Source of the DNA: a virus
Length of the DNA stretch: 64,000 bases
IMG/VR virus record: IMGVR_UViG_3300026078_000018
Strand: one strand, 5' to 3'
Part shown: positions 1-64,000 of the stretch, piece after piece
Layout of the letters: each line of letters starts with the position of its first letter
How positions within the stretch are numbered: the stretch's first letter is position 1
Program-made: the position numbers and the translations under genes
The notes under the pieces: model-generated
Databases searched by the model: none
What the model was told of the DNA's origin: nothing
The model's input: only the letters and a program-made list of their open reading frames with translations

Positions 1-1
1 G

Positions 2-2614
2 GTGGTCGGCAACGTCTACCGCGCCGACCACCCCAGCGGCTGGTACGCCACCTACCCCCACGGCGCCACATACCTCACCATCGGACACGCCGCCTCCGAC
101 GAACACCACGGCGACGCAGTACATCACGGCGAAATCGACTACACCGGCGACCGCGAACCCCACGACTTCACCGGCTCCAACATCGATCAGGCCCTCCACC
201 ACTGGGTCCTGCTCAACCACGACATGAAATCGATCTTCCATCCCGAAATTCGCCCCTACATGCGCCACCACGGCCTCCCCGAACCCGACGACCAAGCCGC
301 CATGGATGCACATGTCATGCGAGGCATGGGCCTTACCGGCGCGCGCCGTAGGGTGGAGGATGTGAGCGCGGACAACGATCCCTTCATGCACGTCACTGCT
401 GCAGAAGGCGACCCGGAATACACCTGGGGAAAGCACAAGGCCCCTGACAAGAGCGGTGCCCCTTTCCACGACCCGGGACGCAATGGCCACTACCCCGAGA
501 TGCCCAGGGATCTCGAAGGTGACTATTCCGACCTGTCTGAAGCCCTGAATAAGGCCAACGGCAACCCACGGGCCCGGGTGAGGATCTATCGCACAGTCCC
601 CCCGGGTGTGACCCAGATCAACCCAGGAGACTGGGTCACCCCGTCTCTTGCCCTCGCTCAGGGACACACCAACATCCACGCCATGGGCACCGGGCGACCG
701 GGCCACATCCTGCGCGCCACTGTCGATGCCCGCCACCTCCGCACCGACGGCAATGACCTGCGCGAATGGGGGTACCACGGACCTGGAATCGCCAACGCCG
801 CCGTGCACTGGAAGCCTCCACAGCTCCCCTACCACCCTGACTACGCTGGCGGCGCCGTCCAGCTGTCCGTCGAAGACCACGACTTCGTGCATGGCAATGC
901 GCCCCTGGCCGAACGCGCCCACCACTTGATGCAGGCGATCCCGCGCTACAACCCCGACAGGGGTCCGTACGCCACCGGCGCCATGCACAAGAACAAGGGC
1001 AACTACACCGGCAACCGCCAGGATGCCCACTACGACGCCCAGGACAACGCCGACAATCTCCCGGGTGCCGACCGGCCGCCCACCCTGTTCATGCTCCACG
1101 CCCCCGAGCGAAGCCGCGCCATCTCCGGCATCTCCTTCGCCGAACACACCCCACCCGAAACTCCCCTGAACGCCTACACCGAGCACACCTGGGATCCGGC
1201 CGAAGTCGACGAAGACTCCGGCATGCGTCACACCGCCGGACTCAAGAGCCTCGCCGCGGACGACGAAGACGACGATTACAAGATCATGCACGAGGCTCCG
1301 GACGCCAGCGCTGCCCCCTTGCATGATCTGACGCATCCGATCAACCCCGCCATCGACGGCGGGTCCTTCCCGGATGACGTCTACGACCACCCCGAGCTCT
1401 ACACGGGCTATCCCGATGACCACGAGATGCTGCACTCGGTGCGTCGTGCCCGGGGCAACCCCGACGCCAAGATCCGGATTTACCGGGCAGTACCCCAAGG
1501 CGTCCAGCACATCAACACCGGCGACTGGGTCACCCTGTCCAAGGAATATGCCAAGGAACATGCGCAGTCGATGGGCAACGGCGTGGTCCTGCGCACCAGT
1601 TCCCCCGCGCGACACCTTCACACAGAAGGGAACGACCTGCAGGAATGGGCCTACCACGGCCCGCAGCAGATCGGCATGGCCAGCTGGGAGCCGAAGGGTT
1701 ATAAGCATCGCTACCCCTGGCAGACGGACCCCGACTGGGAGAAGAAGTCCAAGCTGGCCTACGGCGAGACCAAGGCCCCGGCCCAGGTCGACACTTTGCG
1801 CGATGACGCCTGCGACGTCTGCGGCAACAAGGAAGGCTGGGACGGCCAGAACTGCCCCGTCTGCCTCTACATGCAGGTGCCGGACATGTTCCGCGACCCC
1901 GACACCGGCGTAGCCCGCACCATGGATCTGCGCGGTGTCGGCGATGCGGCCGCACAGACCGCCATGGACCAGGGCTCCGACGCCATCCCCGGTGGCATCG
2001 ACCAGTCCGGCGAGCAGCCCCCGGGCGCCGACCCAGCCAACGGCCAGCTCCCCGGAGGCGTGGCCGAAGGCCCTGGCGGCGAGATGGAGGATCCACAGGA
2101 CGCCACCGCCGACGGCGAAGTCCGCACCCTCGGTGACGGGGATGGCACCAGCGACCCCGCGGCCGCCGAAGCCGAAGGCCAGACCGACCTGCAGGTGGCC
2201 AACGGCGAAGGCGGAGAGATGTCCCCGGCGCAGATGCCGCCGGGCGCAGACGTCCTGACCTGCCCGGCCTGCGGATTCCAGACCCAGGCCGGGGCCCCGG
2301 TGTCCTCCATCACCGACAACCCCTCCCTCCCGGCCTCGGCCGGTCCGGTCGCCGGGGACGTGTGCCCCAACTGCGGCAAGGCCGTGCTGATGTCGGCCGC
2401 CGAGGAAGCCGGGCTCACCCCGCCGCCGGAGGTCCCCGCCCTGGACCCCGAGGCCGTCGCCGCCCAGGATGTACCGCCTGTCCCTGGTGAGGAACCCGCC
2501 GACGAAGCCCCGCAGGAGGACGTCCCCGAGGAGGAAGACGACGACGCACCGCAGTCACAAAGTGACGACGGCGCCAAGAAGCCGAAATCACCCGCGGTGA
2601 AACGCGTATCGTGA
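2..2614 (+). CDS. 5'-truncated large head-associated polyprotein (probably the C-terminal part of the head maturation protein), with two ART-like repeats and CxxC Zn ribbons
   Basis: Open from the window edge. Two copies of IYR.VP..V..IN.GDWVT...A.HL.T.GNDL.EW.YHGP. C-terminal YGETKAPAQVDTLR..CxxC..CxxC block and an acidic tail. Lies just upstream of the scaffold/decoration/capsid genes. Confidence 0.6.
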   Translation: MVGNVYRADHPSGWYATYPHGATYLTIGHAASDEHHGDAVHHGEIDYTGDREPHDFTGSNIDQALHHWVLLNHDMKSIFHPEIRPYMRHHGLPEPDDQAAMDAHVMRGMGLTGARRRVEDVSADNDPFMHVTAAEGDPEYTWGKHKAPDKSGAPFHDPGRNGHYPEMPRDLEGDYSDLSEALNKANGNPRARVRIYRTVPPGVTQINPGDWVTPSLALAQGHTNIHAMGTGRPGHILRATVDARHLRTDGNDLREWGYHGPGIANAAVHWKPPQLPYHPDYAGGAVQLSVEDHDFVHGNAPLAERAHHLMQAIPRYNPDRGPYATGAMHKNKGNYTGNRQDAHYDAQDNADNLPGADRPPTLFMLHAPERSRAISGISFAEHTPPETPLNAYTEHTWDPAEVDEDSGMRHTAGLKSLAADDEDDDYKIMHEAPDASAAPLHDLTHPINPAIDGGSFPDDVYDHPELYTGYPDDHEMLHSVRRARGNPDAKIRIYRAVPQGVQHINTGDWVTLSKEYAKEHAQSMGNGVVLRTSSPARHLHTEGNDLQEWAYHGPQQIGMASWEPKGYKHRYPWQTDPDWEKKSKLAYGETKAPAQVDTLRDDACDVCGNKEGWDGQNCPVCLYMQVPDMFRDPDTGVARTMDLRGVGDAAAQTAMDQGSDAIPGGIDQSGEQPPGADPANGQLPGGVAEGPGGEMEDPQDATADGEVRTLGDGDGTSDPAAAEAEGQTDLQVANGEGGEMSPAQMPPGADVLTCPACGFQTQAGAPVSSITDNPSLPASAGPVAGDVCPNCGKAVLMSAAEEAGLTPPPEVPALDPEAVAAQDVPPVPGEEPADEAPQEDVPEEEDDDAPQSQSDDGAKKPKSPAVKRVS

Positions 2615-2749
2615 ACCTGACGCAGCCCTGTCTCTTTGGCTGAGACGGGGCTGCTGTCTGTCCGGGGCCCGGCGGCGGCAAGGAGGGAACACACCGCCCG
2701 GCGCCAGACACGCTCGGCGGGGACCGCACAGCCAGAAGGAGTACCCAGT

Positions 2750-3661
2750 ATGGCTCGCCCGCTCATGCAGGTCGTCGCCGAACAGCAGCAGGTCATCAAC
2801 TCCTGCCTCCAGTTCATCAACTCTCAGCAGAAGCAGATCGACTACCTGGGCCGCCTGGCCGGGGTCGAGACGCAGATGGCCTCCCTGCGCATCACCGCCG
2901 ACGTCAACAACCCCGCCGACCCCGTCCCGGACCCGCCGTCCCAGGGTGCGCCGGAGACCACCCAGCAGGCGATGACCCCCGCAGCCAAGGACGACCCGCG
3001 GGTGCCTGGCATGACCCCCGGTGCCAACGCCCACGTTCCGGCCGCGGCCACCGACGTGCCGATGACCCCGGGCGCGTCTCTGCCGACCTCTCCGGTCAAC
3101 CAGCTGCTCGACGTTTCTGCGCCGATCTCCGGCACTGAGGGCACCACCGGCAACACCGAGTTCGGGAACCAGGCCGGGCAGGACGCTGTCACCCGCCTGG
3201 AAACGGACGTGCGCGCCCTGGGCATCGGGGAGGAGGGCGATCAGATGAACCCCACCACCGCCTTCCCCTGGGTGATCAGCCCGGATGCGGGCAACGGCGT
3301 GCCCCCGGCCGACGGGGAGATGGCACAGGGCTCCGGCGCGCGCATGGCCGCCTCGCTGCGGCTGGCCAAGGCCCGGATCGCCGCGCGAGTGGCCACCGGC
3401 GACGAGTTCGCGGTCGCTGCCGCCATCGAAGCCGACCCGGCGATGACCGGCGCGCTGATCGCCCACGAACTGGGCACGCTGTCGCGGGTGGCGAAGGCCT
3501 CGACCGGCGCACCGGCCCGTCCCGGAGGTCTGGTGCCGCGCCGAGCCGCAGCCGCACCGCGGCCGGTCGTGCCGTCGCTGACCCAGGCCGTCTCCCCGAT
3601 GCAGGCCCTGGCCGCACTCGGCCCCAGCTCGGACGAGATCGAACTGTCTGACCTGTTCTGA
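2750..3661 (+). CDS. putative capsid scaffolding protein
   Basis: GAAGGAG RBS before ATG 2750. N-terminal coiled coil, Pro/Ala-rich, acidic C-terminus (ELSDLF). Position just before the head genes. Confidence 0.5.
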   Translation: MARPLMQVVAEQQQVINSCLQFINSQQKQIDYLGRLAGVETQMASLRITADVNNPADPVPDPPSQGAPETTQQAMTPAAKDDPRVPGMTPGANAHVPAAATDVPMTPGASLPTSPVNQLLDVSAPISGTEGTTGNTEFGNQAGQDAVTRLETDVRALGIGEEGDQMNPTTAFPWVISPDAGNGVPPADGEMAQGSGARMAASLRLAKARIAARVATGDEFAVAAAIEADPAMTGALIAHELGTLSRVAKASTGAPARPGGLVPRRAAAAPRPVVPSLTQAVSPMQALAALGPSSDEIELSDLF

Positions 3662-3770
3662 GGACTCCGCGCCCGGGTGCGCCGCGTGGGAAACGCACCC
3701 GGGCGCGGTGGAGGGCGGAGGTCTGCGCTGAGAGGACAGGGGCGTTCCCTGCGCTGGGCCTCCGCCCGTC

Positions 3771-3811
3771 AACCACAACATGTAGTGCGGGCCGCACTAC
3801 ATGTTGTGGTT
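3771..3811. promoter_or_regulatory. perfect 20-bp inverted repeat made of two NrdR-box-like 16-mers
   Basis: AACCACAACATGTAGTGCGG-G-CCGCACTACATGTTGTGGTT. Boxes at 3773-3788 and 3794-3809, offset by 21 bp. Confidence 0.5.
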
Positions 3812-3919
3812 TTCTCGCATCCGGGTCCTGTCTGTTGTGGCAGCAGCGGGAGAAGGTGTGGCGGGTGATGGCCATCTGCCAGCCACGGAAGGGCAGAAAG
3901 GCGGAAAGGCCGGGTTATC

Positions 3920-4453
3920 ATGATCCGAACCACGCTTGCCAAGGCATACATCAAGCGCACGCTGCGCCCCCTCTACGCCTGGACGCAGTCGACCCCGAAG
4001 TCCTGCTTCCTGGACCCGTCCTGGGACCGCTCCGTGCCGATCTGGCCGGGCATGGTCGCCACCAAGACCTCCGGCGAAAACGTCACCCTCATCGGTGGCG
4101 ACGCGGGCACCACCCTGGCCACCTCCCTGCCGTACGGCCTCATCGGCATGTACGTCGGCGGCGACGGCATCGACGAGCCGCTGGACGCCGGGATCAACAC
4201 TTTCGCTGTGTGGGTCCTGACCCCCGACGCAGAGTTCGAGGTGCTGGCCCCGGCGTTCGACACCGGCGCCACCTGGACCGACCCCGGCGACGGCACCGAG
4301 GTGCTGCTCTACCCGATCGTCAGCCTCGGCGGAAACCAGGGCAAATTGGTGCCTGCCGGAACCACCGGCCGCGGCACCCTCGGCACCACCGCCGCGGCCC
4401 GCCTCATCCGCGTCAACTCTGCCACGAAGATCACGATCGGGGGCGTGCGCTGA
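3920..4453 (+). CDS. head decoration / minor capsid protein (Bxz1-like)
   Basis: The KRTLRPLYA.TQ.TP..FLDP..IWPGMV motif is recalled from the gene preceding the capsid gene in cluster-C-like phages. TGATG overlap with the capsid gene. Confidence 0.7.
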   Translation: MIRTTLAKAYIKRTLRPLYAWTQSTPKSCFLDPSWDRSVPIWPGMVATKTSGENVTLIGGDAGTTLATSLPYGLIGMYVGGDGIDEPLDAGINTFAVWVLTPDAEFEVLAPAFDTGATWTDPGDGTEVLLYPIVSLGGNQGKLVPAGTTGRGTLGTTAAARLIRVNSATKITIGGVR

Positions 4454-5439
4454 TGAGCCAGCTCGTTCACGCCGGACCGGCCCTGATGGGCCGCACCGCC
4501 AAGCACTCCGAGGACTACGTCGCCCAGCTGGTCTCCCGCCGCGAAAACCGCGCGCCGATGACCCGCGAGGCCAAGGTCCAGAAGCTGGCCCTGGTCCTGT
4601 CCGACCCGACCGACGGCATTCGGCGCCTCGGCGTCGGCATGATCGGCCCGATCCAGCTGAAGCTGCGGTATCAGGGCATCGTCCGCAACGTGCTGGTGGA
4701 GGACCCGGTCACTCCGGGCACCCCTGTCGAGTATGACGTCTGGGACGACCTCGGCCAGGCCTACCTGCTCGCCGGGCAGGAGGGCGAAGTCCGCATCACG
4801 CCCTTCGAAGGCAAGCGCGTCCCCGTGAGGTTCTTCAGGATCGCGGCATTTCCGGCGATCCGCAAGGAAGACCTCATGTACCTGCGCATCAATGCGGTGG
4901 AGCAGGCGCAGGATGAGTCCAAGCAGGCGATCCTCAAGCAGGAGGACTCCCGCCTGCTGGTGCTGCTGCAGGCCGCGATCACGGACTACGCCTCGCGGCC
5001 GGACCACACGGTCACCCCCAACCACACCATCACCGAGGCCTCCGGGTACTACACCCCGGGCTCGCTGTACACCGCGGTCAGTATGACCGACATGCACGAG
5101 CTGCAGGCCGCCCGCCTGCTGGCCAACCCGATGGACTTCCGGGACCTGTACCGGTGGGACATCAACCAGACCGGCTGGGCCTTCAAGGACAGGGTCGTCG
5201 CAGGTGAGACCATCACCAGCTTCGGCGAGTTCCAGATCCAGCGGTCGATCATCGTGCCGCAGAAGAGCCTGTACCTGTCGCCGGAGCCGAACTTCCTCGG
5301 CGTCTTCCCTGTCCTGTACAGCCTGGACGTGGAGGAGAACCACCGGGTCGACGCCTTCTGGAAGGGCTGGGTTTTTGACGAAATGGTCAACATGTCCGTT
5401 TTGAACCCTCGCGGGCTCGCGGTGATCGTCAAGCCGTGA
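4453..5439 (+). CDS. major capsid protein (Bxz1/cluster-C-like)
   Basis: MIGPIQLKLRYQGIVRNVLVED...YDVWDDLGQAY...EVRITPFEGKR...KEDL..LR...QEDSRL closely resembles the cluster C mycobacteriophage capsid sequence as recalled. 328 aa, followed by a terminator. Confidence 0.9.
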   Translation: MSQLVHAGPALMGRTAKHSEDYVAQLVSRRENRAPMTREAKVQKLALVLSDPTDGIRRLGVGMIGPIQLKLRYQGIVRNVLVEDPVTPGTPVEYDVWDDLGQAYLLAGQEGEVRITPFEGKRVPVRFFRIAAFPAIRKEDLMYLRINAVEQAQDESKQAILKQEDSRLLVLLQAAITDYASRPDHTVTPNHTITEASGYYTPGSLYTAVSMTDMHELQAARLLANPMDFRDLYRWDINQTGWAFKDRVVAGETITSFGEFQIQRSIIVPQKSLYLSPEPNFLGVFPVLYSLDVEENHRVDAFWKGWVFDEMVNMSVLNPRGLAVIVKP

Positions 5440-5461
5440 TCTTGGTCTGAACGCACGTTGC

Positions 5462-5498
5462 ACGAAGCCGCCTCCCGCTTCAGGGGAGGCGGCTTCGT
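5462..5498. terminator. intrinsic terminator hairpin after the capsid gene
   Basis: ACGAAGCCGCCTCCC / GGGAGGCGGCTTCGT, 15-bp stem. Confidence 0.75.
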
Positions 5499-5504
5499 CG
5501 TGTG

Positions 5505-5840
5505 CTGATGTTACAAGGGCAGCCGGACACCCCGGATGCCCGTCCGGGAGCACGGACGTCACATCCAGAGGTATCCGACTGCGGGGACGACTCACGTGCC
5601 ACGCATGCTCGTGAGTGCGTCTTGTCACCCTCCACCCCCGGCCGCGCCGTCAGCCCTCCCCGTGTCCGGGGGATCGTCCGAGAGCCGACGGCACGGCCGG
5701 TCACGGCTACGGAGTCACCCCGACTCCGGTGTCAACGTGCCGTGACACGACCGGCGCCCTGTCGCAAGCGCCGATGTCTTCGACGGTAGCTGCTCGCCGC
5801 CGACCCGACAGCAGCTTCTGGCCTGAATGCCTCAGAAATA
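5505..5840 (-). ncRNA. candidate structured ncRNA (~330 nt)
   Basis: Stems 5640-5654/5684-5698 and ~5525-5538/5562-5576 pair through G-U only on the minus strand. GACA (GNRA) loop on the minus strand. No credible ORF. Confidence 0.5.
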
Positions 5841-5926
5841 AGGTATAAAACTCAAATGTTCGAATGGGTGCGTGCTGTACGCCGCGCTGCACCTGTCATG
5901 GCGGTGGCTGTTCGCCCCTAAGGGGC

Positions 5927-8900
5927 ATGACGACACGCTGGCTGTTTCCGCAGAATCCTGAGCTGGCACGGGCCACCGTTCCCGGCGGCACCATGGTCAA
6001 CCTCAACGAGGACCTGCTGACCATCTATATGGATCCCGGCTGCACCCAGCTGGCCGACATCCAAACCGCCGCCGGTGCCCCGATCACCGGCTCCCAGTTC
6101 ACCGTCGGCACCGACAACCTCATCCCGCCGTTCCTCGGGCCGCCCAGCGGCGAGCGGCTGCTGTACGCGAAATCCTCCACCGACTCCGCCGTCTACCCCC
6201 TGGAGGGCGCTGTCGAGCCGCGGATGGACGCGCTGGCTGCGCAGATGCTCACCATCAGCCAGGGCCCGGCCGGGCCGCCCGGAGCGATGCTGCGACTGGG
6301 CAGCGGGGCCCCGGCAGGCAGTATCGGCAACATCGGCGACACCTACATCGATCAGACCGACGCCGTCCTGTATGGGCCGAAAGGCAGCAGCTGGCCGCCG
6401 TCTGGCACCTCTCTCACCGGTCCTGCCGGTCCGGCCGGTCCTACGGGGGCGGCCGGGGCCGCAGGCGCCGCGGGCAGCCAGTGGTGGACCGGTACCGGTG
6501 TGCCGCCGTCCGATACCGGAGTGTCCGGCGACTACTGGTTCCGGCAGGACACCGGCAGCGTCTACCACAAGAGCGTCGCCGGATGGGGCAGTCCCATCGC
6601 CAACATCACCGGCCCGCAGGGCCCCACCGGCCCGCAGGGCCCGGAAGGACCCACCGGGCCGACCGGCGCCCAAGGCGCCACCGGTGCGACCGGGGCCACA
6701 GGTTCGCAGGGTCCCATCGGTCCGACCGGAGCTACCGGCCCGCAGGGTGCCACCGGGGCGGCAGGACCCACCGGCGCCGCTGGGACTCTGGTGCGCTCCG
6801 GCAGCGGTGCCCCGTCCAACATGCTCGGCAACACCGACGACTGGTACATCGACGCCGACGTCTGGGTGCTCTACGGCCCCAAGGGCGCCAGCACCTGGCC
6901 CACCCCCGGCGTATCCCTGATCGGGTCGACCGGCCCTGCCGGGGCCACCGGGGCGACCGGCGCCACTGGTGCCCAGGGAGCCACCGGCCCTGCCGGGGCC
7001 ACCGGAGCGACCGGACCCACAGGAGCGACCGGCCCGCGCGGCAACGCCGTCCTCACCGGCGTCGGCACCCCGCCACTGGGAACCGGGCAAGACGGCGACC
7101 TGTGGTATGACACCGTCGCATACAAGCTTTACGGGCCGCGGGCCACCGGTACCTGGCCCGGTAGCGGCACCCCGCTGGTCGGCCCCCAGGGCCCGGCAGG
7201 AGCGACCGGTGCCACCGGCACCCAAGGCCCGGCCGGTGCGATCGGTGCCACCGGCCCTACCGGAGCAGACGGCGCCACCGGCCCTGCCGGACCGGCCGGT
7301 GCGCCCGGCACCGCGGTGCGCTCCGGCAGCGGTGTGCCGGGCTCGGGCATCGGCAGCAACGGCGATTTCTACATCGACGACAGCGGCTGGGTCACCTACG
7401 GCCCCAAGGCCTCCGGGACATGGCCGTCCGGCGTATCGATGATCGGCCCGACCGGCGCTACCGGACCCGCGGGCCCCACCGGGGCAACCGGCGCGGCAGG
7501 AGCGACCGGCCCCGCCGGGGCGACAGGCGCTGCAGGACCCACCGGCGCTACCGGCCCGGCAGGGCCTACCGGCGCCACCGGCGCCACGGGACCCACCGGC
7601 GCGACCGGCACCGCGGGGACCAACGGCGCCACCATCTGGAACGGCACCGGTGCCCCGTCCAACACCCTCGGCGCCAACAACGATTTCTACATCGACACCG
7701 CCTCCGAGAAAATCTACGGGCCCAAGGCATCGGGACTGTGGCCCGCGTCAGGCACACCGCTGATGGCGCAGGACGGCTGGATCTCGGTGAAAAACCCCGC
7801 TTTCGGGGCCGTCGGCGACGGCGTCCACGACGACACCGCGGCGATCAACGCCGCCATCGCCGTCGCCTACGCCTACTCCGGCCACACCAACGGCGCCGTG
7901 GTCTATTTCCCGCCCGGCGTCTATGGCGTCACCCCAGGGGTGTCCACCGCGGCGATCACACTGAACAACGGCACCACCGGCCTGGGCGGTATCCGCCTGG
8001 TCGGCGCCAACTGGGAAGCCTCCCAAATCCAGAGGCTGGCCCCCGGCGTCATGATCAGCATGTCGGGTCCGGCTTCCGACCCCAGCGGCGACACACACTG
8101 CAAAAACTGCTCCATCGAAAACCTGCACCTGTCCGGCAACGACATGACCGGCCAGGTCATCCAGGCCTACTACGCCGACAACCTGTATTTCCGCGACGTG
8201 CGGATCGTCGGCTGCCCCGACGTGTGCATCTCAGGCGTGGAATTCTGGGACAGCCGCTTCTACAACATGGTGATCGAACTGTCCGGCAGCGCCACCGCCG
8301 ACGCCGCCACACCCAACGTCCTGCTCCAGTGCTCCGCCACAACCAGCGGATTCGGACATAGCACCGACACCACCAACCAGATCCACTTCGTCGGCTGCCG
8401 GTTCGAATCGTTCCACACCGGCGCCATCTGGGTCCGGCAGGGAACCGGCAGCACCAGCGGCTGCAACAGCATCTACGTCATCAACTGCAAAATGGAGACC
8501 GGGGTACTCAACGGCGGCCCGCACCTGCTGGTCGACGCCGTCACCCGCGGCGCCTACGTCGATGGCCTGTACTGCTTCTCCGGCGGTTTCAACAGCGGCT
8601 ACTCCACCGCCCAGGACGTCATCACCTGGTCGGCGCAGGACTCCACCCTCGCCAACGTCTTCATCGCCTCCGGCTCGGACCTGACCGTCGCCAACGGCGT
8701 CACCGTCGACTCTGTCGACAGCACCCAGAACGCCGTCATCCGCAACGTCACCGGCATCTACGACGGCGCGCCCACCGGCGCCCACATCGCCATCGGATTC
8801 ATCAACGACGGCGGATTCATCTTCGACAACTGCAACTCGAACCAGACCCCCGGCGTCCTCAACGACGGCAAATCCATCTGGGTGGGCGGCTCCTCCACAG

Positions 8901-9322
8901 ACAACGCCCTCGCGCTGTATGCCGCCAATGACACCAACAGACGCTGGAAGGCCAACCACAACGGCGACATGTCCTGGGGCTCGGGCACCGCCACCGCAGA
9001 TACCATTCTGGGCCGCAGCGCCGCGGGAATCCTGGCCGTCACCACCGGCAGCTTCGCCGTCACCACCGCGGGCCAGGGATTCCGGGTCAAAGAAGGCACC
9101 AACGCCAAAATGGGCACCGCAGTGGCCAACGGCACCACCGGCGTCACCGTCTCCACCACCGCGGTCACCGCCAACAGCCGCATCTACCTGACCTGCCAAA
9201 CCCCCGGCGGTACCGTGGGGACGCTGTATGTGGCCAGCCGCAGCGCGGGGGCTTCGTTCGTGGTGAAGAGCACCGCCGCCGACACCTCCACTTTCGCGTG
9301 GCTGATTGTCGAACCGGCCTGA
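5927..9322 (+). CDS. collagen-like fibre / tailspike with a pectate-lyase-like beta-helix
   Basis: Gly-X-Y tracts alternate with six G.G.P...G..GD.Y.D modules. [19 protein letters not shown]...VYFPPGVY is a typical beta-helix start. The C-terminal cap resembles actinophage fibres. Confidence 0.85.
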
Positions 9323-9337
9323 CACGATCTGGTGAAC

Positions 9338-9500
9338 GACGACGACCCCGCAGGAGAAGCCAACTCCCGCGGGGTCGTCGGTCCTCTACGGAGGTTGGCA
9401 CCAGCCGTCCCATACCCATACTGGGGCGGACGGTGCCCGCAGTCATCCTCTCACTTCAGCGGGGATGTCCGTGGCTGGACCTTCGAGCATCTCCAGGGGC
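9338..9500 (-). ncRNA. candidate short structured RNA or terminator cluster
   Basis: A run of hairpins. The terminal stem (about 9340-9380) pairs fully, with G-U, only on the minus strand. Confidence 0.3.
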
Positions 9501-9531
9501 TTGCCGACCTAGTATCAGGTCATGCTATGAT
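9501..9531 (+). promoter_or_regulatory. sigma70-type promoter with an internal inverted repeat
   Basis: TTGCCG ... TGcTATGAT (extended -10). GACCT-N6-AGGTC lies between the elements. Confidence 0.5.
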
Positions 9532-9568
9532 GGATACACAATCCTGCAAGCGAGGCTAGGAGACGGCG

Positions 9569-10474
9569 ATGACCGACCAGATGGCCAGCCTGAACCCGAC
9601 CCACGTGGACACCGTCCGGGCCGAGATGGACAGCAAGCACGGGACGCAGGGTGCCATCGTCGATCGCACCCTGCGCATTATGGACGAGCTGCTCGGCGAT
9701 CGGGACACGGTCATCCGCACCGGCTCGGTCATCTTGTCCGAGGCCCGCAAGCTCCTCTCCTCTGACTCCGGACGCGACGCCAACCGCTTCGCGCGCCTGC
9801 TGGACGAGTACGAGATCGCCCACGACCGCCTCCAGCGCATCCTCGGCGCCATCGAGGCCCTGGACGCCGTCTACGACGCCGCGGGCGCCTGGAGCCGCTT
9901 CTGGCTCGTCCCCGACGGCCATGTCCACCGCAGCGAGAACTGCCAGACCCTGCACCGCGAGGGCAAGCGCACCCGGCTGAACTGGCTGCCGGAGCTGGCC
10001 GGACACGACGAGGCCGAGGCCATCGAGGAGTTCGGCGAGAAGATCTGCACCGTGTGCATCCCGTCCGCCCCGACCAACCCCGCCTTCAACGGCCCCGGCC
10101 GCCGTGACCGCGCCGAGGCCGAGTCCAAGGTGGTCGAGAAGGCCGCCAAGCAGGCCGAGGCCGACGTCAAGGGCATCACCAACCCCGACGGCACCCCGGT
10201 CATCCTCAAGGGCGACGGCTTCACCGACACCCCCAAGACCCTCATTGCCGCCCAGCGCCTGCTCTCCAACCGGCTCGGCAATGTCGACTGGTATCGCACC
10301 GTCAACGCCCTCGAAGGCCGTGACCAGGCGCACCCCAGCGAGCCCGGCTGGCTGGCCGACGCCGAGATCCTGATCACCGCCATCGCCCACAAGACCGACC
10401 GCGACGCCGACGAGATCCGCAAGGAGTACCAGGACAAGGCCGCCAAGAAGACCGCCCGCGACCTGAAGCGGTAG
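9569..10474 (+). CDS. hypothetical protein with an H..C..CxxC Zn motif
   Basis: AGGAG RBS. GHVHRSENC...ICTVC. Confidence 0.7.
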   Translation: MTDQMASLNPTHVDTVRAEMDSKHGTQGAIVDRTLRIMDELLGDRDTVIRTGSVILSEARKLLSSDSGRDANRFARLLDEYEIAHDRLQRILGAIEALDAVYDAAGAWSRFWLVPDGHVHRSENCQTLHREGKRTRLNWLPELAGHDEAEAIEEFGEKICTVCIPSAPTNPAFNGPGRRDRAEAESKVVEKAAKQAEADVKGITNPDGTPVILKGDGFTDTPKTLIAAQRLLSNRLGNVDWYRTVNALEGRDQAHPSEPGWLADAEILITAIAHKTDRDADEIRKEYQDKAAKKTARDLKR

Positions 10475-10561
10475 CAGCCCCAGCACACACCGTAGGCTCG
10501 CACCACCCCCGGGAAGGACCACCCTCCCCGGGCCTTCCCCGAAGCCCAGCAGGAGGCTGCC

Positions 10562-11005
10562 ATGGACCACAACGACCGCGACATCGAGCTCTCGATGGGC
10601 CCCCTGGGCCGTGTCACCGACGGCCGCTACGTCATCGCCGTCATCCAGACCCTGCGCACCGCCATGCGCGCCCTCGACAACGGCACGCTCACCAACATCG
10701 CCGTGCTGGTCAACGTCAACGAGGACAACTACGGCGACGTCCAGCACGGCATCCTGCGCGACGCCCTGTGCTACAGCGGCCTGCAGACCCCCGAGCGCCA
10801 CACCTACATGCTCAGCCAGTACCTCTACGGCCTGTTCGTGGAGTCCGGCGCGCCCACGACCAAGGCCTCCGACGGCGTGCGCGAGCTCGACCTGGAGACG
10901 CTGGCCAAGTGCGACACCGCCGTGGCCAAGGACATCGTGCGCGAGGCCCTGTACAGCCTCACCGACACCATCAAGTTCGACGCCAACATCTACCGCATGG
11001 CCTGA
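10562..11005 (+). CDS. hypothetical protein
   Basis: GGAGG RBS, strong GC3 bias. Confidence 0.7.
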   Translation: MDHNDRDIELSMGPLGRVTDGRYVIAVIQTLRTAMRALDNGTLTNIAVLVNVNEDNYGDVQHGILRDALCYSGLQTPERHTYMLSQYLYGLFVESGAPTTKASDGVRELDLETLAKCDTAVAKDIVREALYSLTDTIKFDANIYRMA

Positions 11006-11032
11006 CCGGCCCGAGCCTCAGGAGATCGCACT

Positions 11033-11287
11033 ATGTCCGACCAGCGGAAGACCGCCCTCAGCCTCATCACAGAATACGTGCTCGACGACGTCCAGATCAC
11101 CACGCCCGAGCTGGTCTACCGCATCCGGGTCAGCCTCGCCGACGAGCACGGCTACACCTACGAGGTGTGGCGCAGCGACGACTGGATCGGCACCCCCGAG
11201 GACTGGGAACTCGTCAACGCCGAACAGGAAGTCCTCCGGACCCTCGCCGACCTGGTCGGCGACCGCATGCGCGAGAAGTTTGGCTAG
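11033..11287 (+). CDS. small acidic hypothetical protein
   Basis: AGGAG RBS, in operon order. Confidence 0.7.
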   Translation: MSDQRKTALSLITEYVLDDVQITTPELVYRIRVSLADEHGYTYEVWRSDDWIGTPEDWELVNAEQEVLRTLADLVGDRMREKFG

Positions 11288-11299
11288 GAGGCCGTCACC

Positions 11300-11446
11300 A
11301 TGACCCGTTTCCTCTCCTGCGTCGAGGAGACCCCCGGCGGTACCTCGTGGGCCCGAGATGTCAGCGGAGCCGTCCTCGGCGAGCACCCCGACGCTGACAC
11401 TGCCATCAAGGCCCTCATCGCCTACGACCAGGCCCTCCACAACTAG
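11300..11446 (+). CDS. 48-aa hypothetical protein (below the ORF-track cut-off)
   Basis: GGAGG RBS. MTRFLSCVEE...ALHN*. Confidence 0.55.
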   Translation: MTRFLSCVEETPGGTSWARDVSGAVLGEHPDADTAIKALIAYDQALHN

Positions 11447-11464
11447 CAGGAAGGACGGTGCGCC

Positions 11465-11884
11465 ATGGCCGCTAAGAAGACCACCGCCCCGGCGCTCGCC
11501 GTAGGTCAGACCGTCATGGTTGTGCAATACGCGCAGCAGTACGGACCGGACCGGGGAAAGATCCTGCGCATGGGCTCCGGGGAGATCAAGAGGGTCGGTC
11601 GCACCCTCATCGACATCTGCTACCGCCTCGACGGCCGCGAGTACAGCACCACCGAGACCTTCACCATCGCCACCGGCGACGCCAAGGACTACCACCAATA
11701 CCCCCTCCGCTTCCGCACCGAAGCCCAGCTCGACGACGAGGCGCGCCGCGGGGAGGCCCTGGCCGTACTGGCCCACCACAACCTGCGTTCCGTGGGCCGC
11801 AACGGCTTGGAAGCCGAAACCGACCTCTCCAGTGACACCCTCGTCAAGATCGCCGCCGTCATCACCGAAGCCGAGGAAGCCTGA
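11465..11884 (+). CDS. hypothetical protein
   Basis: RBS, codon bias. Confidence 0.7.
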   Translation: MAAKKTTAPALAVGQTVMVVQYAQQYGPDRGKILRMGSGEIKRVGRTLIDICYRLDGREYSTTETFTIATGDAKDYHQYPLRFRTEAQLDDEARRGEALAVLAHHNLRSVGRNGLEAETDLSSDTLVKIAAVITEAEEA

Positions 11885-11889
11885 CGATC

Positions 11890-12612
11890 ATGAGCATTGC
11901 CCTCCACGCCTTCCACCGCGCCGCTGAGATCGTGCAGAACAACCACGAGATCGCGGACGGTGACATCGTCCTGCTGCCCGACCCCGGACCCAGCCAGGGG
12001 CTGCTGGCCATCAAGGCCGGGTTCGAGGGCGACGTGCGCATCCGAAAGCTGACGCGCGTCCTGGACGAGGTCCTCGACAGTCGCACCGTCGAGGAGGATC
12101 GGCTGGTCTTGACCCAGCCCTACTATGCCGACAGCGTCGCCGCAGCTCTCGCGCTGGTCAACCAGTCCAACGACACGATCATCCCCTACTACAACCCCCG
12201 CTTTCGGCTGCTCGATCACTACATCCCCGGCCGCACCCGGGAGCGCCGGTTCTACCGGCACAGCGTTCTCGTCCGCACTCTGGTCCCGGGCAGCAAGCAG
12301 CCCCTGGAGGTCATCCAGGTCTGGTACGGCGGCCCGGACGAGGAGGAGGTGGCCCCCGGCAACTTCGTCGGCCTGGTGTTCTCCAGCCTGCCCGGCGAGC
12401 AGGAGCAGCAGACGTGGTCGCCCACGCACGGCAGCGGCTTGCACAGCGGTATGTCGCTGGGCCGTTTCCCCGACTCCCACCAGGCGGGCTATGAACTGAT
12501 CCGCTTCGACCTGGCTGCCACCGCCACCCAGCCCGAGGTCGCCGACCCGGCGTCGGTCGAGGATACCGACGCCTCTGTGTTCATCAGCTACGACCCGATG
12601 CTGGAGGACTGA
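11890..12612 (+). CDS. hypothetical protein
   Basis: Operon packing, codon bias. Confidence 0.65.
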   Translation: MSIALHAFHRAAEIVQNNHEIADGDIVLLPDPGPSQGLLAIKAGFEGDVRIRKLTRVLDEVLDSRTVEEDRLVLTQPYYADSVAAALALVNQSNDTIIPYYNPRFRLLDHYIPGRTRERRFYRHSVLVRTLVPGSKQPLEVIQVWYGGPDEEEVAPGNFVGLVFSSLPGEQEQQTWSPTHGSGLHSGMSLGRFPDSHQAGYELIRFDLAATATQPEVADPASVEDTDASVFISYDPMLED

Positions 12613-13106
12613 TGGGCAGTATGGACCGCGCCATGTTCACAAAGATGGCCGAGCAGATGCACACCGAGGCCGAGGCCAACATGCAGCGGGACGGCCACCT
12701 CAGACAGATGGTGTTGCTGTTCGACCGGAACGGCCAGATGACCCCTTGCGCCGTCCTCGGCGGCATGGACGACCACGTTTTCGATCAGCTGCGCAAGACC
12801 GTCCGTGCGATAAGCGCTGTGGCCGCGATCAGGATCGCCGAGGCCAGGGCACTCCCTCTGCCGCCGGGCGCCGACCAGCTGCCGTACGAAGACCTGCCGC
12901 TGCCCTCCGAGTCACCGAGCGCCCAGCGTCAGATCTTCAGCGAAGCCCGCTGGCCCTGGGCCGGAATCCACCAGGTACGCATCACCGACGTCGCAGAGCA
13001 GGACGGCATGCTGACGCTTCAACGACGCCCGGCCGACCCCGATCAGACGGTCACCCGCAACGACGTGCTGGCGCAGCTGTTCCCGCCCGTGAGGACCACA
13101 ACATGA
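12612..13106 (+). CDS. hypothetical protein
   Basis: TGATG coupling. Confidence 0.65.
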   Translation: MGSMDRAMFTKMAEQMHTEAEANMQRDGHLRQMVLLFDRNGQMTPCAVLGGMDDHVFDQLRKTVRAISAVAAIRIAEARALPLPPGADQLPYEDLPLPSESPSAQRQIFSEARWPWAGIHQVRITDVAEQDGMLTLQRRPADPDQTVTRNDVLAQLFPPVRTTT

Positions 13107-13393
13107 CGAGCGAGACCCTCCACGTCCACTTCTACGACTCCACCCAGGACGCGCTCCACGCGCTGAGGCAGGACATGAGCATGGTCGGTGACGTGTTCGA
13201 GGTGCGCTCCGAGTGCGCCGTCGGCGTTGCCGTGACCCCCAAGACCATCTTCGCCCTCACCGTCGGCACCGGAGCCTTCGCCCAGGCCGACACTGCCGAG
13301 CAGGTCGTGCTGCTGCGCAACTTACCGGCCTATCGCCTGGCGCGCGCCATCGTCGCCTACGAGCCGGAGCTCTACATCTGGGAGGGAGCCTGA
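13103..13393 (+). CDS. hypothetical protein
   Basis: ATGA coupling. Confidence 0.6.
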   Translation: MTSETLHVHFYDSTQDALHALRQDMSMVGDVFEVRSECAVGVAVTPKTIFALTVGTGAFAQADTAEQVVLLRNLPAYRLARAIVAYEPELYIWEGA

Positions 13394-13620
13394 TGGTCAA
13401 CTCCCGTGGCGACGAAGTGTTCAACCCGGTCGCCGACAAGCTGATCGAGCTGGAGGTCGGCCCGATCGTCCGCCGCGAGGTGTGCTCGATCCTCATCGAA
13501 GCGTTGCAGCAGGTCGGCTGGGACACCGAATACGAGTCCATGGAGCGCTACATGCACGACCTCGCCATCGCCGCCGCCTTCGTCGAGCACGGCGTCCTCC
13601 CAGGAGGTGACGGCTCATGA
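13393..13620 (+). CDS. hypothetical protein
   Basis: TGATG coupling. Confidence 0.6.
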   Translation: MVNSRGDEVFNPVADKLIELEVGPIVRREVCSILIEALQQVGWDTEYESMERYMHDLAIAAAFVEHGVLPGGDGS

Positions 13621-13862
13621 GCCGCGCGGCCGCCTACCGCCCCAAGTGCCGCACCTGCGAACGCTCCCGCCGCCCCACCGACCTGATGTGCCCGCGCTGC
13701 TGGGCGCTCGTTCCCGAGGACCTGCAGAGGGAGATCTACCGCACCGTGACCCGCGGCAGCGCTCGGCAGAGCGACGCCTGGACGGCCGCGGTGGAGAAGG
13801 CCGTGGCCATCGTCGAAGCCGCCCTCAAGCCCCAGTCCAAGCCCGAAGAAGGACCCGCATGA
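13617..13862 (+). CDS. small Zn-finger-like protein
   Basis: CRTC...CPRCW. Confidence 0.6.
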   Translation: MSRAAAYRPKCRTCERSRRPTDLMCPRCWALVPEDLQREIYRTVTRGSARQSDAWTAAVEKAVAIVEAALKPQSKPEEGPA

Positions 13863-14260
13863 GCGACACCGAAGACCCCTCCCTGCCGCCCGAGGAGCTC
13901 AGCCCCACCCAGTTGGAGGTCTGGCACCGCATCGTCGCGCAGTACGGCACGCCGACCGCCCACGTCGCCCACTTCGTCTCCACGGTCGCTAACGGTGTGG
14001 ACAGTACGCAAGGGGCTCTCAACGAGGCTACGGGGGAGTGGCAGGAGCACTGGAGGGAGGTTCTCCAGGAGCAGCTGACTGAGGAGAAATTCGTCTTGCA
14101 GGTCGCGCAGGACGCTTTCGCCATACACCTGTGGGCCACCCGCGCCTGCGCCGACCGTGATACCGCCGATCAGATCGCCGAACAACTGCCCAAGCAGTTC
14201 CTGGCCGCCTGGAAGACCGACCACCCCGGCACACCCGAGCAGGAGGTAACACCGACATGA
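13859..14260 (+). CDS. hypothetical protein
   Basis: ATGA coupling. Confidence 0.6.
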   Translation: MSDTEDPSLPPEELSPTQLEVWHRIVAQYGTPTAHVAHFVSTVANGVDSTQGALNEATGEWQEHWREVLQEQLTEEKFVLQVAQDAFAIHLWATRACADRDTADQIAEQLPKQFLAAWKTDHPGTPEQEVTPT

Positions 14261-14275
14261 CTACCGTGACCATCG

Positions 14276-14632
14276 ATGCCCCCGCCGCCCACGCCCAACT
14301 GCGACCGCATCGACGACGGCTACAACGCCATCCGCGCCTTCCTGGAGCACCTCGGTGAGCAGGGCATCATCCTGGTCAAGCACGACGACTTGCATAAGGT
14401 CATCGGCAAGGCCGTCCAGGCCGAGGCGCTGCTGGCGCTGCACTCGGGCAAGCACACCACCGGCTCGGCCATCGAGGACCTGGAGGCCGACCGCATCGCC
14501 GCCGAGGTCGCCATCGACCGCCCCGACCCGCACAAGTTGCTCGACGAGCTCTACGACGTCGACCAGCGGGAGCTGGAGCGTGAACGGCGCGCGCTGCTGC
14601 GCTACACCAACCAACTGCACCAGCACGCGTAG
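14276..14632 (+). CDS. hypothetical protein (true start may be ATG 14257 with a C-run indel)
   Basis: The RBS fits ATG 14257, which is out of frame across a CCCCC run. Confidence 0.5.
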   Translation: MPPPPTPNCDRIDDGYNAIRAFLEHLGEQGIILVKHDDLHKVIGKAVQAEALLALHSGKHTTGSAIEDLEADRIAAEVAIDRPDPHKLLDELYDVDQRELERERRALLRYTNQLHQHA

Positions 14633-14647
14633 GAGAAGTACAAAGCA

Positions 14648-14989
14648 GTGAACACTGATGAATTCGATGAGGCCGCGGAGCGCGTAACCGGGTTCCTGGA
14701 CCACATGTTCACCCCGGAGGGCAACGGTGACGTCATCCGGGCCTACGCCAGTGGCGGCGTGCAGTATCTGCTGACTGAAGACGACCTGCGCGCGCTCGTG
14801 GCTGGCTACAAGGAGATGCGGGAACAGCTGACCCCTCGCGAGATCACTTGCCCCGCCTGCAAGCGCCCGACAAAGCTCACCACGAACGGTCTCATCCGCT
14901 ATCACGGCCCCCACAATCAGCCGTGTCACGCATCCGGCATTAACCCGAAGGCGTTGGCCAACGGTCGTCCGCCCGGCAGAAGCCAATGA
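14648..14989 (+). CDS. hypothetical protein with a C-terminal CxxC..H..C motif
   Basis: CPACKR...YH...CHASG. Confidence 0.6.
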   Translation: MNTDEFDEAAERVTGFLDHMFTPEGNGDVIRAYASGGVQYLLTEDDLRALVAGYKEMREQLTPREITCPACKRPTKLTTNGLIRYHGPHNQPCHASGINPKALANGRPPGRSQ

Positions 14990-15297
14990 GCACCCCAGGC
15001 CCCCACGAGTCCGACCCTCACTCCCAGTTCGTCTTCGACGTCTTCACCGAGATGCGGCACTATGACGACGAGGCGGACTGGCACGCCCAGCGTTCCGTGG
15101 CCAGCAGTCTAGGCGCTCTGGGGATCAACCTGATCTTCAGTTACGTCCCTGCTTCCTGGTCCCTGCTGGGGTGGTTGATCCCTGCCGGGCTCTGGATCCT
15201 TGCCGCCGCGGACATCGTCGCCGTCGTGCGAATCAGCAGGACGGTATCCAAGCGGCACCGCACACTCATCGAACAATTCTTCAACGACGGAGGCTGA
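14986..15297 (+). CDS. small membrane protein
   Basis: Two hydrophobic segments. Confidence 0.55.
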   Translation: MSTPGPHESDPHSQFVFDVFTEMRHYDDEADWHAQRSVASSLGALGINLIFSYVPASWSLLGWLIPAGLWILAAADIVAVVRISRTVSKRHRTLIEQFFNDGG

Positions 15298-15298
15298 C

Positions 15299-15631
15299 AT
15301 GCCCCAAGACGGCCGCGGTGCCGCGACACACCGCGTCCCAGACCGCATCACCCCGTGCCTCGGCACAGACTTCTGCCGCTGGGCCCGCGGCTGCTCAGAC
15401 TGCCGCCCCGAGAAGTGGCAGGAGTACCTGCCGCTGCAGCTGCGGTATGACCACCACGGTTCGATGCAGGGCGCCTCCTACGAGTTCGCCCGTCGGGCTG
15501 TCCCCCAGCTCGCCGCCGAGCTGCGCCGGGCCGCCGACGGCCTGGAGAAGGCCTACCACGACGGCTTCCGGCTGTACGAGATCGACGACCACGGGGTAAT
15601 CCGCCTCGCGAAGGGACGGGCACCACGATGA
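15299..15631 (+). CDS. hypothetical protein
   Basis: GGAGG RBS. Confidence 0.55.
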   Translation: MPQDGRGAATHRVPDRITPCLGTDFCRWARGCSDCRPEKWQEYLPLQLRYDHHGSMQGASYEFARRAVPQLAAELRRAADGLEKAYHDGFRLYEIDDHGVIRLAKGRAPR

Positions 15632-15677
15632 CCGAGAAGACCCCCAATCCTGCTTCCCTCGAAGGCACGGTGGGGCC

Positions 15678-16058
15678 GTGATGCGCCGCCACGCCATCCT
15701 CGGTGTCCTGGCCGACCAGGGCTCCTGCACTGCGGTATGGCTGGCCTCAACACTCGGCTACCCGCCCCTGCTCTCCGGCCTCATTGAGCGGGAGCTGAAG
15801 TTGCTGGAGGAGAACGGCCACATCGACTCCTCCTGGTCTGGCGACGAGCCCCCGCGGCGCAGGCTCTACCGCCTGTCCGGCACCAAGCTGCCTTCATGGG
15901 TGTACGCCTTCGTCTCCGCCGTCGACCAGTACGAGGACGAGCACCCCAAACAGGAGGACTGTCTCGGGCGCGAACTAACCGCCATGGTCCCCAACGACGT
16001 GCGGCACCACGCCCGCAGAATCACCGTCTCCCGCCGTGAGGAATCCGATGACCGCTGA
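15678..16058 (+). CDS. winged-HTH (PadR-like) protein
   Basis: LKLLEENGHIDSSW...RRRLYRL. Confidence 0.55.
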   Translation: MMRRHAILGVLADQGSCTAVWLASTLGYPPLLSGLIERELKLLEENGHIDSSWSGDEPPRRRLYRLSGTKLPSWVYAFVSAVDQYEDEHPKQEDCLGRELTAMVPNDVRHHARRITVSRREESDDR

Positions 16059-16449
16059 AAACACCCCGCTCACAGACGCCCTGGCCGCCCTCTACCCCTC
16101 GCTGGGCCCGACCCAGCTGGCCCATGTGGCCACCGAGGTGGAGAAGCTGGTGGCCAAATGCCTGACAGCACCGCCCTGGGTATCCACGACGCTGAAGAAA
16201 GCCCGGAACAAGGCAGGCATGACCCAGACCGAAGTCGCCACCGCCCTGGACTGGTCACTGTCCAAGGTCATCCGTATCGAAAACGGCTTCAACGGGATCA
16301 AGCATACCGACCTGACGGCCCTGATCGAGCTGTACGGCATCGACTCGGAGAAGACGCGCCAGCGTCTCATCGACGAGTGCTACAAACGCCGACACGCACG
16401 CCGCACAACAGCGCCCGCTGGGGCCTCGGTATCCCTCCGAGGAAGATGA
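16048..16449 (+). CDS. XRE-family HTH regulator
   Basis: LKKARNKAGMTQTEVATALDWSLSKVIRIENG. Confidence 0.85.
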   Translation: MTAENTPLTDALAALYPSLGPTQLAHVATEVEKLVAKCLTAPPWVSTTLKKARNKAGMTQTEVATALDWSLSKVIRIENGFNGIKHTDLTALIELYGIDSEKTRQRLIDECYKRRHARRTTAPAGASVSLRGR

Positions 16450-16495
16450 CGACCCCACCCCCGCCCATCACCGCAAACTCACTGCCGAGGACTTT

Positions 16496-16945
16496 ATGCA
16501 GAAGAAAAGTTCATCCACCCAATCATCAGATCATTCCATGGCGGTGCCGGAAACCACCGCAGACCCCGTAGAGCCCCTCGTGGCGACGCAGGAGAAGGCG
16601 CAGATCCAGGCGGTGAAGAAGCCGCACATCTTCCCGCCGATGGTGCTGTCTCTGGCGCGCGCCGCGGAGACGCTCGCCTTCGCCGAACTGGCCGTTCCGG
16701 GTGAACTGACGCCCCACGACATCGACGAGGGGCTCCGCTTGCTCTCGGAGATCTCCGGGAGTCTGGAGCGGCTGATCTCCAACTCGCGCCTGGGGACATG
16801 CGGTGCGGATCCGGAGCTGCTGGCCCTGGGGGTTGGCAGTACGGAGCAGCTGGCGATGCGACGCGCCATCGTCGACTTCGCCACGGCGAAGCGCGAGATC
16901 GACTACGCCCGAGACATGCGTGCACGAGTCGACAGGGAGGACTAA
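16496..16945 (+). CDS. hypothetical protein
   Basis: ORF track; coupled to the next gene. Confidence 0.55.
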   Translation: MQKKSSSTQSSDHSMAVPETTADPVEPLVATQEKAQIQAVKKPHIFPPMVLSLARAAETLAFAELAVPGELTPHDIDEGLRLLSEISGSLERLISNSRLGTCGADPELLALGVGSTEQLAMRRAIVDFATAKREIDYARDMRARVDRED

Positions 16946-17649
16946 TGATCACTGACGAATTGCGCGAGGCCGAGACGGCCGTATACCGCGCAGCGAACGC
17001 ACTGTGGATCTCGACAGGGCGGCCCATCGACAACCACGTGATCGATCAGGTCGCGGAAGTCACCGACGCCATGGGCAAGCTCACCACGGAGTTCTGCGGC
17101 CACCTGCCCGGCTCATCACGGCGTGAGCACGCCGACGCTCTCGAATGGGTCGCTCAGCGCTACCAGGGGGCCTCCGAGGGCCTGCGGGCCATCAGTGCCT
17201 CCCTGGCCGGGCAGGAGACCCCGGAGCCGCCCAGAGGGCCTATCAAGATGTCCACCGGCGGCACCCTCACCCCGGCCCCCGAGCGCGTGGTGCTCACGCT
17301 GGCCATGCTGCATGAGCTCGCCAAAGCCCGCTTCGGCAGCGACCCGAAGCGCTGGCGGTTCGTGTGCCCGGCATGCAAGTCCGAGACTGCGGTCGGCGAC
17401 TTCGCCGAACTGGCCCCGAACGGCCAGCCGGGGCAGGAGTGCATCGGCCGTGAGGTCAAGGGCATGGGCTGCGACCACGCTGCCTACGGCCCCATCCCGC
17501 TCGCCCCGTGGATCGTCATCGTGCCCAGCGGCAGGAACGTGCTGTCGTTCGCGCTCGCCGAGGTGGACCCGCACCCTGACTCGGACAGCAACACAGGGCA
17601 GGAAGTCCTCCACGAGGGGGAATCTTCCGCCGACGTCGCCGGATCCTGA
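16945..17649 (+). CDS. protein with a C-terminal VVA0879-like Zn domain
   Basis: ARFG.DP..WRFVCP.C...GQECIGR...GCD.AAYG. Confidence 0.65.
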   Translation: MITDELREAETAVYRAANALWISTGRPIDNHVIDQVAEVTDAMGKLTTEFCGHLPGSSRREHADALEWVAQRYQGASEGLRAISASLAGQETPEPPRGPIKMSTGGTLTPAPERVVLTLAMLHELAKARFGSDPKRWRFVCPACKSETAVGDFAELAPNGQPGQECIGREVKGMGCDHAAYGPIPLAPWIVIVPSGRNVLSFALAEVDPHPDSDSNTGQEVLHEGESSADVAGS

Positions 17650-17749
17650 CACACTGGATTCTCACCCCGTCCGCAGGACTCACTGGGAGGCCGTAGGGCC
17701 GGGCCCGGCGGATACCTGTCACCCGATACTGGAAAGGAAGGCACGTCAC

Positions 17750-18310
17750 ATGCCACGCGACAAGAAGACGTCCACGCCTGCCCGCAAGACCGCGGCCCTG
17801 AAGGCTGTGCCGAAGCACGCGCCCAAGCGCAACGGCGCCAAGAGCGGGCAGCGCCAGTCGCTCACCGAGCGCCCCGACGCCCCGCTCGGCTACCACATCC
17901 TGGCCTCGGCCCGTGCCTACAGCCACGCACTGCAGCTGGCGCTGGCTGCGAAGCCCGCCACCGCCAAGCTGACGGTGCCGAGGCTGCAGGCCCTACAGAT
18001 CATCGCCAGCAACGACGGCATCCACGGCGCCGACCTCGCCTGCGCGCTGGATGTGACGCCGCAGACCGTCACCACCATCCTCAACTCTCTGCTCGACAAC
18101 GGCTGGATCGACCGCCGCGCCGGGAAGGGCCGCGCGCTCAAGGCCTACCTGACCAAGGAAGGCCGTGCCCAGCTGAACAAGGGCATCGCGGTGTTGTTAA
18201 AGGTCGATGAGACGTTGGCGGGCACCTACTCCCACGACGGCGCCGAGGCCGACGTCCTGACGGATTTGCTGCGTATGGGGCGGCAGAGCTTCGGGCTGCA
18301 GGCTGCGTGA
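17750..18310 (+). CDS. MarR-family winged-HTH regulator
   Basis: ADLACALDVTPQTVTTILNSLLDNGWIDR...LTKEGR. Confidence 0.8.
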   Translation: MPRDKKTSTPARKTAALKAVPKHAPKRNGAKSGQRQSLTERPDAPLGYHILASARAYSHALQLALAAKPATAKLTVPRLQALQIIASNDGIHGADLACALDVTPQTVTTILNSLLDNGWIDRRAGKGRALKAYLTKEGRAQLNKGIAVLLKVDETLAGTYSHDGAEADVLTDLLRMGRQSFGLQAA

Positions 18311-18520
18311 GCCGGTGCCCGGCTGGGCAGCCGTCGTTTGGCTGGGCGGCTGGTCGTTCGACTGCGGCCAGCTCACCTTCCACTGCTGCGACGGCTGCCG
18401 CAACGAGCCTGAACCAGGCTGGGGCCAGTGGCTGGCCGTCTACCTGCACTCGATGCTCTTCTGGTGGCTGGACCTGGCCATATTCCTGAATTTCACCATC
18501 AAGAACAGGGGGAAAAGATC

Positions 18521-19102
18521 ATGACTATCGCATCCGACGACGAAGCGCCGCTGATGCGCCGCTTCAGCAAGGCCTGGATCGGGCACTACTGGATGCAGCT
18601 GCTGATCGCGTACGGCATCGCCCTCGCGCCGCTGGCGTTCCTGCACGACAGCTGGTCCCTGAGGGCCACCAACTGCGTGGTCGTCATCCCGGCGATCATG
18701 CTGTTCATGCACGGCATGGCCCACGAGGTGAAGCTGTGCGAGCCGTGTCAGGCGAAGATGCCGCTGGACCCGGCCGCGCACGCCGTCAAGCGCGCCAGGA
18801 TGCTGCGCGCGATCCACTGGCTCTCCACTCCGGTGGGCGGGCGGCGCCGGTCGGTGTCCCGCGGCCTGCTGCTGTTCATTGCGCTGCTCGCGGTCGGCAT
18901 CCTTCTGCCGTCCGGTCCCTGGGGAAGTCTCGGCGATTCGGCCATGATCGACGGGTTCTTCTACAGCTGGATCCTCATGTCGCGCGGACACCAGCGCCTG
19001 CAGCCGTGGTGCCCGCAGTGCCGCTGGGGCGACGGCGGCGAGAAGGAGCCCAGCCCCGAACCGGCGCCGTCGCCCGGGCTGGTGCCCTCCGGCAGCGTCT
19101 GA
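18521..19102 (+). CDS. membrane protein with Cys/His motifs
   Basis: Four hydrophobic segments. H..LCEPC and H..LQPWCPQC. Confidence 0.65.
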   Translation: MTIASDDEAPLMRRFSKAWIGHYWMQLLIAYGIALAPLAFLHDSWSLRATNCVVVIPAIMLFMHGMAHEVKLCEPCQAKMPLDPAAHAVKRARMLRAIHWLSTPVGGRRRSVSRGLLLFIALLAVGILLPSGPWGSLGDSAMIDGFFYSWILMSRGHQRLQPWCPQCRWGDGGEKEPSPEPAPSPGLVPSGSV

Positions 19103-19525
19103 GGTGCCCACCACAGCGGTACGCCCCTCCCCGGCGACAATCCGGGGAGGGGCGTCCCCATTTTCGCAACACCTTGAGTCCATGCCATCATCGGGCCCTG
19201 TGTCTCTGGATCACCAGCGCGCCGCCGCCGCCGACGCTCTCATCGCCCGGGAGACAGACCGTCTGGCAGACGCCCTCACGCCGCCCCTGACAGCCTTCCA
19301 CGACACGCGCGTCCACCAAGCACTCCTCGACTTCCGCAGCGCCTGGGAGGCCTGCCACGGCCGCGCAGACCGCTACGGCGAAGCCACCGCCGAAGTCCTG
19401 CAACTCTTCCGCATCACCATGACCGAACAGGCCATGCCCTGCGGATGGCGCCGCTCTCGCAACGTATGAAGTACCCATCAAGCGAATCCGCCACGAACCC
19501 CGCCGCGCGCCGCTAGCCTAGGACC

Positions 19526-19950
19526 GCTGGTGCAGGCACGAGTCGCCAGCGCCCCCGTCTGACAGCAGCCTGAGGCTGGACGCCGAGCCCCTCGGCAGCT
19601 GCGAAAGCAGGCGGATGCCGGTCCCTGCCTCTTCCACAGGCGGGCAGGGACCGGCCACAAGACCCCGGCCAAGCTCGCGCTCCCGCCGGGGGAGGTGCCG
19701 CCCCGAATTGTTAAGCTCTTTACGGGACGCCGCCGGGTGGAGGGTAACCGCCCCAGGCTCCGCCTCTGGATCGAGCAGAGGCGGGGCCTTCTGCTGTCAG
19801 CAGCCTGTATCCCTATATCCTCGGACCCGGAGTCTGCGCCCGGTCTGCCGAGACCTATTGAGGAAGGGCATAGCCTCCACGCCTCGCCCCTGCTGACTCC
19901 TGGGACGAAGCCAGCGCCCCGGCTCCCACTACGGATGGGGGCTGGGGCCG
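19526..19950 (+). ncRNA. candidate large structured ncRNA
   Basis: TAGCCT -10 at 19514. Closing stem 19559-19568/19791-19800. 13-bp stem 19617-19629/19643-19655. CTGC-GAAA-GCAG. Terminal hairpin 19916-19948. Confidence 0.55.
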
Positions 19951-20003
19951 ACTGCTGTCCGGCCATCCCCGCCGCTGAGGAAGCGGCGAGGAGGACGCCG
20001 CCG

Positions 20004-21332
20004 ATGCCCACACCCTGGAAGCTGCCGCATGCCCACCCCGCCGTCCCCGGCGGAGGCCGCGTGCTCACCCCCGCCGACCGCGAGTTCCACCAGTTCTCGC
20101 ACCCCGGCGTGTGGGGCGCCCTGGCCGACGAGAGCATGCACAACCCGTTCCGCGACTTCGACTTCGAGGACCGCGGCCGGGACAGCGCAGACGACGAAGA
20201 CCGGATCTACCACGGCTGGGACCACGCCGCCGACGCTGACCCCGGGTACGTGAAGGATTTTCACGAACGCTACGCCCACCACGTCGGCAAGGCGCACCCC
20301 GCCATGGCGATCCCGAGCAGCGTGGTCCCCCAGATCATGAAAGAGGGGCGGATCAAGAGCCAGTTCGAGACCGGCGCCTCCGAGGGCGAATATGACCCCG
20401 AAGGCCGCGCCGAGGTCGAACACCACCAGTTCGGCTACCCCGAGGACCACCCCGAGCACGCACGCCCCATCTACGGCTACCTGTCCGGCAACCCGTTCAC
20501 CGACTCCTCCGGCGCCGGATACGGCCACACCACCTTCGTCCTGCACAAGCCCCACGTGTGGCACCGCACCACGTTCTCCGGCGGCGACTCCTGGGGCAGC
20601 ATGGGGCAGATCTCCCCGGCATCGGTGAACGACTACACCGCCGACCCCCACAGCTTCCGCCACGCCGTCCCGGTCAACCACCTCGGCTTCGACAACGAGG
20701 AAGCCCACCGGCTCGCCGGGCACTCCCTGGCCCGCCGCATGGAAGAGCACCCAGCCGCAGCGCGCGCCGACACGTTCTGGCGCAACACCGACCGCGACCG
20801 CGACTACTTCCCCTACCCCGAGGCGCAGTACCACGGCGGCGTCGGCCTGCACGCCGTCCGCTACGCCATCGTCCGCTCTGCCGACACCGGCGGCGACCCC
20901 CACTCCATGTCCTCCAGCTCCCGCGAGGCCACCCGCGCACTCACCGCCGCCGGGATCCCCTGGGTCCACACCGTCGGCTACCGCAAGCCCACCACCCGCG
21001 ACCACGCGTTCATGAACGACGAGAAGCACCGCCCGCTGCCGCCGGAGATGCCCTACTCGATGCACCGCGGCGCCAACCTGCTCACCAATCTCGCCGGGCC
21101 CATCTTTGAGCCCCGCGTGCGCTACCAGAGGCCCGGCGGAGGCGGCTGGCTGCTCACCCACACCGACAAGCACCACGGCCAGACGATGGCGCGCGCCGCC
21201 GACCCCGAGTGGGGGTTCTCCGGCCAGGCGCCGCTGCACTCGTTCCTGGCCCGCGGCTACTGGGAGCACATGCCCGAGCCGCTGGATTCCCGCGACGTGC
21301 TGGCTGTGTGCCGCAGGGGGGCCAGCCGGTGA
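20004..21332 (+). CDS. DUF3626-like (putative ART-fold) protein with a C-terminal ARGYW domain, copy 1
   Basis: KSQFETG.S.G, RPIYGYL, YG...FVL, RTTFSGGDS, Y.EAQYHGGV. Ends ...HSFLARGYWE. Confidence 0.7.
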   Translation: MPTPWKLPHAHPAVPGGGRVLTPADREFHQFSHPGVWGALADESMHNPFRDFDFEDRGRDSADDEDRIYHGWDHAADADPGYVKDFHERYAHHVGKAHPAMAIPSSVVPQIMKEGRIKSQFETGASEGEYDPEGRAEVEHHQFGYPEDHPEHARPIYGYLSGNPFTDSSGAGYGHTTFVLHKPHVWHRTTFSGGDSWGSMGQISPASVNDYTADPHSFRHAVPVNHLGFDNEEAHRLAGHSLARRMEEHPAAARADTFWRNTDRDRDYFPYPEAQYHGGVGLHAVRYAIVRSADTGGDPHSMSSSSREATRALTAAGIPWVHTVGYRKPTTRDHAFMNDEKHRPLPPEMPYSMHRGANLLTNLAGPIFEPRVRYQRPGGGGWLLTHTDKHHGQTMARAADPEWGFSGQAPLHSFLARGYWEHMPEPLDSRDVLAVCRRGASR

Positions 21333-22528
21333 GCCGCTTCGACCCGGGCCCGGCGCCATCCCACGGCGTCCCTGACGTTCCCCACGGCCAGGTCATCACC
21401 CGCGCGCACCCGGCGTGGCACCGGCGCACCGACGACGAAGTGTGGGGCACTCTCGCAGAGACCCGCCACAACCCGTTCCACGACGCACTGAAGCCGCCGG
21501 TCGGTGACTGGGGCGACAGCACCAACGCGTATTTCTGGGACGGTATCCGCGAGCGCCACCCCGAGAAGTACCAGGCCGCCCAGCATGCGCTGCACCGCGC
21601 GGTGTCCGGCATGCACATCGCCGTGGCCGTGCCGTCGCTGGCCCTGCACGACATCGCCGACGAAGGCCGTCTGCGCTCGGCGTTCCATATCGGCGATGAC
21701 GAGCACTGGTCGGACAACCCCGACTACAAGGACATCCGCCGCCGAGGGGAGTTCGCACACTTCCGCTACCCGATGAAAGGCCACCCCGATCACGCACGGC
21801 CCATCTACGGGCACCTCACCTCCGACCCGTTCACCGATGCTTCCACCGAGCCCTACGGCCACCACACCCTGGTGCTGTCCCGCGCCGCCGTGGGCCACCG
21901 CACCACCTTCACCGGTGCCGACTCCCTAGACCAGGAGCACAAAGTCCGCGCCAGCCCGCTCACCGAGCCCGGCCTGCATTCGCTCAACCCGGCCACGCTC
22001 GACCCCCGAAAGCCGGACCTGGGGGTGTACAAGGCCGTCACCGACCGCAGCAAGTACAGCCCCTACATCGAGGCTCAGATCCACGGCGGTGTCGAGATCG
22101 GCCGCGATGTCCATCACGTGATTCTGCGCACTCCCGAGCATGAAAGCGAGCACGGCTGGGCCCACTCGACCGGCGAGCGCCTGGGGGTGCCGTGGATCCA
22201 CACCCGAGGTTTCAGCCGCCCGGACAGGGCCACCGCGTTCAGCGGCGTGCCCGCACACCGCCTCGGCGCGATCCTGGCCGCACATGCTGCCGTCGCCACC
22301 GGCGCGTTCGTCTCGGACTACCGCCCAGAGATCATCTGGCATCAGGGCCACGAGCGGTTCATCGTCGAGCTGGCCGCGCATGGCATGGGCCAGATCGCAG
22401 ACCTGGAGTGGGGTGCGCTGTATCCGCCGATGCCGATCGCCTCGATTCTGGCGCGCGGCTACTGGCAGCGCCTGCCGCATCCTGTCGACGCCGAGGACGT
22501 GCTGGCGAAGGTACGACCCGTCACGTGA
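21329..22528 (+). CDS. DUF3626-like protein with a C-terminal ARGYW domain, copy 2
   Basis: RPIYGHL, YG...LVL, RTTFTGADS, YIEAQIHGGV. Ends ...SILARGYWQ. GTGA overlap with copy 1. Confidence 0.7.
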   Translation: MSRFDPGPAPSHGVPDVPHGQVITRAHPAWHRRTDDEVWGTLAETRHNPFHDALKPPVGDWGDSTNAYFWDGIRERHPEKYQAAQHALHRAVSGMHIAVAVPSLALHDIADEGRLRSAFHIGDDEHWSDNPDYKDIRRRGEFAHFRYPMKGHPDHARPIYGHLTSDPFTDASTEPYGHHTLVLSRAAVGHRTTFTGADSLDQEHKVRASPLTEPGLHSLNPATLDPRKPDLGVYKAVTDRSKYSPYIEAQIHGGVEIGRDVHHVILRTPEHESEHGWAHSTGERLGVPWIHTRGFSRPDRATAFSGVPAHRLGAILAAHAAVATGAFVSDYRPEIIWHQGHERFIVELAAHGMGQIADLEWGALYPPMPIASILARGYWQRLPHPVDAEDVLAKVRPVT

Positions 22529-22567
22529 CGGCCGGTTGTGCCATCAGCGTACGGAATGAGGTGCGCA

Positions 22568-22864
22568 ATGGCTGAGGAGAAGCTGGGTGATGGCGAGGTC
22601 AAGAGGCGTATCGAGGCCATCGAGGCGGCGCTGAGGCAGCGTGTCACCAAGGAAGAGTGGGAGCGGGAGAACGGCCATCTGCGCAAGGAGATCGACGAAG
22701 GCGACGAGGACTGCAAGGAGCGCACCGCCGGGGTGCAGAAGCAGGTAGATGAGCTCAAGACGGAAAAGAAGATCGCTTGGGAGCGGGTGGTGCAGTGGGC
22801 GGCGGTCGGCGTGGCCCTGCTCGGCGCCCTCTACACCGCGTACGCGGCGACTAAAGGGAAGTGA
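22568..22864 (+). CDS. coiled-coil protein with a C-terminal TM helix (holin-like / lysis accessory)
   Basis: Charged coiled coil followed by [13 protein letters not shown]. Confidence 0.5.
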
Positions 22865-23598
22865 AGGATGAGATGAGTGAGCCCATGTCCGAACCTGACG
22901 GGCGTCTGGGGCGCCTGCGCACTCCGCACGCACGCCGACGGGCGGCTGCTGTGGGGGCGGTGGTGGCCTCGGGGGTGTTCCTGGCATCGATGATCATCAT
23001 CCTCGACCGCTTCGGCAGCGACTCCCACAAGATCGATGCCTTGCAGGCGCAGGCAGCCCAGCAGGCCCAGAACGCCAGCATCCAGGCCAACAACGTCAAC
23101 ATCCTTGCAAGCAAGTATGACGACGAGCGCAAACTGATCCAGCAGCACAACATCGGCCCCGTACCGCCACCGGCCGCCTCCCTCATCGCCGGAGCACCGG
23201 GGGCACCCGGTCCTGCCGGAGCCAACGGTCTGCCCGGCGCGCAAGGTCCTGCAGGACCGGCCGGTGCCCCCGGTGCCACAGGCCCTGCCGGGCCGCCAGG
23301 AGTATCAGGAAGCCCCGGCGCCCCGGGCAGCCCTGGAGGGCCCGGCCAGCCCGGTGCCAGCGGCGTGCCAGGACCGAGCGGGGCATCCGGCGCACCTGGT
23401 TCTCCCGGTGCCCCAGGCAGTCCTGGAGCGCCCGGTGTACCGGGCCCCACAGGCCCGTCTGGTCCATCAGGAGAACCAGGCCCGGCCCCGCCCGGCTGGA
23501 CCTGGACCGAGCGCGGGATCGGGGGCCCGGCCACCCACAGCTGCAACCAGGTCACCGGCCCCACAGCCACCCCGTCGCCGCAGTACTCATGCAACTAA
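22861..23598 (+). CDS. membrane-anchored collagen-like protein
   Basis: N-terminal TM, coiled coil, Gly-X-Y tract, C-terminal Cys pair. Start could be 22873. Confidence 0.7.
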
Positions 23599-23608
23599 GC
23601 GGATCATC

Positions 23609-23638
23609 ATGACGGGTGATGTAGGGGGCTGCTACGGT
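23609..23638 (+). promoter_or_regulatory. promoter for the mini-arrays
   Basis: ATGACG-N18-TACGGT with a TGn extension. Predicted start near 23645, the first base of repeat 1. Confidence 0.55.
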
Positions 23639-23644
23639 TGAGCC

Positions 23645-23733
23645 GTCGGCCCCGCCTCGGCGGGGATGGCCCGCTGTACTGTCTGGCGGAAAATGGCCCA
23701 GAGCCGTTGGCCCCGCTTTGCGGGGATCGCAGC
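23645..23733 (+). CRISPR. type I-E-like mini-array A (repeat, 32-nt spacer, degenerate repeat)
   Basis: R1 23645-23673 GTCGGCCCCGCCTCGGCGGGGATGGCCCG (29 nt). Spacer 23674-23705 (32 nt). R2 from 23706, GTTGGCCCCGCTTTGCGGGGATCGCAGC. 61-bp period. Confidence 0.8.
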
Positions 23734-23734
23734 A

Positions 23735-23826
23735 CATCTCTCCACACAGGTGGAGGTGGACCCACGCCGGTCTGCGTGAGCGCATCCCTCGCTCGCGATG
23801 CTCTCCACACCCGTGGAGGTGTCCGG
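23735..23826 (+). CRISPR. type I-E-like mini-array B (second repeat family, 34-nt spacer)
   Basis: R3 23735-23763 CATCTCTCCACACAGGTGGAGGTGGACCC. Spacer 23764-23797. R4 23798-23826 ATGCTCTCCACACCCGTGGAGGTGTCCGG. Confidence 0.72.
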
Positions 23827-23827
23827 T

Positions 23828-23846
23828 TCAGGCCTACGGGGCCTGA
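23828..23846 (+). terminator. hairpin closing the mini-array transcript
   Basis: TCAGGCC-TACGG-GGCCTGA. Confidence 0.4.
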
Positions 23847-23969
23847 TAGGCTCACATCCGCCTCGTCCTGTACCTGGGGGTTCAGCGGCGAAGCGGCTCA
23901 TCAGGTTGCACGATGAACACCGCAGGCCCTGGTTAGACCTGCGGTGTTCTGCGTTGATAGGCTGCCGAC

Positions 23970-24100
23970 GCCGTAGTCGTCTAGTGGCCCAGGACGCCGC
24001 GTCGCAGGGGATCGAGGCCCCAGCCGGGGGCGCGCAGCCCGGCGAATCCCAAATGGCCCCCGGCCCGGAAACCCCGGTTCGAATCCGGGCACGGCAAGCA
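23970..24100 (+). ncRNA. tRNA-like RNA (Glu/Gln-type D arm) with a ~65-nt insert replacing the anticodon loop
   Basis: GCCGTAG-TC-GTCTAGTGGCCCAGGAC D arm. CCCGG-TTCGAAT-CCGGG T arm. CACGGC acceptor 3' strand. TAGACC-N18-TAGGCT promoter upstream. Confidence 0.6.
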
Positions 24101-24149
24101 TGTCTCTCCGGGCATATCAGTATGATGCCGGAGCCTGTGACATGTCCGG

Positions 24150-24578
24150 CTATGAGCGGCGGTTGTCCCGGATCTGGTAGACCCGGACCCGGCTAATGCC
24201 GAGTTCAGCGGCGATGACCTGCACCGGCACCTTGGCGTCGAAACAGCCCCGTACCGCATCGGCCTTGTCCTGCCAGGCTTGGTCGGCAACGGCGGCAGCC
24301 TGCACTGCCTCGCGCTCGGCCGTGCGCAGTTGTTCCAGGGCCGCCTTCTGCCTGTTGGCTCCGTGCTGGCGCGGGGCCTGGGTGTTGAGCCGGTCGGCGA
24401 GCATCTGAAACAGCTCCGGCAACGGCTCGCCGTCGGCGTCGACCATGTCGGTACTGACCAGCGCCGCCAGGTCCGAACCCGCCACCGGGGCGAAATCATC
24501 ACCGCGGTCGATACGCGCCCTCCGGCGCGTCCACACCGCCCGCACGTCGTCGGCGGTGACCACCGTCTTCTCGGCCAC
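24150..24578 (-). CDS. protein with a C-terminal HTH
   Basis: VQVIAAELGISRVRVYQI. GGAGG RBS. TTGACA-N16-TAAAGT upstream (24642-24615). Confidence 0.75.
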   Translation of the reverse strand: MAEKTVVTADDVRAVWTRRRARIDRGDDFAPVAGSDLAALVSTDMVDADGEPLPELFQMLADRLNTQAPRQHGANRQKAALEQLRTAEREAVQAAAVADQAWQDKADAVRGCFDAKVPVQVIAAELGISRVRVYQIRDNRRS

Positions 24579-24745
24579 TTCTTCCTCCGCAGGTTATAGG
24601 ATGTGTATAGGGGCACTTTACAAGAGTGTCCATGTCTGTCAAGCCCGGCTATACAAAACCCCATCGGGGTGCTCCTGCGCCGGGCAAGCACGTTCCCTCT
24701 GCATGGGACAATGGAGGCTCTCGCAACGACACCTCGGGGGTCCTG

Positions 24746-25015
24746 ATGACTACAGCCGCACTGGCCGACGCCACCACATTCGACGTACCCCACAACCCCC
24801 GCATCCGCTACCGGCAGGGCGACAGCCGCTTCATCATCGAGCTGATGCGGCAGGCCGAGGACGGACTGCCCATGGGCCAGGTCGCAGACCTCGAATGGGG
24901 CCATCTGTTCGCCCCCATGCCGCTCGGCTCCATCCTGGCCCGCGGCTACTGGCAGGAGATGCCCGAGCCGATCGCCGCCATGGGAGTGCTGGCGGAGGTC
25001 AGGCCGGTCGGGTGA
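24746..25015 (+). CDS. stand-alone ARGYW-domain protein
   Basis: RFIIEL...MGQVADLEWGHLFAPMPLGSILARGYWQ...VLAEVRPV matches the C-termini of both DUF3626-like proteins. Confidence 0.75.
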   Translation: MTTAALADATTFDVPHNPRIRYRQGDSRFIIELMRQAEDGLPMGQVADLEWGHLFAPMPLGSILARGYWQEMPEPIAAMGVLAEVRPVG

Positions 25016-25067
25016 AGCCCCTGAAGGACTCGATAGATTTTCTGTCGAAAGTGAGATCATCACATTC

Positions 25068-25373
25068 ATGATCCTCACTACTCAAAGCGACTTCACTCTT
25101 CAGGACCGCGGCGAAGTGTGCCGCACGAGTGAGCAGGACGGCCCCGCATGTGGTGCACCGGTTACCCGGCACCTGTGCGTTGCCCAGATCCAGGACGACA
25201 TCACCTTGACCGCCGTGGCGTTCTACACCTGCGACCGGGATGCGAGGTGGGGTAGTGGGCTCGTCTTCTCGCACCCGCTGACCGAGCAGTGCGGCGCCCC
25301 CGGCACTCAAGCCTGGTACGAAACCACCACCGGGGACAGCGGCTGCCGCTTCCCGGAAGCCACAGCAGAATGA
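25068..25373 (+). CDS. Cys-rich hypothetical protein
   Basis: ORF track; coupled to the downstream gene. Confidence 0.5.
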   Translation: MILTTQSDFTLQDRGEVCRTSEQDGPACGAPVTRHLCVAQIQDDITLTAVAFYTCDRDARWGSGLVFSHPLTEQCGAPGTQAWYETTTGDSGCRFPEATAE

Positions 25374-25759
25374 GCACCCCCGTCCAAGACCCCGTCGAGG
25401 CTGAGGTACGCCAGGTCGAGACTGCCATGCGGGACCTGGCCAACACCTACTGGAACCGCTGCCTGGCCGCCGACTCCAACGAGGACCGGGCGCGCGCCGA
25501 GGCGGTCGGAGAACTGGCTGACGACCTCCTGTCCGTCACCGGATTCACGAAGTGAGCGAGCGGGCGGCCAGCGTGGCCTCGTGGGTCGAGCGCGTACAGG
25601 CCGTGCTGAAGGCAGCCGAGGCCGACGGCGTGAAATGGGCGTACGAGGCCGACTACTGCACCGCGGATGACTGTGCGGGATGCTGCAGGATCGACCACCC
25701 GCTGGCCGCCAGCCGCGACGACGGCTTCGTGTACGTCCACATCCACTGAGGAGATCAAG

Positions 25760-26062
25760 ATGACCCTCCCTCTCCCCACCGTCGGCCGCACCGTCCACTA
25801 CGTCAGCCACGGCACGCCGCCGCGCGAGGACGGCACACAGGCCTTTCCCTCCGCCTGCCGGGCCGCCATCATCACCGAGGTGGCGACCGACTCAGGCATT
25901 CTCGATGGGCTTGTCGGCCTGTGCGTACTCAACCCCACCGGCTTCTTCTTCCACTCGATCGCCGACGGCGGCTGCACCCACAGCCAGTCTGTCCACGAGG
26001 GTGGTACCTGGCACTGGCCTGAGGGTACTGTGCCCGGCCACGTCGCCCACATGGGGTTGTAG
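25760..26062 (+). CDS. conserved small phage protein (PTVGRTVHY type)
   Basis: PTVGRTVHY...RAAIITEV...GLCVLNPTG...GTWHWP. Confidence 0.7.
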   Translation: MTLPLPTVGRTVHYVSHGTPPREDGTQAFPSACRAAIITEVATDSGILDGLVGLCVLNPTGFFFHSIADGGCTHSQSVHEGGTWHWPEGTVPGHVAHMGL

Positions 26063-26077
26063 TCGGCGCGCTGAGCC

Positions 26078-26262
26078 TCAGCCCACGATCGGCTCACACG
26101 CCACCAGTTCCTGCCCGCGCTCGTACCACCATTCGTTGACGGCGCGCTCAACTGCCTGGCGCAGATCGTCAACGACGGCGTCGTCATCCCCATGTCGTCG
26201 GGCAGATGCTCGATGTCGTGGACGGTCAAGCTGACCACGAAGCTTCGCATGGTCTTGCTCAC
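26078..26262 (-). pseudogene. small ORF split by a 1-nt indel in a G run
   Basis: VSKTMRSF...PDDMG continues in another frame as DDDAVVDDLRQ...PIVG*. Confidence 0.4.
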
Positions 26263-26693
26263 GACAGGCTCCAGTCCGGGTTGTAGTCGGGGTGGGTGGC
26301 ATCGGGCGTGGCCAGATGCCGGACGGTCTCGCACAGCCCGCGCGCTTCGATCTCGCCACAGTGGGTGTCGGCGTGGCAGGTACGGCAGCCGGTCTGCGGG
26401 CCGTCCTTGTGCGGCCGGTCGGCGGCCACTTGGGGGTGCTCGGCCAGGATTGCCCGCTTGGCCGCGATGTCGGCTAAGACAGCGGCAGGGTCATGGAGGG
26501 CGATATGAGCGGCTTGGTGCTCGTTGTGGCCGCCTTCGTCGTAGATGACGAACTTCCCAAAATCGTCAGCTTCGATCTGGCGTTCCTGGTTGGTGACGTG
26601 CCATTGGCCGTTCGTGCCGTTACAGGCCAGCCGTGCGGTCTGCTCACGCTCGGTCCACCGCGCCAGCAGGAACTCGTCGATGTCCATCGTCAC
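26259..26693 (-). CDS. DUF6221-like protein, copy 1
   Basis: DEFLLAR...AAHIALHDPAAVLADIAAKRAIL...HPDYNPDW. Confidence 0.75.
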   Translation of the reverse strand: MTMDIDEFLLARWTEREQTARLACNGTNGQWHVTNQERQIEADDFGKFVIYDEGGHNEHQAAHIALHDPAAVLADIAAKRAILAEHPQVAADRPHKDGPQTGCRTCHADTHCGEIEARGLCETVRHLATPDATHPDYNPDWSLS

Positions 26694-27121
26694 ACTGCCC
26701 AGGCCGGGTTGAAGTCAGGGTGGGCGGCATGGGGCGCGGCGAATCGGCGCCTCACCACGTCGGCCAGCTCTTCCAGCCCCCACTGATTCGGGCTGGTGCT
26801 GAGCCCTTGGCGTTCGGTCTCTTCGATCGACCGCAGCTCGGCCAGGATCGCCCGCTTGGCAACGATGTCGAGCAGGACCGCGGCCGGGTCGTGGAGGGCG
26901 ATGTGGGCGGCCTTCGCATCGCCGTGAACGTAGGCCACACCGTTGTCTTCTTGATCAACGATGAGGGTTGCCGCAGGGACGGCGCCTGGTTCGCTGGGCA
27001 CGAACTTCTCGACGGTCCAATTCCGGGAGTTTGTCGGATTGCGTGGTACCGGGTTGATGGCCTCGTTCGCGATCTGTTCTTTCTCAGCCCACCGCGCTAG
27101 CAGAAACTCGTCGATGTCCAT
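26690..27121 (-). CDS. DUF6221-like protein, copy 2
   Basis: Same motifs; tandem paralog of copy 1. Confidence 0.75.
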   Translation of the reverse strand: MDIDEFLLARWAEKEQIANEAINPVPRNPTNSRNWTVEKFVPSEPGAVPAATLIVDQEDNGVAYVHGDAKAAHIALHDPAAVLLDIVAKRAILAELRSIEETERQGLSTSPNQWGLEELADVVRRRFAAPHAAHPDFNPAWAV

Positions 27122-27214
27122 GGCCTCATTTTGGCGCGGCGCGCGCCGACCGCATTGTGATCTTCACTCTCACGCGGCCCTGGCAGTTGACCATGGCGGG
27201 GCCGCATCGGGACT

Positions 27215-28519
27215 GTGGCGGGCATGACCACTGATCCCATTACCGCGCCGCTGCCGCCCCTGCGCGAGGTCACCCAGTTCATCCTCGCCAACGACCCATC
27301 CGGCCTCCCCGGCGACTGTGTCCGCGCCTCCGTCGCCTCCTTGCTCGACATGGACCCGGCGAAGGTGCCGCACTTCACCTCCCAGGACGACGTACGTGTC
27401 TGGCCGCTTGCTCTGACTGCGTTCGCCGCCGAGCACGGCTGGGACATCCAGCGACGCCTCTTCGATCCAGCTATCGACCGGCTACCGGAGTTCGGCATCG
27501 CCATCGGCTCTACCACGCGTCCGGCCGCCTCCCACGCTGTCGTCATCCGCGGCGGCGAGATGGTGTGGGACCCGCACCCCTCCCGCGACGGGCTGGTGGA
27601 GGTGAAGCAGGTTATCGAGTTCACGCCGCACCCGCGCACAGCGCATAACTCAGACGGTCTGCGTAGGGAACGCGAGGCGGATGAGATCTGCCGGTCGGTG
27701 ACTGTCACCAACATCGACGGTGAGTTGATCACCACCCCGGTGCTCGGCGAAGAGCCGATGTCCGAGGAGGGCCAGCAGGCCTGGGGCGAGGTCGTGCGTG
27801 CCACCCAGCGCCGGTTCCGCGAAGAACAGCGCGCGGCACGTCGGGCCCGGGACGCCGAGGTACGTGCTGTCGACGACACCATCAAGGCGATCACCCAGGT
27901 CTGGTCCGGCCAAGGGGAGCTGCAGCTGCTGATCACGGCGCGCGCCGAGTTGACCCGGCTCTTCGGCGAGCAGATCGCCGCCCTGGACGTGCGAGACCTG
28001 CAGGCCGCGGCTCCCAACCCGGAACGCTACTTCGAGGACGGCACCTGTCGCCTCTGCGGCGTCCAGTTCGGCGAAAACCACATGTTCGAATGCGGGAACG
28101 TCCTTTCCGAACCTCGAACAGATGAGGGCGCGGACACCGAGAAATTGTGCTCGAAGATCGTTCTTCACACCCTGTACGGGCAGCTCCGCTGCGAACTCCC
28201 CGCGGATCACGTGAAGTGGCCGGGAGACCCGAAGCACTTTGTGAGGGTGAGCGGCGGGGACGGCGGAGGCTGGCTCAAATGGGATGATGCCGACGGTGCC
28301 GAGCGCGAGATGCAGGCCGTCAAGCGCACCCCCGACGAGTGGTGCGAGCAGTACGGCGTCATCATCAGCGACCCCGACGGCTGGCGGCACGCCGATGCGC
28401 TGCCATGGGACGAGCCCATCACCCTGGCCGACTTCCACCGGCGCGCCATCAAATCCACCGGCAACATCGTCTCGCCTGGCTGGCGTCAGCTCGAACGCGA
28501 TGCGAAGGAGGCGCGCTGA
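27215..28519 (+). CDS. multi-domain hypothetical protein
   Basis: N-terminal GDCVRA.VASLL...HAVV...VWDPHP (peptidase-C39-like C/H/D pattern). C-terminal I.DPDGW domain. Confidence 0.55.
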   Translation: MAGMTTDPITAPLPPLREVTQFILANDPSGLPGDCVRASVASLLDMDPAKVPHFTSQDDVRVWPLALTAFAAEHGWDIQRRLFDPAIDRLPEFGIAIGSTTRPAASHAVVIRGGEMVWDPHPSRDGLVEVKQVIEFTPHPRTAHNSDGLRREREADEICRSVTVTNIDGELITTPVLGEEPMSEEGQQAWGEVVRATQRRFREEQRAARRARDAEVRAVDDTIKAITQVWSGQGELQLLITARAELTRLFGEQIAALDVRDLQAAAPNPERYFEDGTCRLCGVQFGENHMFECGNVLSEPRTDEGADTEKLCSKIVLHTLYGQLRCELPADHVKWPGDPKHFVRVSGGDGGGWLKWDDADGAEREMQAVKRTPDEWCEQYGVIISDPDGWRHADALPWDEPITLADFHRRAIKSTGNIVSPGWRQLERDAKEAR

Positions 28520-28803
28520 TGCGGCTCGGCACAGTCACCCATATCGCAAGCACTGTCGTGCACGTCGGCACTCTGATGCGGCAGCGTTGCGGCTGGTGCG
28601 GCGCTGTGCTCATCGACGTCGACGTCGCCCGGGTCATGGTGATGACCTCTGAAGGACGCGATCCTGAGCCCTCGATCCCCACCTGGGAAGTCGGCAGCCT
28701 TGTCGCCATCGACGGGGGCGCATCCTGGACTGTCGATCCCCGGGAGGACGGCTTAATCCCCGAGGATGCCTGCGCGCGCCTGGATCCGGAGGTGACGCTG
28801 TGA
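28519..28803 (+). CDS. hypothetical protein
   Basis: RQRCGWCG; TGATG coupling. Confidence 0.6.
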   Translation: MRLGTVTHIASTVVHVGTLMRQRCGWCGAVLIDVDVARVMVMTSEGRDPEPSIPTWEVGSLVAIDGGASWTVDPREDGLIPEDACARLDPEVTL

Positions 28804-29585
28804 GCGATGGACTGCGGATGCGTGAGGCCGTCAGAGCCTGGGAGGCACAGCAGGAGATCATCCAGGCCGAGCGCAGCCGAGCGGACGCTGCCGAAGACGA
28901 GCTGCAGCGGCTGCGCCTCATCGCCGCTGACTACGCCGAGCTCACCGCGTGGAGAGGACCGGAGGTCCCGAATCCGCATCGCGTCTCGATGACCGCCTAC
29001 GCCGAGAAGATCGCCGAGAAGCGGCAGGCCATTGCTGAACGCGACGAGGCATGCCGCGAGGTGGACCGCGTCCGCGGACGCCAGGGCGAACCCACCGGCG
29101 TTATGACCACGCCGGTGGCTGGGCGCACCGAGGCCATCCGGCTCCGCTACGGCCAGCACGCGTTCAGCGGCCCCACTGACACCGAACGCGAACGCGACCA
29201 GGTCATCGGGCACCTGCTCGGAGAGCTCGACAACCGCGACGACGAACTCGTCCGGCTTCGCGATCAGGTAGAGGCAATGGCGGAGGCCGCTGCGGCCGGG
29301 AACGTGCGAACGCTGCTGGATCTCGCGGCAGAACATGGAGATCTGGATGCACCCCAGGCGCGCGTTGAGAAGACTGAGACCATGAAGCTGCTGGAGCAGC
29401 TGGGCGATGTGGGTGAGGAGTGGGGCTATGGCCCCGATCCGGACCGGATTACGGTGCCTGTCGCCCAGGGCTTCCGCAGCGGCACCCCGAGGCAGTGGGC
29501 AGAATCTGGCGCCCGTGGGAACCGGACGAAGCTGTGGGCGCGGATGGCCGGTCAGTGGCGTGAGATGGAGGTTTCCGGTGGCTGA
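28800..29585 (+). CDS. coiled-coil hypothetical protein
   Basis: GTGA coupling. Confidence 0.6.
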   Translation: MSDGLRMREAVRAWEAQQEIIQAERSRADAAEDELQRLRLIAADYAELTAWRGPEVPNPHRVSMTAYAEKIAEKRQAIAERDEACREVDRVRGRQGEPTGVMTTPVAGRTEAIRLRYGQHAFSGPTDTERERDQVIGHLLGELDNRDDELVRLRDQVEAMAEAAAAGNVRTLLDLAAEHGDLDAPQARVEKTETMKLLEQLGDVGEEWGYGPDPDRITVPVAQGFRSGTPRQWAESGARGNRTKLWARMAGQWREMEVSGG

Positions 29586-30039
29586 GGCCCAGCTCGAACC
29601 GGCGATCAGCGAGGCCATGGACTCGATCCAGGGCTGGCTCGACGGGAAGCTCATCTTGTCGAAGGAGGCCGTGCGCACCCTGCTGACCGAGATGCAGCGC
29701 CTGCGTGAGATGCCTCCGCTGCTCACGCTCTTCCCCGTTGCCGAGCTCAGCGAGCAGGACCTGCAGGAGTGGGAGCAGAGGCTGGGGAAGGCGCTGGAGG
29801 AAGGGAAGCACAAGCCCCTGCGGTGGCGTCTCCCATCGTCTCCGCCGGTGCCGTGGGCAGCGGACGACTTCATGGTCAACTCGACCCTCTCCTGGGAGCT
29901 CGACCGGTCTTGGATCCAGGTCTACCACGAACCCTGCCAGCAGGTGGTCTTGGGCGACGACGGCGATGACCCGGATGAGCTGGATGCGGCCAAGCTGTTG
30001 AACCTGATGATCACCCACCGCTGCGAGGCCGCGCAGTGA
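29578..30039 (+). CDS. hypothetical protein
   Basis: GGAGG RBS. Confidence 0.55.
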   Translation: MAEAQLEPAISEAMDSIQGWLDGKLILSKEAVRTLLTEMQRLREMPPLLTLFPVAELSEQDLQEWEQRLGKALEEGKHKPLRWRLPSSPPVPWAADDFMVNSTLSWELDRSWIQVYHEPCQQVVLGDDGDDPDELDAAKLLNLMITHRCEAAQ

Positions 30040-30812
30040 GCGAGCCGGTGTTCGTCATCGCGGGCGACTACCCCCAGGCTGTGCAGTGGGCTCACGAGCA
30101 TGATGTTTCTTCCCGTGACCTGGTGTATCTGGCCAGCCCAGGTGATGTGGTCTATCGGACGGCTGGGCGCCGGGGCGGCGTGTACCTGTGCATCGGCACG
30201 TGGGAGGACAAGCCTGCCTGGAAGCTCGCAGATATGTTCGCGCATCTGGTCTCTCGGGGGTTCACGCGCGCCGCCGAGAGCGAGTGGAAGGCGTCACGGC
30301 GTGGCTGAGCCGAGGAAGCCCCGCATCAGATACGGGGTTCCTACAGAGTTCTATCCGCACCTGGCAGAAGGCTGGTACGTCCTTCTGCCGGACTGGCCGG
30401 ACGGCGTTGTCCCCGAGTGTTTCGACACCTGGCCTCAGGCCCTGGCGCGGGTCAAGCAGTGGTATGAGGAGAAGGACGAGCAGCGCCGCCGGATCCAAGG
30501 AAAGATCGCCTTGGTGGTGGACCGCCTCAAGCAGGATGGCGGGTGGGCGACATGACACCCGGTATGGCCGTCACGGCCGAGATGATCGGTGGTCCGTTGG
30601 ACGGCACGGTGCGCGTGTTCGCCGAGCCGGTGCCGAGCATCTACGCCGTGCTGGTGCAGACGCTCGGCACCCGCGAGCAGATCAACCGCGGCGAACTGAT
30701 CATCCGCGAGGCCCGCTACCGGCTCAAGATCGACGAGCATGGAGTGCCCTGGTTCACCCCCAATGCACAGCGGCACTACGACTGGGAAGGCTGGAGTGAT
30801 GTGGGCGACTGA
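30036..30812 (+). CDS. three coupled small hypothetical ORFs (30036-30308, 30301-30555, 30552-30812)
   Basis: Overlapping start/stop codons, followed by a hairpin at ~30827-30864. Confidence 0.55.
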
Positions 30813-30952
30813 GGTGAGGAAGCCCAGAAGGTCCGGGCTTTAGCGAACCAAGCCCGGACCTTCCCGCACGGGGCTGACTGCTTGTGAGAGCCGTCTGCCA
30901 ACCTGAGGCGAGCCTAGCGCATCGAAGTGCCGTCCGTGGCAGGATCGATCGC

Positions 30953-31219
30953 ATGACTCAGCCCACGAACACGACCACCCTGATCGTCTCCCAGGCGTAT
31001 TCGAAGTGCAGCGCCTGCGGCGGCTACGCGCTGCCCGCGGAGACCACCCACGACGTGAATGTCAGCTTCGGGCAGCCGGTCAGGCCCGGCTGCGGAGCGC
31101 AGTTCACCGCCATCACCACCGACCAGGACGGCTACGGCGTGGAGGCAGCCCTGCGAGCGATGCTGACTGGGCTGCGCCCCGACCTGCCGATCGTGGAGTT
31201 CGGGGGGCACACTGTTTAA
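30953..31219 (+). CDS. small Zn-binding hypothetical protein
   Basis: CSAC...H...GCGA.F. Confidence 0.55.
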   Translation: MTQPTNTTTLIVSQAYSKCSACGGYALPAETTHDVNVSFGQPVRPGCGAQFTAITTDQDGYGVEAALRAMLTGLRPDLPIVEFGGHTV

Positions 31220-31231
31220 TCAGGTCTGCCG

Positions 31232-31381
31232 CTACTTATTCTTCTTCTCTTCCTCCTGGAATTTCTTTGCATCGGCCAGCACCTGCTGGAACTTCGCCGC
31301 CGCCGCGGCGTCCTCGTCGTGTTCCCTCAGGAGCTTCCCCAGCTCATCAGCGCGTTTCTGTTCTTCGGGTGTCAGAGCCAT
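31232..31381 (-). CDS. 49-aa charged helical peptide (below the ORF-track cut-off)
   Basis: MALTPEEQKRADELGKLL...EEEKKNK*. Confidence 0.5.
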   Translation of the reverse strand: MALTPEEQKRADELGKLLREHDEDAAAAAKFQQVLADAKKFQEEEKKNK

Positions 31382-31436
31382 GCGAAAAACCTACTATCTG
31401 TTCAAGATCTGAGGTCTCGCATCCCATAAAATGCTT

Positions 31437-31637
31437 TCAGTCGGTTTTCCAGACATTCTCCAGCACTTCCCACTTGTTCTTGCTGCCCCGCAGCGGCCGC
31501 AGGTGCACGCCGATCTGGTCGCCCTTCTCCACGCAGCCGGGCTCGATCACGATGTACGGGTAGCGGCGGAAGCCGAACTCCACCCACACCTGCTGGCCGA
31601 TCTTCGGCAGCGGCGTCGGTCGCTTCTTCTTCGCCAT
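31437..31637 (-). CDS. small basic SH3-like hypothetical protein
   Basis: GAGGAGG RBS. MAKKKRPTPLPKIGQQVWV. Confidence 0.55.
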   Translation of the reverse strand: MAKKKRPTPLPKIGQQVWVEFGFRRYPYIVIEPGCVEKGDQIGVHLRPLRGSKNKWEVLENVWKTD

Positions 31638-31700
31638 GATGGGGTGCCTCCTCGCGTAGTGGCCTCTGCTGTATAAGTGCGCGCAGAGTGCCGTTTCGCT

Positions 31701-31748
31701 TAGAGACGTGAAAAACCTCAGCGGTAGAGACGTGAAAAACCTCAGCGG
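31701..31748. repeat. exact 24-bp tandem duplication
   Basis: TAGAGACGTGAAAAACCTCAGCGG x2. Confidence 0.95.
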
Positions 31749-31824
31749 CTTCAACCGCGGGCAGACTGGCTGGCGCTTAGCACTCGGGGACGACCTCCAC
31801 GAACGTCTGGGAGAATGAAGCCAT

Positions 31825-31900
31825 CGCCGAGTAGCGCAGGCCGGTAGCGCGCCGGATCGTACGTCGGAGGTCGCAGGTTCAAATCCTGCCTCGGCGGCCC
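31825..31900 (+). tRNA. tRNA or pseudo-tRNA with an irregular anticodon arm (identity undetermined)
   Basis: Acceptor CGCCGAG/CTCGGCG, D stem GCGC/GCGC, T arm GCAGG-TTCAAAT-CCTGC. The anticodon arm is only 16 nt. Confidence 0.7.
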
Positions 31901-31916
31901 AGGAAGGGATCAAGCC

Positions 31917-32384
31917 TTGTATCAGCCTGAAGCTCTGCAGGAGATCGTTCGCTTCGTGACCGGCTGTCTGGACGAGGAGGAGACCGCCGCACTGAGCTGG
32001 GATGAAGATGAACGGGAATGGCAGTTCGTCGGTGGTCGAAAGCTCACCTTTCAATCCGGCTCTTATGATCATGTGGCAGCTATCGACGTGACCAACGCGC
32101 CGTGCCTGTGGTGGGAGCGGATCTACGTCAAACGCGACGATGGTGGCAGACTCGCGGCGCACCTCGTTCACCATGACCCTGCCGCTGTCCTCACCGACAT
32201 CGCGGCCAAGCGGGTTCTGGTGGCGCTGCACGGCGACTTCTACGAGGACCCGTGCGGGTTCAAGGACGGCTCTGCATGGGGCGACCCCGAGAGGGCCGAG
32301 CCGTGCCTCACGCTTCGGCACATCGCCTGCGGCTACCGACGCCGCCCGGGGTTCAAGGAAACGTGGAGTGCCGTTGCAGGTTGA
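31917..32384 (+). CDS. DUF6221-like protein, copy 3
   Basis: AAHLVHHDPAAVLTDIAAKRVL...PCLTLR.IA..Y..RPGFKETW. Confidence 0.7.
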   Translation: MYQPEALQEIVRFVTGCLDEEETAALSWDEDEREWQFVGGRKLTFQSGSYDHVAAIDVTNAPCLWWERIYVKRDDGGRLAAHLVHHDPAAVLTDIAAKRVLVALHGDFYEDPCGFKDGSAWGDPERAEPCLTLRHIACGYRRRPGFKETWSAVAG

Positions 32385-32446
32385 CCCTCGGGTTCCAACG
32401 AAGGCTGTGATTCCGTTGCACCCCGCCGCTCTCTACCCTGTGTCGC

Positions 32447-32656
32447 ATGGAGCGCTACGGAGTGGCCAAGGGCACTTACGAGGAGATCATCAACGAGCTC
32501 AACTGCCTGGGGCAGGACGCCTTGAGCTCGGGCAATGAGAAGAAAGCGCGCAAAATCGCACGCGCGTTCAACGCGATCGAAGCCGGGGCGGAGGAGGTCC
32601 GCCTAGGGGATTGCCTCTACGTGGTGTCAACCCCGCGGCGCGCGCCGGTGGCGTGA
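32447..32656 (+). CDS. small hypothetical protein, probably leaderless
   Basis: TTGCAC...TACCCT promoter just upstream of the ATG. Confidence 0.55.
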   Translation: MERYGVAKGTYEEIINELNCLGQDALSSGNEKKARKIARAFNAIEAGAEEVRLGDCLYVVSTPRRAPVA

Positions 32657-33578
32657 GCTCCCCCTCTGGCAGGGATTCTGTGCGCGCCTCTTCCCAACTG
32701 GTCCTATACAGGAATAACTTGTGAGGAGTATCAGTTCCCTCACGGAAGGTGATCACCGAGGTGGAGACCTACGCGGACAGCCTGCGAGACGGGCTGAGAA
32801 AGTCGCGTAACGAGGATGAGGTCACACTCTCCCGTTGCGCGGCACACGCCGGGCAGCGGGGTGAAGGCTGGTGACGACCGAACTCCTCCCGGGGTCAGTT
32901 GCCACCTGCCCCCAACGCAACCCCAAGCCTCGTAACCAGGCCCTGTTCCAGGCCGCCAGTGATGCTGCCGCGGCCGATCCGAACGAACGGCGCGTGGTGC
33001 GCGAGTTCGATGCTTGCACCCTGCTTTTCGGCATGACCGTCTGGTACGAGGGCGAATTCAGGCTCATCAAGCACATCGAACGCCCCACGTCCCCGGAGCT
33101 CACAGTCCGCTCGGAGCTCACGATCCATTTCGTGGTGCCGGAAGGGACGCGCAGGTTCTGGTTCGCCAAGCGCAGCGATCCGGCCTACTGCCTGGTCGAC
33201 GGCGTCCTCTCCCCGTGCTGAACCCCACCTGATTCCTGGCTCCCGCAGCCGGGAGCTAGGCCAGCCCGGAAGACCCCAGATCATCCCCTCGCGTGGCGCA
33301 TTGGATGGTGAGTACCGTGGACGCTATGGCATCGACACAGCATCCTGACGAGGCAAACTGGCAGCAGAAGCCGATGGAGCTGGTTCCGAGCAGTTTCCTG
33401 ACCGGTCCCGACGGCGAGCCGATGAAAGCCTTCAAACCCACCGAATCCGTGGTCCGTATTTTCTCGGGGCGGCCGAGCCTGGGCGACGCCGGTTTCATCC
33501 GGACCGGAGGAGGTGTCCACAAACACCAGGCTTTTCCCGGTAATTCGCTGTAACAGATCACGAAAGGATGACGAAGCC

Positions 33579-33779
33579 ATGACCCGCTCTCTCTTCGCAC
33601 TGTCGGCGCTCACCGCGCCCTCCCAGGACTCCTCCGGATCCTGCACGGCCGTCCTGGACCCGGCCAGCCAGACCGGCGTCCACTACGACGCTGACGGCGC
33701 CGTCATCGCCCCATCCCGTATGGCCGACGGCACCGGCACCGCCACGGGCCAGGTGCGACCGGACCACGACACTGACTGA
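33579..33779 (+). CDS. ATP-grasp RiPP (graspetide) precursor, TgmA-like
   Basis: AAAGGA RBS. Leader with LDPASQTG..YD.DG, then a Thr/Asp-rich core TGTATGQVRPDHDTD. Directly upstream of the ATP-grasp gene. Confidence 0.75.
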   Translation: MTRSLFALSALTAPSQDSSGSCTAVLDPASQTGVHYDADGAVIAPSRMADGTGTATGQVRPDHDTD

Positions 33780-33787
33780 GGCGTCCC

Positions 33788-34774
33788 GTGTTTGATGACT
33801 CCTCGTCGCGGCCGGTGGTCGTGCTGACCCAGGTCGACGACCCCACCGCCGACATGGTCATCAGGCACCTCAACGCTGCTGGCGTACCGGTGGTTCGCCT
33901 CGACCCCGCGGACTTCCCCCGCACCCTGTCTCTGTCGGCGCGTATCAGCGCCGGAGGGCACTGGTCGGGGCGGATCACCACCAGCAGCAGGAAGTTCGAT
34001 CCTGCGACCGCGCGTGCTCTGTGGCTGCGCCGTCCGGGCCGTCGCAGTTTCCCAGGCATGGATATTGCGACGGCGAAGTACGCCGAGGCCCAGGCCGAGG
34101 TCGGGCTCGACGGAATCCTGCGCAGCATGGCCGACTGCCTGTACGTCAACCACCCGGCCGCCCACAAGGCGGCCTCAGTGAAGCCGGTACAGCTGGACGC
34201 GGCCTCCCGCGCCGGTTTCGCCATCCCTGACACGCTCATCACCAATGACCCGGCCGACGCGCGGGAGTTCTGCGCAGCCCAGCCCAGCATCCACAAGCCG
34301 CTTGGGCCGTCCCTGTGGCAGCCCGACGGAGATCGCCTGTTCCTGGTGAACGTCAGCACTATGGCAGACCCTGACGGCCTGGATGAGAGTGTTGGTACGA
34401 CCGCGCACCTGTTTCAGGCCCGGGTCCCCAAACAGCACGACGTACGCCTGACCGTGATCGGGGATCGTATGATCCCCGTGGTCATCGACTCCATGGGCGC
34501 ACTGGACTGGCGCACCACCTACGACGGCAACACCTACCGCGTCCTACAGGAGCTGCCCGGCGACATCGAACAGGCCGTGAAATCGTTCATGGCCGAACTG
34601 GGCCTCGTATACGCGGCTTTCGACTTCGCCATCGGATTCGACGAGCGCTGGTGGTTCCTGGAAGCCAACCCCGCGGGGCAGTTCGCATGGCTGGAAGAAC
34701 CGACCGGCTACCCGCTGACCGCGGCGATGGCGGAGTTCCTCGCCCGGACCCCATACCCGCGAGAGACACAGTGA
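33788..34774 (+). CDS. ATP-grasp ribosomal peptide maturase (TgmB / SAV_5884-like)
   Basis: D.TADMVI..L, RLDPADFP, W.RRP, YVNHP...KPVQL, PDTLITNDP, HLFQARVPKQHDVRLTVIG, DWR, FLEANPAGQFAWLE. Confidence 0.9.
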   Translation: MFDDSSSRPVVVLTQVDDPTADMVIRHLNAAGVPVVRLDPADFPRTLSLSARISAGGHWSGRITTSSRKFDPATARALWLRRPGRRSFPGMDIATAKYAEAQAEVGLDGILRSMADCLYVNHPAAHKAASVKPVQLDAASRAGFAIPDTLITNDPADAREFCAAQPSIHKPLGPSLWQPDGDRLFLVNVSTMADPDGLDESVGTTAHLFQARVPKQHDVRLTVIGDRMIPVVIDSMGALDWRTTYDGNTYRVLQELPGDIEQAVKSFMAELGLVYAAFDFAIGFDERWWFLEANPAGQFAWLEEPTGYPLTAAMAEFLARTPYPRETQ

Positions 34775-35067
34775 TCCGGCTGAAGGGTGACCGCCGCCAT
34801 ACCCGTGCGGTGCAGCGGTTGCTGGCGCAGGAGGTCGCCGATGGCCGGATCACCACTACCTCCACCGCGGTCGTCATTGACGACCCTGCGCCGCTGGTGT
34901 TGCTAGAGAAGGCTCTGGATGCCGCCTATCCCAGCTGGCGCGACGATCCGATGCAGTACCAGGTCCTGTTCTCCGGCCCGGTCCGGCGGCGTCCCGACTG
35001 GCTGCTGGTGCTGCATCTGAGAGCGAAGGCCTGCGGGGCCCTGAACGTGGATCCACGGCTGACCTGA
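34771..35067 (+). CDS. hypothetical protein coupled to the ATP-grasp gene
   Basis: GTGA overlap. Confidence 0.55.
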   Translation: MIRLKGDRRHTRAVQRLLAQEVADGRITTTSTAVVIDDPAPLVLLEKALDAAYPSWRDDPMQYQVLFSGPVRRRPDWLLVLHLRAKACGALNVDPRLT

Positions 35068-35121
35068 TGTCATGAAACATGACATGCCTACTTGTGCGTG
35101 TCATGTTTCATGACATAGACT
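35067..35121 (+). promoter_or_regulatory. promoter with a double palindromic operator, copy 1
   Basis: ATGTCATGAAACATGACA-N14-TGTCATGTTTCATGACAT overlapping TTGTGC-N18-TAGACT. Confidence 0.85.
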
Positions 35122-35152
35122 GGTGGAAGACGCCAGCCGCCAGGAGGATGCC

Positions 35153-35767
35153 ATGGCCGGAGGAACCGGGACCACGATGAAGGTCTCCGCCGCGCTGCGC
35201 AGAGCAGGGCTGCCGGTGATCCGCTACGGCATCGGCCGTGGCCTCACGGGCATCTACGTCAGCAACATGAGCCCCACCCGCACCGGCGTGAGCCTGCGAT
35301 ACAGCCAGACCGACCCTGCCGGGCAGCAGGAGGCCAAGACCGCCGACGACATCGAAGCCGTCCTGCGCGCCCACGGATTCCCCTACGCCCGCCACACCAT
35401 CGCCCGGCCCGGCGGCCGCACCGCCTACAGCTTCACCGTCTACGCCACCCGCGAGGACCCGCTGTACCAGGCCCACCTGGCCACGCAGGCGGCCCCGGAG
35501 GCTGCAGGGCAGCCTGAGACCCCCGCCGAACCCGAACAGGCCGCCATCGCCGCCTCCGGCCTGCCGGTGCGCCGCTCCACCCACAAGGACTGGCTCATCG
35601 AACACGACGGCCACCGCGACGCCTACCACATCGAACGCACCGGCGGCAGCTCCCGCGCCCGTTACACGGTCACCACCCGCGGAGGCAGTGGCAGGCACAC
35701 CATCGCCAAGAACCTGCGCGACATGACCGCGGCCCTGGACGCCGTCCAGGCTGACATCGCCAACTGA
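35153..35767 (+). CDS. hypothetical protein
   Basis: AGGAGG RBS after promoter copy 1. Confidence 0.7.
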   Translation: MAGGTGTTMKVSAALRRAGLPVIRYGIGRGLTGIYVSNMSPTRTGVSLRYSQTDPAGQQEAKTADDIEAVLRAHGFPYARHTIARPGGRTAYSFTVYATREDPLYQAHLATQAAPEAAGQPETPAEPEQAAIAASGLPVRRSTHKDWLIEHDGHRDAYHIERTGGSSRARYTVTTRGGSGRHTIAKNLRDMTAALDAVQADIAN

Positions 35768-35780
35768 TCCGGAGGTCACC

Positions 35781-36014
35781 ATGAGCGACATCCGCTACAC
35801 CGTGCACAACCCCCTCGGCAACACGGTCTTCTCCCACGAGGACGAGAACATCGCCCGCGGCGTCGCCCAGCAGCGCGCCAACGACCTCGGCTACTCCGTG
35901 ACCATCGAGCGCCATCAGGACGGCCGTTCGCAGGAGATCGACCGCATCTACCCCGCCAGCAGCGCCCCTCTCTCGCGCCTGTGGGTGCCGGGCTTCGGCG
36001 GGCGCCTGGAGTAG
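35781..36014 (+). CDS. small hypothetical protein (Acr candidate)
   Basis: GGAGG RBS, 77 aa. Confidence 0.65.
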   Translation: MSDIRYTVHNPLGNTVFSHEDENIARGVAQQRANDLGYSVTIERHQDGRSQEIDRIYPASSAPLSRLWVPGFGGRLE

Positions 36015-36027
36015 GTTCTCCGATTTC

Positions 36028-36082
36028 ATGTCATGAAACATGACACGCTCTCTTGTGCGTGTCATGTTTCATGACATAGGAT
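36028..36082 (+). promoter_or_regulatory. promoter with a double palindromic operator, copy 2
   Basis: Same arms as copy 1. TTGTGC-N18-TAGGAT. Confidence 0.85.
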
Positions 36083-36122
36083 GGTTGTAGAAGCTGACCC
36101 GCCAGCAGCGAAGGAGCCTGAC

Positions 36123-36434
36123 ATGGCCGCCGACCCGGAAGCCGCTATCAAGGCCAAGCCGCCCAAGACCGGCCCGCTGTTCTGCCTGGACATCACCGAG
36201 CCCGGTCGCGCCATCGGCTACCTGTTGTTGACTGACCCGGCGCCCGAGGACGACTGGTCCATCTACGGCACCCGCGAGGGCCGCACCTGGACGGTGTGGA
36301 CCGACTCCCACGGCAGCGCTACCGGATCCACCCTGGAGGTTGCTGCCAAACGCTGGGCCCGCCAGTACGGCCTGCCCCACGGCACCGCCACCCTCGGCAA
36401 CGACAACGGCGGCGAGCGCCGCATCAGCTGGTAA
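36123..36434 (+). CDS. small hypothetical protein (Acr candidate)
   Basis: AAGGAG RBS. Confidence 0.65.
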   Translation: MAADPEAAIKAKPPKTGPLFCLDITEPGRAIGYLLLTDPAPEDDWSIYGTREGRTWTVWTDSHGSATGSTLEVAAKRWARQYGLPHGTATLGNDNGGERRISW

Positions 36435-36444
36435 GGAGACGCTC

Positions 36445-37053
36445 ATGAGTGAGCAGGATGGGAGAGCCTCACGCTGGGCCAGCTGGCTCCGAAGCCAACT
36501 GAACCATGCAGGTTGGACAGGCGGAGAACTGATTTCTCGTGCACAGGCGGCCGGTACCCCTTTCAGCAAGAGCACGGTGTCCCGTTGGCTTAACGCACAG
36601 CAGCATCCCGATTCCGAGGTCGTCTTCGATGTGGCGAAGGTCCTCAGGGCCGATCCTCGGGAAGCCTTCGAAGCCATCGGATACAGACATCTGATGGGGC
36701 CTGTTGCGGACAAGATCTGGATCGTTACCAGAACCAACGATGAGTACGGCTTCTCCGTACTTGACGGCGATGACCCCATCACCGCCACTGTCGAGGACGC
36801 CCGCGTGGCCTTCATTGACGCCGTCCGCGGGGCACTGGGCGGCAAGAAGGACTACACCATCGCCTTGGAGGCGATCCCGATCGAGCCGGATCACGCGGTG
36901 ACCTCGGACGGTATCGTCCTCACCTGCCGTCAGGTGTCCTCCGGCCTGCGCGCCGCCAGCCTCAAAGCGCGCCGGGCCGAACTGGAGCAGGAGCTAGCCC
37001 AGATCAACCAGGAGCTGGAGAGGGACGAGAGGGACACCCCATGGAACGCGTGA
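36445..37053 (+). CDS. protein with an N-terminal XRE-type HTH
   Basis: WLRSQL..AGWT..EL......SKSTVSRWL...HP. Confidence 0.7.
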   Translation: MSEQDGRASRWASWLRSQLNHAGWTGGELISRAQAAGTPFSKSTVSRWLNAQQHPDSEVVFDVAKVLRADPREAFEAIGYRHLMGPVADKIWIVTRTNDEYGFSVLDGDDPITATVEDARVAFIDAVRGALGGKKDYTIALEAIPIEPDHAVTSDGIVLTCRQVSSGLRAASLKARRAELEQELAQINQELERDERDTPWNA

Positions 37054-37331
37054 TCGCGATCGACCCGTCGGGCTGCGGCTGCACCGAATGCATGGTGGGC
37101 GAGTACGTCCCCCTCGACCAGGCGACGGCTGAGCAGGTCGTCGACATGCTGGCGGGCAGCGTGCGCAACAACACCTGCCGCGACCTGCGGGTGAGCCTGG
37201 TCTACACCCTCGGCAACGGCCTGGACATGTCCCAGGCGGTGCTGGTGGAGGTGCAGCTGGCCGAGGGGGAGGACGGCTCCCCGCTCGTCTGGACCGTCCC
37301 GCAAGAGGCGGCGAGGGCGCTGACATGGTGA
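37041..37331 (+). CDS. hypothetical protein
   Basis: GCGCTEC..GEYVPL motif. Confidence 0.55.
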   Translation: MERVIAIDPSGCGCTECMVGEYVPLDQATAEQVVDMLAGSVRNNTCRDLRVSLVYTLGNGLDMSQAVLVEVQLAEGEDGSPLVWTVPQEAARALTW

Positions 37332-37413
37332 CCCTCAACGAGGCCGCCGACCGGGCCTGTGTGGCCCCTCAGGACTACCTCATCCCCGTCGCCCTGGAAC
37401 CCCTGGAGACGCC

Positions 37414-38400
37414 ATGACCCTGCGCATCATCCCCACTGAGCCCACCAAGCTGTTCAAGCACTACCGTGGGCAGGACACCATCCAGGATGCCTACATCGAG
37501 CTGGCGCTGCGCGACGAGACGCTACTGGCCGACTATGACGCCGCCGTCGGCGGTGCCGTGCCGGTGGAGGTCCACAATGGCTTCGAGCGCCGCTACCCGA
37601 TCCCGCTGCTGACCGGGCAGGCCGCCGACGCCCTGATGGAGAAGATCCTGCCTCTGGCCCAGGAGATCGTCGAGGACTGGCGGTCGGAGTGGGACGGCAA
37701 CAGCACCGTCGCGATTCTCGGCGAGGACGCCGCGGCGGCGGAGGAGAAGATCGGGGAGATCACCTGCGAGGTCTGTGAAGACTACGACCCGGCCAGCTAC
37801 GTCAGCGTCTGGGATGTCGACGGCGCCTGTCCCGGCAATGAGGTCGAGGCCTTCGGCATCACCGCCGACACCACCGACGAGCGCCTGGCCGAGATCGAGG
37901 AGGAGATCCGGCAGTCCCTGGCCGAGGTCAGCGAATCCCCGGTGGTGATCCTCGACGGGGTCGGCGAGTACCTGGCCGGGCTGCGCCAGGAGCTGCGGGA
38001 CCGGATCGGGCAGATGTCCGCCGCGGAGCTGCGCGCCGCCCGTGACGAGCTCGGGCTGACCGGCAGCTGGGTGGCCGCGTACGTGGGCGTCACCGAGCGC
38101 ACACAGCGACGCTGGGAGGCCGGGAAGCTGGCGGTGCCGTATCTGGTGGCCGAGCGGATGCAGGAGCTCCTGGAGGAGGCTGCGGAGGCCGTGGAGCGCA
38201 AGGCTGCCGAAGCGGATGCGGCATGTGCGACGTATCTGTTGGCGTGGCGGACTGATGAACAGCTGCCGTCAGACCTGCTGGCCACCGGTTACCCGGCTCG
38301 CTGGCACATGCGCATCTCCGAGCGGGTGGTGGCCACGCCGCAGCTCGCCATCCGGGGCGTCCGGCTGTTCTACGCCGACGAGCTCCCCGAGAACCACTGA
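37414..38400 (+). CDS. acidic N-terminal domain fused to an Aca2/DUF1870-like HTH domain
   Basis: From ATG 38014: MSAAELRAARDELGLT..WVAAYVGVTERT.RRWEAGK.AVP..VAERM, matching the Aca2/YdiL layout as recalled. Confidence 0.65.
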   Translation: MTLRIIPTEPTKLFKHYRGQDTIQDAYIELALRDETLLADYDAAVGGAVPVEVHNGFERRYPIPLLTGQAADALMEKILPLAQEIVEDWRSEWDGNSTVAILGEDAAAAEEKIGEITCEVCEDYDPASYVSVWDVDGACPGNEVEAFGITADTTDERLAEIEEEIRQSLAEVSESPVVILDGVGEYLAGLRQELRDRIGQMSAAELRAARDELGLTGSWVAAYVGVTERTQRRWEAGKLAVPYLVAERMQELLEEAAEAVERKAAEADAACATYLLAWRTDEQLPSDLLATGYPARWHMRISERVVATPQLAIRGVRLFYADELPENH

Positions 38401-38468
38401 GAGACCTTCTGCACCGTCGCAGCGGTAGGTTGGCTGCTTCGGTGCAGAAGGTATAGGAGGGGCCTGTT

Positions 38469-38966
38469 TTGGCGAATTTGCGGGTTAACAAGGCCATGGT
38501 GCGGCATGTGCGGGGGCTGCAGAAAGGACTGAAGCTGCGGAGGCTGGAGTACGGGCTGGCGCTGCCGGAGCTGGCCTCGCTGGTGGAGGTCAGCCAGCGC
38601 ACCGTGCTGGACTGGGAGCGGGCCTACGAGCAGCCTGCCATGCTCACCGCGATGCGCTGGGCGGCCGTGCTGGACATGCGGTTCATCATCCGCTCCGCTC
38701 GCAGCGACCACGACTTCACCCCGCTGTCGCAGCCCGGCCAGCAGCTGCCCGCGCCCGAACAGGACTGGCTGAGGCTGTGCGCGCCGCTGAAGCAGCTGCG
38801 GGTGGATCGGGGGCTGTCTCAGACTGAGCTGGGTCTGGTCACCGGTGTGTCCCGGTCCTCTATCCAGCGGTGCGAGGACGGGACGCAGTATCCGCGACTG
38901 CTGCTGCTGACTGCGATGGCCAACCAGTTCGGCTGTGTGCTGGACCTGCGCGAGCAATCCCTCTAG
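38469..38966 (+). CDS. tandem XRE-HTH protein
   Basis: Two HTH_3-like repeats (..SQRTVLDWE..; ..SRSSIQRCE..). Confidence 0.75.
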   Translation: MANLRVNKAMVRHVRGLQKGLKLRRLEYGLALPELASLVEVSQRTVLDWERAYEQPAMLTAMRWAAVLDMRFIIRSARSDHDFTPLSQPGQQLPAPEQDWLRLCAPLKQLRVDRGLSQTELGLVTGVSRSSIQRCEDGTQYPRLLLLTAMANQFGCVLDLREQSL

Positions 38967-39158
38967 GGGAGCTCCTGCAGCTCAAATCGTGCCCCCTCAG
39001 GCAGTTTGAACTCGGCCATCTCGGCATCGGCTTCGGCACGGGCTGCCTCATAGGAGCCCGGAGCATACACGGCTTCCATGATTACTGATCTTCTACTCAA
39101 AGGTGTGAACGTCCTCTGATTCAACCTCTGCAATTCAAGGCGAAAGTAGGATATCCCC

Positions 39159-39698
39159 ATGAGAAAAAGAGGTGCTCATTCGGGCTTCCGGCCTAGCCGG
39201 TCCTGCCCTCACCGCTGGTGCCGTTTCCTGCACCGCTCGACTTACATGCTCGGACTAATCCTCGTCCTCGCGAGCCTCGTCCAGAATCCGCTTCTGCTAG
39301 CTCTCATGGTGTTCTTCAGCTTCCTGCTCGCAATGGCTGTCACCACGAGCAGGATGGGAATCGGAACCCAGGGTCGCGTAGCCCATGAGAGCGCCGGTGC
39401 GGGGGGGTCCGCTGATACCGAGGTGAGCGTTGATCACCGCTGGGCGGCGATCGCAGTCGGCTATGACATCTACCTGGCATTTCTCGTCGTTTCAGGTTTG
39501 ATCTCCTTGGGCATGATGGGCAGCAGCGCTTTCAAGCCAGACCACCAGGGCATCCCGCCGGGGATCGGCTGGGTCCTGATCTTCACGTCGGGCTCTTTCG
39601 TGTTCGGGCAGTATGCCCACTGGCGGGCCACCCGGCCGCGCCCCCGCCGCAGGGTTCACGTCAAAGCCTTGATCCCGGTCCTGTCGAAAAACACATGA
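39159..39698 (+). CDS. membrane protein
   Basis: Four hydrophobic segments; start uncertain. Confidence 0.5.
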   Translation: MRKRGAHSGFRPSRSCPHRWCRFLHRSTYMLGLILVLASLVQNPLLLALMVFFSFLLAMAVTTSRMGIGTQGRVAHESAGAGGSADTEVSVDHRWAAIAVGYDIYLAFLVVSGLISLGMMGSSAFKPDHQGIPPGIGWVLIFTSGSFVFGQYAHWRATRPRPRRRVHVKALIPVLSKNT

Positions 39699-39825
39699 CG
39701 AGGGCTGCGAAGGTCGAAGAAGATTGCTCTGCTTCCCTGCGACTGCGCGCGCCGGGGACAGGACGGGGTAGCCCGGTGGCACGATGGTGTGAACATCGCA
39801 CCGCCTGAGGCTCCAGGAGCGCACC

Positions 39826-40893
39826 GTGAAGGTCTTCATCTCCGACGCCGAATACTCGCTGTCTGTCAAAGGCGAGGGCTGCATCGGCGTCGGCTTCAGC
39901 GACGGGACCAACACGGTGGTGCTGGCGCGGCTGCGCAACGGCCACCTGGGCTGGCTGTGCGGCCGCTGCGGCGGGGAGGGCCTGGTGCCCGGGGACCGGT
40001 TCGCCAACCGTCGGAGGCCGCGGTGTATCAGCTGCCGGGGCACCGGCATCGTCAATGAGTACGTGAATGTCGATGCTGCCCGCTTCGCCGCACGTCGCTA
40101 CCTGGAGCGGTCGGGGCTGCCGGAAGCCGAGCGTGAGAAAGTGTGGGCACAGCGGCAGGCGCAGTGGTGGCAGGAGAACGCCGAGCTCGTGGAGGCTGCA
40201 AAACAGATCCAAAGCCCTGAGCCCTTCCTGCGGCAGATGCTGCGCAAAATCCAGCAGGACCTCCTGTGGTCGCCGCAGCAGACCCTAGTGGTGCGCCGGA
40301 TGGTGGCCGACGCCGCGGCCGGGCCCAGTAAACGGTTCACCCGGTTCGTCGGCGAGCCCGGCCAGCGCATCGAGTTCACCGGCGTCATCAACCGCACCGG
40401 CTCCCGGGTGACGTACAACACCCGCAACTTCATCGTGTCCGTCGCCGCCGACGGCGAGCTGGACGGGGCGCTGCTGTGGTCCCAAGGCGTCGCTGTGACG
40501 TTGCGCAGTCTGTATGGCTGCGACGGCGACTGGATCCGCGGCACCGCGCTGGTGAGGCAGCACATGATCTCCAGCGACCAGCACCGCACCGTGGTCACCA
40601 ACATGAAGCTGGCCGAGCACAACGAGGACGGCGGCGCCGACCGTTCCGGCTGGCCTGGCGTGCTCATCGTCCACGACGGTCGCGGAGCCACCCACACCCG
40701 GCCCGTGCGCGACCGCTGGCATGCACAAGCGCTGCTGCACCGGGTGTTCACCGAGATCGGCCACGGGCCCGTGGAGACCGCGGAGCTGCGCTGGGACGGC
40801 TCCACGGTCGGCACACAGTTCGAAGCCCGTGACGTCCTCGGAGAGGACCCCAGCGGCGTGTACGCGGCCCTGATGGACGTCGAGCCGGACTAG
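39826..40893 (+). CDS. Zn-finger (CxxCxGxG) plus OB-fold-like protein
   Basis: CGRCGGEG...CISCRGTG. FVGEPGQRIEF begins an OB-like region. Confidence 0.6.
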   Translation: MKVFISDAEYSLSVKGEGCIGVGFSDGTNTVVLARLRNGHLGWLCGRCGGEGLVPGDRFANRRRPRCISCRGTGIVNEYVNVDAARFAARRYLERSGLPEAEREKVWAQRQAQWWQENAELVEAAKQIQSPEPFLRQMLRKIQQDLLWSPQQTLVVRRMVADAAAGPSKRFTRFVGEPGQRIEFTGVINRTGSRVTYNTRNFIVSVAADGELDGALLWSQGVAVTLRSLYGCDGDWIRGTALVRQHMISSDQHRTVVTNMKLAEHNEDGGADRSGWPGVLIVHDGRGATHTRPVRDRWHAQALLHRVFTEIGHGPVETAELRWDGSTVGTQFEARDVLGEDPSGVYAALMDVEPD

Positions 40894-40899
40894 GCCGGG

Positions 40900-41404
40900 T
40901 CAGTGCTTCTCCCAGTCGGCGTATCGCTTGTGCATTCGGAGTCGTTCGAGCTCTGGCAGACCGAGGCCCGGGACACGCTTGAGCTCGGCATAGGTCATGG
41001 CCGCTAGCCTTTCAGGCGTGATCCCCGCATCGTCGAGATGCCTTGCGCGCACAGGCCGCGGTCGCATCGAAACCGAGGTGCCAACCGCCATCCCATTCAG
41101 GGTCTGCGCGCTTTTGGAGGTTAGTCTCCAGCAGCTCATCGAGCGCCTCGTAGGCCTGCGGGGCGCCGCTGGAGCTGAGGTGCATCGCCTGGGTGCCGAC
41201 CGCGCGGGCGAAGGCGGCCACGGTCGGGTCATCGTCCGGCAGCTGCAGACTGATTTCCAGCTCGGAAGCCTCCAGGTTTAGTCTGACCTCGACGATCTTG
41301 CCGGTGATCAGATTCCCTGAGATGTTCACCTGCAGCATCTGGTTGACGAGCCGCATCGGCAGCCCCGACGCGAAGCACACCGCCGCACGCACGTGCTGCC
41401 GCAT
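40900..41404 (-). pseudogene. ORF with a C-terminal HhH-like motif split by a frameshift
   Basis: The MRQHVRAA... frame ends at 41012. LAAMTYAELKRVPGLG lies in another frame. Confidence 0.4.
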
Positions 41405-41747
41405 CTTCAAGATCACGAGAACAGCCTGGGCAGTTCGCGCCGCACTCGCCACAGCGTCCGCGGCACCTTCAACAGCAGCACGGGCCAGACGAGAAAACAG
41501 ACGATCATCAGCGCCGCAGCCGACGCCGCGCCGAAACTCATGATGTGGCGCGCGGCGTTCGTCAGCCTGTCCCCTTGACCCTTGTTGGCGGCCGCATAGG
41601 CCAGCCGCTGATCCCTTGCGATCTTCGGCAGCAGCCACGCCTCCCAGGCGGTGACGACCACCGCGCCGACAATCCAGATCAGAAACACGGTTTTACCGTC
41701 CATGTACGCCCTCCGGGATGTCGAGATACAACGTGATTGTCGCAGAA

Positions 41748-42581
41748 TCAGGATCCGCTCATGGCCATCGCGGCGATCACCTCGGGGCCGCTGTGAGCCC
41801 CGTCGGGGCCGACGAAGCCGGACGGTGCCCAGCCCTTGCCGACGAACGCCAGCGCCGCAGCGTAGGAGGACATCCGGTCCCTGGGGTGGCAGTCCCATGA
41901 GACCAGCCAGGAGGCCAGGCCCTCCGCGGTGGGGAACACCGGCGACAGCGGGCTGCCCTCGGTGATGGTCGTCCAGTACTGCCAGCCGTCGCCGGTCGGT
42001 GGCTCCGTCGGCTCCCACGCGTCCAGCTCGGCCTGCCGCGCCTCCCGCTCGGCGTCGGTCGCGAGGTTGCCGTGGCCGTTGCACCGCAGGCAGTACTCCG
42101 GCAGGCCCTGCTGGGCACAGCGGAACCGGATCAGCGGCCATTCCAGGCCGACGCCCCTGGACATGCTGAGCTCGCTGAATTCCGACGCGCCCGGGGCGTT
42201 GGCGGCGTTGACCTCGGCCGCGGTGCGGGGCACGGTCACCCATTCCCAGGACCGCTCGGTGGTCGATGTCGCCTCCCACGTGACGAACTGCTGCAGGCGC
42301 CCCTCGGCGACCAGGTGGTCCACTTCGGCCTGGGTGAGCTTGTCGCGCCAGGACAGCCGGGCTGCCTGTTCGCGCGTCATGTCCCAGGTCCGGATCCGGT
42401 GCGGCCAGAACATCTCGTGCATGGCCCAGGCCGCGCTGCTCCAGCCCTGCGAGCCGGTGCCGTCGTAGTTGCAGTTCGGGCATGGCGGCAGCGGCTCGAT
42501 GTCGGGCATGACGTAGCCGGACCAGACCTGGTCCAGCGGGGCGTTGAAGTCGAGTGGGACACGGAAGATCTTTCGGCTCAT
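41748..42581 (-). CDS. hypothetical protein with a split CxxC Zn motif
   Basis: CPNC...CLRCNGHG...EPP.GDGWQ.W.T..EGSP.SPVF. Confidence 0.7.
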   Translation of the reverse strand: MSRKIFRVPLDFNAPLDQVWSGYVMPDIEPLPPCPNCNYDGTGSQGWSSAAWAMHEMFWPHRIRTWDMTREQAARLSWRDKLTQAEVDHLVAEGRLQQFVTWEATSTTERSWEWVTVPRTAAEVNAANAPGASEFSELSMSRGVGLEWPLIRFRCAQQGLPEYCLRCNGHGNLATDAEREARQAELDAWEPTEPPTGDGWQYWTTITEGSPLSPVFPTAEGLASWLVSWDCHPRDRMSSYAAALAFVGKGWAPSGFVGPDGAHSGPEVIAAMAMSGS

Positions 42582-42886
42582 GATCGTGTTTCCTTTCGTG
42601 AGGTCTTCACGCTCCGTGCCTTCATCTGCCCGGCGTAGGTCAGCGACCAGAACTTGCGCCGCGGCCTGCCGACGTCGGCCGGATTGACCTCCTCCCAGCG
42701 GGCGGACACCAGTCCGGCTTCTTCCAAACGGCCAAGAAGCGGATATACGGTCCCCGGGCCGAGGTCGGTCATCCCGATGATGCGGAGCCCCCAGAGATCT
42801 TCATCGTCGTGTTCCGCCAGATACGACAAGATCATTCTGGTTGGGGGCGTCATCCGGGGAGCTGGCGCAGAGGGCTGGCTGCTCAT
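42578..42886 (-). CDS. PadR-family regulator
   Basis: LGPGTVYPLLGRLEEAGLV.ARWE......RPRRKFW.LT. Confidence 0.85.
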   Translation of the reverse strand: MSSQPSAPAPRMTPPTRMILSYLAEHDDEDLWGLRIIGMTDLGPGTVYPLLGRLEEAGLVSARWEEVNPADVGRPRRKFWSLTYAGQMKARSVKTSRKETRS

Positions 42887-44282
42887 GCTGGTGGCTCCTT
42901 GTCGCGTGGCTTCGTGATCGAGGAGACGCCGAACTCGCGGATCTCGTGGATCCTGTCGAGGCAGTCCTCCTCCTCGGGCAGGTGGAGCTTCCAGCGCTGG
43001 ACAACGGCCTGCCGCTCGGACCCCCAGCCGAGCTGGGTGTCGCTCCAGCCGCAGGAGCAGGAGCCGCGCACCCCGTTGCCCCAGCCGATTTCTTTCTTGG
43101 TCGCCAGCGTCGGGACGTGCTTGTCGAGGTCGGGGTGGTGGTTGCAGATGTCCAGGCCCACGACCCGGGTCCAGCCCATCGCAGCCAGAGTGGTGCGGAT
43201 GCCCGCGGCGTTGAAGGTGTAGATGTGCAGGTCTTGGCGGCTGTCGAGGTAGCACATCGGCCAGTCGCAGGCGATGTGCGGTTCGCGGTAGAACGTCATA
43301 CGCCGATCTCCGGGGCGTAGTAATCCGGTAGCGGTTGCGGGCCGTCATAGCTCTGGCAGTTGCAGGGGTCACGCATGACCCTCACGGGCTTGTTGCAGCG
43401 CCCGGTCCTCTCCGTGTGGTACCCGACACCGTGCTTGCAGCTCCGGCAGATTGCCTTCACCGGCTTCATCGAGCGCCGCCGGGGACGTCGGATATGGCCG
43501 ATGACGATGCCCACCAGGAGTGTCCCAGCACCGGCGAGGTAGTCGATCAGGTTCACCAGTCGCTGCCTTTCTCGTTCGTGGTCGGCGCGCTGATCCAGTT
43601 GGCGTGGTGCGCGGCGTCACGCGACTCCCACATCCCGGACTCGGCGTTCCAGGCGATCCAGTGCTCGACGCCGGTACCGGGGTACTCCTCGCCGCAGGTG
43701 AGGCAGCAGGAGTCGCGCAGCAGCAGCGCCAGGTGGTTCTGCGGCAGGTCGTTCTCGTCTGCCACCAGCGTCGCCACGTAGTTGCGGCTGGCCGTCGTGA
43801 GCCGCATCCCGGTGCCGAGGTCCCGCGGCGGCGTGGACTCTTCGAGCAGGATCTCTTTGGCGATGCGCTCCGGGGGCCCCTGGATCGGCAACGGCGCCGA
43901 CTCGGTCGGCATCGGGTAGTACCCGAACTCCGGGTTGCCCTGGCGCTTCCTGGGTGGCATGTCAGGCCTCCGTGATGATGTTCGACCACTTCGTGGTCCA
44001 TACCGTGACCACGTCGTGGTCCGGGTGCAGTGGGCTGATGTCGGACATCGGGCGCCAGCGGTCACCGACCCACTCCGGGTGCCCGATGTACTGGTCGAAG
44101 TGCAGGCCGGGCTCGCCGTCGCGGGCGTGCCGGTACAGCTCGATCTGGGTGATGGGCCCGTTGGGGAAGTCCATCGACAGTGCGTTCCAGATGTGCTCGG
44201 CGCCGTTCGTCACCGGGTACGGCCAGTTCGGCAGGTAGTAGATGCGCTCGCCGAGGTCCGGCAGCGGCGGCCACAGGTTCAT
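42883..44282 (-). CDS. four coupled hypothetical ORFs (42883-43299, 43296-43556, 43553-43960, 43962-44282)
   Basis: Tight packing; several Cys/His motifs. Confidence 0.55.
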
Positions 44283-44284
44283 GA

Positions 44285-45007
44285 TCAGGCCTCCACCGTG
44301 GCGAGTTCTTCGTCGAGCAGCCGGGCCACCCGGACCACGCCGCCGAGGCAGGAGACCTTGACCGTGTCGACGAGCGCCTTGAAGCCGAGGAACTGGCCCG
44401 GGGTGATGTGGTCGTAGTAGGCCGTCGGGTGCATCCGGTCGCTCCACAGCTGGATGTGCGCAGCCTCGTCGGGCGCCCCGACGGCGTAGCCGCGGTCGCG
44501 GTACCAGGAGGCAACGTCGGCGTTCTCCTCATCGACCACCACGAGCATCACCCGGTATCCGGCGGCGCGGTAGCGGTCCTCGGCGTCGGCCAGCAGCCGG
44601 GCACCGTAGCCCCGGCCGCGCCACTTCGGCAGCGTGGCGATCAGGTTGCACTCGACCACGGCGCCGGACAGCTTCATCCGGTCCTCGATGCTCAGGCCGC
44701 CCTTGCTGCGCTTGCCCTGTTCGATGATCCAGTCCATCGGGTTCACGCAGTAGACGAAAGCGCGCGCCTGCTGGTCGGCCAGGCCGATGACGCGCAGGCT
44801 GCGCAGGAACGGGAAGCCGTCGATCACGGCTTTGTCCGAGATTCGCTGGAAGCTGATGTCGGTGCGGTCCGGCTGCTCCTCGGAGACGATCTTGCCGAAG
44901 TAGTCCAGGTGCTTGTCGATGATTCCGGGGTGGGCCAGGCGTGCGAGCTCGCGGACGTTTTTCACGTCCTGCTTCAGGGCCTCGCGGATCGGGGCGTTGT
45001 CGGGCAT
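44285..45007 (-). CDS. GNAT-family acetyltransferase
   Basis: IATLPKWRGRGYGARLL...VDEEN..V.SWY.DRGY. Confidence 0.85.
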   Translation of the reverse strand: MPDNAPIREALKQDVKNVRELARLAHPGIIDKHLDYFGKIVSEEQPDRTDISFQRISDKAVIDGFPFLRSLRVIGLADQQARAFVYCVNPMDWIIEQGKRSKGGLSIEDRMKLSGAVVECNLIATLPKWRGRGYGARLLADAEDRYRAAGYRVMLVVVDEENADVASWYRDRGYAVGAPDEAAHIQLWSDRMHPTAYYDHITPGQFLGFKALVDTVKVSCLGGVVRVARLLDEELATVEA

Positions 45008-45320
45008 GTGTCCTCCTGCCGTGGGAGCAGCTTGTCGCGTGGCATTGTGCTGATCCAGGCTGCCACTGGCGGTGACAGCATGTGGCGTGTTTGTGGCTAT
45101 AGCACGGAGGCAGCCACTTCGGGGTCCCTCTGCTCGGGCTCGGGAACCTGCCAGCCCAGCGCGCCGCGCAGCATCCGAACCAGCGCCTGCCGGACCTCAC
45201 CCCGGATGTCGTCGATGTCGGTGGTCCCGTCGTAGGGGCGCACCCCGATCAGGCAGTCGTCGATGAACACGTCGTGCCCGAGGAGGTAGTCGCCGCGGTG
45301 GGGTGTGACACGGATGAACA

Positions 45321-45770
45321 TCAGCACTCCTGCTGGTCGAGAGGCATATCACCGAGATGGCCGGTGGAGTCTCCGGGCTTCAGCGTCTGGTGTTCACGGA
45401 CGCTGGCCCAGTCCTGATGCAGAGGCGGCCAGTTCGCGCCCGGTTGCAGGGCCTCGGGGGCGAGACGCCCCAAGGTCACAGCGAGACGAACCGTCACGTG
45501 GTCGGCACCGAAGACAGCCAGCCAGCCCGCGCAGGCACCGTTCTCACAGCTGCCCGGGGTCAGACCTGCGTGGCACCCGAACATGAGCGTCCCGACAGGT
45601 ACCGAAGCGCCTCCATGGCCCTCCGGGACGCTAGCCTGCAGCTCATCCCACTTCCACGCCGGGAACTTCGCAGCCGGGTTGTCGACGTTGTCGGCGCGGA
45701 TCGGGCAGCAGGCACACGGGAAACGCCTGTACGGGAATGCATCGGGATTCGGAGCCTCGTCACCCTGCAT
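45321..45770 (-). CDS. DUF6283-like protein
   Basis: PCACCP.R.D...FGCH......ACAGWL...H..VRLA. Confidence 0.65.
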   Translation of the reverse strand: MQGDEAPNPDAFPYRRFPCACCPIRADNVDNPAAKFPAWKWDELQASVPEGHGGASVPVGTLMFGCHAGLTPGSCENGACAGWLAVFGADHVTVRLAVTLGRLAPEALQPGANWPPLHQDWASVREHQTLKPGDSTGHLGDMPLDQQEC

Positions 45771-45831
45771 CAGCTTTCCTTAGAGTCGGTGTCGAAGTAC
45801 TCGGCCAGCACAGGCCTGGAGTGTGTGCATG

Positions 45832-48318
45832 TCAGGCCTTCTCGCTGGCGTTGATGCGTGCGCTATACAGCCTCGCGCCGGTCTCGCAGAGCGCGTTGAT
45901 GTCTCCGCCGCTTGCCGGGAACACCACGTTGCAGTGATCACACACGTCGAGGTGCCGCGACCACCGGGCGAGCGCGGTCTTCGGCTCCGGCTCAGCGAAG
46001 AAGTGCATCTGGGGCTTCTGTTCCGGCGTTTTCTGCGGAGGACTGCCGTTGCCTCGGCCGACGGCCACGAAGCGCGCGCCGGAGACGTTCCTGTTGGCGT
46101 AGTTGCTCGGGCCGCCGAACGACTTCTTGCTGCCGTGCTTGCTCATCGCTCAGACCTCCTTGGAGTTGGTGTCGAAGTGCTCGGCCAGTAGCGCCTGCAG
46201 CGCCGGGGCGAGCTTCTCGGCGATGTCGCCGTACAGTGCCACGTGAAGGCTCGGGCGCCCCTCCCAGAGATGGGCGGTGACGCGCAGGGTGGACGACTTC
46301 GGGAAGCGGGCTTCCACTGCGGCCATGGCCGGGTATGCGCTGTTGATTTGCTCGCGATCACGCTGGTAGTTGGCGAGCGCATCATCCGGAATGTTCTTGA
46401 CCGGTTTCACGATGCTGATGCCTTCGACCCCGCGCAAGGCGGTGAGGATGTCCTCGGCATCGTCCTCGCGGATGTCCTTGTCGAGGGCGACGATGTAGAA
46501 GAAGTGACGTTCGGTCATGATCAGCCCCCTTTCGAGGCGTCGGCGACTACGCGCAGCAGGTCGGTGCGGACCCGGTGGGTGATCGGCTCGTCGGTGCCGG
46601 TGCGGCCGAAGTTCGTCGTGACGGTGGCGCCATCGAACTGGACCTCGGCCCGGGTCCGGCCCAGAGACTTGACGGTGCCGTGCTTGTTGGCGTTGCTCAG
46701 GACGGCGCCGTAGCGCGGGTCGTAGACGTTCAGCTGCTGTACGCGCGCGCCGATCGTGACCGGCTTGCTGTCGGCGTCGAGGAGATCAGACACGGTTGGC
46801 CCTCCATGTCGGCAGCCATGCCAGAAGCTCGGGATGCAAGTCGAAGATCAGTTGGCCGTTGACGTCGCGCTGGGCCGGGCTCAGGTGGCGGGAGGAGAAC
46901 CACTCGCCGTCGTCGGGCCCCCACATCACCAGGTACTTGACGTCGGTGCTGTTCTCGTAGTCGACGTCCTCCACGACGCCGACCTTCTCGTAGACCATGC
47001 TGACATCGACGTAGGCGCCGAGCGTGAAGAGGTTGAGGCTGCCCATGATCAGGTCTCCTTGTCGGTCTTCATCGCGCTGCGCACGGCCGTGAGGCGGGCG
47101 ATCAGACGGTCCAGGTCAGAGGGGGTCAACGGCATGATCTGGTGGACGTGGAGGCCCGAGGGGTTTCGGGAGTCCAGCTCGACGTGCGCGACCCAGGGCG
47201 TTGAGTTGACGGCCAGAACGGTCCGTGTGCCGCTGTCGCTGAAGTGCTCCCACCACTGTTCGACGTTCTTGCGTCCCCGAGTCCGGTAGGCGTCGGCCTG
47301 GTCGATGTCGTCGTTGGTCACGTCAGTCCCTGGCCTTTCAGGAACTCCTCCACGGAGGGGCGCGGGTTGGCCTGCAGCCAGTTGCACAGGTCGGTCAAGG
47401 CCTCGGCGCGCTCTACGAGTTCAGGGAAGGTACCGGCGTCGTCGGGGTCGTCGTGCGTCTCTTGCCATGTGGCGATACGCTGGACCATGTCCTTGAGCGC
47501 GTCGACCTCGGAGATCTGCGGCACGCGCTGGCCGTACTCCGTCAGCCACGGGTCGAAGATGGCAGGCAGCGCCACAGCAATCCCGCGGCCGGTGCCGATT
47601 CGCAGGGGCTCCATCTCCGGGTCGTCGTCGTGACGCAGACTGTTCTGCCAGCCCTCGGAGATGAAGTGCGGTGACCCCTGCACTTCCACCACAGTGCCGT
47701 CCCCGCGTCGGACGCGGGTCAGAGCACCGTAGAGGAACTCCAGGGTGTACAGCTGGCCGTCGAAGAAGGCCTGCCACAGCAGCTTCTCGGCGGTGCGCCG
47801 CTGACAGCCGAAGCCCCCGCGGATCATGTCGACGGCGCCCTCGTAGACGATGGCGGTCGCGATGGTGGCCGGGAAGACCTGGGTCAGGCACTTAACGACG
47901 TTTTCGGTGGTGCGCTCGGTGTAGGCGACGTTCGCGGAGACGGCCATGGTCAGTCCTCCTTCGCGGTCGCGAGCGCCCGCAGGGACTGCTCCATTTCATG
48001 TGCACTGGGGTACTCGCCGATCGTCGAGCCTCCTGCCGCGTGGTGCTTGCGGGTCCACCACAGGTGGGCCAGCTGCTCGCAGTGGGCGTCGAGGGTGGCG
48101 CGGGCCTTCATGTAGGTGTGGTTCTTGGTGTGGTCCCGGTTGCCGACGGAGGCCTCGGCGCGCGCCTTGTCGCAGGCCTTCAGCGCACGCAGCGCCAGGG
48201 TCTGGGAGATGGCCAGCATCGCGTCGGCCTCGGAGGGCTTGGGCTCATCGTTCAGTCGGTTGAGTGCGGCCCGGTTCTGCTGACGGGCTTGGGCGATGAA
48301 CTCTGTCGTGTCAGACAT
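45832..48318 (-). CDS. seven small hypothetical ORFs (45832-46146, 46150-46518, 46521-46793, 46786-47046, 47049-47321, 47318-47947, 47950-48318)
   Basis: Tightly packed, with RBSs and codon bias. Confidence 0.6.
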
Positions 48319-48332
48319 ATCAGCCTCCTGTT

Positions 48333-48647
48333 TCAGAGTTCGAGGACGATGCGCAGGGCGTTGTCGATGCGGGCCATTTCGGCGTCGGTGGCGGAGCCGA
48401 TGCGGGTGGCTCCGGCGGCCGGGTCGAAGCGGGCGGCGCGCAGCTGGGCGATGTTGAGGGCGAACGCGGTGGCGTCGATGGTGCCGCCGACCGGAATTGA
48501 CAGGACGGTGTCGGGGGCGTCGGAGGCGATGAGCTTGAGGACGATCGCCACCTGGTAGGTGGCGTTGACGTCGCCGGGGGATAGCACCAGGACGCGGGCG
48601 GTGCGGTCGTCGGTGTCGGGGATGTCCCAGACTTCGGCTCGCCTCAT
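48333..48647 (-). CDS. PemK/MazF-like toxin
   Basis: MRRAEVW.......RVLVLS...N...RIG.....EMARIDNALRIVLEL, 104 aa. Confidence 0.75.
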   Translation of the reverse strand: MRRAEVWDIPDTDDRTARVLVLSPGDVNATYQVAIVLKLIASDAPDTVLSIPVGGTIDATAFALNIAQLRAARFDPAAGATRIGSATDAEMARIDNALRIVLEL

Positions 48648-48865
48648 GCCACGTCCCCGAAGTCGTCGACCGTGAGGATCTCGCCGCCGGAGTTCTTGTA
48701 GGCGATGAGGGCCTCGGCGGCCTGGGTGAGTTCGAGCTGAAGGACCTTCTCCTCGGCGGTGGCATTGAGGAAGGCGGTGACGTTGCCCCCGGGTGCGACC
48801 TTCCTGATGCGCGCAGCGAGATCCGTGGGAACGTGCACATTGAAACGTTCGGTGTGTGCGGCCAT
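48644..48865 (-). CDS. ribbon-helix-helix antitoxin (leaderless)
   Basis: TERFNVHVPTDLAARIR. ATGA overlap with the toxin. TTGCAC-N17-TAAACT ends 7 nt before the ATG and contains TGCAC-N8-GTGCA. Confidence 0.7.
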   Translation of the reverse strand: MAAHTERFNVHVPTDLAARIRKVAPGGNVTAFLNATAEEKVLQLELTQAAEALIAYKNSGGEILTVDDFGDVA

Positions 48866-48981
48866 GAGTGGTAGTTTAGTCGTGCACTGAGTCATGTGCA
48901 AGAGCGATGCGCACGATCTATGCGCAAGGGAACAAACATTCGATCCGCATAATCACTGTTATGCGGAGTCGCCCATCTTAG

Positions 48982-49025
48982 ACTAGTAGACGACTGCACT
49001 AACCATGTGCCATACTAGTAGAAGA
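48982..49025 (+). promoter_or_regulatory. ACTAGT-type promoter 1
   Basis: ACTAGTAGAC...CATACTAGTAGAAGA. TAGACG-N18-CATACT. Confidence 0.7.
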
Positions 49026-49052
49026 ACGCACCGCCGACACCGGGAGGGCACC

Positions 49053-50009
49053 ATGACGATCACCCTCGACGCCGCCGTACTCGCCGCCGGGCCGCAGCGC
49101 CTCGACGACTACGACGTGATCCTGGTGAACTCCAGCGCGGGCAAGGACTCGCAGGCGATGCTGACCGGCGTGGTCGAGATGGCCGACACCCAGGGCGTCT
49201 CCCGCGACAAGATCATCGTGGTGCACGCCGACCTCGGCCGCGTCGAGTGGGAAGGCACCCGCGAGCTCGCCGAGACCCAGGCCAAGGCCTACGGCCTGCG
49301 CTTCGAGGTCGTCGCCCGCGAGGAAGACCTCATCGACCAGATCAAGACCCGGCGCCGCACCCTCGACAACGAGGCGGCCCTGCTTCGGCACGAGTCTACC
49401 GCGCTGTCCAACGCCGGGTTCCCCAACTTCGCACAGCTGGCCTTCGAGGACTCCAACAAGAAGCTGGACACCCCGGCATGGCCCAGCTCCCAGGCGCGCT
49501 TCTGCACGTCGGACCAGAAGACCAGCCAGGTCGCCAAGCTCATGACCGCCCTGGCCAAGGAGCACCGTAAGACCAACCCGGGCGCCGGGCCCATCAAGAT
49601 CCTGAACTGCCTCGGGATCCGGGCCCAGGAGTCGGTGGCGCGCTCCAAGAAGGAGGCCTTCGGCCCCGACCGCCCGGCCAGCAACGGCCGCCGTACCGTT
49701 GACCGCTGGCTGCCGATCTTCGACTGGTCCGAGGAGTTCGTCTGGGAGACGATCCGCCGCTCGGGCCTGCCGTGGCATCCCGCCTACGACGCCGGGATGC
49801 CGCGCCTGTCCTGCGCCTTCTGCGTTCTGTCCGGCCGCCGCGAACTGATCCTGGCCGCCCGCCTGAACCCGGCGCTGGCGGAGACGTACGTGGCCCTGGA
49901 GGACGAGGTCGGCCACACCTTCCGCAAGGACATGAGCATCCGCTCGGTCGCCGAGGCCGCCAAGCAGGCCGGGCCGCTGTCCCTGGACGACTTCAAGACC
50001 GCGGCCTGA
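49053..50009 (+). CDS. PAPS-reductase-family (PP-loop, Fe-S) protein
   Basis: NSSAGKDSQAML, VHADLG..EW, RFCT...K, GIRAQES..R, PIFDW, HPAY..GMPRLSCAFC. Confidence 0.85.
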   Translation: MTITLDAAVLAAGPQRLDDYDVILVNSSAGKDSQAMLTGVVEMADTQGVSRDKIIVVHADLGRVEWEGTRELAETQAKAYGLRFEVVAREEDLIDQIKTRRRTLDNEAALLRHESTALSNAGFPNFAQLAFEDSNKKLDTPAWPSSQARFCTSDQKTSQVAKLMTALAKEHRKTNPGAGPIKILNCLGIRAQESVARSKKEAFGPDRPASNGRRTVDRWLPIFDWSEEFVWETIRRSGLPWHPAYDAGMPRLSCAFCVLSGRRELILAARLNPALAETYVALEDEVGHTFRKDMSIRSVAEAAKQAGPLSLDDFKTAA

Positions 50010-50062
50010 GATCCGACACCTTATATATAGGCCCCCAATTCGCCAGACCCTGGGAGGGCACC

Positions 50063-50341
50063 ATGACGATCACCATCGAGGTCTTCCGGAACGGCTCCGA
50101 CCACTCCTACCGCGCCCACTTCCCCAGCGAGGACCAGGCGCTCGACTTCATCGCCACCCGCACCCAAACCCACAGCTTCCGCGAGCTGGAGGACCACCAA
50201 CTGCCCGAGGACTGCAACCCGGACCTGCAGGCCGCGCTCTACCCCAAGTGCGAGCACGGTCTGTTCCTCGACCTGTGCGCGGGCCCGCAGCACTACGAAT
50301 ACGACGATGACGAGCTGCGCGGCATGGGCTACCGATTCTGA
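50063..50341 (+). CDS. hypothetical protein (CEHG..L.LC.GP.HY motif)
   Basis: Same 23-bp RBS/start block as the PAPS-reductase-family gene. Confidence 0.65.
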   Translation: MTITIEVFRNGSDHSYRAHFPSEDQALDFIATRTQTHSFRELEDHQLPEDCNPDLQAALYPKCEHGLFLDLCAGPQHYEYDDDELRGMGYRF

Positions 50342-50347
50342 CCGCGC

Positions 50348-51112
50348 CTACACCCCGCCGTCGCCCGCCGAGCCCTTCTTGGGCATGGCGGGCTTGTACA
50401 TCGCCCCCGGCGTCGTGGCCGAGAAGTCGTACTCGTAGAGACCCTCATACCCGTCGTGGGTGACCGACATCAGCCACGAGTACACGCGCTCGATAGTCTC
50501 CGGTGGATGCGCGAAGCGGTTGCCCGGCTGGAACGGGCCGTCGGCGAGCACCGCCCAGCCGCGGATGCCGCCGCCGTGCTCGTCGGCGACGGAGGAGAAC
50601 TTCCAGGCCAGAGTCTCTGCGACCTCGGTGTAGTTGTCGCCGGTGACCCAGGACAGCAGCACCGCTTTGAAGCCGTCGACCGCGGCCCGGTCGAACCGCT
50701 TGGGACGGTCGGCCAGGTCCAGGCCGATGCTCCAGGCCAGAGACGTGAGCCGCTCGGCCTCCCACGAGCCTTCCCGTCCTGCGATCAGCGAGCCCGAGTA
50801 CTCCGGCTTGCCCGGCTTCTTGGCGAAGTCGAGGGCGACCTCGCTGAGCGCCACCAGCAGCGAGCCGACCGCCTTGTTCCCGGCCGCGTTGATGACCCGC
50901 CGCAGCTCGGCCGATGACTCCTCGCTGGGCGGCACGACCGGCCGCAGCGGCCCGAACGCCTCGGCCAGCGCCGCATAGTCGTAGGTGGGCTTGCCGTAGC
51001 CGCAGCTGTAGACTATGGCGCCTTCGGCATCGCGGGTGAGGTACCAGCCGGTGTGCTTGGCGTCGACCACGCGCGACGGAGGCATTGCAGCGGATTCAGG
51101 GGTGTCTGTCAT
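50348..51112 (-). CDS. hypothetical protein
   Basis: 254-aa ORF with codon bias. Confidence 0.65.
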   Translation of the reverse strand: MTDTPESAAMPPSRVVDAKHTGWYLTRDAEGAIVYSCGYGKPTYDYAALAEAFGPLRPVVPPSEESSAELRRVINAAGNKAVGSLLVALSEVALDFAKKPGKPEYSGSLIAGREGSWEAERLTSLAWSIGLDLADRPKRFDRAAVDGFKAVLLSWVTGDNYTEVAETLAWKFSSVADEHGGGIRGWAVLADGPFQPGNRFAHPPETIERVYSWLMSVTHDGYEGLYEYDFSATTPGAMYKPAMPKKGSAGDGGV

Positions 51113-51170
51113 GCCAGCCAGCCTAAGCTGCAGGCAGACCGGTGTATGCCAAACCCTGATACTCGACCAA

Positions 51171-51203
51171 TGGACAGTTGCACTAGTGAGGTACTACACT
51201 AGT
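51171..51203 (+). promoter_or_regulatory. ACTAGT-type promoter 2
   Basis: TGGACA-N18-TACACT with two ACTAGT. Confidence 0.7.
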
Positions 51204-51250
51204 AACGAACGCTCCGCCCGCCGAAGCCCGCCCGAGCCCTGGAGGACCCC

Positions 51251-52715
51251 ATGCAGTTCTTGGTCATCAACTTCCGCTCCCACGCCGGTATCGAGTTCAA
51301 CACCAGCGGTCAGCTCGGCAAGTCCGACGTCGAGATCATCGACGAGATCTTGGAGAAGGCCAAGGCCGACGGCGACTACCTGTCCGACGTGGTCCGCGTG
51401 GACGTGTGCTGGAACGGCATGGTCAAGCACGAGTACATCGTGCACAGCGGCCTGCGCACCACCCACTACATGTACATCGGCCCGGAGCGCCGCCGCCAGA
51501 AGATGAACGACTCGCGCGAGCTCTCCGACCTGTTCGGCAAGGACGAGCCGGTCCTGCGCGGCGCCGCGGCCGTCGGCGGCATCGACTACACCGTGGCCCA
51601 CATCTCCAAGACCGGCGCGCGGGTCACTCTGATCCCGGTCTGGGCCGACAGCAACGGGCACCGGATCGCGCTCAACGTCACCCGCCGGAAGGTCGGCGGC
51701 TACTGGACCGGCAAGAACCGCGTCGCCTTCAACGCCGCGGCCTAAGACCAGGAGCAGAACCCCATGACAGATCCCATCTACGACGCCTCCGCACGTGCGG
51801 AGGCGTCCGCCTTGTTTGCGCAGCTGAAGGCGATCCTGGAGCCCGACACCGCCGATGGGGAGGAAGACCTCGACGACGCCCGGTTCGACCTGCTCACCCA
51901 GATCCAGGAGTGGGCGATCGGGCAGAACTACCCCGGCAGCCGTCGGACCTCCGCTTACCTGGTTACGCTGCAGCACACCCTCAGGGATCAGGCCGCCGAC
52001 GACATGCTCCGGCTGCTGTGCCGGATCCGCGGCGTCACCTCCGTGGTCCCGGTCGAAGATGACTACCAGCAGCGCATCGGCGGCGAGCGCGTCAGGGCCG
52101 AGCTTGCCGACAAGCTGTTCGCCCTGGGCCGCGAAGTCATGAAGTAACTACGCCCCGAGTTATTCTGGAGTTGATATGGCTCTCTCATATTTTGCCCGCG
52201 AGAACGCGACCTTCGCACCGCGGCGCATCCTCATCAAGCTCGACCGCGGCCAGCGCGAAGGAGACATCTGGGCCGTCGTGGACGCCCGCAGCGGGGCCTA
52301 CTACGGCGTCGTGGAGAACGAGCAGGTGTGGGGCGCCCGCGACTGGGAGGGTCTGAGCCTGAACGTCCCGGTCAGCAACTACGCCGCCCCGGACACGACT
52401 CCGGAGGCCTGGGCCAATCGGTTGGTGGACCGGGCCGACAAGAAGGGCGGCCTGCCCGTCCCGGAGGACCCGGAGGAAGCACTCGGCATGGTCGGCGACT
52501 TCCTGTTCCTGCCCGGCGGTAGCACGCGCCGGTTCAACGTCTACACCGTCGGCGGGACGCACCTGGGCACCGTGGAGAGGCCGACGCAGCCGCTCGCGCA
52601 GGGGATCTGGTGGGCCACGCCCGCCTCTCAGGACGAGAAGCTCATGTACGACGTCGCCGAGGCCTTCACCCGCGTCGGGGCGGCCTCCCAGCTGCCGCGC
52701 GACAGCGGCTTGTAG
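51251..52715 (+). CDS. three hypothetical ORFs (51251-51745, 51764-52147, 52176-52715)
   Basis: RBSs; terminator hairpin at ~52736-52767. Confidence 0.65.
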
Positions 52716-52791
52716 CGAACCGGATGCGGTGTGTCAGGCCTCGTCGACATGATGTCGGCGGGGCCTTTCTGGTGCGAATGCCTGATACCGG

Positions 52792-52824
52792 TAGACCTCA
52801 CTAGTAGTGACCTACTACACTAGT
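52792..52824 (+). promoter_or_regulatory. ACTAGT-type promoter 3
   Basis: TAGACC-N18-TACACT with two ACTAGT. Confidence 0.7.
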
Positions 52825-52855
52825 ATCAGAACGCGACGATGAGGGAGGGCAGCCC

Positions 52856-53584
52856 ATGGACACCATCGCGATCGGGACCGCCACCAACAGCGGGAAGATC
52901 CACCTCGGCACCAACCTGTTCAGCTCGATCACACAGCATCTGATGTGCAAGCTGCACTCCCGACAGCCGATGACCAACATCATCGGCATGTCCGATGCCG
53001 AAGGGGTCGAGGGCACCGTCGCCCTGCTGTTGAAGCACGAGGTGCTGCCGTCGCGGCTGTGCCGCTCCTGCTTCCCGCCCCGCACCATGGCCACCTACCA
53101 GGCCGCCATCCGTGAGGCGATCGAGCAGGAGAAGGCGGCCGAGGCCGCAGCGGCCCCGGAGTCCGCGCCGACGTACCCGGCCCAGCTGGGCGACGACGGC
53201 CGCAAGTGGTGGGTCGTGGAATGCGGCGACCTCGACGAGCGCCTGGTCGACGCCAGCCACCCGCGGTTCGCCATCGCTGCCGTCCGCAAGCTGCTGATCA
53301 AAACCGAGCGCCGCGAGGGCGTGTCGCTGACTCGCGCCCAGCAGTGGGTGGCGGTGCAGAAGTTCAAGACCGCGGGGCCACTCACCACCGCGCAGGCCTA
53401 CCAGCGCTACCGCCGACACGCCCTGTACGCGGCGTGCGAGCTGGCCAGCGGCCCCTGGGGTCTGCAGGGCGTGACCGAGGACCGGGAGCGGCTGATCGAG
53501 ATCCTCAGCGAGGAGGGGCTAGAGCACGTCGAGGGCAAGGTGCTGGCCCGGTTCATGACGGACAAGCGGGGCATCGTTATCTGA
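52856..53584 (+). CDS. hypothetical protein with an H..C..CxxC motif
   Basis: GKIH...LMC...LCRSC. Confidence 0.65.
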   Translation: MDTIAIGTATNSGKIHLGTNLFSSITQHLMCKLHSRQPMTNIIGMSDAEGVEGTVALLLKHEVLPSRLCRSCFPPRTMATYQAAIREAIEQEKAAEAAAAPESAPTYPAQLGDDGRKWWVVECGDLDERLVDASHPRFAIAAVRKLLIKTERREGVSLTRAQQWVAVQKFKTAGPLTTAQAYQRYRRHALYAACELASGPWGLQGVTEDRERLIEILSEEGLEHVEGKVLARFMTDKRGIVI

Positions 53585-53585
53585 T

Positions 53586-53629
53586 ACTAGTAGACAACTC
53601 TAGTACTTGTATGCGATACTAGTAGAAGA
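53586..53629 (+). promoter_or_regulatory. ACTAGT-type promoter 4
   Basis: ACTAGTAGAC...GATACTAGTAGAAGA, same geometry as promoter 1. Confidence 0.7.
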
Positions 53630-53652
53630 GCAGTCGACGAGAGGGGACCGCG

Positions 53653-56600
53653 ATGGCCGTCAAGCAGATCACCATCCAGGAACCGGAGACCGAGACCACG
53701 CTGCTGGCGGCCGAGGACTTCCGGCCCGGCTGGCGCTACTGGTCGGTGTACCCCGGCGCCGAGAACGCCTGGACCATCGCCTCGGTCCGCATCTTCGAGG
53801 CCGAGTACCAGGTGCAGCGCGACGGCAAGATCATCACCCCCACCCTGGTCGAGCACATCCGTCGCGACGGCAACACCCGCATCCTGGAGCTCGGCGAGCA
53901 GGTCGCCATCCAGGGCCCGTGGAAGACGGAGGCCTGAAATGGCTGAGCTGAACCTGCGCTCGGGGCGCTCTCGCGGTCGCGGCGCCGTCCACGCCCCGCA
54001 CCCGGACTACACCGGCAACGAGCGCCGCCCGCTGTGCCCGGCCACCACCAAGTGGGGCCACGGCTTCTGGTGGGACGGCGTCATCAACGAGGTCACCTGC
54101 CGCGCTTGCCTGCGGCTCCTGGGTCACACGGTCCCCGAGCCCAAGTCGACGGTGTCGGACCGGCCGTACAAGGCGATCGCCCGCGCCCTGCACAGCGTCG
54201 GCCTCAAGCGCGGCCGCGACTTCGGCACGAACGTCGTCTACGAGCGGCACCGCTACGGCAAGGACCGGATCAAGAACCCGTCCTACACGCTGGTGCACAT
54301 TCGCACCGACCACGCCGCCGCGGTGGTGCTGGAGCGGGCCGCCGACATCCTGGCCGCGGCGCGCGCCGACGGAGGCTTCGGCTTCACAATCAGCGCCGCC
54401 CCCGACCGGCCGGTCACCCGCTGGCACATCATGATCGCCAACCAGTCCGGCGCCTGGGGCGAGGGATGGGAAGTGATCGCCACCTGACCGCGGGCCGCCG
54501 ACTTGGTCCAGATCCTCTTCAGAAGGAGCCTGAGATGTTCGTCTTCAACGTCGCCGTCCCGGCCGTCTCCACCGTGCACGCTCCCAACACCGAGATCCCC
54601 CAGGGCCAGGACTGCTGGCCGCTATGCCGCACCTTCAGCAATACCCGGGGTCTGCGGTATCAGGAAGTCGATGCTCCGGTGAACTGCAAGAAGTGCCTGG
54701 CGGCGCTCACGGCCCAGGAGGCCGAGCAGCAGGCTCTCGCCGAGCGGCACGCCATGGAATCCCTGATCCACCCCGGGGCGCTGGACGCCCTCGCAGAGGC
54801 GATCCGCAACGCGGAGATGCTGGTCACCACTTGGCAGAACTGGGCCGCGAAGGCTCAGAGCGATGGTCACGGGGCCAGCGCCCGGAAGTTCATGGCCGAT
54901 GCCGACCGGCACCAGGCCATCGCGGACTCTCTGAAGACCATCCGCAGCATGGCCTCCGCGCTGGTGGCCGCCGAGCAGGCCCGGAGGTAACCCGCATGAC
55001 GTCCACCTCAGCCAACATCGAGATCCCCGCTGCCAAGTTGCGCCGCCACCAGCTGTTGGCCATCCCGGGCAAGCCTGCTTCCTATGCCCTGATCAGCAAC
55101 GTGGAGCTGATCGGCAACAAGCCGCCGATCGACACCGACGACGTCTGCGTCACCGTCTACGAGAACGGCGTCCCGGGCAACAGCCCGATGTACGTGTTCG
55201 CGCCGTCATACCGAGTGCAAGTGTGCCTGATGGTCGCGGAGTTTCCGGCAGGGGCCCGGCCGCCGGTGACGGAGGTCGAGTGGCCGCCGCGCTGCATCGA
55301 CAGTCCGTCCAAGAAGGTCGGCGACCGCGTCCGGCACCTGGACCACAACCCGAACCACGACCCCAAGTACCGCATCGCGGACTACGACACCGGCACCGGC
55401 CGCATCGCCGACTACCTGCCCGAGCAGGACCGCTACAGCATCGACTGGGACGAGGACGCCCCGAGCAAGCCCAACCCGGTCGCGTGGTCCGACATCGTCG
55501 GCTGCGACGACCCCCTCTACGGGAACGAGGGCATCTGATGGTGAAGAAGCAGCAGTGGATGATCCTGGACTGGCAGGAAGGCCTGGTACGGATCGAACCC
55601 ACCCGCCGGGCAGCGGTGGCCTGGTGCACCGGATATGCCGGACACCAGGTGGAAAGCCGCGACAAGTTCCGCGACGGCGCCTACCGCTACGTCTTCGGCT
55701 ACGGCGACGGCTCGGACTCCGGATTCTCCCAGTTCATCGAGCGCGAGGACATCGCGCACAGGGACTGGAGCGAGGCGCTGGCGAAGGGCCCCAAATACCC
55801 ATACGCCGACCGCCCCTACGTCCAACGGGAGTCCTGACATGGCGCTGAAGTTCCGGCACGGCCTCCACCGAGACACCGGCGAGCCGCTAAGCGTGGCGGT
55901 CGTCCAGGTGACCCACTACCTGGAGCGCAAGACCCTGGTGGAGCTGCTGGTCGCCAGCCAGCTGTGTCGAGACCAGTATGGCGAGCACGACACCGGCGCC
56001 TCTGAACCGGCCCAGGCCGAGTTGCTGGACGGCGTCCGGCGCATCCTGCGGGCCTACGGCCAGTGCGGTTCTGAGGCCGCGGGTGACCTGTACGGCTTGC
56101 CCGACAGGCGCTGGGAGTGGGCTCGCCGCCAGGCCGACCGGCTATGGCCGGTGAAGGAGGCCTAAGTCGTGCCCGAGAAGATCCGCGACACCGCTGAATT
56201 CGCGTTCATCGAGACGATGGCCAGCGGTGTCGTCCACATCGAGGTCCACTACGCCTCCTACGACGACCCCTTCGAGGAGGCGCGCGGCGGCCAGCCGCCG
56301 GAGAAAGTACCCTTCGCCGAAGGCATTCGCGCGATGGTGTTGGGGCCGCACATCGTGCTCTGCGGGGCGAAGACCTACCCGACGGCCGAGCGCACCCACC
56401 ACTACACCGACTGTTTCCCTGACGAGAAGCTGTGCCAGCAGTGCCACCGCAGGCTGCACCCCGACGACATCGAGCGCGCCTTCCGGCACGCCCAGCCCGA
56501 CGATCCGCAGGAGGAATGATCATGGCCGAGTTCACGGCCTGGTTCCAGGTTGACGGGCAGCGTGTCGAAGTGCCCTTCACCGTCAAGGACGAAGACATCG

Positions 56601-58670
56601 CCGCGATCAACTTCAACCCCCGCGCGCTGGTCGCCGACTATGCACGGGATGCGCTGAAGGACCACATCAGGTGGGGCTTCGAGCCCGTCGGTGAGCACGC
56701 GGTCCCCATCACGGGTGCCAACCTCCCCGTCTGGCCTGAGTAGAAAGAAGACCCACATCGTGAAGACCATCGCAGACCTGATCGCCGAGCTGGCCACGCT
56801 CGACCCCAGCACTTCTCTCATCCAGTCCAAGGACGCCGAAGGCAACCGCTTCTCGCCGGTCGCGGACATCTCCATCGGCTTCTACCGGGCCGAGAACACC
56901 TACAGCGGCGAGTTTCTGACGCCCCTGACCGCCGAGGACCGCGCCAGCGGCAGGTACAGCGAGGAGGACGAGTACGAGCCGCAGGACGGCGACGTGGCGG
57001 CCGTTTGCTTCTGGCCGACGAACTGAATAGGGAGGAAGTCCGACGTGAACGACGAGCGTACCTACGAGATCAACGAGTTCCTGAAGGGGCAGATCGCCGA
57101 GCAGCTGAAAGGCGCGATGGACGCGCAGGAGCGGACGCGCAAGGCCGCGATCAAGGTACTCGAAGCCGGATCCGGCCCGTTCGGGATGACCGACGAGCAG
57201 GGCGTGCCGGACCTCGGTACCTACGTCACGTGGCTGGAGCTGCGGCAGCTGTACCGGCGCACTCAGGAGAGCGCTTACGACCGGCCGGAGGCCGACTTCC
57301 TGTCCAGCATCGAGGAGCGGCGCACCGCCGTCACCCGGGAGCTGGCGTTCCTCGCCAGGCAGAACATCACCGGGATGCCCCAGAACCCGTATGCCGAGGC
57401 CGAGCTGCGCGCCAGGATGCGCGGCTACGGCGAGTTCCTCGCCGACATCGACCGCATGCTGCGGCAGGTCAAGGAGCGCTTCCCGGCCGAAACCGCCAGC
57501 GCCGAAGACTCCAAGGTGGGAGGATCCTGACATGTCGCCGATTACCTCCGTGACCTATCACATCCACACCCCGACTCTGGCCGAGGTCCAAGCCGTCGTC
57601 CCGTTCGACATCAACCCACTCGACCGGCGCACCGCCTCCTGGTACTTGCTCGGCATCGTCTTCGGCCGCGACGACGAGAAGATCTGGGACGGCTCAGGGC
57701 CCGGTCCACGTCTCAGCTGGCCCGGCGGCTTCAACACCGACGATCCGGTCATCGCCATCGCACTGTCGCTCTGCGGCGACCTCATCGAACCGGCGGAGCT
57801 CGGCCTGGATCTGCTGCAGATGTTCATGCAGCTCGACGTCGAGCGCACCACCGCGGTCCTCACCGCGATGCTGCTGTACCAGCACATCGACGACGGCACC
57901 TGGGGGCCGACGGTGGACGCGCGTCAGGCGAAGGAGGAGGAGCGCATCGCGGCGCTCCCGGCGGGTGCGCCGGACTTCGACGACACCTCGGAACGAGTGC
58001 AGGAGGAACTGGCATGATCGATCTGGGGAAGTGGCCGCGCCTGTTGGTGACCGGTGATCGCGTGACGAACGAGCAGGCCGACGAAATCATCATCCGGACC
58101 ACCAGCCGGATGTTCTTCACCAACGACAAGACCTGGGAGAAGCAGGCCCTGGAGATCCTGGGTATCCCAGAGCTAATCTACGGCGGTGGCGAGGGCTGGG
58201 CCGAAAGGTTCCGAGAGCACAAGGCAGCCTGGGACCGGTTGGGCAACCTGTCGCTGGAGTATTTGACCACCTCACAGATCGCCTCGGCGACCATCGGCGG
58301 CCCGCACGGCTGGTGCGACTGGAACGGCTGGATCTTCAGCGATCAGCACAACATCGGCAAGTGGCCCAGCCACGAGACCGTCACCAAGGAATGGACGAAG
58401 ATCGCCCAGGCGTTCCCTTACCTGCGGCTGCGCGCACAGCTGATCTCCGACGAAGGCGCAGGAGAGCTCGCGGGCACCTGGGACGTCACGCAGGGCGCCG
58501 TCACCTTCCGGGAGGACGTCACCGAGTTGGTGACCCCTCCGACGGAGATGTCCGACAACCTCATCGTCGCCAGCGTGCTGCTGGGCATGGAGCAGGGCGT
58601 CGGGGCCGAGCGGCTCACGCAAGCGGTTCAGCGCCTCACCGGACAGCTGGAGACGGCTCAGAAGCCGTAG
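53653..58670 (+). CDS. operon of 12 small hypothetical ORFs (53653-53937, 53939-54487, 54535-54990, 54996-55538, 55538-55837, 55839-56165, 56169-56519, 56516-56743, 56760-57026, 57045-57530, 57532-58017, 58014-58670)
   Basis: Tight packing, RBSs, codon bias. Confidence 0.6.
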
Positions 58671-58727
58671 CAGACACGACAGGGCCCCGCCACGCCACGA
58701 GGAGCGTGCGGGGCCCTGTCGTGTCTG
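58671..58727. terminator. bidirectional terminator between convergent operons
   Basis: CAGACACGACAGGGCCCCGC / GCGGGGCCCTGTCGTGTCTG. Confidence 0.8.
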
Positions 58728-59387
58728 TCAGGCCCGCGGTGCGGTGTTGGAGGGCTTGGAGCCCTTGTTGTACTCCAGCACCGCGGTCTGGGCGAGCACG
58801 TTCAGGGGTGCGTCCACGTACAGGATCGGGCCGTCCCAGAAGACGTATACGTCGTCCGGCGTGAAGAAGAACTTCCCGGAGGCTCCGCCCTCGTTCGGAC
58901 CGAACGACAGGTCGTCGCTGGGCAGCTCGACCGGCACGTTGCCGCCACCGCCGGAGTTGCCGCCGTTGGCGGACTTGTAGACGCCTGTGCCGCTGGTCAT
59001 CATCGACTGCGTCGAGGAGATCTTCCCCTTCACCGGGAACACCGCGGCCAGCTGCCCCATAGTGAAGCAGTACGCCCAGCCCAGCTTCGACGGGTCGTTG
59101 AACCGCAGCAGCTTCTCGCGCAGGTTCCGCATCTCCAGCGAGTCCGTCAGCAGCGCCGCCGGGTAGGAGGTCGCGGGCTTCGTCTTGATCGCGTTGTACG
59201 GGGTGATCGTCTGGCTTTCCTGCTGCTTCTGCAGGTCGTTGACGTCTCCGGCGGGCTGGGTCACTTTTCCTCCTGTGCTGGATGAGCTGTCGGCTTCGGC
59301 GCCGAAGCCGACAGCGGCGATCCCGGCCGCACCGGCGGCGACGGCCGTGGAGCGGGTGAGCAGCTGACGGCGTGAGGTGTCGGTCAC
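58728..59387 (-). CDS. exported protein with a Tat-like signal
   Basis: SRRQLL followed by a hydrophobic stretch. SLE..NL...GK.SS..S.MT...DD.SFG.N...FFFT core. Confidence 0.65.
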   Translation of the reverse strand: MTDTSRRQLLTRSTAVAAGAAGIAAVGFGAEADSSSSTGGKVTQPAGDVNDLQKQQESQTITPYNAIKTKPATSYPAALLTDSLEMRNLREKLLRFNDPSKLGWAYCFTMGQLAAVFPVKGKISSTQSMMTSGTGVYKSANGGNSGGGGNVPVELPSDDLSFGPNEGGASGKFFFTPDDVYVFWDGPILYVDAPLNVLAQTAVLEYNKGSKPSNTAPRA

Positions 59388-59821
59388 GGGGTGGTCTCGC
59401 ATTCCTGGGTCGAGTCGACGCTGGCCGGGTCCTCGGACGGCCGCCAGTCCTTCATGGTCACGTTGAGTGTGTCGGCGTTGTACTGGTTGACCGCGGTGCG
59501 GCAGATCTGCTGCTCGGAGGTGAGGACCGACTGCTGGTAGGCGTCGGCCGGGTTGGTCTTGAGCACCGCGGCCGCCGACTGGATGTTGCTGTGGTAGCTC
59601 TGGATGTCACTCCACAGCTTGTTGAACTCGGCCTGCGCGGCGATGCGGTTGTTGGCATCGTTGTTCTTGATCCGGACGTCCCCCGCGCCCTTGGCCGGGG
59701 CCGTGGCGACCCGGAACGCCCAGGCCCCGACGGCGATCAGCACCACCGCCGCGATGAAACCGATCACCCAGGCCGCCAGGCGGCCGGGCCGCACCTTGTC
59801 GTACTCGTCGAAAATGGACAT
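59384..59821 (-). CDS. membrane-anchored helical protein, partner of the previous gene
   Basis: N-terminal TM. C..AV.QYNA motif. Confidence 0.65.
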   Translation of the reverse strand: MSIFDEYDKVRPGRLAAWVIGFIAAVVLIAVGAWAFRVATAPAKGAGDVRIKNNDANNRIAAQAEFNKLWSDIQSYHSNIQSAAAVLKTNPADAYQQSVLTSEQQICRTAVNQYNADTLNVTMKDWRPSEDPASVDSTQECETTP

Positions 59822-59852
59822 GCCCTACTCCAGGTGGTGTGTCGGTACGGGG

Positions 59853-60617
59853 TCAGATGGAGTCCACGGGCGCCGTCCGGCGCGTGCTCCAGAATGGGTC
59901 GAGCACCTTGTTTAAAGCGCCACTGAGAGCGTCCCGGACACGCTCCTCGGCTACGCGGGTCTGGTGGTCTTCTTCCAGCGGCACCACGGCGACGACACCG
60001 CGCACGCTCATCAGCAGCCGCATCATCGCCTCGGCCGCGTCGTCCTCCAGCGGCTGCTGCAGAACCACTGCGTAGGCGCCGTGCAGCTCCCCGGGCGGCC
60101 CGTAGACGCTCATCGCCCACTCCACTGCTTCACGGGCGATCTCCCATGCCGCGCCGCTGTCACCCGGCTCCTCGGAGACGTGCAGCTTCGCCACGGCCTC
60201 CTGCAGCTCAGCCAGCGCATCCTTCGCCTGCTGCTCCGGCGTCGGAATACTGGCCAGCAGCTCCGGCGGCAGGGACGGCAGCAGCGCAGCCGCCAGCGCC
60301 TTCTGCTCCTGGATGTACTGCTCCTCCTCAGCGCGTGCTGCCTCGATCTGTTCGTCCGGGGTGGCCGTCGGGTCGTGCGGGGCGGTGCCGAAGATGATGT
60401 GGTGACAGACGCGGTCGCGGGTGGCCAGTTCGATGTGTTCGGCGCGCATGGCGCGATCAGCACCGATCAGCACGCCGCGCAGCAGTTCGATGCGTAGCCG
60501 GGTGGCGCCGTCGCGCAGGGCACGTTCGGCCGCGGCAGGGCTGACGAATACGGCGTCGTGCAGCCGCCGGGTGAGGATCTCCTCGCGGTCCAGGCGTCCG
60601 TCGGCGGTCTCGCTCAC
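59853..60617 (-). CDS. hypothetical protein
   Basis: C-terminal domain shared with ORFs 51764 and 46150. Confidence 0.6.
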   Translation of the reverse strand: MSETADGRLDREEILTRRLHDAVFVSPAAAERALRDGATRLRIELLRGVLIGADRAMRAEHIELATRDRVCHHIIFGTAPHDPTATPDEQIEAARAEEEQYIQEQKALAAALLPSLPPELLASIPTPEQQAKDALAELQEAVAKLHVSEEPGDSGAAWEIAREAVEWAMSVYGPPGELHGAYAVVLQQPLEDDAAEAMMRLLMSVRGVVAVVPLEEDHQTRVAEERVRDALSGALNKVLDPFWSTRRTAPVDSI

Positions 60618-61126
60618 CCGAGGCCCTCCCCTAGGGGCATGTAGGCCATCCCGGCGGCCTGCAGGAGCAGACGTCCTGCGGCGTACCAGATGGCACGTTC
60701 GGCAGTCTTGATCGGATTGAGCTCGCTGACGATCGCTGCTGCGGGCGCGCGCTCCCGGAATTCCAGGTCCACTCGCATGGCGAATGCTTTCTCGATCTCT
60801 GGGGTGGCGGCCGTCAGCATCGCCTTGATCAGCTGCTCGGCGTTGACGGAGGCGCCTGCGATATAGAGCATCCAGCGGGCCAATGTCTCGGCGACGTCGG
60901 CTTCGTCCAGGCCGGGGCGCAGCAGGGCGCGCAGGTTGGTCTCGGCGGCCATGAAGGAGGTGGTGCGGTCCAGGACTTCGGCCTTCAGCGACGGGCCGGG
61001 CTGGTATGGCTCGGTGGAGTACTGCAGGGTCTCGACGGTGGCGGCCATGTTCTGCCGGTTGATTTCGCCGATGAAGGCCCGGCGCGCCATGCCGTAGACG
61101 CCAGGCGGGATGTCGGTGTGTGTCAT
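60614..61126 (-). CDS. hypothetical protein
   Basis: ORF track; coupled to the next gene. Confidence 0.6.
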   Translation of the reverse strand: MTHTDIPPGVYGMARRAFIGEINRQNMAATVETLQYSTEPYQPGPSLKAEVLDRTTSFMAAETNLRALLRPGLDEADVAETLARWMLYIAGASVNAEQLIKAMLTAATPEIEKAFAMRVDLEFRERAPAAAIVSELNPIKTAERAIWYAAGRLLLQAAGMAYMPLGEGLG

Positions 61127-61196
61127 GGTGTTCCGTTTGTTCGAGGGGATGATGCAGGGATGCCGGGGCCATCTGGCTGACGGCCCCGGCGTGGTG

Positions 61197-62543
61197 TCAG
61201 CTGACGGTGTCGGCGCCGACCTCGACGACGGAGCGTGTGCCCCAGCCGGTTTTGGCGACGGTGAGCAGCCCGACGTAGGTCAGGACCCAGCCGAGGTACA
61301 GGTTCAGTAGGGCGTTCAGCGGGGACAGGGCGTAGGTGACCCACTGGGAGGCCCGCGACTCGTCCTGGCGGCGCAGCGACAGGAAAACGATGTTGCGCAG
61401 GTAGGACAGGAGCGTCAAGACCGCCAGCACGCCCCACGGCGCGGTGTGGGCGCGGGCCGGGGCGACGATGAGCACCATCGGCACAACGATGGCCATCCAC
61501 ACCGCTGCCAGCACATCCAGCAGGATCTTCCACCAGGCGTAGCGGTGCACCGGGAAGTTCCGCAGCATCCACACGTTGCCCCACCAGAACGACCGGGCCC
61601 AGCGGGTACGCTGCTTCGACAGGTGCCTGATACCAGTGGGGTGCAGGGTGTAGCCGAAAGCCTCCCGGGCAAACCTGGTATGGCCTTTGATCAGCGCGTA
61701 CCGGGTCAGCATCGCATCGTCACCGGAGGACACCTTGCGCCCCAGCACCCGCTGCGTCAGATAGTGGTCTAGGCGGTCCCGCAGCACCTCGGCCCGGTAC
61801 AGTGCGAACCCGCCCGCGTTGACGGTGACCGACCCCAGCCGGGAATCGGCGGCCCGGCCGGACAGGAAACTGGAGACGAACCCCAGCTCGATCAGCCGGG
61901 TCAGCAGGTTGGTGCGGTGGTTGTCACCCAGCAGCATCCCCGCCACCGACATCGTCTTCTTCCGGGCAAACGGCCGAAGCCCCAGCTCCAACGCACGCCC
62001 GTCCAGCCGCACATCAGAGTCGACGGTGACGAAGATGTCAGCCTGCGGCGACCTGCGCACACCGCGCGCCTGTGCTTCGCGTTTGCCGCGGTTGTCCTGC
62101 TGGATGAAGATGGCGTGGATGCCGGTCGGGCAGATGTTGCGCTGCCAGTATTCGAAGGCGGTCCGGCAGTCAGTCTGGGTGGATCCGTCGTCGATGACGA
62201 CGATGTCCTGCGGCCGCCGGGTCTGTTCGGATAGTGAAACCAGGGTGTAGAGCAGGTAGTCGGGGTCTTCGTTGTAGACGGGGATGATGACGGTGACGCT
62301 CAGCGCGTCCAGGCGGGCGTTGGTTGCCGCGGTGGGCGGCCGGTGGGTTGCCGCGGCCCAGTAGGTCAGGATGAGGTTCCAGCACAGGATCAGGTAGCAG
62401 ACCGCTGCGATGACGGTGACGTTGTCCCAGTGGCCGCTGGCCAGGATGGTGATGTGCCGCCAGCCCATGACCGTCAGCGCCACCGCGAGGGCGGGCAGGG
62501 CGATCGCGAGCCAGCGGCCGTGCGTGGACCGCCAGAGGGTTAC
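61197..62543 (-). CDS. processive GT2 glycosyltransferase (hyaluronan synthase / NodC-like); start codon unclear
   Basis: IPVYNE, DDGS, GKREAQ, VDSD, GDDAMLT, QRTRW (D,D,D,QxxRW) plus TM helices. Confidence 0.85.
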   Translation of the reverse strand, partial: VTLWRSTHGRWLAIALPALAVALTVMGWRHITILASGHWDNVTVIAAVCYLILCWNLILTYWAAATHRPPTAATNARLDALSVTVIIPVYNEDPDYLLYTLVSLSEQTRRPQDIVVIDDGSTQTDCRTAFEYWQRNICPTGIHAIFIQQDNRGKREAQARGVRRSPQADIFVTVDSDVRLDGRALELGLRPFARKKTMSVAGMLLGDNHRTNLLTRLIELGFVSSFLSGRAADSRLGSVTVNAGGFALYRAEVLRDRLDHYLTQRVLGRKVSSGDDAMLTRYALIKGHTRFAREAFGYTLHPTGIRHLSKQRTRWARSFWWGNVWMLRNFPVHRYAWWKILLDVLAAVWMAIVVPMVLIVAPARAHTAPWGVLAVLTLLSYLRNIVFLSLRRQDESRASQWVTYALSPLNALLNLYLGWVLTYVGLLTVAKTGWGTRSVVEVGADTVS

Positions 62544-62719
62544 CGCTGGCTGCGCGTCTTCAGCTTGTGGCTCAGGCGCAGCATCAGCGCGCCGCCCGTG
62601 ACGAGCAGCGCCGCGGCGAGCGCCCACACGGGCACGTCCACCCCCAGCACTTTCACCCCGACCAGCGTTCCGGTTGCGGCGCCCGTTTGGGCGAGGGTCT
62701 GCTTTCCGTACATCGGCAT
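62540..62719 (-). CDS. small LAxTG + TM + basic-tail peptide
   Basis: GGAAAG RBS. MPMYGKQTLAQTGA...WALAAALLVTGGALMLRLSHKLKTRSQR. Confidence 0.65.
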   Translation of the reverse strand: MPMYGKQTLAQTGAATGTLVGVKVLGVDVPVWALAAALLVTGGALMLRLSHKLKTRSQR

Positions 62720-62899
62720 TCTGCTTTCCATGGGGCTCGACGCCGGATTCAGGCGTCTGCGTGTCGGCCCCGCCATCCTGATTGGACAGCGGGGTGCGCG
62801 TACCGGACGTGTCCTGGTACGCGGCGTTCCCGGCGATCGGGATCACCAGGAAGTTTTTGGGGGTGCTCACGGAGGCCTCCAGGCCAGGTACTAATCCAG

Positions 62900-62921
62900 T
62901 ACCTACTAGTAGGTAACTAGT
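62900..62921. promoter_or_regulatory. ACTAGT-type site 5 with a perfect 16-bp palindrome
   Basis: TACCTACTAGTAGGTA (62900-62915), then ACTAGT (62916-62921). Confidence 0.65.
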
Positions 62922-63361
62922 AGTTCGTGCGCGAACAGTCAGACGGCGTGGTCGAACGGCTGGCGGTACTGGTCGAAGTGGGCCTGGATGCCGCGGTAGA
63001 GCGCCTCGGTGGCGGCGTCCACCGGCGCATCGCGATCCGGATCGGGGCTGGAGGTCGGGCGCGGCCCCAGCGGCTGCGCCACGGCCTGAAGCGGACGGCG
63101 GCGGCCGTCGAACGGCACACTGGGGGTCTGCGGCGGCATGACCTGCGGCGCATCAGCGGACGTCTGCACGACGTCCGCGGCACTGCAGGCCTGCGGAGTG
63201 GAGGTGGCGATCGGGGCGGCGCCACGGCGCCAGCGGGGACGTGCATGGGTGCCTGACATGGCAGAACCTCTCAACGAGTGTGTTACCTGTTCGCGTGGCT
63301 GTGGTGGTGCAGGTCGTACAGGTGGGCTGCCGCACCGGCTGTGCGGGGCCTGGAAGAAGGC

Positions 63362-63859
63362 TTAGCGCCGCGCCTCGGAATGCTGGCGCGCACGGGCGGT
63401 CTGGGCGGCCAAGGCCGCGGGGAGATGCAGTTCGAGGATGTCCTCGATCGGCCCGTCGAAGCCGTAGAAGACGCTGTCGGCGGTGGAGATGCCCATCGAG
63501 GACTTGAAGCGTTGTTTCGCGCAGTCCCAGAAGGCGTACCAGGGGGTGCCGTACCGTGCGGCGTCACCGCGGGTCAGATACCACCGCCCCTCCTTCCCCT
63601 TGCCGAGACGTACTGCGTACTCGGACGGGTCGACACGGCCGATGTCCTCCAGGTCCGGCAGGAACGTGAACTCGGTCGCCGCCTCCACCAGCGCCGCCAG
63701 CCGCCGGTTCTGCGCGGCCAGCTCGGCAAACGTCACGCCGCCGGGCGGCAGCCCCTGCGTGCACCGGGGGCACTCGGGGTTCTCGGCCACCTTCTGCATG
63801 CCGACACCGATGTCCACGTACTCGCACCAGCACTCCGGCTCCGCAGCCTGCCCGCTCAT
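63362..63859 (-). CDS. hypothetical protein
   Basis: CWCEYVDIGVG.Q......CP.C N-terminal motif. Confidence 0.55.
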   Translation of the reverse strand: MSGQAAEPECWCEYVDIGVGMQKVAENPECPRCTQGLPPGGVTFAELAAQNRRLAALVEAATEFTFLPDLEDIGRVDPSEYAVRLGKGKEGRWYLTRGDAARYGTPWYAFWDCAKQRFKSSMGISTADSVFYGFDGPIEDILELHLPAALAAQTARARQHSEARR

Positions 63860-64000
63860 CGGACGTACTCCCGGCCCAGCCGGTGCGCGTCGGCGCGCGC
63901 CCGGCTGTACTTGAGCTTGCCGGTGCAGATCTTCTCCCCGCAGGAGCAGGTGATCAGCCATTCGTGGCGGCGCGGGCATTTGCCGTGGTCGCACAGCCTC

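Follow-up and report, generated by a model that had tools for sequence, protein, structure and literature searches.

The question raised by this locus of a large uncultured actinomycete phage is why two adjacent enzyme genes both end in a small domain that is encoded again, as a gene of its own, further downstream. The locus was analysed in a stretch of 64,000 nucleotides (the window) from a 139.8-kb record that is 88% complete. A sequence-only reading had taken the two products for toxins or effectors of the ADP-ribosyltransferase (ART) fold fused to their inhibitor, with extra inhibitor expressed separately, and had added that a head protease might cut off the inhibitor and arm the enzyme for injection. 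This interpretation was partly supported, and its three central inferences (the ART fold, the domain as partner and inhibitor, and the free inhibitor) gained computational support. The fused genes (ORF1 and ORF2), the free-standing copy (ORF3) and the neighbouring regulator genes are listed in Table 1.

Table 1. Features of the locus, in coordinates of the window unless residues are given
Feature	Position	Strand	Details
MarR gene	17723-18310		Regulator in the ORF1/ORF2 neighbourhood
ORF1	20004..21332	+	442 aa; core, linker and ARGYW domain
ORF1 parts	core residues ~3-326, linker ~327-370, ARGYW domain ~371-437		HMM coordinates
ORF1 ARGYW domain	21114..21314	+	residues ~371-437; motif 416-420; HMM E 9e-10, larger profile 1.9e-18
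ORF2	21329..22528	+	399 aa; GTG start; ART core, disordered linker, ARGYW domain
ORF2 ART core	21329..22213	+	residues 1-295
ORF2 linker	22214..22312	+	residues ~296-328; pLDDT <50 for 295-328 (AF2 model)
ORF2 ARGYW domain	22313..22525	+	residues ~329-399; motif 375-379; HMM E 8e-27; pLDDT 81-89 (full-length model)
HTH gene	24150-24578		Regulator in the ORF1/ORF2 neighbourhood
ORF3	24746..25015	+	89 aa, free-standing ARGYW protein; domain ~16-88, motif 65-69; HMM E 1e-28

The ATG start of ORF1 is preceded, 9 nt upstream, by a Shine-Dalgarno-like stretch (GAGGAGG), and it agrees with the MPTPWKLPHAHP of the homologs. The TGA stop of ORF1 and the start codon of ORF2 overlap as GTGA, and the same full-length form of ORF2 is found in a public protein collection (P0001). 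For ORF3, which lies 2.2 kb downstream of the fused genes, the gene call in the public collection starts at 24632 (127 aa, P0019); the later start was favoured because the homologs P0020 and P0022 measure 88-90 aa. The cores of ORF1 and ORF2 agree at 114 of 284 aligned positions (40% identity) and match the Pfam family DUF3626 (PF12294), which confirmed that the two genes are adjacent paralogs with a DUF3626-like core.

DUF3626 is the domain of SopF (PMC6682159). SopF is an ADP-ribosyltransferase whose triad is I-Y-E and whose structure has been solved (7DN8 and 7DN9; PMC10333799). ORF1 scored 35.9 bits against PF12294, for which the cut-off is 27, and ORF2 scored 26.1 bits in hmmscan, just under the cut-off, and 28.2 bits in a six-frame scan of the record once same-frame neighbouring pieces were added. 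A profile of 19 homologs matched the 7dn8 sequence with an E value of 1.3e-4 over 208 profile positions, and its RPIY, YG and Y-x-E-A-x-I-H-G motifs aligned to the same motifs in SopF. The AF2 model of full-length ORF2 (mean pLDDT 77.9, pTM 0.69) was compared with the PDB using Foldseek, and the best matches were 7dn8_A (E 2.5e-6) and 7dn9_A (3.4e-6), followed by DarT chains; the TM-scores against SopF were 0.40/0.52, at an identity of about 14%. In SopF, Y224 and Y240 bind nicotinamide and E325 binds the N-ribose, and mutation of any of these residues largely blocks activity (PMC11937434). Based on the profile alignment to 7dn8/7dn9 and on the mutagenesis primers and text of PMC11937434, these residues correspond to Y160, Y176 and E248 in ORF2, and are predicted to correspond to Y157, Y173 and E273 in ORF1. 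All three are invariant or nearly so among the 19 homologs. By computed family membership, fold and conserved predicted NAD-site residues, ORF1 and ORF2 are SopF-family ARTs, and the earlier suggestion of an ART fold is supported on each of these counts.

The C-terminal domain, here called ARGYW, is present in both paralogs as had been described, and ORF3 is the same domain standing alone. Across the three copies, 23 alignment columns are invariant, among them A-D-x-E-W-G, P..S.LARGYW, P.P and VLA..R, and a profile built from independent ARGYW proteins found exactly three matches in the whole record (E 8e-28, 3e-27 and 2e-18), far beyond chance. The length of about 80 aa first given for the domain was too long, as the conserved core spans about 65-70 aa. 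ORF3 shares 62% identity with the ORF2 domain and 39% with that of ORF1, it clusters with ORF2-type fused domains in the tree, and in the alignment its N-terminus (AALADATTF) resembles the end of the ORF2 linker (AAVATGAF). The AF2 model of ORF3 (pLDDT 89, pTM 0.78) shows a beta-rich domain, for which there was no Pfam family, no fold match in the PDB and no structural relative among known immunity proteins in fold searches. The proposal that the inhibitor is also supplied separately was borne out in the sense that ORF3 is a real copy of the domain and that six fused genes of other lineages retain a ribosome-binding site and start codon inside the gene: an in-frame ATG with a Shine-Dalgarno-like purine run lies exactly at the start of the ARGYW domain. 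Judged from these start sites, the free supply of the domain appears to be conserved.

The association of the two domains was examined in a non-redundant set of 113 DUF3626 ORFs taken from viral and metagenome contigs; 107 of these ORFs had room downstream. An ARGYW ORF was located directly downstream on the same strand of 46 of the 107 genes, usually overlapping the stop codon; a fused domain was present in 8 and an adjacent convergent ARGYW gene in 2, and 46 had no detectable ARGYW partner. Searched from the other side, the domain gave 87 matches among 30,195 six-frame ORFs, most of them at a DUF3626 junction. Most of the 10 carriers that were tested were MuF, minor-capsid-2, portal-MuF or polyvalent proteins with DUF3626 as their C-terminal cargo, the carriers with MuF or other head domains including L013, L033, L067 and L081. 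In MuF polymorphic toxins, a small immunity gene lies directly downstream of the toxin (PMC5576092), and the ARGYW gene occupies this position of an immunity gene in the gene neighbourhood. Of 11 loci in bacterial genomes that were seeded with ARGYW alone, only 1 had an adjoining DUF3626 gene.

This last result indicates that the domain also works away from this enzyme, where an orphan immunity or sensing function and a role other than inhibition fit equally well. In bacteria, the domain is C-terminally fused to ADP-ribosylglycohydrolases (PF03747; L089, L096 and P0086), in fusions that occur in Bacillota and beside which no toxin gene was found, and also to PD-(D/E)XK or REase-ARP nucleases. 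The domain might be a targeting or reader module for the substrate or for an ADP-ribosylated product, either protein or nucleic acid, bringing writers (DUF3626), erasers (the glycohydrolases) and nucleases to one modified target. All three fused enzyme classes could share a single ADP-ribosylated substrate, 10 of the 11 ARGYW-seeded bacterial loci have no adjacent DUF3626, and the DNA-modifying DarT enzymes are the closest structural neighbours of the core after SopF. We nevertheless consider a reader quite improbable, as a reader of 65-90 aa would have no obvious role as an overlapping downstream gene in the canonical immunity position, and fold searches found no likeness to macro, WWE or other ADP-ribose readers, a result that weighs little. 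The predicted structure of the complex also speaks against it.

To obtain this structure, the ORF2 core (residues 1-296) was modelled with free ORF3, alongside three controls. The ipSAE values were 0.82, 0.80 and 0.82, and the best control gave 0.00; in the calibration, 58 of 80 solved complexes and 2 of 110 mismatched pairs attained this ipSAE mark, counts which hold only roughly here because custom alignments were used for the complex. At least 75% of the contacts agreed between runs, and the partner had a pLDDT of 75-76. On the core, the confident predicted contacts include Y160, G161, residues 174-178 (with Y176) and D198, and do not include the catalytic glutamate E248; on ORF3 the interface is formed by residues 58-71 (S62, I63, A65, R66 and Y68). 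The invariant ARGYW motif is therefore predicted to sit on the enzyme's own two nicotinamide-binding tyrosines, a placement that counts against the reader. Together with the immunity-gene position and the glycohydrolase fusions, the predicted complex lends computational support to the domain as partner and inhibitor of the enzyme.

Gene linkage and a confidently predicted complex point to binding and leave the sign of the effect free, and the domain could conceivably be required, as activator, chaperone or structural subunit, by an enzyme that is inactive or unstable alone. There are precedents, since SopF requires a bound host ARF GTPase for activity (PMC10333799) and an ART toxin, TreX, is chaperoned by TrxA (PMC11606950). 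We judge a positive role of this kind very unlikely here: the predicted contacts fall on the nicotinamide-binding tyrosines and not on a distal surface, fusion to glycohydrolases that undo the modification fits an antagonist better, and the partner is absent from nearly half of the enzymes of the family.

The reading that we regard as reasonably probable is that of a self-inhibited ADP-ribosyltransferase, with its inhibitor present both in cis and in trans. ORF1 and ORF2, judged by their sequences to be catalytically competent ARTs of a phage of ~140 kb, would each carry the ~65-aa ARGYW domain on a flexible linker of 35-45 residues, on which it would fold back over the catalytic cleft. The invariant segment S-I-L-A-R-G-Y-W would cover the two tyrosines that hold nicotinamide, so that NAD+ or the substrate could not bind, and the domain would plug the active site, perhaps in the manner of a pseudo-substrate by way of its invariant arginine. 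ORF3 would be the same plug in free form, neutralising in trans any enzyme whose tether is open or removed, a role that would match the small gene downstream of DUF3626 on MuF, portal and polyvalent head proteins elsewhere. We infer inhibition from gene context and one structure prediction, and we also infer the enzyme's targets and its mode of switch-on. How an enzyme with a permanently tethered inhibitor becomes active is a puzzle that counts against the model. The switch that we favour would be loss of the ARGYW domain by cleavage or degradation of the exposed linker, which might be the work of the phage head protease, should the proteins be packaged, and otherwise of host proteases; the next candidate would be displacement of the domain by a trigger protein.

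The junction strings singled out by the sequence-only reading, HRGA and HRLGA, are present as described, at residues 354-357 of ORF1 and 310-314 of ORF2. Both lie inside the linkers, and that of ORF2 is predicted to be disordered. At the same alignment column, homologs have H-T-A (P0018) and R-T-A (P0013), so the strings are only loosely conserved. In the head-gene ORF at positions 2-2614, MHVTAAE and MRHTAGL occur in the stretches between modules. Neither ORF1 nor ORF2 shows a recognisable domain for targeting to the head, MuF included. Arming by a protease is therefore a plausible hypothesis and not a finding, and cleavage of the linker by the phage head protease, were the two proteins packaged, is a possible but doubtful route of activation. 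The model for this idea is Alt of phage T4, an ART of the R-S-E clade with no known inhibitor domain, which travels in the phage head, enters the host with the DNA and undergoes processing by the prohead protease. Alt acts immediately after infection (PMC8120803).

Switching by a trigger leads to another explanation, in which the proteins are not injected cargo armed by a protease and instead form a fused toxin-antitoxin switch resembling CapRel. The ARGYW domain would inhibit until it is pulled off by a trigger protein, which a competing phage, the defence of the host or a stress signal could provide. ORF3 would set the threshold, and the switch would lead to superinfection exclusion, abortive infection or a timed host takeover. 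The architecture is that of the phage-encoded CapRelSJ46 (PMC9712102), in which the enzyme comes first in the chain and an autoinhibitory domain follows at the C-terminus. ORF1 and ORF2 lack MuF, portal or other head domains, the 139.8-kb record has no match to MuF (PF04233), and the genes lie ~14 kb from the capsid gene, amid MarR and HTH regulators and accessory genes. The bacterial ARGYW-nuclease fusions, moreover, point to a possible sensing role of the domain. On the other side, the 88%-complete record yielded neither an integrase nor a serine recombinase, which leaves a prophage-borne defence role unsupported, DUF3626 is mostly carried on virion head proteins in the relatives tested, which points to injection, and no candidate trigger was identified. 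We consider such a switch unlikely, and a self-inhibited enzyme released by loss of its domain remains our preferred reading.

Among known systems, the core is closest to the Salmonella T3SS1 effector SopF, which is of the same Pfam family, gave the best structural match and has the same NAD-site residues and motifs. SopF is a bacterial effector directed against the eukaryotic V-ATPase, activated by host ARF GTPases and devoid of an ARGYW domain, whereas ORF1 and ORF2 are phage-encoded, presumably have bacterial targets and bring their own tethered partner domain. The relatives with DUF3626 cargo and a downstream ARGYW gene resemble the MuF polymorphic toxins that temperate phages encode (Jamet et al. 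2017, PMC5576092) and phage polyvalent proteins (Iyer et al. 2017, PMC5512222); neither DUF3626 nor its ARGYW partner was found named in the main text of these two papers. Unlike MuF toxins, the enzymes in the window have no head domain, their presumed immunity domain is covalently fused, and no integrase was found.

[quoted passage not shown] The ARGYW family shows both of these solutions, as small binder and as hydrolase fusion, but the system is an analogue and not a homologue. Bsi is alpha-helical and the ARGYW domain is beta-rich; we read E818-x-E820 of Bxa as the pattern of ExE-type ARTs. Occlusion of the active site and enzymatic reversal are also the means of immunity in Tre1-Tri1, where Tre1 is a Serratia T6SS ART, and in DarT-DarG (PMC8120803). 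Tri1 pairs a DraG-like hydrolase with a segment blocking the toxin active site, a two-module logic shared by the ARH-ARGYW fusions, although Tre1 is in the R-S-E clade and the Tri1 plug is an N-terminal extension unrelated to the folded 65-aa domain found here. CapRelSJ46 (PMC9712102) is likewise a single phage-encoded polypeptide, in which an N-terminal toxin domain that uses nucleotides is followed by an autoinhibitory domain at the C-terminus, but its enzyme and inhibitory fold are unrelated, and it is a host-protective abortive-infection system triggered by a capsid protein. The architecture of ORF1 and ORF2 likewise places enzyme and putative autoinhibitory domain in one chain, with autoinhibition suggested by the predicted complex. 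Set beside these systems, the locus would add a fused version to the known toxin-and-antidote theme of phages. Its new elements are the covalent joining of enzyme and domain, the site at which the domain is predicted to bind, and the fusions in bacteria.

The sequence-only reading had described two adjacent paralogs, ORF1 and ORF2, with a DUF3626-like core and a shared C-terminal domain, of which a third copy, ORF3, stands free. This arrangement was confirmed by alignments, Pfam and a record-wide profile search. A Pfam DUF3626 match was obtained in both ORF1 and ORF2, and their cores are 40% identical. Judging from the GTGA overlap of their reading frames, the two genes are translationally coupled, and the tandem pair is presumably conserved in the closest homologs (P0002-P0018). 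The C-terminal domain, named ARGYW after its motif, has 23 invariant columns across the three window copies, including the motif itself. ORF3 consists of this domain alone and shares 62% identity with the ORF2 copy and 39% with the ORF1 copy. A profile built from independent family members detected exactly three copies in the record (E 8e-28 to 2e-18). The junction strings given in that reading, HRGA in ORF1 and HRLGA in ORF2, are both present.

Coordinates of the features discussed (window positions, or positions in loci, L, from genome and contig searches; P, proteins from protein-collection searches)
Feature	Location	Strand	Description
ORF1	window 20004-21332		442 aa; DUF3626 core, linker, ARGYW domain
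ORF2	window 21329-22528		399 aa; DUF3626 core, linker, ARGYW domain
ORF3	window 24746-25015		89 aa; ARGYW domain alone
Internal ATG in fused DUF3626-ARGYW genes	L003:2147, L004:7695, L097:2326, L100:1764, L101:2020, L118:340
ARGYW at N-terminus of longer protein	L009:8690-11095, L060/L071:8639-9346		~223 or 802 aa; directly downstream of DUF3626
ADP-ribosylglycohydrolase-ARGYW	L089:1297-2427, L096:4925-6120, P0086		PF03747; ARGYW at C-terminus
ARGYW-nuclease fusions	L087/L088:5935-6747, L093:5049-6593, L094:5821-7122, L095:5379-6680, P0099-P0102		ARGYW at N-terminus
Tandem ARGYW protein	L090:5593-6165 (P0040)		182-191 aa; two ARGYW domains
Head-region ORF	window 2-2614		870 aa, open at window edge; two repeated modules matching 'ParB C-terminal domain' phrog
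Scaffold-like ORF	window 2636-3661		341 aa
Long ORF of major head protein	window 3835-5439		phrog_2522, E 4e-98
Tail-spike candidate	window 5864-9322		1152 aa; collagen repeats, pectate-lyase-like beta-helix, K1-lyase_C intramolecular chaperone domain
First small gene after ORF2	within window 22538-23598		108 aa; coiled coil, C-terminal membrane helix
Second small gene after ORF2	within window 22538-23598		245 aa; N-terminal membrane helix, Gly-X-Y collagen repeats
Overlapping paralogous gene pair	window 26259-26693 and 26690-27121	minus	143-144 aa each

DUF3626 (PF12294) corresponds to the domain found in SopF, a Salmonella effector (PMC6682159). SopF is an ADP-ribosyltransferase; it has an I-Y-E triad, and its structure has been solved (7DN8, 7DN9; PMC10333799). 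In SopF, E325 contacts the N-ribose of NAD+, and Y224 and Y240 contact the nicotinamide (PMC11937434). Relatives similar in length to ORF1 and ORF2 numbered only 18 among 5.8 billion proteins, all metagenomic and unnamed, and they split into ORF1-type and ORF2-type subfamilies. A phmmer search of the PDB sequences with ORF1 alone gave no match; the profile of the 19-sequence family matched the SopF sequence (E 1.3e-4) with the R-P-I-Y, Y-G and Y-x-E-A-x-I-H-G motifs aligned, and Y224, Y240 and E325 of SopF were placed in these motifs by means of the mutagenesis primers of PMC11937434. The best PDB matches of the ORF2 AlphaFold model (pLDDT 77.9, pTM 0.69) were SopF (E 2.5e-6), followed by DNA-modifying DarT toxins. 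The earlier guess of an ADP-ribosyltransferase fold for the core is supported by the profile match, by these structural matches and by the conserved equivalents of the SopF NAD site (Y160, Y176 and E248 in ORF2; Y157, Y173 and E273 in ORF1). As these residues are kept in both paralogs, both look catalytically competent from their sequences. PADLOC returned no match for ORF1, ORF2 or ORF3.

In the full-length ORF2 model, the core (residues 1-295) is followed by a disordered linker (295-328, pLDDT <50) and a well-predicted C-terminal domain. ORF3 modelled alone, with 53 homologs, gave a confident fold of four beta strands and two short helices (pLDDT 89, pTM 0.78). Pfam scans of 18 ARGYW proteins yielded no family for the domain, its model had no convincing fold match in the PDB (best Foldseek E 0.32; best Z 3.7 in a wide VIA-align search), and the ESM Atlas returned unrelated, weakly supported matches only. 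A likeness to the SLA1 SH3 domain, seen as a weak profile match (E 0.18), was not upheld by the Foldseek and VIA-align searches. An exhaustive search of 1.84 billion cluster representatives gave 71 profile matches, a few of which were repeat-protein false positives. The real matches were of two kinds: stand-alone proteins of 65-110 aa, with about 55 small ARGYW proteins, and proteins of 400-470 aa in which the domain follows a DUF3626 core.

The linkage of the two domains was quantified in 160 loci from viral and metagenome contigs, gathered with the DUF3626 profile and scanned in all six frames with purpose-built HMMs. These held 113 non-redundant DUF3626 ORFs, 107 of them with downstream DNA. 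Co-occurrence of the domains had been named as a check in the sequence-only reading: ARGYW was fused to 8 of these 107 ORFs, was encoded immediately downstream on the same strand of 46, typically overlapping the stop codon, and by an adjacent convergent ORF in 2. It lay elsewhere in the locus for another 5, and the six-frame scan found none in the locus for the remaining 46. In most of the 10 carriers tested, DUF3626 was cargo at the C-terminus of a MuF protein, a minor capsid protein 2, a portal-MuF fusion or a polyvalent protein; the polyvalent proteins had additional ADP-ribosyltransferase or 2H-phosphoesterase domains. In some phage contigs (L009, L060/L071) the downstream ARGYW domain is the N-terminus of a longer protein, which had no further recognised domain.

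The binding mode was predicted with two chains, the ORF2 core (residues 1-296) and free ORF3, and with three controls. The modelled interaction, proposed earlier as a check, was predicted with ipSAE values of 0.82, 0.80 and 0.82, against 0.00 for the best control. In calibration the mark was reached by 58 of 80 solved complexes and 2 of 110 mismatched pairs, counts that are only approximate here because the complex prediction used custom alignments. The runs shared at least 75% of contacts, with a partner pLDDT of 75-76. The confident predicted interface comprised core residues 160-161, 174-178 and 198-201 and ORF3 residues 58-71, and the lowest-error pairs joined core Y160 and Y176 to S62, I63, A65 and R66 of ORF3. 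The invariant ARGYW motif is therefore predicted to lie on the tyrosines equivalent to those that hold nicotinamide in SopF. This supports, and does not prove, a role of the modelled domain as an active-site plug. The family, fold, catalytic residues, gene linkage and predicted NAD-site interface are computational results; inhibition, toxicity, the target and the way in which the ORF1 and ORF2 enzymes are activated are inferences. The system is probably a SopF-type ADP-ribosyltransferase that is kept inactive by its own inhibitor domain, attached in cis and provided in trans as well. The domain might instead serve as a reader or targeting module, which with the motif predicted on the NAD-site tyrosines we hold to be improbable, or as an activator or chaperone, which appears very improbable.

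Evidence on the free and fused forms came from other fused genes. In six of them, from about four other lineages, the ARGYW domain begins precisely with an in-frame ATG, which follows a Shine-Dalgarno-like purine run (AGGAGG, GGAAGGAG, AAGGGGG, GAGAGG, GGAGGG). Such an ATG could be left over from the two-gene form, or translation may initiate there and give the free domain as well. An internal start in ORF1 or ORF2 was dropped as a candidate, as neither has a Shine-Dalgarno sequence and start codon at the domain boundary. The phage that carries them has its separate free copy in ORF3. In a tree from a short alignment, ORF3 and its relatives of 76-90 aa fall together with the fused domains of ORF2 type (support 93/78), and the N-terminus of ORF3 parallels the end of the ORF2 linker. 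This is consistent with ORF3 having arisen when part of an ORF2-like gene was duplicated; the reverse, in which a free ARGYW gene became fused to the enzyme, is also possible.

Within the inhibitor model, ORF1 and ORF2 might be armed by a head protease that cuts the linker, a variant we regard as doubtful. The only leads to it are the disordered, basic linkers of both proteins, the residues that homologs show in the alignment column of the ORF1 H-R-G-A (H-T-A in P0018, R-T-A in P0013), and the strings MHVTAAE and MRHTAGL in the 870-aa head-region ORF. Against it, ORF1 and ORF2 are without a head-targeting domain and are located among regulators and accessory genes. A conditional variant of the same model, in which a trigger would release the domain as in a CapRel-like switch, is judged unlikely.

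The window corresponds to bases 21131-85130, read on the minus strand, of a 139.8-kb IMG/VR record with an estimated completeness of 88%; G+C content is about 67%. Window 19000-26000 had no megablast match among 50,697 phage records, and no near deposited phage relative was found. The 139.8-kb record yielded no MuF, tyrosine integrase, serine recombinase or ADP-ribosylglycohydrolase. The window does encode a major head protein; the N-terminal third of its long ORF is Arg-rich and apparently out of frame, and the true start is probably near MSQLVHAGPALMGR, at about position 4440. Upstream of it lie the scaffold-like ORF and, before that, the 870-aa ORF, the product of which looks like a multi-module head-region protein, with MHVTAAE and MRHTAGL between its repeated modules and a Cys-rich, acidic tail. 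The 1152-aa product is probably a tail spike or depolymerase. Directly 3' of ORF2 are two tightly coupled small genes. The paralogs of the overlapping pair both start with MDIDEFLLARW and share an HPD(Y/F)NP(D/A)W tail. A scan for sigma-70-like consensus promoters gave one site, for a divergent HTH gene, and none for ORF3.

With ARGYW alone as the seed, 185,579 species genomes were searched, together with a separate search for longer ARGYW-bearing proteins. A DUF3626 gene adjoined ARGYW in only 1 of the 11 ARGYW-seeded loci (L092). In Bacillota MAGs the domain was found on ADP-ribosylglycohydrolases, with no DUF3626 gene nearby. One of these genes (L096) directly follows an HTH-WYL-WCX regulator; a frameshift in it is possible, as its ARGYW part is read in a second frame. 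In Chloroflexota and Bacillaceae the domain is joined to PD-(D/E)XK or REase-ARP nucleases, and in L094 and P0099 the nuclease portion has a match to PDC-S26, a candidate defence family in PADLOC (E 2e-13). The tandem ARGYW protein is encoded on a Nitrospirales chromosome. The hydrolase fusions may be host neutralisers of phage SopF-type enzymes, and the nuclease fusions may be sensor-effector defence proteins. A broader reading, which we advance as speculative and rather unlikely, is that ARGYW is a general NAD-pocket plug for SopF-family ADP-ribosyltransferases, used by the phage and host sides of the conflict. Phages would then use it in cis and in trans as a safety catch on injected enzymes, and in this phage cutting of the linker as the head matures would arm the pro-enzyme. 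Bacteria would have taken up the domain in two combinations, with the hydrolase to neutralise incoming phage enzymes, and with the PD-(D/E)XK nuclease to detect them and fire an abortive response. If so, the phage's own antidote domain would be what lets the host recognise the injected effector.

A widespread small domain annotated by no database has been named and delimited, with a confident fold model and a binding mode that can be tested, and roughly half of the SopF-type ADP-ribosyltransferases examined in phages have it as a companion. The covalently self-inhibited form suggested by the model bears on how effectors stay harmless until delivery. Should the plug act on the NAD pocket, which is conserved, the entire SopF family may have in it a natural protein inhibitor, and the bacterial hydrolase and nuclease fusions are a possible new class of host counter-measures to injected phage enzymes. 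Phage ADP-ribosyltransferase effectors with immunity genes are already known. New are the definition of ARGYW as a previously unannotated domain family, the internal start signals within fused genes, the tandem paralogs in which enzyme, linker and partner are covalently fused and to which a third, free copy of the partner is added, the predicted interface mapped onto the nicotinamide-binding tyrosines, and the bacterial hydrolase and nuclease fusions.

The prophage toxin Bxa and its immunity protein Bsi (PMC11699363) were rejected as a characterised member of this system and are an analogue only, given the alpha-helical fold of Bsi and the E-x-E pair of Bxa. The layout of a DUF3626 carrier with a downstream ARGYW gene is that of MuF polymorphic toxins, for which immunity is presumed to be encoded by a small ORF downstream (PMC5576092), and the carrier layout also fits head-packaged polyvalent proteins (PMC5512222; PMC9503650). 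The fusion of an ADP-ribosylglycohydrolase with a domain whose predicted binding partner is the transferase follows the same logic as Tri1 (PMC8120803) and as the two immunity proteins of Bxa (PMC11699363).

Follow-up and report, generated by a model that had tools for sequence, protein, structure and literature searches.

A candidate two-unit Cracr cassette in a large actinophage, with guides resembling the cas-regulating RNAs of two type I-E lineages of Catenulispora

Introduction

[quoted passage not shown] Multiplexed viral guides that repress cas genes, including 16 two-spacer I-E arrays, have been described and tested (bioRxiv 10.1101/2024.10.29.618823). The 30 arrays of that preprint (Cracrs), 20 of them type I-E, are each aimed at one type, and candidates passed its filter if they matched a host CreR spacer at nine or more PAM-proximal positions. 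The Salmonella Cracr array has three repeat-like units, two spacers of 21–24 nt and two Salmonella loci as targets. Two other kinds of viral element are relevant: Racrs (PMC10651486), phage-encoded repeat mimics without cas genes that likely titrate Cas6/Cas7, and one-spacer, cas-less mini-arrays that borrow the host Cascade in conflicts between viruses (summarised in PMC10120712).

Here we describe a phage locus that, judged by its sequence relationships, is probably (at roughly 80%) a two-unit Cracr cassette, i.e. phage copies of host Cas-regulating guide RNAs. The locus lies in the window, the whole stretch of 64,000 nucleotides that was analysed. Like the Salmonella array it is a cas-less viral mini-array with guides homologous to host CreRs, PAM-flanked partial matches to cas promoters, multiple guides directed at variants of a single subtype and one repeat with a loop shortened by 1 nt. 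It differs in having two complete units (four repeats), two repeat families and full-length spacers, and in that its putative targets are Cascades only 27–37% identical and co-resident in one genome. The locus stands outside any CRISPR-cas locus, its repeats match a host repeat or a CreR repeat, and its two guides, both with type I-E targets, each match a cas promoter partially beside a PAM, with one or two seed mismatches. Catenulispora, the host genus, is not named in the main text of the Cracr preprint. The features of CreRs listed above recur here, with unit B directly homologous; in contrast to CreRs, however, the cassette is phage-encoded and far from cas genes, so that it would act in trans against the host. 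Racrs are solitary repeats, whereas here there are two repeat pairs, each with a guide that matches a host promoter site. Unlike the inter-virus mini-arrays, this one yielded no viral target, and its guides match host regulatory RNAs.

Results and Discussion

Array layout and genomic setting

The phage record (139.8 kb, IMG/VR, from a rhizosphere metagenome; 88% complete by CheckV) encodes a capsid protein that shares about 60% identity with its counterparts in cluster-C mycobacteriophages and Rhodococcus phage E3. The array lies in the space separating a collagen-like gene from a convergent HTH gene. A sequence-only reading had described four I-E repeat hairpins forming two one-spacer units, and this was confirmed by our own reading and by a repeat finder, which recovered both repeat pairs with spacings of 61 and 63 nt. 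The features expected of the I-E family are present: a 29-nt repeat, 6-bp stem, 4-nt loop, 8-nt tail and 61-nt period. All elements lie on the plus strand. R1 (23645–23673), a lineage-A repeat of 29 nt and the likely source of the 8-nt 5′ handle of guide A, shares its lead and stem exactly with the array repeat of the second I-E locus of C. pinistramenti NL8 (L237, lineage A). It is followed by spacer 1 (23674–23705, 32 nt), which its matches to an NL8 spacer and promoter site mark as a putative guide for an AAC-flanked cas8e/cas3 site of the lineage-A locus. R2 (23706–23733), recognised by sequence reading and a hairpin scan, is a degenerate lineage-A repeat of 28 nt with a 3-nt loop and degenerate tail that would supply the 3′ handle of guide A. 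One base separates it from R3 (23735–23763), a lineage-B I-E repeat with an 8-nt tail identical to that of two Catenulispora CreRs. Spacer 2 (23764–23797, 34 nt) is a homologue of the lineage-B CreR spacer and, from the ranks of its CreR and promoter-site matches, a putative guide for an AAG-flanked site upstream of cas8e. R4 (23798–23826), found in the same way as R2, is a lineage-B repeat with a degenerate tail and the likely 3′ handle of guide B.

The ends of the putative transcript are suggested by small motifs. By eye, a −35-like hexamer (23609–23614) and, at 18 nt, an extended −10 (23630–23638) form a putative promoter spanning 23609–23638. The proposal that a promoter points at the first base of R1 thus stands on these motifs, but a consensus scan calls none. 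A 7-bp hairpin 3′ of R4 (23828–23846) is a possible 3′ end, presumed to act as a terminator, although the terminator scan did not call it; host CreRs likewise have a hairpin 3′ of them. One predicted size had to be amended: guide A would be 60 nt rather than 61, because the R2 loop has only 3 nt. The degenerate tail of R2, earlier ascribed to a role confined to the 3′ end, fits the CreR pattern of degenerate ends.

Structure is concentrated at this site. A loose I-E hairpin pattern occurs seven times in the 139.8-kb genome, against about three per shuffle, and 4/7 of these fall within 190 nt at the array. The region also folds better than 200/200 shuffles (z = −3.6); Rfam has no family for it. 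The absence of cas genes, at first claimed for the window, was borne out for the whole record at its 88% completeness. Profile searches for Cas6e and Cas7 gave zero matches, and tblastn with 13 Cas proteins gave a single weak match, namely the antisense frame of the host CreR on unit B.

A 259-nt contig identical to 23653–23911 was found in a rhizosphere metatranscriptome of another study. It weakly supports the cassette, as such contigs show neither ends nor strand; most of the phage is covered at low depth in that run, and DNA content is possible. Exact-pattern scans detected neither a second cassette of this kind in IMG/VR or the JGI metagenomes nor an exact counterpart of unit B in IMG/VR or GTDB. 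The array is absent from related phages, whose capsids are about 80% identical, and seven near-complete relatives are without a matching one.

Several neighbouring elements were recorded in passing. Between the array and a tRNA-like element is a long imperfect hairpin (23896–23962, plus strand), inside which the RNA contig ends. The tRNA-like element itself (23968–24098, plus strand), just downstream of the array, has a D arm, a short anticodon stem, an insert of roughly 60 nt that is itself structured, a perfect T arm and a bulged acceptor stem, and escaped both ARAGORN and Rfam. Mycobacteriophage Gaia carries an unannotated element with this architecture close to its end (NC_026590.1, about 89760–89875), and the T arm also has a match in Nebkiss. 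A tRNA gene with an 8-nt anticodon loop and a reported four-base anticodon is located at 31824–31901 (plus strand). Two tandem DUF3626-like genes (20004–22528, plus strand) apparently have a C-terminal domain in common with a small gene across the array from them (24746–25015, plus strand).

Host assignment

The host of the phage is Catenulispora. The best matches of its endolysin (56–64%, six of them strong) fall in one family, represented by 31 Catenulisporaceae genomes. Exact protein matches identified Catenulispora acidiphila, C. pinistramenti NL8, C. sp. GP43 and Actinocrinis among them, and C. yoronensis was recognised by a named Cas2 on a contig with the same CreR. One of the six strong endolysin matches is in the unpublished genome G471, on which none of the conclusions depends. 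Moreover, five spacers in the lineage-B arrays of C. yoronensis and NL8 have matches of 27–30 bases in the phage, beside an AAG or AGG PAM: one from C. yoronensis (30/32, AAG) and four from NL8 (29/32 AAG, 29/32 AGG, 29/31 AAG and 27/31 AGG). Among 1,977 spacers of other actinomycetes the best match was 27/31, without a PAM. The sequences thus show this phage lineage to be under attack by the type I-E systems of Catenulispora. The exact strain was not found; since host seeds vary with their targets between strains, it is probably a relative that has yet to be sequenced. A spacer of another genome (G477, locus L235) matches the related phages L080, L087–L091 and L093 at 29–30/31 with an AAC PAM, and therefore the phage group covers more than one host lineage.

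Repeat families and the two Cascade lineages

Both stem types had been said to resemble actinobacterial I-E repeats, and both proved to be genuine ones. The B-type repeat is found in long arrays of Haloechinothrix, Actinopolyspora, Salinactinospora and Phytomonospora, and the A-type repeat adjoins I-E cas genes on Streptomyces plasmids. Matching repeats in hosts adjoin cas8e-cas11-cas7-cas5-cas6e. Between lineage-A and lineage-B loci, Cas6e is only 27–29% identical (tree split support 100/100) and Cas7 34–37% identical. The suggestion that each unit is tuned to a different host Cascade agrees with this, the repeats falling to two deeply split Cas6e lineages. Both lineages are co-resident in C. 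pinistramenti NL8, and likewise in Salinactinospora. An unrelated actinophage (IMGVR_UViG_2827231811_000003; L002, 6980–7130) carries a cas-less, one-spacer mini-array of B type with a promoter and hairpin, and its repeats have decayed in the same pattern as those of the present phage.

Unit B resembles the lineage-B CreR

C. yoronensis and GP43 each carry a one-spacer mini-array (CreR) between cas3 and cas8e, antisense and just upstream of cas8e, and sequence comparison indicates that unit B is homologous to it. The 8-nt tail of R3 is that of the first CreR repeat, and neighbouring host arrays are without it; the hairpin together with this tail occurs at only two sites in the 31 Catenulisporaceae genomes, both at a CreR. 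The R3 stem carries one compensatory change. Over its first 20 bases spacer 2 matches the CreR spacers of C. yoronensis (16/20) and GP43 (15/20), which rank 1 and 2 of 5,913 post-repeat segments. In the C. yoronensis comparison (10/12 and 16/20) the mismatch at position 4 breaks the run, so that the count of at least nine PAM-proximal matches is reached by number and not as a continuous stretch. Across the repeat and the first 20 spacer bases, unit B and the C. yoronensis CreR differ by transitions only, bar the first bases of the repeat. In the reverse direction, the host cas3-cas8e intergenic regions searched by BLAST against the phage genome found unit B as their best match (E = 1e-8 and 4e-8).

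The host guides have targets of their own. For the C. yoronensis CreR guide, an AAG-flanked seed match lies upstream of cas8e, some 180 nt beyond the CreR, and the guide of GP43 is paired with a covarying target site of its own. The same layout of CreR autoregulation, with an AAG PAM and covarying seeds, was seen at the lineage-B loci L241, L242, L245, L344, L347 and L348; six further cas loci have CreR-like elements with other seeds. Spacer 2 matches the AAG-flanked C. yoronensis promoter site (L242, 7979–8015, minus strand) at 15/20 non-flipped positions, with mismatches at positions 4 and 11, and this site ranks first of 15,758 AAN sites in 20 loci. When genomes were searched for exact PAM-plus-seed sites of spacer 2, there were 48 scattered matches, none on the cas contigs examined.

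This actinomycete I-E lineage commonly has CreR-like mini-arrays whose AAG-flanked seed targets lie upstream of cas genes, as noted at L142, L148, L008, L245, L342, L344, L347 and L348. In guide B (23756–23775) and in both host CreRs (L241, L242) spacer bases 6–12 are able to pair with the 5′ handle, and the changes between them preserve the pairing. In these fold models, the handle–spacer pairing may act as a built-in damper on the guide.

Unit A resembles a promoter-targeting spacer of the lineage-A locus

The counterpart of unit A was found in one genome, NL8, where a promoter-targeting spacer occurs twice in the old part of the array, followed by a degenerate repeat. This CreR-like spacer (L237, 17375 and 18051; G458:C112) thus sits inside the old end of an ordinary array and not in a separate mini-array. 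Its target is the 150-nt gap between the divergent cas8e and cas3, which it matches at 10/10 non-flipped seed positions beside an AAC PAM. Spacer 1 shares 11 of its first 12 bases with the NL8 spacer, the single mismatch at position 5 leaving at least nine matches by count and a broken run. The same position is the one mismatch among the first 11 non-flipped positions (10/11) at the AAC-flanked NL8 promoter site (L237, 11967). BLAST of the NL8 unit against the phage matches R1 plus spacer 1 (E = 1.5e-6), and the junction of spacer and R2 resembles that of the NL8 unit with a 1-nt offset. Exact PAM-plus-seed sites number only four in the 31 genomes, one being the cas8e/cas3 promoter region. When metagenomes were scanned for more CreRs of the spacer-1 kind, only chance matches appeared. 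On these similarities, in one genome, unit A appears homologous to the promoter-targeting spacer of the lineage-A locus.

Strength of the matches

When mock or shuffled spacers were compared with family spacers and promoter windows, p was 0.001–0.01 per guide for both the homologue and the promoter match, with windows chosen post hoc. The promoter matches alone over whole loci were not significant (p = 0.1–0.3 or worse). About 75 cas and array loci of other actinomycetes, which served as a negative control, yielded no score above that of shuffled spacers. What carries the argument is the joint pattern: each unit matches the regulatory guide of its own repeat family, and that guide targets its own cas promoter. 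Seed mismatches usually reduce Cascade binding, and among the sequenced promoters none is a perfect seed match to either guide.

Alternative explanations

These mismatches to every sequenced promoter are what would be expected if the units derive from host CreRs but now serve only as decoys, in the manner of Racrs, occupying Cas6e/Cas7 or whole Cascades, with promoter binding lost or irrelevant. We consider this unlikely, though it is the strongest of the alternatives. Host CreR seeds, however, change strain by strain with their targets, so that mismatches to non-cognate strains are expected. In the predicted folds of both phage guides the seed pairs with the 5′ handle, but the two host CreRs are predicted to have the same hairpin. 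Guide B has a second predicted internal hairpin, and the R2 loop is shortened, which also suit a decoy. However, the similarity to the host guides lies in the handle and the PAM-proximal bases and ends after position 12–20, that is, it covers the promoter-binding part. In published systems, moreover, pure titration de-represses cas genes and protects poorly.

It is very improbable that the units are ordinary viral mini-arrays directing the host Cascade-Cas3 at competing phages or plasmids. The full-length spacers (32 and 34 nt) suit such a role, and viral mini-arrays are often aimed at other viruses (PMC10120712). One IMG/VR contig (L181) does have 17 contiguous matches to spacer 1 beside an AAC PAM, but the site, in a gene of an unrelated phage-like contig, matches at only 23/32 overall and is at chance level for a database of that size. 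Neither spacer has a convincing protospacer in INPHARED, PLSDB, IMG/VR or 31 related phage records, a search that partly covers Catenulispora elements. The statement that the window holds no protospacer extends to the whole phage genome, where the best self-matches are 20/32 and 22/34. Plasmid matches of spacer 2 (Agrobacterium imuA and a Streptomyces DUF6153 gene) were discarded, being without PAM and seed. Homology of both units to host regulatory guides would be unexpected for weapons against mobile elements, and this reading is largely refuted.

Least probable of all is a neutral, decaying remnant of recombined host DNA: absence of the cassette from related phage records, including the seven near-complete relatives, would suit it, but two units from separate host loci have been joined precisely and without flanking host sequence, the stems are unbroken and include a compensatory change, handle and seed have been spared by divergence, and the cassette is bounded by a promoter-like motif and a hairpin of its own.

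Proposed function

A Cracr cassette thus remains the preferred reading. Three functions had initially been left open, namely attack on competing elements, silencing of host genes and decoy activity. Silencing, at cas promoters, is the one retained, with decoy activity as a by-product, whereas no target was found for attack on competing elements. In both lineages the host guide matches a PAM-flanked site upstream of its own cas genes by the seed only, and these are also the sites that the phage guides match. By analogy with tested CreRs and Cracrs, a single precursor would be cut by the Cas6e of each lineage into guides of about 60 and 63 nt, and each guide would load on its own Cascade. The guide-Cascade complex would then bind the cas promoter through about 11–20 bases, blocking transcription without triggering Cas3, and the guides would compete with immune crRNAs for Cascade. 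R2, with its 3-nt loop, may be poorly cut, as has been reported for a Salmonella Cracr repeat, and guide A could then have a longer 3′ end.

We advance more tentatively, at somewhat under even odds, the stronger proposal that one short transcript, cut by two Cas6e enzymes unrelated to each other, switches off two Cascades that reside in the same cell and are not interchangeable, using fused regulators from two host loci, one of them hidden in an ordinary array. The principle has already been published, and the locus would refine a known counter-defence rather than add one; the fusion of two repeat families is new. If true, the cassette would be a cross-lineage RNA anti-CRISPR, and RNA-guided silencing of cas promoters would extend to a large myovirus-like phage of filamentous actinomycetes. 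It would also close a loop, as anti-phage spacers and the regulators copied by the phage lie in the same host loci. Coverage of two lineages is not seen with the shared-repeat array that has been characterised to date; the present locus suggests that a 240-nt cassette may cover two Cascade lineages too distant for shared repeats.

Follow-up and report, generated by a model that had tools for sequence, protein, structure and literature searches.

The best described relative of the locus presented here is the acrIF8-aca2 operon of Pectobacterium phage ZF40, whose regulator Aca2 belongs to PF08965 (DUF1870; structures 7VJO, 7VJQ, 7B5J and 8W35). ZF40 Aca2 represses transcription by binding an inverted repeat across the -35/-10 region (PMC6765145). 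In the crystal structure of Aca2 with DNA, bases are contacted by Arg30, Tyr34 and Arg39, and the role of Arg30 has been described (PMC6765145, PMC8633003). Regulators of the Aca2 family are found outside acr loci too (PMC8434428). Another group of related systems is represented by the bifunctional Acr-Aca proteins AcrIF24 (PMC9638941, PMC9001735), AcrIE10 (PMC13530269) and AcrIIA1; for AcrIE10, target-responsive release of operator binding has been shown (PMC13530269). Finally, Feussner et al. 2026 (PMC13551039) describe actinobacterial Aca2-regulated operons with a downstream DEAD/DEAH and HA helicase.

The phage that hosts our cassette is large (139.8 kb), comes from soil and infects filamentous actinomycetes; the window analysed is a stretch of 64,000 nucleotides of its DNA. 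Phages and plasmids of Streptomyces-type actinomycetes are important to the genetics of antibiotic producers; to our knowledge, no anti-CRISPR or other anti-defence protein has been characterised for these actinomycetes. We propose that the cassette probably consists of accessory genes that an Aca2-family repressor controls by negative feedback, a control design of an already known type.

Two promoter/operator units and their genes

The cassette is composed of the following features:

35067-35121, + strand: promoter/operator unit P1, beginning right after the stop codon of the preceding gene; distal operator 35068-35084, -35 box TTGTGC 35092-35097, proximal operator 35099-35115, -10 box TAGACT 35116-35121
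35153-35767, + strand: ORF1, 204 aa, basic, pI 9.6
35781-36014, + strand: ORF2, 77 aa
36028-36082, + strand: promoter/operator unit P2, with the layout of P1; distal operator 36029-36045, -35 box TTGTGC 36053-36058, proximal operator 36060-36076, -10 box TAGGAT 36077-36082
36123-36434, + strand: ORF3, 103 aa
36445-37053, + strand: ORF4, 202 aa, XRE-type HTH (residues ~20-73) and a coiled coil in the C-terminal part
37041-37331, + strand: ORF5, 96 aa, acidic, pI 4.05; its first 13 nt are shared with ORF4
37325-37417, + strand: possible ORF5b, 30 aa, bridging ORF5 and ORF6
37414-38400, + strand: ORF6, a two-domain protein and the last gene of the cassette
37414-37998, + strand: N-terminal domain of ORF6 (residues 1-195), acidic, precomputed label PF26929
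38008-38370, + strand: C-terminal domain of ORF6 (residues 199-319), complete Aca2/YdiL (DUF1870) fold with recognition helix TERTQRRWEAGK (227-238)
38404-38452, + strand: terminator-like hairpin right after the ORF6 stop, 20-nt arms, 90% complementary

The perfect 17-bp palindrome TGTCATG-N3-CATGACA occurs four times, at 35068, 35099, 36029 and 36060. In the window 0.17 copies would be expected by chance and none of 100 shuffles reached four; genome-wide, these are the only exact copies. They form two units of about 50 bp, each with two operators at a centre-to-centre distance of 31 bp. An earlier note, made from the window's letters alone, had reported an element of about 55 bp at 35067 and 36028, and this duplication is borne out: 35067-35133 and 36028-36094 (67 nt) share 87% identity. 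The note had also described each copy as an inverted repeat with palindromic arms, which is correct for the palindromes but not for the arm size given (18 bp); the long arms measure 21 nt with an 8-nt gap, their complementarity being 95% in P1 and 100% in P2. Both promoters carry operator-like palindromes, one of them within the -35/-10 spacer, just as the note claimed: the 18-nt spacer consists of a G and the proximal palindrome, while the distal operator is located upstream of the -35 box. P1 and P2 fail a promoter scan that uses the E. coli consensus; the promoters proposed are of actinomycete sigma-70 type. Distances from the -10 box to the start codon (31 nt in P1, 40 nt in P2) leave short leaders, and a structured 5' UTR RNA motif was not found (z 0.34 against shuffles for the P1 leader, no real match in Rfam). 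Such a motif, serving translational control, is typical of Aca2 loci and is not universal. The RNA of P2 folds with -48.5 kcal/mol (z -5.8), and in read-through RNA from P1 the unit would form a perfect 21-bp hairpin.

All + strand ORFs of the cassette are real genes, because their GC3 by codon position is 0.75-0.96, and each is preceded by a Shine-Dalgarno-like sequence or overlaps its neighbour through stop/start codons. Overlapping or closely spaced genes and the strong hairpin after ORF6 (RNA fold -39.8 kcal/mol, z -5.2) support the operon structure, and the overlapping stop and start codons at ORF5b suggest translational coupling. The genes between the promoters are near-orphans, in agreement with the note. 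ORF1 yielded zero matches in Pfam, PHROG, PADLOC, NCBIfam and PDB searches, and its N-terminus, MAGG(T/N)GTTMKVSAALR, is strongly conserved in six metagenomic homologs. ORF2 has no match among GenBank phages and ORF3 none in phage or plasmid collections, and the first ~45 residues of ORF5 form a module, widespread and unnamed, that has the motif DP.GCGC.EC. ORF4, rightly recognised before as an XRE-HTH protein, matches PHROG 3949, a "transcriptional repressor" family (E 3e-10). Its GC3 (0.75) is below that of the neighbouring genes, a difference that suggests insertion at a later time; only two homologs were found.

ORF6, an acidic domain fused to an Aca2 domain

The earlier expectation that the 37414 product joins a very acidic N-terminal half to an HTH related to Aca2/DUF1870 holds in both parts. 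Residues 1-195 contain 42 D+E against 14 K+R (pI 4.09). Both domains of ORF6 are confidently modelled, the N-terminal one as an alpha/beta fold with no structural neighbour in PDB (best Foldseek E 0.64, best VIA Z 4.4). PF26929 proteins share the strongly conserved polar motifs GFERRY.IP and ITADTTD.RL.

Sequence profile and full-domain fold both relate the C-terminal domain to Aca2/DUF1870, and the match takes in all of the ~120-aa fold, an XRE-type HTH with the Aca2-specific dimerisation subdomain behind it. In VIA-align, residues 199-319 match chain 7vjo_B, ZF40 Aca2, with Z 14.0 and rmsd 2.7 over 116/118 residues, followed by SO3848 (2ox6, Z 13.2) and YdiL (1s4k, Z 12.6); target-normalised Foldseek TM values are 0.62-0.73, and the model has pLDDT 91.5. 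The ORF6 family profile reaches the PDB Aca2 chains with E 1e-9 over ~95 residues. Pfam Aca2_YdiL (cut-off 23.8) scores 22.9 bits on the protein and 24.2 in a six-frame genome search, covering only profile positions 1-62, and PF08965 is present in many ORF6 homologs of 40-47% identity. R229 of ORF6 aligns with Arg30 of ZF40 Aca2 and is nearly invariant among 26 homologs. Close relatives of this phage carry ORF6 homologs at 72% and 68%. An N-terminal extension "MFHE.." in P0059 is a hint of operator conservation near this phage.

The cassette resembles acrIF8-aca2 of ZF40 in that its last gene encodes the entire Aca2 fold and keeps an Arg30 equivalent, in the inverted-repeat operator over the -35/-10 region with half-site centres ~10 bp apart, in the two operators per promoter and in the variable upstream cargo in a phage. 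It differs from ZF40 in several respects. The Aca2 module follows an acidic domain of 195 aa in the same chain, and its operator has the form 7-N3-7 instead of TTCG-N6-CGAA. Both operators lie upstream of the predicted transcription start, and a structured 5' UTR motif is absent. Two copies of the promoter/operator unit give two controlled units, and no known Acr gene is present.

Predicted operator specificity among relatives of ORF6

Homologous loci were filtered for a TTGnnn-N17-19-TAnnnT promoter with a palindrome in its spacer, a pattern that gave no stray matches in ~57 kb scanned. Twelve loci possess such a promoter 85-990 bp upstream. The spacer palindrome is 7-N3-7 with an A/T-rich centre (7-N4-7 in L104), and relatives carried by Streptomyces plasmids and phage-plasmids are among those behind such promoters. 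Within its 84-kb record, the plasmid operator is essentially unique. The half-site covaries with the recognition-helix positions aligned to Tyr34 and Arg39 of ZF40 Aca2:

helix NPRT.(R/V)SW..GR: half-site CACCCTA, 9 loci
helix S.RTVRHWE.GK: half-site GCTTCC(T)A, 2 loci
helix DPRSARRYERGT, stand-alone Aca2-like gene: half-site GGTCCTA, Embleya L107
helix TERTQRRWEAGK: half-site TGTCATG, ORF6 of this window

At least four different DNA-binding modules are found fused to PF26929, whether N- or C-terminally, and genes in which it has another HTH partner show another operator type; the Aca2 part is missing from 27 of the 53 homologs. Embleya L107 has a stand-alone Aca2-like gene (34% identical, E 3e-15) downstream of one for a PF26929 protein, so the two parts of ORF6 exist there as adjacent genes. 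As in AcrIF24, AcrIE10 and AcrIIA1, a putative promoter-binding autoregulatory domain and a separable second domain are united in one chain. The DNA-binding module of ORF6 is of Aca2 type, in contrast to the own HTH of AcrIF24 and the RHH of AcrIE10, and its second domain resembles no known Acr.

On Streptomyces plasmids the ORF6 family adjoins helicase and replication-type genes (DnaB-type, ResIII/HA helicases); the family may therefore serve plasmid or phage maintenance instead. Downstream of the Streptomyces relatives lies a ResIII/DEAD helicase that carries HA domains, with PAPS reductases nearby, and in this the relatives resemble the loci of Feussner et al. 2026 (PMC13551039). The phage locus differs from those loci by having no helicase after ORF6, and an N-terminal PF26929 fusion is not described in the accessible text of that report.

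Proposed autorepression, cargo and rival explanations

Comparative evidence points to the 37414 product, rather than the 36445 and 38469 products, as the binder of the operators. ORF6 is likely the autorepressor because its relatives share the promoter design, the half-site tracks the base-contacting residues and Embleya has the split genes. For operator binding, repression and timing we infer the following scheme. Both P1 and P2, as actinomycete-type sigma-70 promoters, would fire upon infection, P1 driving ORF1-ORF2 and P2 driving ORF3-ORF4-ORF5-(5b)-ORF6. ORF6 would dimerise via its Aca2/YdiL domain and then bind the operators, helix 3 (R229, R233, K238) reading each half-site; bound ORF6 would block RNA polymerase and shut down both units. 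Because it folds as a long hairpin, the P2 unit probably serves as terminator of the P1 transcript as well. A speculative role for the acidic domain of ORF6 would be to link repression to whether a host target is occupied, on the model of AcrIE10 or AcrIF24.

Other binders of the palindromes have to be weighed. ORF4 might be a Cro/CI-like repressor, with ORF6 as cargo or as regulator of something else; its XRE-type HTH and PHROG match, its position within the P2 operon and the probable presence of its homolog and an ORF1 homolog on one 7,613-bp contig fit this role. We consider it unlikely, as the 12 other loci have no ORF4 homolog while operator geometry and half-site track the ORF6-type HTH, and the scarce homologs and low GC3 of ORF4 count against it as well. 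The 38469 double-HTH protein may also bind the operators. Alternatively, the 50-bp elements could work chiefly at the RNA level, as terminator or processing hairpins, or be sites for host factors, with no phage repressor involved. The 21-nt-arm hairpin of each unit stands right after a stop codon (35067, 36014) and the P2 fold is strong, but a terminator needs neither 17-bp sub-palindromes nor an exactly conserved -35 box or spacer placement, and the homologous loci have single spacer palindromes without a long hairpin. This makes such a predominant function very improbable; a hairpin role and an operator role are mutually compatible. Still less probable is that ORF6 is an Xre antitoxin (MbcA/NatR/HigA2-like), fused to or paired with a toxic partner. 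Weak sequence and fold matches to MbcA, HigA2 and NatR and BFVD neighbours labelled "antitoxin" speak for it. NatR aligns poorly (TM 0.37-0.41, rmsd above 8 A), the HigA2 matches comprise the HTH only, Aca2, YdiL and SO3848 match the whole domain, and toxin families were not found among the neighbours; identity as an antitoxin of a type II TA system was rejected on these grounds.

Like acr-aca operons, the cassette places an aca-family gene last in a short operon carried by a mobile element, behind an inverted-repeat promoter. ORF1, ORF2, ORF3, ORF5 and the acidic part of ORF6 match no anti-defence family in Pfam, PHROGs, PADLOC or NCBIfam and show no similarity to solved Acr structures in PDB, an outcome that a new Acr would be expected to give and that settles nothing either way. 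Guilt by association makes an anti-defence role of this cargo possible, if somewhat doubtful, and an anti-CRISPR role specifically unlikely. The two-pronged action on host CRISPR that the note suggested, with the mini-arrays as the other arm, is conjectural. A more complete but improbable scenario would make PF26929, structurally unprecedented and widespread on Streptomyces plasmids, phage-plasmids and actinophages, a new anti-defence effector family. The Aca2 fusion would then be a target-responsive switch, in which a defence protein bound by the N-terminal domain would weaken operator binding and the inhibitor would be made only when needed; ORF1-3 and ORF5 would be further inhibitors, and the phage's CRISPR-mimic mini-arrays would add to a layered suppression of host immunity. 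Comparably improbable is a non-defence reading, with ORF6 as a one-component regulator, PF26929 as sensor of a host protein or small molecule, and the cassette as an early, host-takeover or maintenance module. The fusion of PF26929 with several DNA-binding modules, on one side or the other, is what one typically sees in sensor-output architectures, the polar motifs of PF26929 suggest a specific binding or catalytic site, and the plasmid helicases agree with such a role; however, many PF26929 proteins stand alone with a separate regulator gene behind them, an acr-aca-like layout, and the cargo flanking the conserved regulator is wholly different between phage and plasmids. Variable cargo around a conserved regulator is a hallmark used for finding anti-defence genes.

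Together with its plasmid relatives, the locus supplies a defined regulator, operators predicted to fall into four specificity classes and a few candidate effectors, among them a confidently modelled 195-aa domain of no known fold. What is new is the covariation of operator and recognition helix, which amounts to a simple code for the specificity of Aca2-type repressors. Should the cargo have no anti-defence role, the locus would still be a clean example of a conserved autorepressor module moving among very different cargos.

Two palindrome-bearing putative promoter units and their probable operon

The palindrome TGTCATG-N3-CATGACA is present in four perfect copies, at 35068, 35099, 36029 and 36060, against a chance expectation of 0.17; four copies were reached by no shuffle. 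The whole genome contains no other exact copy, and its next-best site has two mismatches. The copies lie pairwise in two promoter/operator units, P1 and P2, with 87% identity over 67 nt (35067-35133 and 36028-36094), which confirms the duplicated palindrome-bearing promoter element described in an earlier note. With 8 nt between them, the 21-nt arms of a unit show 95% pairing in the first unit and 100% in the second, and the centres of the distal and proximal operators are 31 bp, or about three helical turns, apart. The genes arranged around these units are:

35067-35121, P1, promoter/operator unit
35153-35767, + strand, ORF1, 204 aa
35781-36014, + strand, ORF2, 77 aa
36028-36082, P2, promoter/operator unit
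36123-36434, + strand, ORF3, 103 aa
36445-37053, + strand, ORF4, 202 aa, XRE HTH
37041-37331, + strand, ORF5, 96 aa
37325-37417, + strand, ORF5b, possible, 30 aa
37414-38400, + strand, ORF6, 328 aa, N-terminal acidic domain (PF26929) and C-terminal Aca2/YdiL (DUF1870) domain, followed by a strong hairpin
38469-38966, 165-aa protein with two XRE-type HTH motifs

Both promoters are composed of TTGTGC, an 18-nt spacer (G and the proximal palindrome) and TAGACT in P1 or TAGGAT in P2. They were not called by a scan with the E. coli consensus, and their boxes match only a looser actinomycete pattern. The layout TTGnnn-N17-19-TAnnnT recurs before relatives of ORF6 and thus lends comparative support to promoter function of P1 and P2. 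A search of IMG/VR for the palindrome returned 89 loci, nearly all of them lone chance matches, and the 31-bp paired geometry was found in none. A CRP-like host site was rejected as the identity of the palindrome, since both half-site and spacing differ.

In RNA read through from P1, the P2 unit (region 36015-36125) would form a perfect 21-bp hairpin directly past the ORF2 stop (-48.5 kcal/mol, z -5.8), and as such it may also end this transcript. P1 and P2 may be combined terminators, promoters and operators. The P1 unit likewise begins directly past the stop codon of the preceding gene. An Rfam search gave spurious hairpin matches only.

The window is part of one 139.8-kb virus record with 67% G+C, where the cassette occupies an accessory region between an ATP-grasp cluster upstream and further HTH and membrane genes downstream. 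GC3 of the + strand ORFs is 0.84-0.96 (0.75 in ORF4), high GC3 being typical of genuine genes in this genome, and the ORFs are provided with Shine-Dalgarno-like sequences or stop/start codon overlaps. The hairpin after ORF6 folds at -39.8 kcal/mol (z -5.2). The value of 0.75 in ORF4 compares with 0.90-0.96 in the adjoining genes; this low GC3 suggests that the XRE gene is a more recent insertion into the operon. The double-HTH gene at 38469 (RstR/DicA-like matches) starts with TTG directly past the terminator hairpin of ORF6, and no 17-bp palindrome is present upstream of it.

Several stretches of 34600-39000 are matched at 100% identity by contigs of one rhizosphere metatranscriptome, whose study is not that of the likely source sample. 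The phage, or one identical to it, is therefore present in at least two studies. One of these contigs (35474-35875) crosses the ORF1/ORF2 junction, which is compatible with co-transcription of the two genes and weak evidence for it. The data are assembled contigs in which DNA carry-over is possible and uncovered parts carry no meaning.

ORF6 and its family

The earlier note had related the HTH part of ORF6 to Aca2/DUF1870, Aca2 being an anti-CRISPR-associated repressor; the relationship proved correct for the entire C-terminal domain. The Pfam model Aca2_YdiL scores 22.9 bits on ORF6 against a cut-off of 23.8, and 24.2 bits in a six-frame search. Aca2 chains are the top PDB sequence matches, and a profile built from 26 homologs reaches E 1e-9 over about 95 residues. 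In the confident AlphaFold model (pLDDT 91.5), residues 199-319 superimpose on Aca2 of Pectobacterium phage ZF40 with Z 14.0 and rmsd 2.7 A (116/118 residues); YdiL and SO3848 come close second, and plain HTH proteins stay at Z <11. Foldseek agrees with the Aca2 match.

Residues 1-195 are strongly acidic (pI 4.09; 42 acidic versus 14 basic residues), and the precomputed label PF26929 is carried by 53/53 ORF6 homologs. The domain modelled separately is again confident (pLDDT 91.9, pTM 0.83). Comparison with the PDB revealed no credible neighbour (best Foldseek E 0.64, best VIA-align Z 4.4), which does not by itself prove a new fold. ESM Atlas look-ups with this domain and with ORF1 returned nothing informative.

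The same fusion is present in 26 of the 53 homologs. The Aca2 part is absent from the other 27, some of which have another short C-terminal HTH or an N-terminal HTH. Many homologs are stand-alone proteins of about 200 aa, followed by a separate gene of about 175 aa with an HTH-like motif and then by a ResIII/DEAD helicase with HA domains. In Embleya L107, the gene after the PF26929 one encodes a separate Aca2-like protein that shares 34% identity (E 3e-15) with the C-terminal domain of ORF6. The family is hosted by Streptomyces, Kitasatospora, Embleya and Micromonospora, mostly on plasmids of 80-100 kb, and IMG/VR lists some of these as complete viruses. Metagenome scans with ORF6 and with the ORF1 alignment gave no match, nor did the ORF1 alignment in IMG/VR. 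Feussner et al. 2026 describe aca2 as frequently accompanied by DEAD/DEAH + HA helicases and PAPS reductases (PMC13551039), and the plasmid loci of ORF6 relatives present the same pattern. An HA-helicase search of the phage genome found no match, control genomes being equally silent. The 174-aa partner protein from Streptomyces gave a weak match to AcrIE10 that is not significant (E 0.9).

Operators and recognition helices among relatives

A promoter whose spacer contains a 7-N3-7 palindrome (7-N4-7 in L104) with an A/T-rich centre was seen upstream of the ORF6 homolog at 12 homologous loci. The distance between the two is 85-990 bp; in some cases the promoter immediately precedes the homolog, in others one unrelated gene lies between them. 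The combined promoter and palindrome filter gave zero stray matches in ~57 kb. On the 84-kb plasmid NZ_CP108117 the palindrome pattern occurs only twice, no more commonly than a control pattern, and is therefore not a plasmid-wide operator. Judged by sequence comparison, the half-site follows the recognition helix:

Recognition helices and operator half-sites
NPRT.(R/V)SW..GR: CACCCTA, 9 loci
S.RTVRHWE.GK: GCTTCC(T)A, 2 loci (L091, L104)
DPRSARRYERGT (split Aca2-like gene): GGTCCTA, Embleya L107
TERTQRRWEAGK: TGTCATG, ORF6 of the window

In the alignment, R229, R233 and K238 of ORF6 correspond to Arg30, Tyr34 and Arg39 of ZF40 Aca2, which contact bases in the DNA complex (PMC8633003). R229 is nearly invariant, and the positions of R233 and K238 vary between operator classes. 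Where the partner of a PF26929 gene is another HTH protein, the operator is TTACCCC-N2-GGGGTAA instead. Across the compared loci, operator type thus tracks the DNA-binding module, and this is the main reason why we assign the palindromes to ORF6 and not to ORF4 or the 38469 product.

At five Streptomyces loci with stand-alone PF26929 genes (L105, L108, L110, L111, L113), the TTACCCC-N2-GGGGTAA spacer palindrome lies ~60-120 bp upstream of the gene and is in some cases present twice. Next come a conserved leader hairpin, GGGTGTCGGAGG...CCTCCGACACCC, then the ~175-aa gene, which bears an HTH-like motif, and the ResIII/DEAD+HA helicase; this leader may correspond to the Aca2 'actino-motif' of the literature or to an analogue. 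In L001, L102 and L114, the leaders of 85-200 nt between promoter and ORF6 homolog have small conserved hairpins in common, such as CTCCGTAAGT.ACTCGGAG, and nothing comparable is present in the short leaders of the phage.

Cargo genes and comparison with Aca2-controlled operons

The cargo proteins (ORF1-ORF3 and ORF5) had no match in Pfam, PHROGs, PADLOC, NCBIfam or PDB. ORF1 to ORF4 gave no tblastn match in GenBank phages, ORF3 none in PLSDB plasmids, and PDB sequence searches with ORF1, ORF4, ORF9 and the ORF5 family nothing useful. Neither ORF2 nor ORF3 is a paralog of ORF1. The six homologs of ORF1 are all metagenomic; one lies on a contig of 40,235 bp, and a 72% ORF6 homolog on a contig likewise of 40,235 bp. 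One ORF1 homolog is called with an N-terminal extension starting MFHE; translation across the proximal operator of the window reads MFHD, a hint of operator conservation at that homolog. In the homolog P0055 (344 aa), the N-terminal ~100-aa module of ORF1 is duplicated internally. ORF1 thus consists of two separable modules.

The first ~45 residues of ORF5 (37041-37180) belong to a widespread unnamed Cys-containing module, DP.GCGC.EC..G, found in 289 protein clusters, with D8, P9, C12, C17 and G20 invariant. It stands alone or is fused to PadR or dNMP kinase, matches 14 stretches of one 1133-aa protein and is carried by Streptomyces jumbo phages too. No Pfam family covers the module, and none of its relatives has a solved structure. 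The plasmid neighbourhoods of ORF6 homologs contain none of the window's other ORFs. Such a conserved regulator with variable cargo corresponds to the pattern used for acr discovery, which is no functional test.

Aca2-controlled operons share the regulatory design of the phage cassette. The ZF40 Aca2 site TTCG-N6-CGAA also covers the -35/-10 region (PMC6765145), and in both it and the cassette operators ~10 bp separate the half-site centres. The cassette differs in the fusion of its Aca2 module to a large acidic domain, in the 7-N3-7 operator, in the duplication of the promoter/operator unit, where both operators precede the transcription start, and in lacking a leader RNA motif by Rfam search and RNA folding. 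Fusions of autoregulators with anti-CRISPR domains are known (AcrIF24, AcrIIA1, AcrIE10); in the papers searched, no such fusion combines an Aca2-type regulator with this partner. The interpretation in the earlier note is partly supported: a control layout like that of acr-aca loci and the relationship to Aca2 hold; an anti-defence role of the cargo, or a link to the CRISPR-mimic arrays of the phage, is hypothetical. The main leads provided by the locus are an acidic domain without credible neighbours in the PDB and a testable operator code.
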